A stretch of 32,000 nucleotides of DNA from Candidatus Harpocratesius repetitus. Its GTDB lineage: Archaea; Asgardarchaeota; Lokiarchaeia; Sigyniarchaeales; Promethearchaeaceae. This document shows, piece by piece, positions 1 to 32,000 of this stretch (the stretch's first letter is position 1; the number at the start of each line of letters is the position of its first letter). The stretch spans positions 1,590,001-1,622,000 of the forward strand of contig JAIZWK010000001.1 of the NCBI GenBank assembly GCA_021498095.1. The letters run 5' to 3'. The notes below the pieces were generated by a model. It had not been told where the DNA came from, did not search any database, and saw nothing but the letters and a program-made list of their open reading frames with translations. The position numbers and the translations under genes were made by a program.

Positions 1-1
1 T

Positions 2-358
2 CCTTATTTTCATCCTCTTCAATTAATGCAGATAATTGATTTATTTTATTCTAACTTTATAATAGATCAACCTCGATTTGAAGATGTTACTTCTCAAAAA
101 TATCTTTTCAACCAAGAGCGAAACAGAATTATAAAAGACAGAAAATGACTTCCATTTAAACACTTGAAATGGACGACAAAAAACCACTTTTTTCATTCTG
201 ATCTCGGAGAATTTGTTCTGCCTTCGGCTTTTGAAAGGAATTATTTTTGTAACTTGAGTAACTGAACTGAAGGAAAGATTTCTATAATTAAACGAATCCG
301 GCGTGGTAATTTATCAAGAAAAATGCTAAGAAACGAATCAAAAAGTACAAAAGGGATT
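2..358 (+). pseudogene. Degraded 5' part of a gene, probably the N-terminal portion of the TOPRIM-domain gene that resumes at 2129
   Basis: Manual translation of frame +2 gives PYFHPLQLMQIIDLFYSN...KDRK*LPFKHLKW...NLSN*TEGKISIIKRIRRG...KGI*. There are only two internal stops (TGA 146-148 and 263-265) in 119 codons of very AT-rich DNA. The frame is the same as 2129..3499. The frame is open at the window edge. Confidence 0.5.
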
Positions 359-418
359 TAAGATTATAGATTGTTGCCAAACGCTCTACAATATTCCCTA
401 AAAGAGGTCTTAAATCCC
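353..418. repeat. Perfect 11-bp inverted repeat directly upstream of the transposase ATG
   Basis: GGGATTTAAGA (353-363) and TCTTAAATCCC (408-418) are exact reverse complements. The ATG is at 419. Confidence 0.6.
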
Positions 419-2125
419 ATGATTAATAATACGGAGCTCTTAAAAGAATTTACGGATTTCATCAATCTTTTTGATCAACCATCAAAACAGGCAAAAATCC
501 CCCATTCTTCTTCAGAAGTCCTAAATAGAATTGGTTTAACCCAAATAACTGCCATTCTTACAAATTCAGACACTGCATTTGCTCATCAGCTCTTAAAATC
601 AATTTCAACTTTTTTTTTATCCATTCTTAAATCCATTGCCGATACTGAAGATCCTAAGCGCACATTAGAGCAAATCTTAAAGAAATTCAATCCAGATCAA
701 CCAGCAAACTTACTTTCTACAAGTAGATCTTGTGTTCAAGCTCACATTCCACAAATGACAAAAAGTCAACTTGACGACCATTTGGAGCGTGAATATAAGA
801 AAGAATTGAAGATATTAGATGATTATCATGCAAAATCTAAGTCTGTAGCTCTTGCGATTGATATGACGCACGAAAAAGTCTCCACGAAGTATAAAAATAA
901 TCAACATTCATACGTTAGAATCGGACAACGGAAAGTATGGGAGACAAGCTTTAATTACTCAGCCATATATGATATTACTCATCAAAAGTTCTTGGGATTT
1001 AAGCATTTCAATGAACACAAAGTTGCAAACACAAATAAAAACCTTCAGCCATGGATTCTTCATTTACAAAATAAAATATCCGCTGTAAAAGAGGCAAAGT
1101 GTCAAGTTGAATTGATTGAAGCCGATAGGGGTTATTATAACTCTGAATTTTTTGCACTTTCTTATTTAGGAAAGATGCGGGGGTTTGACGTACCGTCTGA
1201 GTTTATCCGCTGTAATGTACCAACTAAGTTTACTGCAGGAAAAGAAGAATCTATATGGAATTTTCTGATTGATGAACAATCTAATCAAGTTTCTTTACAA
1301 TCTATGCAGTTAAACCATTATTGTCCGCCGAAACTTCGAGATTTATGCCGTAAATATAATGTTCCTTATGAAGATGGATATTATAAGATTCCTGTAGCCC
1401 AGGTTGTTTTAATAGATGAATATAAAAAAGGAAAATCCAGATCATTTGAATCTATAAAAAATGAAGCTTTTTCAATCCAAAATAGATTGCTTTCTATTCG
1501 GGAGCAGTTAAAACTCGCTGAAGATAAGTATTTCAAATTCCAACAAGCGACTAAAAAAAATCCACGCCGACTCAAATACAGGAAAGCCAAACGACGGAAA
1601 AAATTCAGCAATACTGAGGAAGAACGACTTTATCGCCTCTGTTATTCACTCTATGATCACAAAATTCGTTTGAAAGAGAAAAAGAATAAATTAATTCATG
1701 CTGTCACCTTCTTTACCATCTCGATTGCACCAGGAGAAGATCCTACGAAGTTGAACGGTAAATTTATCAAGTTTGCAAAGGACTATCATGAACGATGGGG
1801 GATTGAAAATGGTTTTCGAGATACGAAATACCAGTTTTTACATAAGAGTCGTTCCCAAAAATCTACACGACGACAATTTTATTGGATCGCAGGATTAGAA
1901 CTGTATAATCAATGGCAGCGACATAAACTGCTGGATCTTTTAGTACAAGAACGGGATCGCGTTCACAATATTGTTCCGTGGAATTCTCGACGTCGACATA
2001 TCCGAAAAAAACTAGAGAAAATGAGCCGTACAAAATGGTCTGCCAAGTTCTATTTGCTACGTTTGTGGGAAACTGGGCTTAATTTATGTGCTAAATCCAT
2101 TTTAGATCTAGGAGATAAAAGTTAA
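371..2125 (+). CDS. DDE transposase, IS4 superfamily (ISH3-like); likely start ATG 419
   Basis: Catalytic motifs are present: LAID (D1), ADRGYY (D2) and YHERWGIENGFRDTK (Y-x2-R-x3-E-x6-K signature), with a long insertion between D2 and E. Confidence 0.9.
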   Translation: MLPNALQYSLKEVLNPMINNTELLKEFTDFINLFDQPSKQAKIPHSSSEVLNRIGLTQITAILTNSDTAFAHQLLKSISTFFLSILKSIADTEDPKRTLEQILKKFNPDQPANLLSTSRSCVQAHIPQMTKSQLDDHLEREYKKELKILDDYHAKSKSVALAIDMTHEKVSTKYKNNQHSYVRIGQRKVWETSFNYSAIYDITHQKFLGFKHFNEHKVANTNKNLQPWILHLQNKISAVKEAKCQVELIEADRGYYNSEFFALSYLGKMRGFDVPSEFIRCNVPTKFTAGKEESIWNFLIDEQSNQVSLQSMQLNHYCPPKLRDLCRKYNVPYEDGYYKIPVAQVVLIDEYKKGKSRSFESIKNEAFSIQNRLLSIREQLKLAEDKYFKFQQATKKNPRRLKYRKAKRRKKFSNTEEERLYRLCYSLYDHKIRLKEKKNKLIHAVTFFTISIAPGEDPTKLNGKFIKFAKDYHERWGIENGFRDTKYQFLHKSRSQKSTRRQFYWIAGLELYNQWQRHKLLDLLVQERDRVHNIVPWNSRRRHIRKKLEKMSRTKWSAKFYLLRLWETGLNLCAKSILDLGDKS

Positions 2126-2128
2126 AAA

Positions 2129-3499
2129 GTGAAAGAAGTAAAAAAACCAATTCAAAAAGAAGAAAGAAATTCTGATTATCTTTTTGGGAATTACGTAAAT
2201 CCACAAGAAACTTTGGATATCTGGGAAAATAATCAATTTACCCCTAATTTATTACAAAAAAAGAAATTACAAATTAGTAAGAACCATTTATGGTTGTCTG
2301 AGCGAATATTAGAATTATGGGTGAAATTGGAAAACATTTTCATCAAAAATACTTTGATCACAAATTATCAATTTCAAAGTCAAAGGTATTATGAAACAAG
2401 AGTTCCAAAATCTGAAGTACAAGAATATAATGAATGGAGAAAATCCCTTGATATAAAAGGACTTTTTTCAGATGAAGAAATTCAAGTCTTAGAAAATTTA
2501 TTATATTGGATTAAACGAAGAGCAGAAAATTATGGAATGGGATTAGAATATGAATTTGAAATACTTCCTTATCTAAAATCTCAAAAATTTACCAAATCTC
2601 TTTGGATTGCTTCACAATTTTTAGAAATTCAAAGATATTTAATTCGATGTTTATACTATATAACAGAACAAGATTATACAATTCAACGAGCATTTCCAGG
2701 TAAACCCGATTTTATTTGTCTTGATATTAGGGAATATCAAAAATACCTTACTCGTATTTCTATTCATCACGGTTTACGAATTCACACATTCAAACTAATT
2801 GTTGAAGGGAAAACTGAAGAAGTATTAATTCAAAAATATATTGATACTTTCTGGCATTCCTCATGGGCAAAAGTTATCAATATGAGAGGAGTAGACAATT
2901 ATTCCCCCTATGAGCAAGTTTTCAGGGAAGTAAATGATACATATTATTGGTATTTACTCGATTTTGATAACGGGCAACACGAAGAAGAATTCAAAGATAT
3001 TTCTAATAAAACATGGTTTTACCCCGATTTTATTACAGAATTCTTTACTCCTGATGAAATAATTGCTTCCCTAAATAAATTATTAATAGACAAAAATATA
3101 GAACAAGATCGGATTGATTATTTTGAACAAAGACTAAAAATCTTATTGGAAAAGCTTAAAAGGATTATATCAAATTCTAAAGAAGGCTTTGAATTAGTAA
3201 TAACAGAATTTATCTTTGATGATCAAAGTTTAAAGAAGATAATCTTTCCAAATTATTCTAAATGGAAAACTAAATTTCAATTGCTTAAGAAAGGTATCAA
3301 AAAAACTCTAAAAAATCTACTAAATAAACAACTTTCGTTATATTTAGAACCTTGTTTTATTAGAATTGTTAATAATCGCCATGTAAGAAACAAAAAATTT
3401 GATGAAAAGATGAATTCATTTCTAAAGTATTGCGATAGTTTTTTAGCGGTTAATTGGATGCAACAAGCATCAAAACAAAATAAAAAGAGCAATTCTTGA
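2129..3499 (+). CDS. TOPRIM-domain protein (OLD/nuclease-type TOPRIM), probably 5'-truncated by the IS
   Basis: Contains FKLIVEGKTEE (conserved E), VINMRGVDN and YLLDFDNG (DxD). The GTG start lies only 3 nt after the transposase stop. Confidence 0.6.
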   Translation: MKEVKKPIQKEERNSDYLFGNYVNPQETLDIWENNQFTPNLLQKKKLQISKNHLWLSERILELWVKLENIFIKNTLITNYQFQSQRYYETRVPKSEVQEYNEWRKSLDIKGLFSDEEIQVLENLLYWIKRRAENYGMGLEYEFEILPYLKSQKFTKSLWIASQFLEIQRYLIRCLYYITEQDYTIQRAFPGKPDFICLDIREYQKYLTRISIHHGLRIHTFKLIVEGKTEEVLIQKYIDTFWHSSWAKVINMRGVDNYSPYEQVFREVNDTYYWYLLDFDNGQHEEEFKDISNKTWFYPDFITEFFTPDEIIASLNKLLIDKNIEQDRIDYFEQRLKILLEKLKRIISNSKEGFELVITEFIFDDQSLKKIIFPNYSKWKTKFQLLKKGIKKTLKNLLNKQLSLYLEPCFIRIVNNRHVRNKKFDEKMNSFLKYCDSFLAVNWMQQASKQNKKSNS

Positions 3500-3556
3500 A
3501 CAGAAGTATATTGCAAATCACTTTAAACAAATGATTATTGATTTGATTACGAAATA

Positions 3557-4115
3557 ATGGTGAGTTCTGATTTGAAAAAATATAAAGTTCATGAATTTTC
3601 AAAATTCAAGCTTTCAAAGAATTCAAATCAATTTCCTTTTATTGTATGCCCAAAAAAGAATGAAATTCTCTCATCTTGGATTGCGAGATTAGCAGAAGCT
3701 AACTTTTCTTCCTTCTCCTACTTTTTGAATAATTTGTATCTCACTGAGAAAGATCTTCTTCTCAAAAATGATAATCGTCCAAATTTTTCAAATGTGGACA
3801 TAAATACTCAATGTCCTCCACAAATTATAAATATTCTTTCCGAAAAAACAGGAATTAAGAAAAATGAGATAGAATTCCTAACTATGAATTCATGAGATGA
3901 GTCCATTCCATCAAAATTGAAAATAAGTTTTAAATCAAGAGTATTTGGTTCCATTCGATACTGTCCTTTATGTTTGAAAGAAGAAATTCCCTACATCAAA
4001 AAAGAATGGGCTGCTTCATTTAATACCATTTGTCAAAAGCATATGGTTTATCTCCACAATTTTTGCCCCAATCCGGAATGCAATAGACCAATATATATTT
4101 CTAAGAAAAATCATG
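3557..4115 (+). pseudogene. tniQ: TniQ/TnsD-family gene, interrupted by an in-frame TGA (3893-3895) and truncated at about 4115
   Basis: N-terminal FPFIVCPKKNEILSSWIARLAEAN and Zn-binding RYCPLCL..W....CQKH..L...CPNPEC are TniQ hallmarks. ORFs 3557..3895 and 3917..4246 are in the same frame, reading LTMNS*DESIPSKLK across the stop. Confidence 0.8.
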
Positions 4116-4357
4116 ACACTGATAATATTGAACCCTTCTCCCTTTCCGTTTATGAGTGCCATATACTCCGACGACAGCAGAGCGACATTCTGGGCACAAA
4201 ACAGGTGTTATATATAGTAATTCATCCCTTCTATCTTCGAAATTAACGTATGATGGCTCGAATAATGGAGGGTATTCCTTTTTAGGGCGTCCTACCATAG
4301 GATAACACATGATCGACACGATTTAAACATTTCCAAAATATCGGTTTGCGAACTGAC
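4101..4357 (-). mobile_element. Truncated IS: N-terminal Zn-ribbon fragment of a transposase (IS1/IS6/IS1595-like); likely start ATG 4298
   Basis: The sequence CPECRSAVVGVYGTHKRKGRRVQYYQC is the CPxC...G..QxYxC ribbon typical of these transposases. It ends right after the ribbon with no DDE core. A possible outer end lies near 4357 (GTCAGTTCGCAAA on the minus strand), unverified. Confidence 0.55.
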
Positions 4358-4787
4358 TTGAAATAGATGATTAAGAAGGTCTACGTTTTCATCCTAAATT
4401 TCAACGAGATTGCCAAAAATAATTCTTTGAAAGATGATTTAGGAATAATTTAAAAAATAGGGATTCTCTTAATTGATCCTTTATCTTTAAAAATAGTCAA
4501 AATGGGATATATTCCTTAAAAAAATTCTAAGGGCTTCTTAATATTCCGACCTAAAATTTACTTAATGCTTAACCGGTTATGAATTACTCGAAAATCATCA
4601 TTTCGCTGCCGCTGGGTGTTTTTCTGTAGGTGGTTACATGGAACGTGTGGCTGGAGTTCGGGCGGCTGGTGCCGTTTTTCGGGGTGCCGGAAACCGTTAT
4701 CATGCTGGTTTTTATCATGCTGGTCTGCGGGAATAAGGTAGGAATTAATGATTAGATCAAAGCTTAACAGATATCATTTGATTTTTT

Positions 4788-5135
4788 TCAATAATCTTCG
4801 ATCAAATCTTTCCAAATTTCGCATTCTTTCCGCTTTCCGCAGGAAAAACACGGGCCATCGGTCCAGAAATAGGATTTCGATTTCTGCCGCCGTACGTTCC
4901 CATTCGCCAAATGGAGTTTTGGTATAACTGCCAGCACCGGTAGACGATTTTTGGGGCATTGGCAACCTGTCGGTTCAATACTTCCTTGCTTGGGAAGAGA
5001 ATAGGAGGTTTTTCCGCACGATTCATTGATACATTTGGCGTAGCGTTTATGCTGACGGGTCTTGAATAAATATATTTCATCACTGCAGGCAGGACAATCG
5101 CCTAGGTATGTTTGAGCATACATGGTATAATTCAA
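4788..5135 (-). CDS. Small stand-alone Zn-ribbon protein resembling type IA topoisomerase C-terminal Zn-ribbon repeats; likely start ATG 5123
   Basis: CPAC...KRYAKC...C..SYSLPKQGSIEPT.C.CP...PVL resembles the TopA C-terminal ribbon pattern. A further CFSC...C follows. Confidence 0.6.
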   Translation of the reverse strand: MNYTMYAQTYLGDCPACSDEIYLFKTRQHKRYAKCINESCGKTSYSLPKQGSIEPTGCQCPKNRLPVLAVIPKLHLANGNVRRQKSKSYFWTDGPCFSCGKRKECEIWKDLIEDY

Positions 5136-5429
5136 GATATTGGTTGATTTTAAAATCGAAAAATGTTGGATTCCTATCTGAAAACCATAGATTTATTTGA
5201 GATATCTTTCCAATGATATACTGTAAAGGCGGGCGCTTCAGTATTATTTTGTCTTTTTGGATACCACTGAATTTTTGTAAACTTGCGGATTTCGGTGGAT
5301 GATTACACCTATTTTTAATTTAGGTTTTTCTTTTAGGGGCGATTTGCCCTTCTGGAGCGCTACCTTTACTCTTCCTTATGATAAGTATGTGAAATAAAAT
5401 TCCTTTAAAATCGAAATATTGAAATTCAA

Positions 5430-7217
5430 ATGGGTTTGGTTAAACAAAGTTTTAAGGAAGAATGTATTATTGATAAAAATGTGGTGTCGATTTATCCGGA
5501 AAGAGATGAATCAAAACTATACCAAGACAGAGTTTATTGTAATAAGTGTGGAAATTTATTGGGTTATTTTAAAAAAGATAATCCCAAATATAAAAAAGAT
5601 AAAATTATTTGCCTTGCTTGTGAAAATTTGTATGTTATCAAAAAAGAAATTGTTTTAGATTATTTGGAATATGAAAAATTTCTAACAGAAAAAATCTTTC
5701 AAATTTTTTTGGAATTTAATGATCAAAAACGATGCATTAAAACAATTCTAAATCTCCGAGAAACGCAAGGAAGTTATTATGATCAAAATTTTTCAACAGA
5801 ACCATCTGTTACAGCAACAGGGGGAATAGTAATTAGTATAAATTATTTGATTTTGATGGATTTGGCAATTGGGTTGTTTTTAGAAAATTATATTAATGTA
5901 AATACTTCCCAAAATGGCTTTGATGCTTCAGAATTTGCTAAAATAATTCATAAATATCAAAAAATATTTCAACAAATCTATTCGATTAAGCAAAACAAAT
6001 CATGTATGATAAAGATAAGCGATGATTATTATAATTTTAATTACACGTTCTCAGATGAATATATTCCATCATTGGAACAATTTGGTCTTACAAGGCGCAA
6101 CCTTAACTCTGAAGAGAATTCTTCGAAAATTATGAAAATCGCAGAGGAATTAGAAGACAGGGATAATATAACTCATAATTTATACTTGGTTTCGATTATG
6201 CTACGCGGTGCAATCTCTATAAATTTTCCTGAAAGAAGCGCAAATGTATTTTCTTTTGATCAATTTGATGATTTTATCAAAAAACTTATCCATGATTTTA
6301 TTGCATATATGGAATATAAATATAAGGATAAAGTTGGAAAAACACAATCTGATTTAGCAAATAACCAAAATTTCTTTATTTCACTTTCTTTGAACGATTT
6401 CTTCTTAGATTTCAAAGATCACATTTTAAAATCTCATCCAATAAATTCCAATTTAACCGATGAATCAATTAAGGAAATTTTTGAAAAAATAAAACGAGCA
6501 TTTATTTCTTCTAAATATAATAACATTATGCCCCCTATTTTCGTTTGTAATATTTTCGACTCTAAAATTTATTTTGGTCCAAATTCTTTGTTTTTTTACC
6601 GCTCTTTATTAGAGGCTTCAATTGAATGGCTAAAAATTAAATCCCATTTTGATGAATGGTGTGATAATAGATTTTTTGAAAAAATTTTTGAAATTCTTAA
6701 ATCTTGCGGGATTAACTGCTACGATGACAGCCTCCCTAATCCTTTTTTACTTAGAGAAATTAAAAATAAGAAAAATGATGGATTCGAAATTGATATATAC
6801 GGAAGAAAAGATGATATTCTATTTCTTTTTGAGCTGAAATCTTTTAGACCTTCGCCCTTTTTTGATTCTATTGTTCATAGAAAATCTCGTTTTAATAGAT
6901 GCGATCACTTCGAGGCTCAAATTTTTAATCCTAATAAAGCTTATAATTTTTGGCAAAACATCTCTTTGAAATCTTTATCTGATCCAAATGGTTTTTGGAA
7001 TCTTAATCTTCGAAAAAAAAATCATAAAACAGGCAAATTTGAATCAATTAGGATAAAATTTAAGCACAATTTTCCGCCAAAATTTATAGTTCCAATTTTT
7101 GTAAATCAGCTAAGTGAATTGCCAAACAGTAAAAATTATAAAATTAATTTGGTTATTCAATCAGAATTGAGATTTTTTCTTCAAAATCAAAAATTATGGA
7201 AAAAATATAGATTGTAA
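5430..7217 (+). CDS. Hypothetical protein with an N-terminal Zn finger and a C-terminal PD-(D/E)xK (NERD-like) nuclease domain
   Basis: CNKC...CLAC lies near the N-terminus. FEIDIYGRKDDILFLFELKS fits the ID...ExK nuclease core. The DNA is very AT-rich. Confidence 0.6.
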   Translation: MGLVKQSFKEECIIDKNVVSIYPERDESKLYQDRVYCNKCGNLLGYFKKDNPKYKKDKIICLACENLYVIKKEIVLDYLEYEKFLTEKIFQIFLEFNDQKRCIKTILNLRETQGSYYDQNFSTEPSVTATGGIVISINYLILMDLAIGLFLENYINVNTSQNGFDASEFAKIIHKYQKIFQQIYSIKQNKSCMIKISDDYYNFNYTFSDEYIPSLEQFGLTRRNLNSEENSSKIMKIAEELEDRDNITHNLYLVSIMLRGAISINFPERSANVFSFDQFDDFIKKLIHDFIAYMEYKYKDKVGKTQSDLANNQNFFISLSLNDFFLDFKDHILKSHPINSNLTDESIKEIFEKIKRAFISSKYNNIMPPIFVCNIFDSKIYFGPNSLFFYRSLLEASIEWLKIKSHFDEWCDNRFFEKIFEILKSCGINCYDDSLPNPFLLREIKNKKNDGFEIDIYGRKDDILFLFELKSFRPSPFFDSIVHRKSRFNRCDHFEAQIFNPNKAYNFWQNISLKSLSDPNGFWNLNLRKKNHKTGKFESIRIKFKHNFPPKFIVPIFVNQLSELPNSKNYKINLVIQSELRFFLQNQKLWKKYRL

Positions 7218-7230
7218 ATTATTCAAAATC

Positions 7231-7255
7231 AATTCAGAATTCTTGAATTTTTTTT
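7231..7255 (+). terminator. Possible terminator between convergent genes
   Basis: A near-palindrome AATTCAGAATTCTTGAATT ends in a T8 run (7248-7255), just after the 7217 stop. Confidence 0.3.
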
Positions 7256-8682
7256 AAAAGGTGATCACGAACATCTCAAACTCATCAAGCCACCATTGCA
7301 CCGCTTCCTGTCGATTTTCATCCACTTCCTCCGATTTACGCGCCAGATCCCAGCAATCTTGAAAATCCGACTCCGAACCTTCATGATGTGCCAACCCTTC
7401 GATTTCTTGTTTCAGTGTGTTTTTTAATTCTAGCAGAGCTTGGGAGGGTTGTTCGTGCATCATTTTCATGCGGGCTTGGATGAGGGCGGTCATGAATCTC
7501 TGCTTGAGATCTTCTTTCCAATCCATTTGATTATTTTCTATTTTCTGATTAAATTTCTCAAAATGGGTGCTTGGTAATGATTCAAGATTATTTTCTAATG
7601 TTTGGTTGTTATATGAGTTGTTATTTCCAGTATGTTCATCTCGGCTTTTATTATCGTTATTTGCTCTATTAATTTCATTCGTTATATGTTCATCTATGTT
7701 GTTGTAATATGGTTTATCCAGATTTTCTATTTCTTCTAAGTCGTTTGGTATTTCATCTGTGGTTTGAAAAAAATCTTCATCTAAAAAATTTAAAACCTCA
7801 TCATTATGAAATTGAAATTCCGGTTGGTTGTCTGCGGGCAGTGAATTGCTCTCGCCCTCATGTTTGGGATAAATCGGAAGATGGGTTTGAATATCTTGAA
7901 AAATATTTTCTTCTGTCTCATTTTCTTCTACGCCTTGATCTGGTAGATTTTTGTTTTTGATTTGATGATTTTGATTAAGCCGATATTCCGAAAGCATTTT
8001 TTTGGTTTTTGCGGTGGTGACATATCCTGTTAAATCTACTCCCGAACCTCCGGCAAATGTGGTCTGGTCTAAATAACTTGTGCGCTCCAATTGATTGATC
8101 CACTCTCTGCACTTCTCTGTTTGGTTTTGGGGGGGATTTGATGAGTGCGCAGATAATCGTAGTTCTTTCCAACAGTTCATTCAACAGAGTGGTGGAAGAT
8201 AAAACAGAATAATTGTCTAATACTGAATCCAAGTGTTCCAGAAAATTATGCAGAATGGGAATTAAATCATTTTGGCCGCTGAAATCAAACTCCAGATAAT
8301 TGCTCGGGGTATTAGTGCTTGATGGTCTGGTTGATTGATTAGATAATTGAATTGCTCCATTTGATCCATTTATTCTGTTTATTCTATTCATCTCGTTTAT
8401 CTCATTTGTTTCGTCTTTTTCATCTTTTTGTTCTTTTTGTTCTTTTTGATTAAGTTCTTCAATTTTTGCTCTAAAACGGAAAATGTAAGGAAAACGGATT
8501 GAAGCCCGATAAACCATGCAATCAAATTCCCGCAGGCTCTGAAGCACCTTTTCTTGATAAGATGCTTTTCGGGTGGCTTTATTAAAAGTATTGGTATATG
8601 ATTGATCGATATTGAGAAGATTATGGAGAATTTTGAGAGTTTGGGAATTCTGAGTGCGGTAGGCAAAAATATCTTGTAGCAT
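7254..8682 (-). pseudogene. Orphan gene split into overlapping ORFs 7975..8682 and 7254..8180, probably by a frameshift at a G7 tract (8129-8135)
   Basis: Removing one G gives one frame of 1428 nt (475 aa) reading ...CALIKSPQNQTEKCREWINQLER.... The same frame extends upstream through an in-frame TAG (8752-8754) to an ATG at 8775. No family was recognised. The protein has acidic and Asn-rich low-complexity stretches. Confidence 0.5.
8357..8449. repeat. Degenerate 9-bp tandem repeat within the orphan gene (QKE/NEI/NRI tripeptides)
   Basis: TCTTTTTCA-TCTTTTTGT-TCTTTTTGT-TCTTTTTGA at 8414-8449, plus six more degenerate 9-mers at 8357-8410. Confidence 0.6.
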
Positions 8683-8937
8683 ATTAGCTTTTTTTCCACC
8701 GGTTAGCAGTAGACCTTCGAGTAGGGTGAGTTGGGCTTCCTCTATGTTTTTCTATTTTTGTTTGACCCGACCCATTGAAGGGGGTTTATCTTCAATTTGG
8801 ATGCGTTTGGCTATTCTCTTTAAACAAAGAGCTGAATCGGGGTCATAGTTGAAGAATATATAAATAAAAATCGTTTTATTGAAAAAGCGATAAGGCTACG
8901 GTTAAGGGACGAGCAAAGAAATAACCAGAAAAATTAG

Positions 8938-9567
8938 TCATAAGTTAATTCCCATCAATTTTTTTTGAAAGACTTCTTTCACGTCTTTTACTCTTACTAT
9001 TAGCATTTCAATGTAAGATCTCACTTCTTTTTTATATCTTGGATATTTATCGTCTAATACAATTTTTTCTGTAGAACCTTTTTTAAATACCAGTTTATTT
9101 TCTCCAAGAAATGTTTTTCGTTTAACCAAATCATCATAGAGCGCATTCCATAATTTCAACCAAGCATTGAAAAATAACTTTTCATCAAGATATGTAAAAA
9201 ATCCAAATGATTTCTCATCTGCATCTTTCTTAAATTGAAACCAGTTTAACGCAGACCAAAAAACATGTTCCTTTTCTTTATGGATTACCCATTCTTCTCC
9301 TTCGCAACTAGGATCACCACAACCACACGTAATAAAGTAATCTTCGACTTTTTTTCCGTTAAATATTTGTTCAGCATGAGATTTCCATGAACTGATGAGG
9401 AAGGAAATCGGTCCAGCGACCGGATATTTAAACGGAAAATTATTTACTTTGAATTTGATTAATATTGGGTATACGATATCCCATTCTTGATATCCATTGT
9501 AGAGGTTGAAGGAAGATAATTCTAATTGAAATTCCTTTTCATTCTGTGGAATAAAAAGATAATACAT
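8938..9567 (-). CDS. Hypothetical protein with a TCGCGDPSC motif
   Basis: 209-aa ORF with normal codon composition and a Cys cluster FITCGCGDPSCEG. It is divergent from arsR. Confidence 0.65.
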   Translation of the reverse strand: MYYLFIPQNEKEFQLELSSFNLYNGYQEWDIVYPILIKFKVNNFPFKYPVAGPISFLISSWKSHAEQIFNGKKVEDYFITCGCGDPSCEGEEWVIHKEKEHVFWSALNWFQFKKDADEKSFGFFTYLDEKLFFNAWLKLWNALYDDLVKRKTFLGENKLVFKKGSTEKIVLDDKYPRYKKEVRSYIEMLIVRVKDVKEVFQKKLMGINL

Positions 9568-9733
9568 AAATTGTTGATCTATGGTAGATAATTTTGTTAA
9601 TCGAAAGCTTTGATACTTGAAAAGTTTTCCTAACGTTTATGATATAACATTTTAGAATTTCTTAAAAAGCTTATTTGAAGTGTGTGAAAAGCAGTGAGTA
9701 GTCAATAAATATGAAAGTGATGAAAGTATAGCA

Positions 9734-9786
9734 ATTAGAAAGTATAAAACATTTTAATTATTATCAAAACATTTTATATTTCTAAT
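9734..9786 (+). promoter_or_regulatory. Candidate ArsR operator overlapping a TATA box
   Basis: Imperfect inverted repeat ATTAGAAAGTATAAAACATTTT (9734-9755), 10-bp spacer, then AAAACATTTTATATTTCTAAT (9766-9786). TTTATA at 9773-9778 is 23-28 nt before ATG 9801. GAAAGT repeats occur at 9713, 9722 and 9738. Confidence 0.55.
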
Positions 9787-9800
9787 CTGTAAATGTTACT

Positions 9801-10148
9801 ATGGAATCTCGAATCGATGAATTTCTGAAATCTTGTAATAAATCCCAATCATCGCCGGATTTTATGGTCCAATATCAAAATTTAGCTAAAAAAATTACTC
9901 AAAGCAAGGATTTTATCCAAGAATTAAAGCGACATAGTGCTTTGGCAAATAAATATCGCCTCTTAATTTATCATCTCCTTAAAGATGGCGAACAATGCAA
10001 TTGTTCACTGGCAAGGATTTTAGGATTGTCAGAAGGGTCAATCACCCATCATATAAAGAAGTTGGAAGATGCTGGTTTGATTGTAGGCCGCAATCGGGGT
10101 CATTTTACCATTTACTATACGGCTGCTAATCTAAAAAAGAGTCTTTAA
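9801..10148 (+). CDS. arsR: ArsR/SmtB-family transcriptional regulator
   Basis: ALANKYRLLIYHLL..GEQCNCSLARILGLSEGSITHHIKKLEDAGLI is an ArsR HTH. The CNC sits where the ELCVC metal(loid) site occurs. Confidence 0.9.
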   Translation: MESRIDEFLKSCNKSQSSPDFMVQYQNLAKKITQSKDFIQELKRHSALANKYRLLIYHLLKDGEQCNCSLARILGLSEGSITHHIKKLEDAGLIVGRNRGHFTIYYTAANLKKSL

Positions 10149-10206
10149 GAATAATGGATTGAAAGAAAAGGAAATCATTTTAATTTTTTTCAAAACGTTT
10201 TAATAA

Positions 10207-10608
10207 TTGCAAAACCTATTTTTAATTATGGGAAAAGTCGGATTTATTTTGTGTGTTTGCACTGGCGATTGCCCTGGTTTTGCAAGCATGAATGTATGGG
10301 ATTTGATTAACCAAGTACGCTTAGCGTTACCGGTAGAATGGGCAATTGTTCATCCGCAGTTGTGTGAAACTGATGGTGATCGATTTACTAAGAACTTATT
10401 GGAGCTAATTCGTCAAAATCAGTTGAAATATTTCATTGCAGGATGTTCTCCAAACATGCAACGTAAATTAATCGGTACTCATTTTAAAGAAGCAGGATTA
10501 AATTTTGAGGACTGGGTTATGCCTTTAGATGTACGAAATATGACTACAGATCAAGCTTTCGATGCCATTGAATCTCAATTAGAAAAATGGGTGAAAATTG
10601 ATGATTAA
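10207..10608 (+). CDS. Stand-alone HdrA N-terminal-like Fe-S module; likely start ATG 10228
   Basis: VGFILCVC...LC...IAGCSPNMQ...FKEAGLN...LDVR parallels the HdrA N-terminus (GVFxCxC...C...AACSP...AGLN...NIRE). There is no FAD-binding part. Confidence 0.75.
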   Translation: MQNLFLIMGKVGFILCVCTGDCPGFASMNVWDLINQVRLALPVEWAIVHPQLCETDGDRFTKNLLELIRQNQLKYFIAGCSPNMQRKLIGTHFKEAGLNFEDWVMPLDVRNMTTDQAFDAIESQLEKWVKIDD

Positions 10609-10924
10609 TTCTGATAAAAATAGAATTCCAAAGCAAATTCATCGATTTATGGGCGTGGATCGAAAAGACATTGACTGGTTTCCCATAATTGATTTTAATA
10701 AATGTAATAATTGTGGTGATTGTGTTCAATTTTGCGCCCATGGTGTATTTAATATGGAAAATGGAGTATTAATTGTTCAGAATCCAAAAAATTGTGTTGT
10801 GTTCTGTCAGGCATGTTTAAAAATGTGTCCAAAAGATGCATTAATATTTCAAGAGAAAAAGAAAGTTTTAGCCCAGATTAGGCAAATAAAATCGCAACAA
10901 AAACAATCCATAGATAATTATTGA
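10598..10924 (+). CDS. 2x[4Fe-4S] ferredoxin-family protein; likely start ATG 10601
   Basis: Contains IDWFPIID..CNNCGDCVQFC and CVVFCQACLKMCP. Confidence 0.9.
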   Translation: MMINSDKNRIPKQIHRFMGVDRKDIDWFPIIDFNKCNNCGDCVQFCAHGVFNMENGVLIVQNPKNCVVFCQACLKMCPKDALIFQEKKKVLAQIRQIKSQQKQSIDNY

Positions 10925-10954
10925 TAGACTTTAGAAAATAATTTAAAATAATAT

Positions 10955-11902
10955 TTGGTGAAATATATGAATGTAAAAATTGTTTTGATTCCTTGTATGG
11001 GATGCGAAAAGAACATAGGAAAGATCGGCACTTTGGCAGCTCTTTCTTTGGAAAAATCAAAAAAATTTCCTTTCCTAAGACTTAATCCATCTATCACTCA
11101 AATTGCTGCTGGAGAATATACTTCATTTTCTCCAGAAACATTGATTATTGCACTGAATTGCTGTAACGTTCGATGTTCAACAAAGATACTAAATCAAAAG
11201 TCTATAAAACCTCACTATTTGATAAATATCTCTAAATATTTGAAGGATATTAATATTCCAAAAGGTGATTATTCAATTCATGAGTTACTTAAAGATTCTT
11301 CAGTTTCGATTATTACCGAATGCCTTTCAAACGAAATTGAAGAATATGTTATTCAATTTACACATAAACATGAAGAAAATTCAGTTATCAAAGTAAATGA
11401 ACCTTCAAATTCTAAGACTTCATTCACATTCACACCAAATTATTCTAAAATGCTCGAATTTACTTTTTCAAAATTTAAATTTCAAGTTCCCATAAATCCA
11501 AATCGACTTTTCTTTAATTGGAATGATGCATGGGCTTACTATTTGGGTGAAGGAAAAGTGGTGATTGGTATTACAGATTATCTGCAAAAAAATCTATCTG
11601 ATATTCTCATTTGTGAATTTAACGAAATAGGCACTAATATTAGTCAATTTGAAGCCGTTGCAGAGATGGAATCAAGCAAGACTGTTAATGAAGTATTAAG
11701 TCCTTTCAGTGGTAAAATAATTGCTGTAAATACTAAGTTAGAAGAAGCTCCAGAACTAATAAATGAAGATCCTTATAATAATGGATGGATAGTTGTTTTA
11801 GAATGTAATAATTTCGAAGAAGAATCATCAGAATTAATGTCTTCTGAAGAATACTTTAATTTTATGAAGGAAAAAATTGAACAAGAAGGTATTTACCAAT
11901 GA
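10955..11902 (+). CDS. Fusion of an N-terminal divergent DGC (Cys-rich) domain and a C-terminal GcvH-like lipoyl-carrier domain; likely start ATG 10967
   Basis: The N-terminus has IPCMGC...ALNCCNVRCSTK, a DGC variant. The C-terminus has IGITDY.Q..L.DI...EMESSKTV.EV.SPFSG.I..VN..LEEAPELINEDPYNNGWI, the GcvH signature, with the lipoyl Lys at codon 11678-11680. Confidence 0.85.
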   Translation: MVKYMNVKIVLIPCMGCEKNIGKIGTLAALSLEKSKKFPFLRLNPSITQIAAGEYTSFSPETLIIALNCCNVRCSTKILNQKSIKPHYLINISKYLKDINIPKGDYSIHELLKDSSVSIITECLSNEIEEYVIQFTHKHEENSVIKVNEPSNSKTSFTFTPNYSKMLEFTFSKFKFQVPINPNRLFFNWNDAWAYYLGEGKVVIGITDYLQKNLSDILICEFNEIGTNISQFEAVAEMESSKTVNEVLSPFSGKIIAVNTKLEEAPELINEDPYNNGWIVVLECNNFEEESSELMSSEEYFNFMKEKIEQEGIYQ

Positions 11903-12321
11903 ATGGAAGGAAAAAAGTGAACATTTTACCTTGTAGCGGAATAGGAAAAACCTTAGGTACGTTAAGCCGATGGACTGCATTTGAAATTGTTGAACATTTA
12001 TGTCCTAAGAAAACTCAATTATTGTGTTTAGCGCGGGCTGTAGTAGGAGATAATGAAATCCAGTCGAAGATTTTAGATAATTATAATATTACTTTAGATG
12101 GTTGCCCTAAACAATGTGCTAAAAAGAATATCGAATTAAAAGGTGGCGATGTCCAAAAGTCTTATTTAATGGCGCGATTCTTAATAAAAAATCGAGATCT
12201 CATTTATGATAAGAAAAATGTTATTGATCCTGGAGATGGCGCTTTAGAATTAGCCAAACGTATTGCACTACAAATTAGGCCAGTAATTGATAAGATTTTT
12301 GATCAAGGCGGTGCGATTTAA
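11899..12321 (+). CDS. DGC-domain (putative Zn-binding) protein
   Basis: Contains PCSG...LCLA...LDGCPKQCAKK. The start overlaps the upstream stop (ATGA). Confidence 0.9.
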   Translation: MNGRKKVNILPCSGIGKTLGTLSRWTAFEIVEHLCPKKTQLLCLARAVVGDNEIQSKILDNYNITLDGCPKQCAKKNIELKGGDVQKSYLMARFLIKNRDLIYDKKNVIDPGDGALELAKRIALQIRPVIDKIFDQGGAI

Positions 12322-12323
12322 AC

Positions 12324-12758
12324 ATGATTAAACCGAAATATGTTGGATTACTATCTTGCAGTGGAGAAGAAATACCTGAAGGAACCATTTCTCGTATTGC
12401 AACAAGGAAAGTTTTGCAGGAATTATTACCTGGACTAACTACAACTGTATGTGTGCCTTTGTTTTTGACAGGTGACGAACAAGAACGAGGTTTTGTGCTG
12501 AAATATCCATGCATTGCCATTGATGGATGTGAAAAAGCCTGTGTTACGAGAAATTTAAAATTACTCGGGAAAAAGCCATTTGCTGAAGTAAATTTATCGC
12601 AATTCTTTAATTCAGATGAACTTAAAGAAATCAAAGCCAGCAAACTTCATGATCGCTCTTGGAAAGATCATCCCTATACACAGCGTTTAGCTGAACATTT
12701 AGCTTCCTTAAGCGCTCAGAAATTGCACGAAATAAATTCATCTGAAGAAATCTTTTAA
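12324..12758 (+). CDS. DGC-domain (putative Zn-binding) protein
   Basis: Contains SCSG...TVCVP...IDGCEKAC. It starts 2 nt after the previous stop. Confidence 0.9.
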   Translation: MIKPKYVGLLSCSGEEIPEGTISRIATRKVLQELLPGLTTTVCVPLFLTGDEQERGFVLKYPCIAIDGCEKACVTRNLKLLGKKPFAEVNLSQFFNSDELKEIKASKLHDRSWKDHPYTQRLAEHLASLSAQKLHEINSSEEIF

Positions 12759-12783
12759 AATTCTTAGCCCGACATTAATAACT

Positions 12784-13464
12784 ATGGTAAATGAGATAGC
12801 AATTATTGGAGAAATTATTGGTTATGTAACTGCATTTATTATTGCTGCAGTAATCATGCGAAAAAAGCCATCTTATATTGGAAATCGGTATTTTGCAGCA
12901 AGTTTCATCCTATTCGGTACTTATTCTTTAGTAATGATGATATATGAATTTGGAATTTCAGAGATTGTTGTTCTTGTTCTTTTTTATCTTTCTTTGGTAA
13001 TATTAAATTATGCAACCGCGTTTTTTGTTATATCAATGCAGATTTTTATTTATAGCAAATCATGGTTAGAATCAAAAATCCCCAAGGTAGTTCTTGCTGG
13101 ATCTACCATTATTGCGATTATTTCTGTGGTTATGCCTGTAAAAGTAGAATCATTAGGTCCTGTACAAACAACTAAGAATTTAGTAGCACTTATTTCTATG
13201 GGAATTTGGCAGTATACATTATTAATTTATTCTCTTGTTAAAATATCGCAAGTTTTGAAAAATATTGAACAAACAAATAATTTAGTGAAGAAGAAAATCC
13301 AAAAATTATGGATCGCACAACTTATCGGTCTTATGGCGCCTACTGCTTCTGTAATTGGGAATATTTTACAAAATTATGTAATCGTTGCTTTGCTTCACAT
13401 TTTTTTGGCAAGCGCATTTATTCTTGTAGCTTTGGCTATTTTGGGTAAAAAGGATATCGAATAA
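12784..13464 (+). CDS. Integral membrane protein with about 7 TM helices and no cytoplasmic output domain
   Basis: Seven hydrophobic stretches counted by eye in 226 aa. Confidence 0.7.
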   Translation: MVNEIAIIGEIIGYVTAFIIAAVIMRKKPSYIGNRYFAASFILFGTYSLVMMIYEFGISEIVVLVLFYLSLVILNYATAFFVISMQIFIYSKSWLESKIPKVVLAGSTIIAIISVVMPVKVESLGPVQTTKNLVALISMGIWQYTLLIYSLVKISQVLKNIEQTNNLVKKKIQKLWIAQLIGLMAPTASVIGNILQNYVIVALLHIFLASAFILVALAILGKKDIE

Positions 13465-13638
13465 TTAAAATTCATGATTTGTTATCATATAATAATCTTT
13501 TTCTTCATTTTATTATTCAATATGGATTGAATAAGTTAATCTTTTTAATATGAGAATAAAAATTAGAAAATTGAAAAAGTAGGTAGTTTAGTTAATAAAT
13601 AGTGAAATAAATACTATGATCAAGTTAGTTAATAAAAA

Positions 13639-14964
13639 GTGAATCAGAAGATTATGCCTTCCCAAACACCTCTTCCTAAACAATATTTTTACACATTTCC
13701 GTGGCTTAATGGGAGCAGTGAAATCCTTCTTGAAGATATGGGTTTGTTATCACAATCTAATGAAGCCACTTCAGTGGTAAATATGATCAAGAAGTTGTTT
13801 ACAGAATTTCATAATTTAGATCAAGTTGAAAATGATTTAGAATATAGAATTACCGAATTTCTTAAACAATGTGCTGAATCTAAAGAGAAATTTACAACTT
13901 CCACTGATGATATTATTCATTTGGCAATGTATCCGCTTTTACAAATAATTCTATCTTTATTAGGCAATCGTATATTAGGTAATGCTATGGCAAATATCTA
14001 CGCTAAGCACTGCCAAGAAGAGTTAAGATCGCATTCAACTTCTAAACAGCATGGTTCGAGAAATAAATATAATGACTATCAGATTCAAAGTATTTGTCAT
14101 AATTTAGGCTTAGAGTGTCTAGTAACTCCAAGAAATATGATTGATCATATTATTTATCCATTTCAAATGGATTTCCAATCATATCTTTCAGTTGCTACAA
14201 AATTGACTGGAGATAGATGGAAACTGATAAATAGAATTTTCGTGAAAGGAAAAGTAAATTTAATTCGTGATGATGTAATTCTATTGCTCCGTGAGATGGT
14301 TAGAAATAAGACTAAACCAGATTATAAAGCAATAGATCCTGAATTGAAGAAGAAAATTGAAGATATACCAGAAATTAGTCAGATTCTTGAACGTGTGGAA
14401 AAAATAGTTGAACAAAACTCAAAGAAATTCACTTCTTCATTGTTTATTGCTGATGAAAAAATTGAATATGAATTATTTCCACCCTGTATGAAAATGATCT
14501 TATTTCGTGCTTCTCAAGGGGAAAATTTGTCTCACAATGAACGTTTAGCCATTGCATTTTATTTTCTAAACACAAATCACAGTATTGAAGAAACAGTTGA
14601 TATATTTAGAACCATTCCAGATTTTGATGAATCTATTGCACGATATCAAGTGGAATTTGCAGCAGGTTCAAGGGGAAAGGGGAAAAAATATAAAATGTAT
14701 AATTGCGCTAAATTACGAAGTTTTCGTCTTTGTAAAGCTGATGATCCAAAATTCGGAGATCGACTTTGTATACAAGGTGGAAAGCGAAAAGATGGCACTT
14801 TTCAACCAATCAAGAATCCAATTAATGATTATGTCTTCTGGAAAAAAGTTGAACTTCAAAGAATTCACAGAAGTCAGATTCCTACGACATTGGATGGTTC
14901 AAAAACTTCTCAAACTTCTCAAGATTCTGTATCTTCTGTACACTCTGAAAAAACTAAAAAATAG
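13639..14964 (+). CDS. priL: DNA primase large subunit
   Basis: The Fe-S domain FPPCM...GENLSHNERLAIA...PDFDESIARYQVE...Y...C..LRSF.LC is present, adjacent to priS. Confidence 0.92.
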   Translation: MNQKIMPSQTPLPKQYFYTFPWLNGSSEILLEDMGLLSQSNEATSVVNMIKKLFTEFHNLDQVENDLEYRITEFLKQCAESKEKFTTSTDDIIHLAMYPLLQIILSLLGNRILGNAMANIYAKHCQEELRSHSTSKQHGSRNKYNDYQIQSICHNLGLECLVTPRNMIDHIIYPFQMDFQSYLSVATKLTGDRWKLINRIFVKGKVNLIRDDVILLLREMVRNKTKPDYKAIDPELKKKIEDIPEISQILERVEKIVEQNSKKFTSSLFIADEKIEYELFPPCMKMILFRASQGENLSHNERLAIAFYFLNTNHSIEETVDIFRTIPDFDESIARYQVEFAAGSRGKGKKYKMYNCAKLRSFRLCKADDPKFGDRLCIQGGKRKDGTFQPIKNPINDYVFWKKVELQRIHRSQIPTTLDGSKTSQTSQDSVSSVHSEKTKK

Positions 14965-14977
14965 GGCGAGCTGTTCG

Positions 14978-16252
14978 ATGAATTTAACCCAATATTATCT
15001 ATATAAACTATTTCAAGCATATTATAAGGCTCATCTGAAGAATTATCCCACTATCAGTGATTTACCAAATAGAGAATTTGCCTTTATACGTTGGGATCAT
15101 CCTGGAATGCAACGTCATATTGGATATCCAAATTCTAACTTTTTATTGGATTATTTGGTAAAATATGCTCCACGACACAGTTATCGGAGTGCAACTATCT
15201 ATTCAACTCCATCAGCAGATAAAATGGAGCATAAAGGTTATTTAGGTTGTGATTTTGTCGTCGATATCGATTCTGATCACATTCCTACTTCTTGTCAACA
15301 TCGTCATAACTATGTCATTTGTAAAAATTGCGGAAAACTTCTCTTGGGAGATAAACCAGAAGAGTGTCCTGACTGCCATAGTAAAAAATTTAAAAAAATT
15401 GTCTGGATTTGCGATGAATGCTTAAATGTTTCAAAAGAACAAGTGCATCATTTGATTGATGGATTTTTATTAAAGGATTTTAATATTCCCCTTTCTGCTA
15501 TCAAATTGAATTTTTCTGGTCATCGAGGATATCATGTACGTATTGAATCTAAAGTTTTTCGCTCGCTTGATCAAGAAGAACGTCGTGAAATTGCAGATTA
15601 CGTTACAGGTCAAGGTTTTTCTTATAATATATGGAATTATAAGCCTGTTCAATCCAATATGTCTGGATTCCGTATTGATCAACCTGGTTGGCCAGGTAAG
15701 ATTGCTCGTGAGTTCTATAAAGTTCTTTCTCAAGGGAGTGATTATACTGAAAATATTTTTTCAAATCCTCGATATGGGAATCCTATTCGTTCTAATGTTT
15801 TAAGGATTTTAATTGAACGAAGAATAGATCTCATTAGAAAGCTTGAAAATAAAAACCCCATTTGGGGAATTCCTCATGTTGGACCTACTACATGGCATCG
15901 TATATTTGAAATTTTGCGAGATTTAATTAAAGCTGATATAGATGTAGTTGTTTCTATTGATGTTCATCGATTAATTCGTTTGGAAGGTTCAATTCATGGA
16001 AAAGCAGGGTTAAAGGTAGTTGATGTTCCTTATGAAAAATTGGATGAGTTTGATCCATTGACTGATGCATTGACCTTTCCAAAAGAGAGTACAAATAAAC
16101 TAACAATTAAGATTACTGCTCCTATCTGCCCTCCAATTCGAATAGGGAAAATAACATATGATAATTTTCAACCTGATGAAGAATATACTGTTCCCCTAAA
16201 TGTCGGATTGTTTTTACTTTGTAAAGATGTTGCGGAATTAATAAAAAACTAA
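14978..16252 (+). CDS. priS: DNA primase small (catalytic) subunit; start taken as ATG 14978 rather than the track's 14585, which overlaps priL
   Basis: Contains FVVDIDSDH (DxD), FSGHRGYHV and SIDVHRLIRLEGSIHGK, plus a Cys-rich Zn insert. Confidence 0.93.
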   Translation: MNLTQYYLYKLFQAYYKAHLKNYPTISDLPNREFAFIRWDHPGMQRHIGYPNSNFLLDYLVKYAPRHSYRSATIYSTPSADKMEHKGYLGCDFVVDIDSDHIPTSCQHRHNYVICKNCGKLLLGDKPEECPDCHSKKFKKIVWICDECLNVSKEQVHHLIDGFLLKDFNIPLSAIKLNFSGHRGYHVRIESKVFRSLDQEERREIADYVTGQGFSYNIWNYKPVQSNMSGFRIDQPGWPGKIAREFYKVLSQGSDYTENIFSNPRYGNPIRSNVLRILIERRIDLIRKLENKNPIWGIPHVGPTTWHRIFEILRDLIKADIDVVVSIDVHRLIRLEGSIHGKAGLKVVDVPYEKLDEFDPLTDALTFPKESTNKLTIKITAPICPPIRIGKITYDNFQPDEEYTVPLNVGLFLLCKDVAELIKN

Positions 16253-16367
16253 TAAAAATTGGCGAATTTAACCTATATTATAATTTATTCACCATTTACA
16301 AATTAATTTCAATACAGATCTTTAACACCTAAAGAAAATTGTATGTATTAAAATTGAAGAAATCAGG

Positions 16368-17243
16368 ATGAAAGAAATGGATGCCTTTACCCAAGAAAAA
16401 ATCTATACTAATTTACTTCGAATTTGGGAACGCGTGCATTCAAGCAAAAAAATAATAAAAATCAACAAAAAAGAAGAGTTTCTCTCTGGTATTCGAGAGT
16501 TGGGTAAAGCACTTATAAAACAATTAAGCGAAACTAAGAATTTCACAATACAATTAATCATTCAGAAAACTATAGATAATATCCGCTATATGGTGGCAGA
16601 TATTCTGGAAATACGTGCAGAAAAAATAACAAATTCTGCAAAAACTAATGAATTTGTGGAAGAATCACTCTTATTTCCATTTGAATTGCAATTTTATCAT
16701 CAATTACAACCTTCATTTCGTGGTTTTTTAAAATCAAAACAACAAATTCTTCAATCCTTTAATTTCAATGAAATTTTCTCGCCAAATAAATTGAAAGATT
16801 TTAAGGATAGTTCTCAAGATTTTGAAAATGATAATTTTATCCCAAATTATGAAGATGACTCGTTTATTGATTCAACAGAATCTATTTCTGAAGATATTAA
16901 TTCTTCACAATATTCTGTAAATAAGTCTGAATCAAACGATAATTCAATATCAAATAATAATTCATCAGATTCACTTCAAAAAGAGCAAAAATATTCTTAC
17001 GACACACAAATACTATCTTCCACCAAAGAATCTTCAAAAGACTTCCTTAAATCCGCTAGAGCTAAGTCAAAAATCCATTATCAAACGATTATTTCTAATT
17101 CTGAAATTTCCCCTTTTGTTGGTCAAGATCTTATTATTTATGGACCTTTAACAAAGGGTGAAATTGCTAGTATTCCTGAAAAAAATGCTCAGATTTTTCA
17201 AGGAGAAAATATGATCAAGCTTATTAGATCAAATCACAAATGA
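16368..17243 (+). CDS. gins51: GINS complex subunit (Gins51/GinS-type) with a long low-complexity linker
   Basis: Lies directly after priS, a conserved archaeal linkage. It has a helical N-terminal A domain and a C-terminal B domain with PFVGQD..IYGPLTKGEIASIPEKNA. Confidence 0.7.
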   Translation: MKEMDAFTQEKIYTNLLRIWERVHSSKKIIKINKKEEFLSGIRELGKALIKQLSETKNFTIQLIIQKTIDNIRYMVADILEIRAEKITNSAKTNEFVEESLLFPFELQFYHQLQPSFRGFLKSKQQILQSFNFNEIFSPNKLKDFKDSSQDFENDNFIPNYEDDSFIDSTESISEDINSSQYSVNKSESNDNSISNNNSSDSLQKEQKYSYDTQILSSTKESSKDFLKSARAKSKIHYQTIISNSEISPFVGQDLIIYGPLTKGEIASIPEKNAQIFQGENMIKLIRSNHK

Positions 17244-18364
17244 TAATGTGCTTCATGTTATTCGAAATTTCCTTTCCTACTTCAAACAATCTTCAATTTT
17301 ATATTCCAATTTCATTTGTTATTATTATTCTTCACATTCAAACTGCAGGAATTGCTTTATATAGGAGTTTTCTCTACAAAAAAAGTTCTCCTTTCACAAG
17401 TCAAGTTCTATTCGCATATGGATTTCTTCTTACAAGTCAAATGCTAGGGTTTATTTTTTTATCATTAGAACGATTTTTAATTTGGAATCTTCTCACTGGT
17501 TGGTCAAATGAATATTTTTACATTATTGGTTGGTATTTATTAGGTATAGGGGGATTTGGAGCAAATTTAATCTTTGAACGAAGTTTCAGTTTAACTTCTA
17601 AGTATCCATATCTCTTTTCTTCTCTATCGTTTCTTTTAATTTTAATTAATCTTTTTAATTGGGAAAATGCTACTATTGGTTATTTTTCAGTTGTTTTATT
17701 TTTCATAATTAATTTTTTCATATTTTTATACTGGCTTAGATTATATCTGAAAAGTTCAAATCAAATAAAGAAATTTTTGCGAGATATAATGATTGGATTT
17801 CTCATTGGTTCCTTGAATTTGATGGCAATGAATAAACAGATCGAAGAATATTCTTTTTCTGAAATTCTTTATATTATTTTGTATATTGGGCAGTTTATTG
17901 GTTGTGTCCTGCAATTTCATGCTGTTTTTCACATCAAAACTCTTAATGATGCTGATTGGCGCTCTTCTATTTTAGAAATTGCAATAATTCATCAAGAAAC
18001 TAAAGAAATATTATTATATCAAGATTTTACTGAGAAAAAAATGAGCGATCTGACCAATTTTTCTTCATCTATCAATGCTTTAGAAGAAATCCTTAAATTA
18101 ATTGAAATTAATCCCCCTCATAAAACTGAAGCGATAAATATCGAAAGGGATCAAAACCAATTGATAATATTGTATTATAAGAATTTGATTGGTGTTTTAA
18201 TCACTTCCCAACCATTTTATATCTATCCTCGATTACTTTTGAAAATTCTTGTAGAGTTTTCATATGAATATCATTATATTCTGTTCCGTAAAAGAAAAAT
18301 TAAATTAAATCAAGTTGAATTTAAACCCTTCCTTCAACGATTATATCAATTAGTGTATGGTTAA
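17240..18364 (+). CDS. Multi-pass (about 7 TM) membrane protein with a C-terminal soluble longin-like domain
   Basis: The N-terminal about 230 aa are hydrophobic. The tail begins ILEIAIIHQETKEILLYQDF and has an alternating beta/alpha pattern like longin folds. Confidence 0.55.
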   Translation: MIMCFMLFEISFPTSNNLQFYIPISFVIIILHIQTAGIALYRSFLYKKSSPFTSQVLFAYGFLLTSQMLGFIFLSLERFLIWNLLTGWSNEYFYIIGWYLLGIGGFGANLIFERSFSLTSKYPYLFSSLSFLLILINLFNWENATIGYFSVVLFFIINFFIFLYWLRLYLKSSNQIKKFLRDIMIGFLIGSLNLMAMNKQIEEYSFSEILYIILYIGQFIGCVLQFHAVFHIKTLNDADWRSSILEIAIIHQETKEILLYQDFTEKKMSDLTNFSSSINALEEILKLIEINPPHKTEAINIERDQNQLIILYYKNLIGVLITSQPFYIYPRLLLKILVEFSYEYHYILFRKRKIKLNQVEFKPFLQRLYQLVYG

Positions 18365-18408
18365 ATAGAAAAAACTTTTTTATTAAAAAAAATAGGAAAT
18401 TATCCAGA

Positions 18409-19647
18409 ATGATATTATTAAAATTTACTTCGCTCTCCGTAATGATATCTTTTTCCCTCGAGATTGTAATCACTTTTTTGAGTTTTGAATTTTTCCTGTT
18501 ATTTTTTGAACAATATTCGAAAAAAACAAATGAATCTATCTCGAACAACACATCTTCCAAATTTTCAATAATACAGAATAAAGAACCAAATCAAATTTTA
18601 AATATTTCAGCATTTAGACGGGTTATTCTAAAAATAACCAAGATCTGCAAAAAATTACTATCAATTCTTCAAAATAGGGAATTATGTTGGGGTATTATGT
18701 TTTTTCTTATTGGGAATATGATGGTTTTACAAATTATTGGCGATTTCTATTTTTCTGAAAAGAAAATAAGATATTTCTTTATTTATGGTCGGAATTTGGA
18801 GTTTATACTATCTTTATCTCTATTCAGTTTCTCATTAGAATCAAGTGAATTGAAAACTAATAATTATTTAATCTCTAAAGGATTCGGGCTTCTTTCTGCT
18901 GCTATTTTTATTTTCACTGTATTTTCTCCTCAAATTACAATTATCCTCCTTCTTTTGGCAATTCCCTTAATTTTATTCTTATTAATCCAATATGGATGGA
19001 TAACTTTAATCCAAACAAAAAAATTTCGGACATTTCGATACCCTTTTTATGCTTTATTTTTAGGATTTTTCTTATTTATTGCAGGATTCCTCATCAGTCA
19101 GCTACTTTTTAATACACGGGATCTTCCAAATTTGGATTTAAGTGGAAGATTAGTTGGAGATTTCATTCAACTTTTTGGAATTCTTCTATTAGCTGTGGCA
19201 TTTTTCTTCTTACCATCCTTAAATGAATTTACATGGTATGATAAATTACAAAAAATGTTTGTAATCCATCCTACTGGATTATGTTTATTTGGCTATGATT
19301 TTCTTAAATTTCAGGCAATCTCAGAGGCATCAACAGATACTGATCTTACAACCAGTCTTTTATTAGCAATGAACACCATCGCTCAAGAAATAACCCCACA
19401 AAAATCATCTAAAAGTGATGTGATTCATAAAGATAACTTAGTTATACTTTTTGAATTTGGGATGTATTGCTTCATCGCTTTATTTGTATCTGAAGATAGT
19501 ATTACCATCCGCAAGAAATTGAGAGAATTCAGTGGTTCTTTTGAACGTATGTTTTCAGCTCAGCTTAAGAAATGGTCTGGAAACACTAATCAATTTGAAA
19601 CCGCAGAGAGATTAATATTCAAGATCTTTACCCCAGATCCACTATAA
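18409..19647 (+). CDS. Multi-pass (about 7 TM) membrane protein with a C-terminal longin-like domain
   Basis: TM helices are followed by MFVIHPTGLCLFGYDF...LTTSLLLAMNTIAQEI...VILFEFG..CFIALFV...IRKKLREF...FE..F, a longin-like pattern common in Asgard proteins. Confidence 0.65.
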   Translation: MILLKFTSLSVMISFSLEIVITFLSFEFFLLFFEQYSKKTNESISNNTSSKFSIIQNKEPNQILNISAFRRVILKITKICKKLLSILQNRELCWGIMFFLIGNMMVLQIIGDFYFSEKKIRYFFIYGRNLEFILSLSLFSFSLESSELKTNNYLISKGFGLLSAAIFIFTVFSPQITIILLLLAIPLILFLLIQYGWITLIQTKKFRTFRYPFYALFLGFFLFIAGFLISQLLFNTRDLPNLDLSGRLVGDFIQLFGILLLAVAFFFLPSLNEFTWYDKLQKMFVIHPTGLCLFGYDFLKFQAISEASTDTDLTTSLLLAMNTIAQEITPQKSSKSDVIHKDNLVILFEFGMYCFIALFVSEDSITIRKKLREFSGSFERMFSAQLKKWSGNTNQFETAERLIFKIFTPDPL

Positions 19648-19875
19648 TTTCATGCATCCAATTATTATTTGAGTTGGTATTTCCACATTCTTAAAATCAG
19701 TCAAAATTTCATATTTTCGTCATTTTTCTTTGAATTATTGATTAAATAATATTTTATTTTCTTAAACGATGTTTCGACAAATTTAAAATTAGGATAAATT
19801 TAGGGATTGTGGAAAATCAAGATAAAATTTTTGGATTTCCTTCAATTTTTCGAATTCTGCTATACTCTCAAAAAA

Positions 19876-20055
19876 TTAGGGAATTATTTTTTTCTGCATT
19901 TTTTCTCGAAAATAAGGCAATCTATATCGCTGATATTTATCTTGTAACGAAAATTTAGGGGGAAAAACGTTTTCTGTGGAGATTTTACAAAGAGGGCATT
20001 GGTTTGATAAAGTATATTTATGGCAATGAGGACATTTTTGTAAATGATGTGTCAT
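19876..20055 (-). CDS. nop10: H/ACA RNP protein Nop10 (59 aa; absent from the supplied ORF track)
   Basis: Manual translation gives MTHHLQKCPHCHKYTLSNQCPLCKISTENVFPPKFSLQDKYQRYRLPYFREKMQKKIIP*. It has the CxxC-YTL-CPxC ribbon and PPKFS..DKY..YR, lies directly downstream of eIF2A as in other archaea, and has AGGAGA upstream. Confidence 0.93.
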   Translation of the reverse strand: MTHHLQKCPHCHKYTLSNQCPLCKISTENVFPPKFSLQDKYQRYRLPYFREKMQKKIIP

Positions 20056-20111
20056 TTGTCTCTTTCTCCTAAAACTAATATAATATTAATTAAAATTAAA
20101 AATAATTATCC

Positions 20112-20957
20112 TTATTGCTCGTTCGATAGATCTTCCCGGAGTAATTTCACACTTCCTGCATGACCAATCGTTTCTTCGAATTTTTTATGTACCTTTTCTA
20201 AGAATTTTTCTGCCGTATGATAATCCTTCGCTTCTAAATTCATACGATAAATTGGTGCTCCAATGTAAGCAAAAGATATTTCTACTCCTTTGGGTTTACG
20301 CAATCTTTTTACTGCTGCAAAACCTTCTTTGATTACTTCAATTCCATTACCTTCAAAAGAACGAATGTCAAATTCTACTTGTAAATTCACTTTACTGATT
20401 GTTATATTTTCAATTATTAACTTGTATAATTCTTTTTGGAGATCTTCAGATATATCTAAACCAGGTGTATTAATGAGTGCTTCAAATCCGTCTTCTTTAA
20501 TCGTTTCAAATGCGTTGCGAATTTCACCATATTGATCGATTAATGCCCAAATTGCTTTTTCATACAAATCAGACAAAGTCATTCCATGCTGTTCTGCAAA
20601 AAAATTAAGAAGTCCTTCTAATTTAATTGCATATCGCCATTGGTTCATCACGGTGGTACGTTGAATTTTGTTTACACGTCGTAAACTTAAATCTAAGTAT
20701 CCTCTATCCTTATTTACTCGAATGACTTGTAAAACTAAACGTTGTCCAATTGAAACAATCGAATTAATGTTTTTCACCCAACGGTTTGATAGTTCTGATA
20801 TGTGTACCATGCCTTGGGCACGTTCTTCATGAGGGAGGCCTGCATAATCTTCTAGTTCAACTTGTACATAGCCTCGTTGAACATTTGTTACGCGGCAGAC
20901 AACGAGTTCACCAGGTTCTGGAAAAGGATTACGATTGAGCATTGTAGTAAGAAACAC
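20112..20957 (-). CDS. eif2a: Translation initiation factor 2 alpha subunit (aIF2-alpha); likely start ATG 20942
   Basis: Contains FPEPGELVV..V, the S1 domain with VHISELSNRWVKNI, and YIGAPIYR in the C-terminal domain. Confidence 0.95.
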   Translation of the reverse strand: MFLTTMLNRNPFPEPGELVVCRVTNVQRGYVQVELEDYAGLPHEERAQGMVHISELSNRWVKNINSIVSIGQRLVLQVIRVNKDRGYLDLSLRRVNKIQRTTVMNQWRYAIKLEGLLNFFAEQHGMTLSDLYEKAIWALIDQYGEIRNAFETIKEDGFEALINTPGLDISEDLQKELYKLIIENITISKVNLQVEFDIRSFEGNGIEVIKEGFAAVKRLRKPKGVEISFAYIGAPIYRMNLEAKDYHTAEKFLEKVHKKFEETIGHAGSVKLLREDLSNEQ

Positions 20958-21070
20958 TTGATTTATTATGAATTTTGCGATTTAACCATTATTTAATATT
21001 TGATTCTATAATTAGAAAAAAATGATTTGTTGGATGAATGAGTGAATAAAATAAATGAAATTCTATTGAA

Positions 21071-21523
21071 TTAATATTTTGTTTTTACTTCTTTTGTTAC
21101 AAAGCATGTTTCCTTAATGTTTATGCCTGGAATTTTGGAAATTTCATCTTCAATTAAAGGATCTAAATATTCTAATGACGGCAATTCACATCTTACAAAT
21201 ATTCCACAATCTCCTGATAATCGCCAAATATCTGTTATTTCAGGTATCTTTTTTAATTCTTGAGTTATTTTCTTTATTTGATTAAGATCCGGTTGGATTT
21301 TGATCGTTGCTCTTGTGGGATTATCCAATTTTTGATCATCGAGTACAATCGTGAATTTTTTAATGACACCATCTACAAGGAGCCTATTTACTCTTCTTCT
21401 AACAGTTGCCTCCGTTTTTCCAATTTGTTCTGCTATGCTTCGATAAGATGTACGAGCATCTTTCTTTAACAATTCAATAATATTACGATCGAGTAAATCA
21501 ATATGTGGTTTTTCTGTAGACAT
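21071..21523 (-). CDS. Lrp/AsnC-family transcriptional regulator
   Basis: IDLLDRNIIELLKKDARTSYRSIAEQIG.TEATVRRRVNRL...GVIKKFT, followed by a RAM domain with LSGD. Confidence 0.92.
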   Translation of the reverse strand: MSTEKPHIDLLDRNIIELLKKDARTSYRSIAEQIGKTEATVRRRVNRLLVDGVIKKFTIVLDDQKLDNPTRATIKIQPDLNQIKKITQELKKIPEITDIWRLSGDCGIFVRCELPSLEYLDPLIEDEISKIPGINIKETCFVTKEVKTKY

Positions 21524-21722
21524 AATTCATCAAAATGATCGGGGTTAAAAAGAATTAATGCAAAACGATTAAAAAAGTTAATGAAATGATCATCAAGAAG
21601 TAAAAATATAATATTAATCATTCAAAACAATTCCGAAAAAGATCATTAGATCGATAAAAAAACTGAAAAAAATCGGATTTGTTAAATATAGATATCGATA
21701 AATTTTGAGGTGAGAATTATTC

Positions 21723-21950
21723 ATGACAGATTTCTTAAAATTAAAGTATATGGAGTATGAGAGATTTTACCAATTCTTTAAAAAAGATGATAACCAAGCA
21801 TTGAAACAGCATAAAATTGCAGTATCTGAAACAATAAAAGAACAAAAAGAGATAAAAAAGCTAAAGGAATTAAAAGATCCTCAAAATCTTCAAAATTCCC
21901 AAGAATCGCAAAAAGAGCAAGAAAATCAAAATATACTGGTAGAATGTTGA
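21723..21950 (+). CDS. Small hypothetical protein (75 aa)
   Basis: Fills an intergenic gap with an ATG start and an upstream GAGGTGAG. It is charged and Gln-rich, with no recognised motif. Confidence 0.45.
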   Translation: MTDFLKLKYMEYERFYQFFKKDDNQALKQHKIAVSETIKEQKEIKKLKELKDPQNLQNSQESQKEQENQNILVEC

Positions 21951-22006
21951 AGATATTTGTCAACTTGTCTACTTTTTTTTATTTTATCAATTTCGTTGCT
22001 TCAAAT

Positions 22007-23308
22007 TTACGATCTTGAAGATAGTCGAAATACTCTTGCTGTTTTTGGAATCCGCGCTGAAGTTTTAATTCCTACAAAAATCGGTGCATTTGATGATGCA
22101 ATTTCTGTGTATTTAACTGGTTTTCCATTAACTTGCATTGAATCAATGATTTGTTCAAAGTAAAAATCCTTTTGATTTTCGAAGATAATTGTATCCCCGA
22201 TTTTTAATTGACCTTTGACAAGGTGGATCTCTACAGCACTTGATTTTGGATAAAAGTTTTTTACTTCACCAATATGAATTTTACGGATTTTTGCTTGATT
22301 TCCTCGAATTGTTCTTTCGATATCTTCAAGACTTGGCTTCGAGAAATAAAATCCCAAGTGAAATCCTCTGTTAAAAACAGATTCAAGCCGAGAAATCCAT
22401 CCATCTACATGTTCCTGATTATAACTTCCATCAAAATACGCATCAATAGCTTCTCTATAACATTTGGCTGTTTCTTCAATGTAGCGAGGATCCCTCATCC
22501 TACCTTCAATTTTAAATGCTCTAATTCCAGCTTTAACCAATTCTGGTATGTGTCCGATCATGCAGAGATCTTTGGCATTGAAAAACATTCCAGAATACGG
22601 TTCATATTGGATTACTTCACTTTCTTCACCCTTAAATGTATACATTCTCCTGCAAGGTTGAACACATTTCCCACGATTAGCAGAAAATTCAGGGTTAAAA
22701 CCCATTATTTCCGATGAGAGATAACACCTACCACTTACTGCGGTACATGAAGCACCATGAACGAATGTTTCTACTGGAATTTTGATTTTTCTAATAATTT
22801 CATTAATATCTTGTAAATCTAACTCGCGTGCTAAAATTAATCGTTCTGCACCTAATTCTTGATAAAAACGTGCACTTAATTCATTCGAGATGTTTGCTTG
22901 GGTTGAAACATGAAATGGGATTCCAATTTGCTTAGCAATCATAATTGCGGCTAAATCATGACAGATTATGGCATCAACACCCGAATCATGCGCTAATTCT
23001 ATAGTTTGGTGCAATTCAATCAATTCTGTATTGTATATCAAAATATTTGTCGTTAGATAACATCTTTTTTCCTTTGAGTGTACCAAATCTACTAATCTTT
23101 TGAGATCTGATGATGGAAAATTCATCGCTCTCGCTCGCATGCTGAAATTTGTTTGCAATCCAAAGTATACTGCATCTGCTGAATCTAAAACTGTGGAATT
23201 TGGATGCAATGTTTTCCATCCATTAAGTGGAACAAGTAATTCAGGCTTGAACGTAGGTTGTGCAGTTGTGAAAGAATTATGATCTGTGTTTAAGCCGTAT
23301 GAATCCAT
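22007..23308 (-). CDS. Peptidase U32-family protein (TrhP/RlhA-like Fe-S hydroxylation protein)
   Basis: Contains ADAVYFG...RARA.NF, ETFVHGASC.AVSGRCYLS, NRGKCVQPCR, DLC and AFKIEGRMR, followed by a C-terminal beta-barrel. Confidence 0.9.
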   Translation of the reverse strand: MDSYGLNTDHNSFTTAQPTFKPELLVPLNGWKTLHPNSTVLDSADAVYFGLQTNFSMRARAMNFPSSDLKRLVDLVHSKEKRCYLTTNILIYNTELIELHQTIELAHDSGVDAIICHDLAAIMIAKQIGIPFHVSTQANISNELSARFYQELGAERLILARELDLQDINEIIRKIKIPVETFVHGASCTAVSGRCYLSSEIMGFNPEFSANRGKCVQPCRRMYTFKGEESEVIQYEPYSGMFFNAKDLCMIGHIPELVKAGIRAFKIEGRMRDPRYIEETAKCYREAIDAYFDGSYNQEHVDGWISRLESVFNRGFHLGFYFSKPSLEDIERTIRGNQAKIRKIHIGEVKNFYPKSSAVEIHLVKGQLKIGDTIIFENQKDFYFEQIIDSMQVNGKPVKYTEIASSNAPIFVGIKTSARIPKTARVFRLSSRS

Positions 23309-23573
23309 AATTGATTATTAAAAAAAAAATCGCTTTATAATGAATTTTGCTCTTTTGAAAGATATCTTTATTATTTTTGATCTTTAGAACCATTTTTACA
23401 TACAAATAAATATGACATTATCGAAATAATATCAATAGAAAATTGAAAAAGGAGCTGAAATATACACTAATTTTGTCAAATCCCGAATTACTATGGGTTT
23501 AAGGCAAAATTTTTTGTTAAATTTAACAGTAGGATAAAAAGAGGCCATTTACTTAAAAATTTGAGGGTTTGCC

Positions 23574-25790
23574 ATGCAAAAGCGAATGTATACACTGCCA
23601 AAATTAGTACTAATTCCTAGTTGGGGAAAACTTCTTGGATATCCAATCTTGGGGACTTATAGAAATCATAAAGTTAGGAATATATTAAATGATCCAATCA
23701 TATTTTTATCAAATTTCGAATGTTCTATTACAACTGAAAAGGAAACACGTCATTACCTATTTGGATTGGGTTTTTATTATACAAAATTTCAAATTGATGC
23801 GAATAATTACATAATTGATTATCGTCGTTTAACTTGTATTGTTCTTTCTGATTTTGTTTATCAATTTATTAAGGACTCAGTAGATATATCTGCTATTCGA
23901 GATCCCGATATTATTTTAAAAGAAACTATGTTTAGCATAGTTTTTCCAATTGAACAAGGAAAACGTAATGAAAATCAATTATCATTCATTCGCGGAGTTC
24001 TGAATAGAGAGATTTTCATGCCATATAAAGAAATCTTAACTAAGTTTATCGATCATCTTCAAAATGTTCCATCGAATAAATTTAAGCAGGCAGGTCATGC
24101 TTTACTGATGGGAACTAGATCCGATTTCAGCATGATGTATTTATCAAATTCTATTTCTCCTGAAATTCTATCCGAATTTAATCCATCAACTCCAGGAATA
24201 ACTCATATTGGTACAAATGCTGACTTTGTTCTCTCAAAGGAGTTTTCTTCAGAAGAAATAGATTTTATTAATTATTCCATTCAATATTTAGAATATATTT
24301 TTAACGATATTTCGTTTAACCCTGCATCTCCTTTAGACTATTTTGAAGAAGGATTTTACCGTTTTCAAAAGAAGGAAATGTTTTCATCAACTAATATCCC
24401 AGCAAAACAAATTCAATTGGAAAAAATGTTAGATGTAACTCAAATTTCTCCTGAGATTTTTGTTACCTCACCATTATATGAGAAAAAAGTAGTTTGGGAT
24501 GAAAATCATCCCCGAAAATCGCTAGAATTATGGGGGATTAAACCAAAAGAATCTAAAATCCGTCTTCTTGCTTTGACTGAACTAAAAAATACCGTAAAGG
24601 AAGAATCTGCAAATATCGAATTAAACGATTATAAACGTGGGCCTAGCCTTCAAAGTTCTAATTTTGAATTAGACATCCATAAAAGACCAAAAGTAAATAT
24701 CAAAGAATTACCACCAATACCTGAATCAACAGTGAAGGATATTCTTAATTATTTGCATATGATAATAGGTGAAGATTATGAAGCTCACCAACTTGCTGAT
24801 ACATTTGAAAAGGCTCGAGATACAATTAAAAAACTTACTTTTAATTCAAAATATATTTGGGAACTCAGCAAAATGGCGAATTTATTTTACAGAGAAGAGC
24901 CAGGATTTGGGTTAAAACAGATAGAAAAAAATCGAACAATGATGAACATAAAGGATTGGATAGATGAAATTGAAGAACAAGAACGATTGGAGCGAGAACG
25001 AATAGAGAAAGAAAGGTTGGAGCGAGAACGGTTGGAACGAGAACGATTGGAGAAAGAAAGATTGGAGCGAGAACGGTTGGAACGAGAACGATTGGAGAAA
25101 GAAAGATTGGAACGTGAGCGGTTGGAAAAAGAACGAATAGAGAAAGAAAGGTTGGAACGTGAGCGGTTGGAAAAAGAACGAATAGAGAAAGAAAGGTTGG
25201 AACGTGAGCGGTTGGAAAAAGAACGAATAGAGAAAGAAAGGTTGGAACGTGAGCGGTTGGAAAAAGAAGGAATAGAGAAAGAAAGGTTGGAACGTGAGCG
25301 GTTGGAAAAAGAACGAATAGAGAAAGAAAGGTTGGAGCGAGAACGGTTGGAACGCGAACGATTGGAGAAAGAAAGGTTGGAACGTGAGCGGTTGGAAAAA
25401 GAACGAATAGAGAAAGAGAAATCTAAAGAATATATAAAGGAGAAAGAAAGATTGGAAAGAGAAAGACTCAAACGTGAACAACAACTCAGTATTGAGCATC
25501 ATAAACTTTGGACTGAAAAATTCCAAAAAAATATTCCTATATCGAATTCACAAGTTTCTCAGAGCAATAAGAAACTTTCAATCCCTAATAATCCTATGGA
25601 AAATAAATATCTGGAGATACAAAGGCAATTAAACCAAGTTACTGAGGAATTAAAAATAATTCAATCTAAATCTCCCAAATCTAAACAAGAAAAATCAGAT
25701 TTGAAAGCGAAAAAGAAGGAGTTAAAAAAAGAATTCAAAAAATTAAAAAAATCTCTGAAGAAGTTGCAAAAGAATTTAAATAAATCCTAA
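23574..25790 (+). CDS. Hypothetical protein with a globular N-terminus, an ER/K pentapeptide repeat of about 145 aa and a Lys-rich coiled-coil C-terminus
   Basis: 738-aa ORF with (ERLE[K/R]/ERIEK)n. The stop overlaps the next start (TAATG). Confidence 0.8.
24981..25417 (+). repeat. Coding tandem repeat: 15-nt units organised into a 45-nt higher-order repeat
   Basis: TTGGAACGTGAGCGGTTGGAAAAAGAACGAATAGAGAAAGAAAGG occurs in five consecutive near-identical copies starting at 25107, 25152, 25197, 25242 (one C>G, Arg>Gly) and 25287. Degenerate 15-mers flank them. Confidence 0.95.
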
Positions 25791-26659
25791 TGCATGATTT
25801 TTTTATCTTTATTCCATTATATTTTCAAGAAATGCCTAATCAAAAATTTCCCCAAGATCATCAAGGAGGGGCAGATCTCCGAAATGTAATCAATTACTAT
25901 CGGAAAAAAGCACTCCATTATGACGAAGATTATTCCGAATGGTATTGGAAACTTTATGATGATCTCACTTGGAATTTTTTAAAACCTTACCTTCCTCATA
26001 AAAATAACATGCGAATTTTAGATGTTGGGGCAGGTACGGGAAAATGGGCAATAAAATTGGCTCAAATGGGATTTTATGTAGATTGTCTAGATATTTCTCC
26101 TGAAATGTTGAAAATTGCAGAAAAAAAAGTAAAATATCTTGATTTAGAATCGAATATCACATTTCAAATAAAAGATATTCGAGATCTCTCTAATTTATCT
26201 GATAATTCATATGATCTTGTTTTAGCTCTCGGAGATGTAATATCGTACTGTATTGATGATTCTCTTGCAGTAGGGGAATTATATCGCGTTACTAAACAAA
26301 AAGGCTGGTGTATCGCATCCGTGGATAGTAAATTCATATATATGCTTAATCATATCAAATATAATCAATTTAAAGCTCTAAAAAGTGTTGAGCAGACTAG
26401 TATTTCATATTTTTTTAAAAAACATCCAGTTAAAACGTATACACCTCAAGAATTACAAAATCTTTTTCAAAATGCTGGATTTATTGTCAAAGAAATTTGT
26501 GGTAAGTCAATATTTTCAGGCGCCCTCCGTAAAAAAATGCGCGAAAAGAAAATTTCTGAAAATTACGAATTATTTCTCCAGTTAGAGATGAAATATGGGA
26601 GGGATCCTTCCTTTATAGGTCAAGCAGGGCATTTACAAATTTCTGCTCAAAAATCATAA
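25790..26659 (+). CDS. Class I SAM-dependent methyltransferase
   Basis: Contains RILDVGAGTG (motif I), LDISPEMLKIA and YDLVL. An alternative start is ATG 25832. Confidence 0.9.
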   Translation: MHDFFIFIPLYFQEMPNQKFPQDHQGGADLRNVINYYRKKALHYDEDYSEWYWKLYDDLTWNFLKPYLPHKNNMRILDVGAGTGKWAIKLAQMGFYVDCLDISPEMLKIAEKKVKYLDLESNITFQIKDIRDLSNLSDNSYDLVLALGDVISYCIDDSLAVGELYRVTKQKGWCIASVDSKFIYMLNHIKYNQFKALKSVEQTSISYFFKKHPVKTYTPQELQNLFQNAGFIVKEICGKSIFSGALRKKMREKKISENYELFLQLEMKYGRDPSFIGQAGHLQISAQKS

Positions 26660-26720
26660 AAAGCACTTGATTTAATCAAATGAATGAAAGTATGAGAAAA
26701 AAATGAAAATCATATCTATT

Positions 26721-27146
26721 TTATTGTTCTTCTTCAACTTTTACTGTTATTTTCGGCTTTTTAGTGAAACTCACTTTCAATAGACCATTTTTAAGTCGAG
26801 CTTTCACTTTTCTTTCTTCAATTTCATCATTAACTGGAATTTCAACCTTAACTGGGCGATTCCAAATATATTTTCCCATTGAGACAATTTTGTGGGCTTT
26901 TTCTTTTTCTTCTGTATTTTTTGCTTTTTCAGATGTATTCGGTGGTTCTGCTTCGATATTAATCGAATTTCGCGATAAAGAGATATGAACGGCATCCGCT
27001 TTGAAACCGGGTAAAGGCATGGTGATTAGATATTCGTCAGCTGTTTCTTCTAAATCGTATGGCATAAATGGGGCATATTGATGTAATATCTGGTCCCAAG
27101 GTGGATGATTATAACCGCATTTTATATGTGCAAATTGATATGTCAT
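26721..27146 (-). CDS. hsp20: Small heat-shock protein (Hsp20/alpha-crystallin)
   Basis: Contains PYDLEET.DEY.I.MPLPG...V.I and VKARLKNGLLKV. Confidence 0.88.
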   Translation of the reverse strand: MTYQFAHIKCGYNHPPWDQILHQYAPFMPYDLEETADEYLITMPLPGFKADAVHISLSRNSINIEAEPPNTSEKAKNTEEKEKAHKIVSMGKYIWNRPVKVEIPVNDEIEERKVKARLKNGLLKVSFTKKPKITVKVEEEQ

Positions 27147-27169
27147 AATATTGTACTCCTTTTGAAAGT

Positions 27170-27403
27170 TTAATAAAAAAATGGAAATCTCTCTTTCAAT
27201 GATTTTAAAGCTTCACTTTTTTCGTCGAAATGATTGAATTCAATTGTATTTACTTTCCCTTTACGAGCAACATGCCAATCTTTAGGATTCGCCTTTGAAG
27301 GATGTTTGATATATACTTTTAACTGATCTTCTGGGCAAAGTATTTCTTGTGAGAAAATGGGAATCCAAGATGGATTCTGTATTTCTCTGATTGAAAGGCT
27401 CAT
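27170..27403 (-). CDS. Small hypothetical protein between two hsp20 genes
   Basis: 77-aa ATG ORF that fits the gap co-directionally, with GGAG upstream. Confidence 0.6.
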   Translation of the reverse strand: MSLSIREIQNPSWIPIFSQEILCPEDQLKVYIKHPSKANPKDWHVARKGKVNTIEFNHFDEKSEALKSLKERFPFFY

Positions 27404-27447
27404 ATTTATTCGTCTCCTGAAGAAAAAAATGGTGATAAGAATGAAAA

Positions 27448-27945
27448 TTACAGAATTTTTGAAAACTCTACTCGTAAAATACCTTTATCCAATTTTGCTT
27501 TTACTAAATTTGGATCCACGTTGTGTTCGATAGGTATTTCGACATGAATAGGACGTTCCCAAAAGAAATGGCTCCAAGCAATATGGCACTTATGTTTCTT
27601 GTTTTCATCTTTATTTTTAGTTTTTGATTGATTTTTACAAAGATTTGCTTCAATGTGGATGTGATTATCAGCAGAAAGAGAAATGTTAATATCTTGCGGT
27701 GATAATCCAGGAAGTGGCATTTCAACAATATAATGTGTTGATGTCTCTGTAAGATCATATGGCATGAATGTTTCTAATTTGTCAATAGGGACGAATTTCA
27801 AATATGTCTGCAATGTATGTAATAGCAAATCTTTTTCTTTCTGCGATAAATAACTATCAAATGGGGGTAGGGAAAAAAACTCTGTGAATTTGGAATCGTT
27901 AGGCATGATGATTTTCACCACTGGTTTTTCTAATCCTGCTCCCAC
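27448..27945 (-). CDS. hsp20: Small heat-shock protein (Hsp20); likely start ATG 27906
   Basis: Contains PYDLTET...Y.VEMPLPGLS..DI.I and VKAKLDKGILRV. Confidence 0.88.
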   Translation of the reverse strand: MGAGLEKPVVKIIMPNDSKFTEFFSLPPFDSYLSQKEKDLLLHTLQTYLKFVPIDKLETFMPYDLTETSTHYIVEMPLPGLSPQDINISLSADNHIHIEANLCKNQSKTKNKDENKKHKCHIAWSHFFWERPIHVEIPIEHNVDPNLVKAKLDKGILRVEFSKIL

Positions 27946-28508
27946 ACAACTTTTACTGGTATTATTTTCGTTTTTTCCTTTAATTCTGCAATTTTTTCTT
28001 CAATCACCTTGATGTCTTCGTCAATATTTTGAGTGTAGTCGTTTAACCATTGTGTTGCGCGTTCTTTTTCTCGTTTCAGCTGTTGTTTAAGATTTTCTAA
28101 TTCCTTGATATTCCATTTTGTTGGAGGCTGCTTGAATTGGGAGATTCCAAAGAAGCAGGGATTCTTAAAAAGGTGGACATCAAGGGGGATTCCTTGATTC
28201 ATTGGTTTAATGAGAATTTTAAAGAACGTGGGCAAAAAATTCATGCTGAGATTGAGTGCGTCAGGGATATGTTGGGTTATATATTCTTTTCCCGCTTGAG
28301 TGATTGTATACTTGGAATCGACTTTTTTTAAAGCACCTTGTTCAAGTAATTGTTTTAATTTTGGATAAATAGTTCCGGGTCCTGGAGTCCAAGCGGGGGC
28401 GAATAGTTCGTTGATTTTTTTCACGATGGAATAGCCGGTGATACCATTAGAATGATTGTTGATAATGGATAGTATGATAAGTTGATGGTTTTCTGGTTGA
28501 AAGAGCAT
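27930..28508 (-). CDS. PadR-family transcriptional regulator with a coiled-coil C-terminus
   Basis: IILSII...GITGYSIVKKI......PGPGTIYPKLKQL...G......YTITQAGK is a PadR wHTH. Confidence 0.88.
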   Translation of the reverse strand: MLFQPENHQLIILSIINNHSNGITGYSIVKKINELFAPAWTPGPGTIYPKLKQLLEQGALKKVDSKYTITQAGKEYITQHIPDALNLSMNFLPTFFKILIKPMNQGIPLDVHLFKNPCFFGISQFKQPPTKWNIKELENLKQQLKREKERATQWLNDYTQNIDEDIKVIEEKIAELKEKTKIIPVKVVWEQD

Positions 28509-28598
28509 GAAATATCACAGCATGAAGTTGGAAGAGTATTCGAAAATCGAATAATCTTAATTGATAATAGAATACAACGATATTTAAATGTTTGGTTA

Positions 28599-28616
28599 TC
28601 GAACATGAATGTTCGA
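28599..28616. promoter_or_regulatory. Candidate PadR operator
   Basis: Perfect palindrome TCGAACAT-GA-ATGTTCGA about 90 bp upstream of padR. TTCGAA recurs at 28539, 28612 and 28619. Confidence 0.45.
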
Positions 28617-28763
28617 AATTCGAATATTATGTTTTCTTGAAATTCGTTTTTCTTATTTTTTTGTTCGTAACAGCAGTAATACAGTTATTCCATATTTGGA
28701 AATTTTTCAGTAATCTTTCCGAAGGCATTGGTTTAATAGTTATGTAATGGTGAATAATATAGA

Positions 28764-29744
28764 ATGTTCCATAGTAAATCTGATATTGACATCAAAGGAT
28801 CTGAAGAGGCAAAAGCTTCATCATCATTCACAAAATTCAATCCACAACATATCAAGTATCTATGGATCATTGAAAAACATTCTTCAAAATCGCTCTTTTA
28901 TCATGAATTGGAAAATGTTCAGACTTTAGATGGTATGCTCTTATCTGGGCTGCTTTCTGCACTTAACAGTTTTTCTGAAGCAGAGTTGGGTGACTCTGGG
29001 ATTGAATCTATTGAAATGGGTGGATTAAGATGGGTTTATTTAAACAATCCAGAGACTCATTTAATGTTAATTGCAGCATCTGATAAACAAACACAAGCAC
29101 CTTTGATAAAAGCTAGGTTAAAAGTAATACATGATATGTTTATTCGTGATTTTCAAATAAATGATGAGTTTTGGAAGAAATGGGATTTTGAAATTGCTCA
29201 ATTTCGCCGATTTTCCGAAGTAGTTGAAACTCTTTATCAGCAATGGTCACAAGCTGATCATATTATGAATGTAGGGGCTTTGTTTGATTTAATGGGTATT
29301 TTTCAACAAATCTTTTGTATATTTATTAATATCGTGAATGATAATTTTGCGGGTTTAAAAAGACATATTGTATTAGAACGACTTCATCGCTATAGAGATA
29401 AACTTGAATTATGGTATCACAGGCAGAATTTAAGCGATAGTTATCGAGTAATTGAAATTTTCATACCTTCGATTGATTTAATTACAGATGAGATAATTTT
29501 TAGTGAAGCTCCTGCAACAAACATTTTTGGGTTAAATCCTGTTGGGCTAAACCAAGATGTGTTGATTCCGCTATTTTATTTAGTGTTACATCATTTTCAG
29601 AATGTATTGCAGAGAGAATTGGGTGAAAGACTGTATCTTTCTATCGTTAAAAAAGAAATTATCCCATTTTTATTACAAAAGTGGGAAATTTTGAAATCAA
29701 TGGAATTGAATAAACTATTATTACAACTATTTTTTGCAGACTGA
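28764..29744 (+). CDS. Protein with an N-terminal longin-like domain and a helical C-terminal region
   Basis: YLWIIEKHSSKSLFY...DGMLLSGLLSALNSFSEAE....IESIEMGGLRWVY......LMLIAASD.......K.RL..I...F matches the Asgard longin-like pattern. Confidence 0.6.
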   Translation: MFHSKSDIDIKGSEEAKASSSFTKFNPQHIKYLWIIEKHSSKSLFYHELENVQTLDGMLLSGLLSALNSFSEAELGDSGIESIEMGGLRWVYLNNPETHLMLIAASDKQTQAPLIKARLKVIHDMFIRDFQINDEFWKKWDFEIAQFRRFSEVVETLYQQWSQADHIMNVGALFDLMGIFQQIFCIFINIVNDNFAGLKRHIVLERLHRYRDKLELWYHRQNLSDSYRVIEIFIPSIDLITDEIIFSEAPATNIFGLNPVGLNQDVLIPLFYLVLHHFQNVLQRELGERLYLSIVKKEIIPFLLQKWEILKSMELNKLLLQLFFAD

Positions 29745-29811
29745 GCAGATACATGCAAAATCTCCTTTGTAACCAAAATCAATACCAAGAACAAAGAAAT
29801 AAAAAAAGTGC

Positions 29812-30207
29812 TTATTCTTTTATCGCAGTTGCTTTAATTTCAATAAGGCAATCTTTAGGAAGACGAGCCACTTCCACAGCTGCACGAGCAGGATAACCTG
29901 TATCTTTACAATAGGGTTCGAAAGTTTCGGCATAAATCTTATTCATTACGCCAAAATCATTCATATCTTTGAGAAACACTTCACAAATGACTATATCTGC
30001 TAAAGAATAACCTGCAGCATCAAGAACTGCTTGAATATTTGCGAAGACTTGACGAGTTTGTGCTTCTATCCCTTCTGGAATTGTTCCTAGATCTTTATTA
30101 ATTGGAATTTGACCTGATAAATAGAGTGTTTTATTAGTTTTTACTGCATGTGAGTAAGGCCCCACAGCTGCAGGGGCATTTGAAGCGTTAATTATTTCTT
30201 TAACCAT
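29812..30207 (-). CDS. ridA: RidA/YjgF/UK114 enamine-imine deaminase
   Basis: Contains [29 protein letters not shown] and [18 protein letters not shown]. Confidence 0.93.
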
Positions 30208-30452
30208 GATTGAACACCGAGTAATTACTTTTACTTAAGAAAAGTAATATGATAAATGGAATGAAACATAAAAAATTCACTCTTTTAATATTAATATAGT
30301 AGGATAGATAAAAATTCAAAAAAAAATCAAGATTCTTTGTATTCTGCCTTAATTCACTACAGAATTAAATGATTAATAATTTATCTATCAATATTTTCGA
30401 TTTTCTTAAGATGAAAGATTACCAAAAGAAATTATTTTAATAAATAATTATT

Positions 30453-30956
30453 TTGAATATGGTTAAATGTAATGAAGATAGATTTACACCTGAGCAAAAG
30501 CTAAAATTCGATCTTCGTCATTATCCTGTTCGTCCTCATGTAGGTGTTGGAGGTGTCATTTGCTGGAAGGATTATGTAGTGATTGTAAAAAGAAAATATA
30601 ATCCAAATAAAGGAAAATGGGCAATTCCTGGAGGGCATTTAAAATTAGGTGAACGCGCCTCAGATGGTGCATTACGTGAATGCATGGAAGAAACAGGTTT
30701 ATTTCTTGAAGTGGGAGAATTGGCTTCAGTGATTGATAAGATTGATTATGATTCAAATGGAAAAATTGAATATCATTATGTTCTTTGTGATTATTGGATG
30801 ATTATACCAAATGCTGAATCATTTAAAGAACCTCCTCGGTTAATTCCTCAATCAGATGTAATTGATGCGCGTTTTGTTCATTTCGAAGAATTATCAAACT
30901 ATGAACTTACACCAACTGTGAAGAAATTATTTATAAATCTAAAAATTTTTAAGTAA
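30453..30956 (+). CDS. Nudix hydrolase (ADP-ribose pyrophosphatase-like); likely start ATG 30459
   Basis: Nudix box GGHLKLGERASDGALRECMEETGL, plus YP..PHVGVGGV and YHYVL.D. Confidence 0.9.
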   Translation: MNMVKCNEDRFTPEQKLKFDLRHYPVRPHVGVGGVICWKDYVVIVKRKYNPNKGKWAIPGGHLKLGERASDGALRECMEETGLFLEVGELASVIDKIDYDSNGKIEYHYVLCDYWMIIPNAESFKEPPRLIPQSDVIDARFVHFEELSNYELTPTVKKLFINLKIFK

Positions 30957-31022
30957 TTCTATAAACAGAAAAAATATTTTAATATAGAATTCAAATTATA
31001 AAAAATGAAAAATTATTAAGAA

Positions 31023-31496
31023 TCAATAAGAATTACCGCAGTTAGGACAAAATTTACCTCCTTGAGTCACTTCATGCCCACAGTATGGGCAAAATCGAGG
31101 GGAATCACGTGATGTTTTAGATTTTTCAATATTAGAGACAGATGTTTTTTCATTTTCCATTTGTGATTGCTTATGCATTCTTTCTTTTTCTTTCCATTCT
31201 TTGTGTTTCTTCTGAATTATTTGTTTTGTTTCAATAGAAAGTTCTTTTATTCTCTTAGCAGTGGTTTTTGCTTGTTCTTTAATTTGCTTCGATAATTTTT
31301 TCGATTTTTTTTTGATGGTTTTTGATTTCTCTTTTACTTGAATTTTAAGTTTTTTTCCTTTTGCTTTTAAATAATCTTTTAATGGAATTTCTTCAAAAGA
31401 ACCTTTAGATTCATCACATTTTGAATTTGAATGATCTTTACTGCTATCTATTTTTTTTTCGTCTTTATAATAATTTAAGTTTGAATTTTTTGCCAT
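31023..31496 (-). CDS. Lys-rich hypothetical protein with a C-terminal double Zn ribbon
   Basis: Ends in FCPYCG.....GKFCPNCG. The middle is a charged helical segment. Confidence 0.75.
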   Translation of the reverse strand: MAKNSNLNYYKDEKKIDSSKDHSNSKCDESKGSFEEIPLKDYLKAKGKKLKIQVKEKSKTIKKKSKKLSKQIKEQAKTTAKRIKELSIETKQIIQKKHKEWKEKERMHKQSQMENEKTSVSNIEKSKTSRDSPRFCPYCGHEVTQGGKFCPNCGNSY

Positions 31497-31651
31497 AATG
31501 CTTACCTTAAATGAGTAATCAAGATTAGGATGATATATTTGATATATTTGTAATAAAATATAACCCTTTTTCAGATTAAATATTTCTAATTATTAGTAGA
31601 ATTTAATCAATCTAAAAGCATTTGGAGTCTGGTAATTAGCAATCTTACTTT

Positions 31652-31999
31652 TTATTCAAATTCTTTCCAAATAACGGATAAATCTTCAATAAAAAGCTGG
31701 AGATTGCCTGAGTCAAAGAATATCTGAACATTTCCATCACTTACATTACTTAAGGTTAACGATGATTGCTGTAAATTTTGGTTTTGTAGAGGATATTCAC
31801 ATCCTGAAAGATTAACATTACAACATTCAGAATATGGAATAAGAGAAAAAATTTTTCCTTTTTTGACAGGAATTTTGTATTTTTTCAAAGGAGATAAAGC
31901 TTTTAGGCATCCACTTGCACTGATCAACCAAAATTTATCAGGCGCTTTAAACAATAAGAGTTTATTAAAAAGATCGTGATCTAATCGTCCTCCTATCAT
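31652..31999 (-). CDS. thiN: Thiamine pyrophosphokinase, C-terminal part (5' end lies outside the window)
   Basis: Contains GGRLDH..., FSLIP...V.LSGC.YPL and TLSN.......I....G.L. Confidence 0.8.
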   Translation of the reverse strand: MIGGRLDHDLFNKLLLFKAPDKFWLISASGCLKALSPLKKYKIPVKKGKIFSLIPYSECCNVNLSGCEYPLQNQNLQQSSLTLSNVSDGNVQIFFDSGNLQLFIEDLSVIWKEFE

Positions 32000-32000
32000 A

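Follow-up and report, generated by a model that had tools for sequence, protein, structure and literature searches.

H-type lipoyl carriers are known from glycine cleavage, sHdr sulfur oxidation and the SirTM/GcvH-L stress system, and textbooks name lipoic acid as the target of arsenite. In the sHdr–LbpA sulfur-oxidation system, a GcvH-like lipoyl carrier acting outside glycine cleavage is encoded beside Hdr-related Fe–S proteins. In the Lpd–DlaT–AhpD–AhpC relay of Mycobacterium tuberculosis, a protein-bound dihydrolipoyl group serves as the thiol reductant for defence proteins. Ferredoxin:thioredoxin reductase passes ferredoxin electrons to a [4Fe–4S] cluster beside reactive Cys residues for the two-electron reduction of a protein disulfide. 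Classical ars operons combine ArsR, Acr3/ArsB, ArsC, ArsD–ArsA and thioredoxin-system genes; we know of no described ars gene for a lipoyl carrier, a DGC protein or an HdrA-N-like protein.

Here we analysed a gene cluster in a 32,000-nt stretch of DNA (hereafter, the window) and compared it with its relatives. Behind an ArsR gene, the cluster carries a widely distributed cassette of five genes in a divergent Promethearchaeaceae form. The cassette core consists of an HdrA-N-like protein, a 2×[4Fe–4S] ferredoxin, a DGC::GcvH fusion and two DGC proteins (DGC-A and DGC-B); we found no published description of it. A pattern scan of species-representative genomes confirmed relatives at 335 sites, from which 80 loci in other genomes were drawn as a neighbourhood sample, with neighbours counted within 8 kb. 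Of these 80 loci (Asgard archaea, Bathyarchaeia, Acetobacterium, Eubacterium, Clostridia and Bacteroidota), 73 carry the fusion. The maps have the HdrA-N-like gene, a ferredoxin gene of approximately 100 aa, the fusion and then the two DGC genes, showing that core gene order is conserved across two domains of life and that the set recurs elsewhere, which the earlier note had named as support.

The cassette shares with sHdr–LbpA the use of a GcvH-like carrier outside glycine cleavage beside Hdr-related Fe–S proteins and, in some relatives, an adjacent dedicated lipoate ligase gene. Unlike that system, it has no flavin-binding HdrA body, HdrA being represented by its N-terminal domain alone in a free-standing protein of 126 aa, and its carrier is fused to DGC. 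Its core is also without HdrB/C, TusA and DsrE (none in the window; DsrE at only 4 related loci), and its regulators and neighbours are of the arsenic type rather than sulfur-oxidation genes. As in the mycobacterial relay, a true dihydrolipoyl dehydrogenase (TIGR01350, 535 bits, cut-off 408.8) adjoins the cassette in 25 of the 80 loci, and AhpD-like genes do so in a few. However, the cassette uses a DGC-fused H-protein, not an E2, as carrier, the electron input is presumably ferredoxin and Fe–S proteins, and the context is arsenic resistance, not peroxide defence. An ArsR with a CxC As(III) site is common to the cassette and classical ars operons, whereas the window copy has no adjacent pump or reductase; by analogy, the Cys-rich small proteins could act as ArsD-like metallochaperones. 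The likeness to ferredoxin:thioredoxin reductase is one of mechanistic concept only.

Gene layout and regulation

The cluster comprises six ORFs on the forward strand, in the order arsR, ORF2, ferredoxin, DGC::GcvH, DGC-A and DGC-B. Spacing is tight: 79 bp separate arsR from ORF2, the ferredoxin ATG overlaps the ORF2 stop (8 bp), 30–42 bp lie between ferredoxin and DGC::GcvH, DGC::GcvH and DGC-A overlap by 4 bp (ATGA), and 2 bp separate DGC-A from DGC-B. The description of six co-oriented, closely spaced genes in the earlier note thus holds, as do its domain calls for all six, on the basis of profile matches and, for ORF2, of sequence and fold matches to HdrA. Window annotation also agrees with the earlier note in showing no gcvP/T/L, lipoate ligase, hdrB/C, arsC or acr3 gene within the 32,000 nt.

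The first gene, arsR (9801–10148, forward strand), encodes a 115-aa ArsR/SmtB-family regulator that matches HTH_5 (PF01022, 47.6 bits, cut-off 22) and NF033788 (57.9 bits, cut-off 55). Cys12 and the α3-position CxC (Cys66-Asn-Cys68) are invariant in five orthologues of the window clade, and all 42 cassette-adjacent ArsR proteins (41 from outside loci plus the window) have CxC at α3. Judged by this thiolate site, the window protein is of the As(III)/Sb(III) type; other thiophilic metals can also trigger CxC-type ArsR proteins.

Exact pattern matches and conservation revealed a promoter/operator-like element at 9746–9776 (forward strand), approximately 25 nt 5′ of the arsR ATG, with a weaker copy (AAAACATTTTA, 9746–9756) and a main copy (TCAAAACATTTTA, 9764–9776). 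A second element lies 5′ of ORF2 at 10172–10202 on the same strand (AAATCATTTTA at 10172–10182 and TCAAAACGTTTTA at 10190–10202). Five orthologous loci keep this palindromic element where the window has it, before arsR and before ORF2. In a genome-wide pattern search, the cassette locus was the only one with two copies in promoters, and no such element was present before the arsR(CSC)–acr3 pair of the host. The element is a candidate ArsR operator and/or BRE–TATA box, and its copy before ORF2 suggests that the five-gene operon has a promoter of its own that is regulated together with that of arsR; being AT-rich, it may simply be a BRE/TATA promoter.

HdrA-N-like protein and ferredoxin

ORF2 (10228–10608, forward strand; 126 aa) starts at ATG 10228, with its longest frame opening at TTG 10207, and has no Pfam or NCBIfam family match. 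It aligned with residues 8–94 of the HdrA chain 7bkb_A (phmmer, E = 4.5e-4), and the seven best PDB matches of its structure model (pLDDT 93.8) were all HdrA chains (Foldseek, E = 5e-6 to 1.6e-4, r.m.s.d. of approximately 2.8 Å), in agreement with its earlier assignment as an HdrA N-terminal module. It has the fold of the HdrA N-terminal domain and MvhD of methanogen heterodisulfide reductase (PDB 5odc, 7bkb and 8rvu) and their Cys pattern (CxC after strand 1, Cys after strand 2 and G/A-C-S/T-P after strand 3). Cys9, Cys11, Cys46 and Cys73 are invariant across the family and Cys15 among close relatives only; this set presumably forms a [4Fe–4S] site. Unlike HdrA (chain of approximately 650 aa), ORF2 stands alone and ends after the N-terminal domain, lacking both the FAD-binding thioredoxin-reductase-like body and the ferredoxin domains. 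Such proteins form a separate small family (111 representative clusters), and full-length HdrA-like ORFs are present elsewhere in the host genome.

The ferredoxin gene (10601–10924, forward strand; longest frame from 10598) encodes approximately 107 aa with eight Cys in the motifs CxxCxxCxxxC and Cx3CxxCxxxCP, and scores above cut-off for Fer4_10 (33.7 bits) and Fer4_9 (31.8 bits). Of the 80 related loci, 61 have a ferredoxin gene in the interval from the ORF2-type gene to the fusion.

A second lipoyl carrier fused to DGC

The fusion gene (10967–11902, forward strand) starts at ATG 10967, with its longest frame opening at TTG 10955, and encodes an N-terminal DGC domain, a linker and a C-terminal H-protein domain. 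The H domain matches GCV_H (PF01597, E = 1.2e-33) and passes a model of true GcvH by a narrow margin (NF002270, 117.8 bits, cut-off 117), falling below the cut-off of the GcvH equivalog (TIGR00527, 104.6 bits, cut-off 115.85). The lipoyl lysine lies within an ESSK motif (E-S-x-K) and is present in 73 of the 74 fusions compared. Given that the genome has a separate gcvT–gcvH–gcvPA operon 393 kb from the cassette, the fused H domain adds a second lipoyl carrier, a dedicated one, and is not the sole GcvH of the genome.

That the gene simply encodes an additional H protein for glycine cleavage, with accessory genes around it, as its strong GCV_H match might suggest, is hardly credible: gcvT, gcvH and gcvPA lie together far away, the equivalog score is too low, the DGC domain is fused N-terminally at 73 of 80 loci, and neither gcvP nor gcvT was seen among the recurrent neighbours of the 80 loci. 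We regard as very improbable a role in lipoyl cofactor repair or replacement, in which an inducible H-protein paralogue would be a lipoyl donor or relay (compare GcvH in Bacillus lipoyl assembly), or a spare carrier restoring arsenic-damaged lipoyl enzymes, with the Fe–S and DGC proteins in cofactor assembly. Such a role would accommodate the retained lipoyl lysine, the near-threshold GcvH score, the LplA lipoate ligase genes within 8 kb at 8 of 80 loci, and the cysteine desulfurase and PF04060 Fe–S protein genes at 15–16 loci. Yet it explains neither why DGC is fused nor why the five genes keep to a strict stoichiometry, a canonical GcvH is already in the genome, and no lipoyl amidotransferase, octanoyltransferase or lipoyl synthase is among the recurrent neighbours. 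The host genome encodes Lpd and an LplA-like ligase away from the cassette.

The fused DGC domain scores 39 bits (PF08859, cut-off 27). In the window protein, the second of the usual Cys residues is Asn and a new Cys lies three residues after the first (CMGC), so that the four-Cys count is maintained, through the relocated residue, in a long-branched Promethearchaeaceae clade formed by the window copy and three related loci (L025, L026 and L027).

DGC-A and DGC-B

DGC-A (11899–12321, forward strand; 140 aa, PCSGIGK type) and DGC-B (12324–12758, forward strand; 144 aa, SCSGEE type) score 49.3 and 50 bits, respectively, against PF08859 (cut-off 27); with the fused domain, they are the only DGC copies in the genome. 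Both have the four-Cys pattern of the family (after strand 1, after strand 2 and in D-G-C-x3-C), and Cys12, Cys43, Cys69 and Cys73 are invariant in the alignments of each. The DGC-A model (pLDDT 95.2) has a flavodoxin-like fold.

Pairwise complex modelling, which the earlier note had proposed, supports binding of DGC-A to DGC-B (score 0.81, against 0.02 for the best of three controls). Among 80 solved complexes, 58 attain that mark, as do 2 among 110 mismatched pairs; because our own alignments were used, these counts apply only roughly. Because the two proteins are paralogues, the score could also partly reflect a general tendency of the fold to dimerize. Runs shared at least 97% of contacts with a partner pLDDT of at least 84, and the predicted interface lies in the Cys loops (residues 11–16, 41–46 and 69–74 of each chain). 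DGC-A and DGC-B are thus predicted to form a heterodimer through these loops.

Genomic neighbourhood

In many other anaerobes, including bacteria and Asgard archaea, the cassette lies inside arsenic-resistance gene islands. An ArsR-family gene was found within 8 kb in 63 of the 80 loci, and at least one ars structural gene (LMWP-type ArsC, ArsA, Acr3/SBF, ArsP, ArsF-like or ArsD-like) in 42, with none in the other 38; ArsC, ArsA, Acr3 and ArsP were the commonest specific neighbours. The counts show a link of the cassette in relatives to ars islands, Lpd and LplA, and it was never seen beside gcvP or gcvT in the 80 loci. In the window and loci L025, L026 and L027, no ars structural gene adjoins the cassette save one ArsC-like gene in L026; the host arsR(CSC)–acr3 pair is 466 kb away (genome position 2.066 Mb). 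The metalloid link drawn in the earlier note gains support from the adjacent regulators, all with CxC, and from the ars genes at 42 of 80 loci; in the window's own clade the cassette is not beside ars genes. Three refuting conditions set by that note were checked, and each outcome favoured its interpretation: the gene set does recur, it does not sit with gcvP/T, and the genome has another, canonical GcvH. Taken as a whole, that earlier interpretation is partly supported.

Across Asgard archaea, the cassette is a patchily distributed accessory redox module that also occurs in bacteria, and in one Asgard lineage it has been rewired and detached from ars genes.

Other neighbours (thioredoxin, DsbD, AhpD-like, rhodanese, DsrE, cysteine desulfurase and HesB-like proteins) are just as compatible with general thiol or sulfur chemistry. 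The cassette could be a general thiol/oxidative-stress relay, a ferredoxin-driven counterpart of the Lpd–lipoyl protein–AhpD–AhpC chain that feeds peroxiredoxin, AhpD-like or thioredoxin-like proteins; its ArsR-type regulator would sense thiol or redox stress, and the ars linkage would reflect shared thiol systems. Consistent with this, an AhpD-core CMD gene (TIGR00778, 45.6 bits, cut-off 27.8) directly precedes the fusion in loci L012 and L013, with CMD in four further loci; one bacterial locus (L008) has ResA-like AhpC-TSA and DsbD_TM genes, another locus (L010) has a ferredoxin–nitroreductase downstream, and DsbD_TM occurs in 18 and thioredoxin-type genes in 11–16 of the 80 loci. We nevertheless consider a general stress relay unlikely: every cassette-adjacent regulator has the As(III)-type CxC, the commonest specific neighbours are ars genes, peroxiredoxin and AhpD genes are confined to a small minority of loci, and thioredoxin and DsbD genes often belong to the ars islands of anaerobes.

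The regulators also bear on the trafficking of sulfur, selenium or tellurium, in which the lipoyl arm would carry sulfane sulfur or selenium species (compare LbpA in sHdr) for processing by the DGC and Fe–S proteins: they are ArsR proteins with an As(III)-type site and not the Cys arrangement of a persulfide sensor. Genes for HesB-like 'CC/Se motif' proteins, which score at most 33.7 bits (cut-off 40), come after the cassette in L006, L012 and L013, another HesB-like family, unrelated by clustering, occurs in 10 of 80 loci, cysteine desulfurase occurs in 15, and rhodanese, DsrE and TauE each occur in 4–6. In L006, a TDT-family tellurite-resistance/dicarboxylate transporter gene is divergent to arsR (TIGR00816, 290 bits, cut-off 237). 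Such trafficking still seems improbable to us, as sulfur-trafficking genes are rarer than ars genes, HdrB/C (CCG) and TusA are absent from the annotated recurrent neighbours, and the rhodanese fold is also found in arsenate reductases.

Proposed mechanism

We propose, at about even confidence, that the cassette is a ferredoxin-fed thiol relay built around a lipoyl arm for metalloid defence, under an As(III)/Sb(III)-type ArsR. When no thiophilic metalloid is present, ArsR (through Cys12, Cys66 and Cys68) would occupy the TCAAAAyrTTTTAAT elements before arsR and ORF2, and ligand binding would free it from them. The products would then assemble as a small cytoplasmic relay in which electrons pass from the ferredoxin, with its two [4Fe–4S] clusters, to the HdrA-N-like [4Fe–4S] protein, on to the DGC-A/DGC-B heterodimer, in which two four-Cys sites would face each other, and finally to the lipoyl arm of DGC::GcvH. 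This would hold or cycle a dedicated lipoyl carrier in the dithiol state with no use of NAD(P)H. The dihydrolipoyl arm and the Cys sites of the fused DGC could capture As(III) or Sb(III) and hand it on, mimicking the classical target of arsenic, or could instead supply thiol reducing power to metalloid-handling enzymes.

We infer the electron relay itself and its direction of flow, the cofactors of ORF2 and the DGC proteins (for DGC, candidates are zinc, an Fe–S cluster or free thiols), the binding of arsenic as As(III), or of sulfane sulfur, and the operator function. More tentatively, and as a possibility that we hold to be doubtful, the cassette may represent a new metalloid defence of anaerobes, in which a ferredoxin-reduced dedicated lipoyl carrier chelates As(III)/Sb(III) with its dihydrolipoyl dithiol, turning to use the reaction that underlies arsenic toxicity, and passes it to pumps or modifying enzymes, with DGC-A/DGC-B as a new Fe–S or metalloid-binding thiol module.

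Implications

The cassette occurs in the cultured, partly genetically tractable acetogens Acetobacterium and Eubacterium limosum/callanderi and in the cultured Asgard archaeon Lokiarchaeum ossiferum, which makes the question of metalloid defence directly testable. If the lipoyl protein serves arsenic defence, resistance would here follow a new principle, and H-type lipoyl carriers would gain a fourth role. It would also provide the first function for the DGC domain (PF08859) and for a free HdrA N-terminal module.

The cluster and its genome

Six co-oriented open reading frames with the close spacing that an earlier note had described occupy positions 9801–12758, and family searches bear out its ArsR/SmtB regulator (arsR, 9801–10148), 2x[4Fe-4S] ferredoxin (10601–10924), fusion of a DGC domain (PF08859, four conserved Cys) with a C-terminal, lipoyl-carrying GcvH domain (10967–11902) and two stand-alone DGC proteins, DGC-A (11899–12321) and DGC-B (12324–12758). 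Comparison of orthologues placed the probable starts of ORF2, the ferredoxin and the fusion at ATG codons at 10228, 10601 and 10967, respectively, and the ferredoxin ATG overlaps the ORF2 stop. ORF2 (10228–10608), which falls in no family of Pfam or NCBIfam, matches residues 8–94 of Methanospirillum HdrA (7bkb_A; E = 4.5e-4), and the seven best PDB matches of its model (pLDDT 93.8) were HdrA chains of three different complexes (E = 5e-6 to 1.6e-4; rmsd of ~2.8 Å); these matches confirm the description of this protein as a free HdrA N-terminal module. Searching 1.84 billion proteins at E ≤ 0.001 gave 111 representative clusters for the ORF2 family, which is thus small, and its members are nearly all stand-alone proteins of 100–140 aa.

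A search of the rest of the window agreed with the note that glycine-cleavage, lipoate, hdrB/C and ars structural genes are absent from it. The assembly, a single contig of 4.36 Mb, encodes a canonical gcvT–gcvH–gcvPA operon 393 kb from the cluster; the fused H domain is thus not the glycine-cleavage H protein of the cell but a dedicated second lipoyl carrier. That the cassette serves as a plain second H protein and nothing else is, in our view, scarcely credible. The genome also encodes one dihydrolipoyl dehydrogenase above the equivalog cut-off, an LplA-like ligase adjoining a BirA and three full-length HdrA-like ORFs, and its three DGC domains all lie inside this cluster.

Starting 25 bp after DGC-B, a gene at 12784–13464 (+ strand) encodes a protein of 226 aa for which several membrane helices are predicted. 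This 7TM gene was considered as a seventh cluster member and ruled out: it matched neither a Pfam nor an NCBIfam family, related loci do not have it behind the cassette, and it is thus probably no part of the system. The genes priL, priS and a GINS gene (13639–17243, + strand) lie downstream of the cluster; since the longest priS frame (14585–16252) overlaps priL by ~380 bp, the true priS start is probably downstream of 14585. Four long ORFs upstream of the cluster (584, 456, 595 and 308 aa; window positions 371–8180) matched no Pfam family at E ≤ 1e-4.

Recurrence and distribution

Other Promethearchaeia contigs encode close relatives of the fusion, with the six genes in the same order; in bacterial contigs, the core is present without arsR. 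A word-index search with the fusion returned only 11 clusters, and the rarity that this implied was overturned by a pattern scan in which each prokaryotic species was represented by one genome and 335 sites encoding a relative were confirmed. The 80 best of these, annotated with profiles from our own alignments, include archaeal loci (Lokiarchaeum ossiferum and other Promethearchaeota, Heimdall-, Jord- and Freyarchaeia, and Bathyarchaeia) and bacterial loci (many Acetobacterium and Eubacterium species, Clostridia, Sedimentibacter, Bacteroidota and others). The fusion is present in 73 of the 80, and the gene maps follow the order HdrA-N-like gene, ferredoxin of ~100 aa, fusion and two DGC genes. 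Truncated or short contigs account for most exceptions (L047, L061 and L097 among them), and a few reflect crude gene calling; in Eubacteriaceae bacterium ES2 (L085, 8662–13630), the cassette is split by an insertion of ~3.3 kb, including arsA, between the fusion gene and the two DGC genes. Of 61 genomes sampled from the order to which the window belongs, 10 gave strong stand-alone matches, and the cassette is therefore patchy and accessory.

Some loci had features of their own. Eubacterium callanderi FD (L063 and L082) and Acetobacterium malicum DSM 4132 (L030 and L043) each carry two cassette copies on different contigs. Candidatus Deferrimicrobium (L008/L009) has an expanded version with six DGC domains, DUF166, a ferredoxin–DUF169 fusion, a ResA-like thiol-disulfide oxidoreductase and DsbD_TM, all in one direction, with a B12-binding radical SAM gene upstream and no ArsR nearby. 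The contig of L051 is titled Candidatus Nanopelagicaceae bacterium; it is probably misbinned archaeal DNA, as its gene map and the position of its fusion in the tree fall within the Promethearchaeota group.

In the full-text literature, the coverage of which leaves out most subscription journals, we found neither a published description of the cassette nor a paper giving the DGC domain (PF08859, COG4273/IPR014958) a function; matches to 'DGC domain' were almost all diguanylate cyclases. The one paper found to mention arsR, lipoyl, ferredoxin and glycine cleavage (PMC3543383) treats another lipoyl carrier, LarG.

Neighbouring genes

Flanking genes were clustered, representatives were scanned against Pfam and NCBIfam, and occurrences were counted over the 80 best loci. 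ArsR-family genes lie near the cassette in 63 loci. The counts for ars structural genes are LMWP-type arsenate reductase 21, ArsA 16, ArsP 15, Acr3/SBF 13, an ArsF-family protein 8 and an ArsD-like protein 6. At least one ars structural gene is found within 8 kb in 42 of the 80, and an ars structural gene or ArsR in 69. All 42 ArsR proteins encoded within 900 bp of the cassette, including that of the window, have CxC at the classical As(III)-site position, and many of them have no Cys beyond it. A true dihydrolipoyl dehydrogenase (535 bits against a cut-off of 408.8) is encoded in 25 loci and lipoate–protein ligase in 8. Together, the neighbour counts and the CxC-type regulators tie the cassette to metalloid sensing and lipoyl chemistry.

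DsbD_TM (18 loci), small thioredoxins (11–16), cysteine desulfurase (15) and DUF166 (10) also occur near the cassette. Other functions were weighed. A general thiol/peroxide relay is the strongest of the rivals, if still an unlikely one; chalcogen trafficking is less probable again, and we regard it as doubtful; lipoyl repair or relay seems very unlikely.

DGC proteins

DGC-A was modelled confidently (pLDDT 95.2) as a flavodoxin-like alpha/beta fold, with its four Cys placed after strands 1, 2 and 3. These four Cys are common to DGC-A and DGC-B, whereas the signatures of the two proteins are distinct and invariant (PCSGxGK and SCSGE, respectively). No solved family could be assigned: Foldseek gave no PDB match at E ≤ 0.001, a profile search of PDB sequences gave nothing below E = 0.2, and the best match in a wide VIA-align search was an uncharacterised Wolinella protein (3pu6_A; Z = 9.2, rmsd of 2.9 Å, 115 residues aligned), followed by generic flavodoxin-like folds at Z of 8 or less. 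Profile–profile comparison with the ORF2 family was not significant (probability 2.4%, E = 0.019), and in this non-significant alignment the Cys positions fell in register.

The modelled DGC-A/DGC-B complex scored 0.81, and the best of three controls 0.02; 58 of 80 solved complexes attained this mark, as did 2 of 110 mismatched pairs, counts that are only rough since our own alignments were used. Runs agreed in at least 97% of contacts, with a pLDDT of at least 84 for the partner. The predicted interface is pseudo-symmetric and comprises residues 11–16, 41–46, 69–74 and 108–111 of both chains, such that the two four-Cys sites would face each other. The model thus supports a predicted heterodimer that binds through the Cys loops, although, as DGC-A and DGC-B are paralogues, part of the signal may stem from a tendency of the fold to dimerise in general.

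A candidate operator

Both arsR and ORF2 have a 13-nt element, TCAAAAyrTTTTA, ~25–35 nt ahead of the start codon, with a weaker second copy ~20 nt further upstream. Comparison of five orthologous loci showed the element at both positions in every one. Genome-wide, the strict pattern matches 16 times, against ~8 expected from base composition. Its two-promoter arrangement occurs only at the cassette locus, and six other strict-pattern matches that we inspected showed nothing like it. We read the element as a putative ArsR operator that, in each of two promoters, overlaps the archaeal BRE/TATA region, though it may be no more than promoter sequence. As a regulon marker it was ruled out, given that the window shows no excess of 1-mismatch matches (12 against 11.2 expected), that none of the six other matches inspected has a second such arrangement and that the strict pattern was not found upstream of acr3.

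The same genome carries a classical divergent arsR–acr3 pair (C1:2065406-2067120; 2.066 Mb), which encodes an ArsR-family protein of 160 aa with a CSC motif and an Acr3 above the cut-off (286.5 bits). Just within this arsR coding region, ~30 nt from the start codon, is an inverted repeat, ATTTTGATA-N3-TATCAAAAT. Its TCAAAA half-site recurs in the cassette element, a match that may be fortuitous in AT-rich DNA.

A divergent lineage in Promethearchaeaceae

In a maximum-likelihood tree of 73 fusion proteins, the window, L025, L026 and L. ossiferum formed a long-branched group of their own (support 100/100), apart from both the main Asgard and the bacterial groups. In this clade, arsR points in the same direction as the cassette, and the N-terminal arm of its product contains a third invariant Cys (Cys12). 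In the fused DGC domain, Asn stands in place of the usual second Cys (Cys in 65 of 74 fusions), and a Cys gained three residues after the first keeps the count at four; the H-domain Cys of 62 of 74 fusions is Ala. The locus does not adjoin ars pumps or reductases and lies between PCNA-side genes and priL–priS–gins, a synteny common to L011, L012 and L013. Occasional extras are an AhpD-core CMD gene before the fusion and a HesB-like 'CC/Se motif' gene after it; L006 has a TDT-family transporter and an SBF-family protein, the latter well below the Acr3 cut-off. In this clade, the cassette forms a separate, fast-evolving lineage of Promethearchaeaceae that has departed from ars islands.

Proposed function

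A mechanism that we give about an even chance of being right as a whole, a metalloid-induced, ferredoxin-fed thiol relay to a lipoyl arm, draws on the gene content of the cassette, its conservation and context, the protein folds and one predicted interface. A metalloid-responsive ArsR would lift repression of the operon, the ferredoxin and HdrA-N-like protein would feed low-potential electrons to the DGC heterodimer, and the heterodimer would reduce the lipoyl disulfide on the fusion. Jointly with the Cys site in the attached DGC domain, the resulting dihydrolipoyl arm would then bind As(III)/Sb(III) for hand-off, or it would serve ars enzymes as a source of thiol reducing power. Where bacteria encode a dihydrolipoyl dehydrogenase next to the cassette, NAD(P)H may donate electrons to this lipoyl arm or withdraw them.

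Follow-up and report, generated by a model that had tools for sequence, protein, structure and literature searches.

Lipoate bound to protein is known from the 2-oxoacid dehydrogenases, the glycine cleavage system, acetoin dehydrogenase, the sHdr-LbpA system and a few peroxidase relays. Lipoic acid is also the classic cellular target of arsenite, and As(III) is bound by vicinal dithiols, for example that of dihydrolipoamide, as well as by three-Cys sites like those in ArsR and ArsD. ArsD is an As(III) metallochaperone with a site formed by Cys12-Cys13-Cys18, and the CxC-type sensors of the ArsR/SmtB family respond to Cd, Pb and Zn too. The DGC domain (PF08859) has four conserved Cys residues (C-x-G ... 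C ... D-G-C-x3-C) that are thought to bind zinc, and we know of no described function or structure for this family. Likewise, we are not aware of any described ars operon that contains Fe-S electron carriers and a lipoyl arm.

In the sHdr-LbpA system, a GcvH-like lipoate-binding protein is found outside glycine cleavage, together with HdrA- and HdrC-like Fe-S modules, an ArsR-type regulator and genes of the LplA/LipS1/LipS2 type, as far as the account in PMC6067878 extends. In the lipoyl thiol relays (Lpd-SucB-AhpD-AhpC of M. tuberculosis, Ohr/OsmC, and GcvH-L of Firmicutes; PMC12440151, PDB 5a35), the dihydrolipoyl arm serves as a reductant or protective thiol and not as a carrier of acyl or aminomethyl groups. 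The locus described here resembles sHdr-LbpA in the parts just listed, and for its lipoyl arm we propose a use like that in the relays. It lies in a stretch of 32,000 nucleotides from Candidatus Harpocratesius repetitus, which we refer to as the window and to which all coordinates apply. Here, a gene for a DGC-GcvH fusion protein occupies the middle of a conserved cassette that encodes ArsR, a HdrA-N-like Fe-S protein, a 2x[4Fe-4S] ferredoxin, DGC-GcvH, DGC and DGC.

Results

The fusion gene and its domains

A preliminary description of the window had reported one ORF in which a DGC-like domain is joined to a complete H-protein domain, and the Pfam searches bore this out. A single open frame at 10955-11902 on the plus strand (315 aa) carries a DGC domain (PF08859; residues 11-95, E 9e-10, 39 bits against a gathering cut-off of 27) and a complete GCV_H domain (PF01597; residues 190-306, E 1.2e-33, 116 bits against a cut-off of 22.2). 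The N-terminal region, for which a failure to align with DGC profiles had been named as a possible objection, thus aligns above the cut-off. The NCBIfam model for GcvH (PRK01202) is only barely reached, with 117.8 bits against a threshold of 117. Since the ATG at 10967 (MNVKIV...) corresponds to the start position in homologues, translation probably does not begin at the TTG at 10955. The lipoylation motif ESSK is retained as described, with the lipoyl Lys (K242) encoded at 11678-11680, and E239 and K242 are invariant across an alignment of 32 fusions. The linker between the domains, which had been called Ser/Thr-rich, is moderately so (7 of the 19 residues 146-164 are Ser or Thr). The features of the locus are collected in Table 1.

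We modeled the whole fusion with AlphaFold on the basis of the alignment of 32 fusions (mean pLDDT 92, pTM 0.60). The model consists of two confident domains with a poorly ordered stretch between them at residues 146-164, and the packing of the domains against each other is uncertain. In the linker, pLDDT falls below 50 at residues 146-152, and the means of the 10-residue blocks over 141-160 are 52 and 73. Foldseek comparison of the H domain with the bovine and Thermus H-proteins gave TM scores of 0.91-0.93 at an rmsd of 1.0-1.7, with 3klr at TM 0.93 and rmsd 1.0. When modeled alone, the DGC domain (pLDDT 94, pTM 0.88) adopts a small alpha/beta fold with a long terminal helix. This model had no match in the PDB at E <= 1e-3 with Foldseek, and sequence and profile comparison of the domain with the PDB found no solved relative. 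In the VIA wide search, the best match of the DGC model (Z 7.7 to 3pu6_A, an uncharacterised Wolinella protein) was below the telling level, and the remaining matches were to generic flavodoxin-like and P-loop folds. Homology between the DGC domain and the HdrA-N-like protein is not supported by a profile comparison with hhalign (probability 14%), although the Cys-bearing strand ends align. A complex prediction of the H domain with the three DGC domains was run without controls, so that its score of 0.00 is uninformative either way.

Table 1. Features of the DGC-GcvH locus in the window.
Feature	Position	Strand	Evidence or remark
27-nt box 1 (CATTTTAATTATTATCAAAACATTTTA)	9750..9776	+	ends 25 nt before the arsR ATG
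ArsR/SmtB-family repressor, CxC (E-Q-C-N-C) in DNA-recognition region, N-terminal Cys	9801..10148	+	HTH_5, E 1.5e-12
27-nt box 2 (CATTTTAATTTTTTTCAAAACGTTTTA)	10176..10202	+	precedes the first structural gene (HdrA-N-like)
Free-standing HdrA-N-terminal-like Fe-S protein (CxCx3C...C...GCSP), 133 aa	10207..10608	+	phmmer
Ferredoxin, two [4Fe-4S] motifs	10598..10924	+	Pfam Fer4 families, orthologue alignment
Fused DGC domain, residues 1-145	10955..11389	+	Pfam DGC; AlphaFold model; Cys conservation
Cys codons of the fused DGC domain	C14 10994-10996; C17 11003-11005; C69 11159-11161; C70 11162-11164; C74 11174-11176	+	
Flexible linker, residues 146-164	11390..11446	+	low pLDDT
H-protein (lipoyl carrier) domain with extra N-terminal beta-hairpin	11447..11902	+	GCV_H; Foldseek
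DGC paralogue 2 (PCSGIGK type), four invariant Cys	11899..12321	+	Pfam DGC, 49 bits; 21 orthologues
DGC paralogue 3 (CSGE type), four invariant Cys	12324..12758	+	Pfam DGC, 50 bits; 21 orthologues
226-aa hydrophobic, probably membrane protein	12784..13464	+	25 nt downstream of DGC paralogue 3

Authenticity and distribution of the fusion

A search for DGC+GCV_H architectures elsewhere had been proposed as a check, and from profile searches and genome loci we collected 53 distinct full-length DGC-GcvH fusions, which come from Asgard archaea and several bacterial groups. In an exhaustive profile search, about 30 clusters at 50% identity matched the fusion profile from end to end, and a word-indexed search returned 10 full-length relatives with both Pfam domains in each. 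Within a sample of 201 genomes from the Asgard phylum, to which the window belongs, 56 contain DGC domains and at least 27 have a DGC match within a frame of 280-340 aa that is adjoined by two free DGC genes. Three further fusions were present in additional fetched Asgard loci, and a related-locus search with query A1 yielded 5 loci. Four Asgard loci that had a DGC domain in the genome survey, but none by crude ORF calling, were excluded from the counts. Bacterial carriers include a Deferrimicrobium MAG, an uncultured MAG labelled Christensenella and an Actinomycetes MAG, and the ESM Atlas holds a Bacillota fusion cluster with 56 members. The fusion is far beyond chance. The H-domain tree (162 rows, 152 columns) has poor resolution, with fused forms scattered among unfused ones, and gives no number of fusion events. 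Public records label such proteins GcvH, "putative zinc-binding protein" or hypothetical, and neither the fusion nor the cassette is described in the literature searched.

It had been considered that the fusion might be unique to this assembly, in which case an assembly mis-join or the read-through of two genes could account for it. The 53 fusions come from many assemblies, and the source genome is one single contig of 4.36 Mb. Moreover, another study, based on a different sample, produced a 17.6-kb contig that spans 9700-12800 without a break, with 205 substitutions and no indels, and both domains as well as the hairpin between them are modeled with high confidence. We consequently regard such an artefact as scarcely conceivable.

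A paralogue of the housekeeping GcvH

The name GcvH in public records would fit an ordinary H protein of glycine cleavage that has acquired a structural zinc-binding domain. Such a protein would have the complete GCV_H domain, the H-protein fold and the lipoyl Lys seen here, and would reach the NCBIfam cut-off, as the fusion just does. However, a canonical gcvH is encoded in a gcvT-gcvH-gcvPA-gcvPB operon about 394 kb from the fusion in the same genome, and its product shares 36% identity with the fused H domain. Among the Pfam-scanned neighbours of the cassette in 26 loci there was no gcvT or gcvP, and local profiles and clustering yielded no recurrent neighbour families beyond those described below. 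Fe-S and DGC proteins were the partners throughout. An ordinary glycine-cleavage H protein is thus very improbable. The best explanation is that the fusion is a second, specialised lipoyl carrier, which is a paralogue of the glycine-cleavage H protein and does not serve as one.

Genes for lipoylation are present in the genome as a LipS2-LplA-LipS1 operon, and lipoate ligase genes adjoin the cassette in 3 related loci. The genome also encodes a lipoamide dehydrogenase that scores above the curated cut-off. The protein very likely belongs, as a lipoylatable member, to this ArsR-linked Fe-S/DGC cassette.

The gene cassette and its probable operator

We surveyed the cassette in 26 fusion-bearing loci: that of the window, two from bacteria, and the rest from Asgard genomes that belong to several families. 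The ORFs were classified with profiles built for this analysis, and since the loci are related, the counts given below are not independent of each other. The five genes for the HdrA-N-like protein, ferredoxin, DGC-GcvH, DGC and DGC follow one another in this order in practically every one of the 26 loci. The likely start of the HdrA-N-like gene in the window is the ATG at 10228. By phmmer, its product matches residues 8-94 of HdrA in the PDB (7bkb_A, E 4.5e-4); the protein is strongly conserved in 20 of these loci, where the ferredoxin always follows directly downstream, and its orthologues have five conserved Cys residues. The second motif of the ferredoxin has the unusual spacing Cx3Cx2Cx3CP. 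The start of DGC paralogue 2 overlaps the stop of the fusion. The gene for the 226-aa protein may be co-transcribed with the cassette, and it is doubtful whether it belongs to it; the protein has no match in Pfam or NCBIfam, and it is not conserved beside the cassette in the other loci.

The genome has no DGC domains other than the three encoded in this cassette. These three represent distinct paralogue families, each conserved separately, which argues for specialised and probably heteromeric roles. Of note, the link between DGC and lipoyl domains does not depend on the fusion, because unfused DGC and GcvH-like neighbours exist as well: one unfused locus (L063) reads DGC-DGC-GcvH-like-DGC-DGC-ferredoxin, and other Asgard genomes have unfused DGC-DGC-GcvH-like triads. 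The preliminary description had suggested that DGC domains act directly on a lipoyl arm through thiol-disulfide or metal exchange. A functional coupling between the two is well supported by Rosetta-stone logic, by the 53 fusions and by the unfused neighbours, whereas it is a prediction that the Cys cluster acts on the arm directly. As to its nature, thiol-disulfide exchange and metal exchange would be equally compatible with the sequences.

The arsR gene and the first structural gene are each preceded by a copy of a 27-nt box (Table 1). With up to 3 mismatches allowed, this 27-mer occurs twice in the 4.36-Mb genome, both times at the cassette. In three related loci as well (L012, L014 and L048; 51-63% protein identity), its palindromic core (TCAAAAYRTTTTA) precedes the start codons of both arsR and the HdrA-N-like gene by about 36 nt, with 1-2 mismatches in two of them. 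The 17-nt core has only two other matches in the genome, and since both of these lie within coding frames, we took them to be due to chance. The box is probably the operator of the local ArsR and would overlap the promoters.

Cys residues of the fused DGC domain

Alignment confirmed the reading CMGC...NCCNVRC of the fused domain and the absence of the central Cys that is present in both neighbouring DGC proteins. In full, the fused domain of the window reads P-C14-M-G-C17-E-K ... N-C69-C70-N-V-R-C74, with no Cys at the central position and with D-G-C replaced by N-C-C. In both neighbouring free DGC proteins, by contrast, C12, a central C43 and the motif D-G-C69-x3-C73 are present, without variation among 21 orthologues of each. 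The four-Cys feature of the DGC family is thus present in the two free neighbours and not in the fused domain. Its match to the profile and the alignment of its Cys positions are nonetheless clear, and we therefore still class the fused domain as a DGC domain of a three-Cys type.

The rewired Cys set that the preliminary description pointed out is real, but it is not special to the gene in the window. Across all 53 fused DGC domains, the Cys residues corresponding to C14, C70 and C74 are invariant, while the fourth Cys has a position that differs from clade to clade, and the residue at position 18 is almost always acidic. The central Cys is missing from two whole clades. One of these is the clade of the window, within which a sub-clade of seven proteins closely related to that of the window (two of them with Promethearchaeia names) has gained C17, and C69 is present only in the window protein and in P0002. 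The other is a third Asgard clade, which often has a Cys at position 66 instead. The clade that includes the bacterial fusions retains the canonical central Cys (PCNGLDK ... ICPV ... DGC). With three fixed thiolates and a movable fourth ligand, the site would suit a metal or a cluster of which one ligand can be exchanged, or alternatively As(III) in three-fold coordination. Judged by its residues, the cluster could equally hold zinc, an Fe-S cluster or As(III).

Arsenic-related context

According to the preliminary description, an action of DGC domains on a lipoyl arm would give the first functional handle on the DGC family. It missed a stronger one, which is the conserved context of ArsR, Fe-S proteins and ACR3. 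An ArsR-family gene is adjacent to the cassette in 20 of the 26 loci, and 25 of the 26 cassette-linked ArsRs have a CxC at the same alignment column, the 26th being a doubtful ArsR call. This column is presumably the position of the As(III) site of the R773 ArsR. Since CxC-type sensors also answer Cd, Pb and Zn, arsenic is a candidate inducer here and not an established one. A gene for an ACR3-family transporter lies within 7 kb of the cassette in 14 of the 26 loci, and the other 12 are without a nearby ACR3. Nine of the ten ACR3 members that we compared with the curated TIGR00832 cut-off exceed it. By our own arithmetic, which assumes 1-2 copies per genome of 3-4 Mb and takes no account of the fact that related loci are not independent, such proximity would arise by chance in less than 1% of cases. 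In the genome of the window, ACR3 is located about 465 kb from the cassette and has its own divergent ArsR, which, like the 12 loci without a nearby ACR3, speaks against an arsenic role.

Further observations point in the same direction. A CxC protein of about 94 aa that belongs to no Pfam family is encoded in 14 of the 26 loci, often in the order ArsR-CxC94-DGC, and in Asgard loci without GcvH, DGC genes also stand beside ArsR or ACR3. In P. mercurii, a DGC (PF08859) gene is part of an ArsR-ArsP-ArsE ars operon (10.1101/2022.10.17.512643), which was the sole mention of PF08859 in the literature searched. In Actinomycetota, DGC also occurs in a DtxR-C/FeoA/DGC architecture, as would suit a domain that binds metal. 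An account of arsenate respiration in Fusibacter proved irrelevant to the cassette. The genome has three genes of the LMWP family, which are possible arsenate reductases, and a Grx-type ArsC was not found in it. The idea that the cassette substitutes for a missing arsenate reductase is unsupported, because with the three LMWP-family genes present the cassette need not supply arsenate reduction. Taken together, we consider it probable that the cassette serves metalloid handling.

This context also bears on two other readings of the cassette. One is a sulfane-sulfur or heterodisulfide system akin to sHdr-LbpA, in which the arm would carry or oxidise sulfur, the DGC proteins would act like the carriers DsrE and TusA, and ArsR would be a persulfide sensor. 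The parts that the cassette has in common with sHdr-LbpA, as far as they are set out in PMC6067878 and PMC12423496, speak for this reading (GcvH-like carrier, HdrA- and HdrC-like modules, ArsR-type regulator, LplA with LipS1/LipS2), and the weak resemblance of the DGC fold to small alpha/beta proteins is compatible with it. Neither an HdrB/CCG subunit nor the flavin part of HdrA is found in the window cassette or its recurrent neighbours, however, and TusA, DsrE and rhodanese are absent from the window cassette and from the recurrent neighbour families of the 26 loci. The Pfam matches of the window cassette are confined to HTH_5, Fer4, DGC and GCV_H, and the match of the 133-aa protein is confined to HdrA residues 8-94. 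The recurrent neighbour is instead ACR3, and the CxC of ArsR falls in the column that we take to be the As(III) site of the R773 protein. A sulfur system is for these reasons rather improbable.

The other reading is a general relay for thiol or peroxide stress, in which a lipoyl-dependent reductase would feed enzymes of the peroxiredoxin or OsmC type and arsenic would be one of several inducers. Lipoyl-dependent peroxidase relays are known (Lpd-SucB-AhpD-AhpC and Ohr/OsmC). Redoxins of the AhpC/TSA type are encoded near the cassette in 3 loci, and GcvH-L of S. aureus protects against oxidative stress (PMC12440151). A peroxidase gene is absent from the window cassette and from most of the 26 loci, however, and no other companions come near ArsR and ACR3 in frequency, which makes this reading unlikely.

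Discussion

The reading that we favour is a ferredoxin-fed lipoyl-dithiol relay that is used in the response to arsenic, a proposal built on gene content and conservation for which the arguments on the two sides are about evenly balanced. In such a relay, ArsR with its CxC site would sit on the box before its own gene and the operon, and would be released by As(III) or a similar thiophilic species. K242 would be lipoylated by LplA/LipS1/LipS2, for which the motif and the machinery are present. Low-potential electrons would enter via the ferredoxin and the HdrA-N-like protein and pass to the Cys clusters of the three DGC domains, which may be metal or Fe-S sites at the strand ends of the alpha/beta fold and which would keep the tethered lipoyl arm in the dithiol form. 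More speculatively, the dihydrolipoyl arm and the three-Cys site of the fused DGC domain might bind or reduce arsenic species, and As(III) could possibly be handed on towards the ACR3 pump. The specific chemistry proposed for the relay is tentative.

If extended to all carriers of the fusion, this idea would mean that Asgard archaea and many anaerobic bacteria make deliberate use of lipoic acid. Electrons would flow from ferredoxin through a HdrA-like module and DGC to the lipoyl arm, which would reduce, chelate or hand over arsenic; DGC would constitute a new class of metalloid-handling proteins or Fe-S disulfide reductases, and the three-Cys DGC domain of the fusion would provide both a docking site and an As(III) site. 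We put this forward as a conjecture that could well prove wrong. The fusion, the conserved Fe-S partners and the arsenic-type regulation do provide a testable hypothesis for the roles of lipoate and DGC. If the arsenic link is true, the cassette would be an unrecognised component of arsenic resistance in anoxic sediments, and the annotations "GcvH" and "putative zinc-binding protein" would be misleading. What the window adds is the finding that three invariant Cys residues and a variably placed fourth are a family-wide property of the fused DGC domains, as well as a duplicated box that is probably an operator and a cassette that is uncoupled from ACR3 in its genome.

Compared with known systems, the fusion protein is close to GcvH in its fold (TM 0.91-0.93), in the E-S-x-K motif and in its 36% identity to the GcvH of the same genome; it differs from it by an extra N-terminal hairpin and a DGC domain, and the housekeeping copy is encoded elsewhere. 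With respect to sHdr-LbpA as depicted in PMC6067878, the cassette is without the catalytic subunit HdrB (CCG), the flavin domain of HdrA and the sulfur transferases; it has three DGC domains instead, one of them fused to the carrier, and its recurrent neighbour is ACR3 and not a set of sulfur-oxidation genes. The lipoyl thiol relays draw on NADH via Lpd, whereas the electrons of the cassette probably come from ferredoxin, and the partners of the lipoyl arm are DGC domains, with no peroxidase in the cassette. The small thiol-rich protein of the cassette has three conserved Cys and is in this respect like ArsD, and the CC-then-C pattern in the window recalls Cys12-Cys13-Cys18 of that protein; the two are unrelated in sequence or fold, and there is no ArsA. 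Finally, the cassette shares with ars operons an ArsR of the CxC type and, in relatives, an adjoining ACR3.

Relatives of the cassette in other genomes

Fusions of the four-Cys type, i.e. the DGC-GcvH clade that keeps the canonical central Cys, were found in a Deferrimicrobium bacterium and in an Asgard genome, and these two proteins are 61% identical over their full length, whereas the window fusion shares only about 31-36% identity with the four-Cys type. This suggests that the cassette was transferred between the bacterial and archaeal domains of life.

Among the 26 fusion-carrying loci compared, 14 also encode a protein of ~94 aa with a CxC motif conserved past its first strand, frequently in the triad ArsR-CxC protein-DGC. 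This family had no match in Pfam or NCBIfam, and the window contains no member of it. Five loci from other Asgard genomes (L066, L070, and L073-L075) displayed a second, unfused cassette type with the order DGC-DGC-GcvH-like, in which the GcvH-like protein measures 159-165 aa and the flanking gene encodes an unknown protein of 130-150 aa.

Genomic surroundings and a second ArsR locus

The Harpocratesius genome also holds a separate arsR/acr3 pair (L052; ACR3 is an arsenite pump family). Since this pair lacks the 27-nt box of the cassette, our candidate ArsR operator, the genome is predicted to have two independent ArsR-controlled loci. Within the window, two adjacent small ORFs matching TniQ look like a split or decayed tniQ, and a 456-aa protein may be defence-related. 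Directly after the cassette lies the priL - priS - GINS51-like gene row, in which the true priS start is probably further downstream than listed, because the listed frame overlaps priL by ~380 nt.

Coordinates of cassette relatives and other genes
Feature	Location	Remark
Four-Cys type fusion	L010:8001-8885	Deferrimicrobium
Four-Cys type fusion	L032:9590-10471	Asgard
~94-aa CxC protein	L033:11018-11311; L045:9002-9298; L012:10150-10431	and 12 others
TniQ N-terminal part	window 3557-3895	small ORF
TniQ C-terminal part	window 3917-4246	small ORF
456-aa protein	window 2129-3499	weak OLD-like TOPRIM match, E 1.3e-4, just under cut-off
priL - priS - GINS51-like gene row	window 13639-17243	
Divergent arsR (160 aa, CxC) and acr3	own genome C1:2,065,400-2,067,100	L052

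Other architectures with lipoyl carriers or DGC domains

In a metagenomic protein of 1391 aa (P0037), three tandem GcvH domains are fused to a FAD oxidase similar to GlcD and to an Fe-S protein of the HdrD/GlpC (CCG) type. Judged by its domains, it is a further example of lipoyl arms joined to heterodisulfide-reductase-like modules. In addition, an Actinomycetota cluster in the ESM Atlas (346 aa, 62 members) combines a DtxR C-terminal domain, FeoA, and DGC, and this joining of DGC to a metal-dependent repressor is consistent with a metal-sensing role of DGC.
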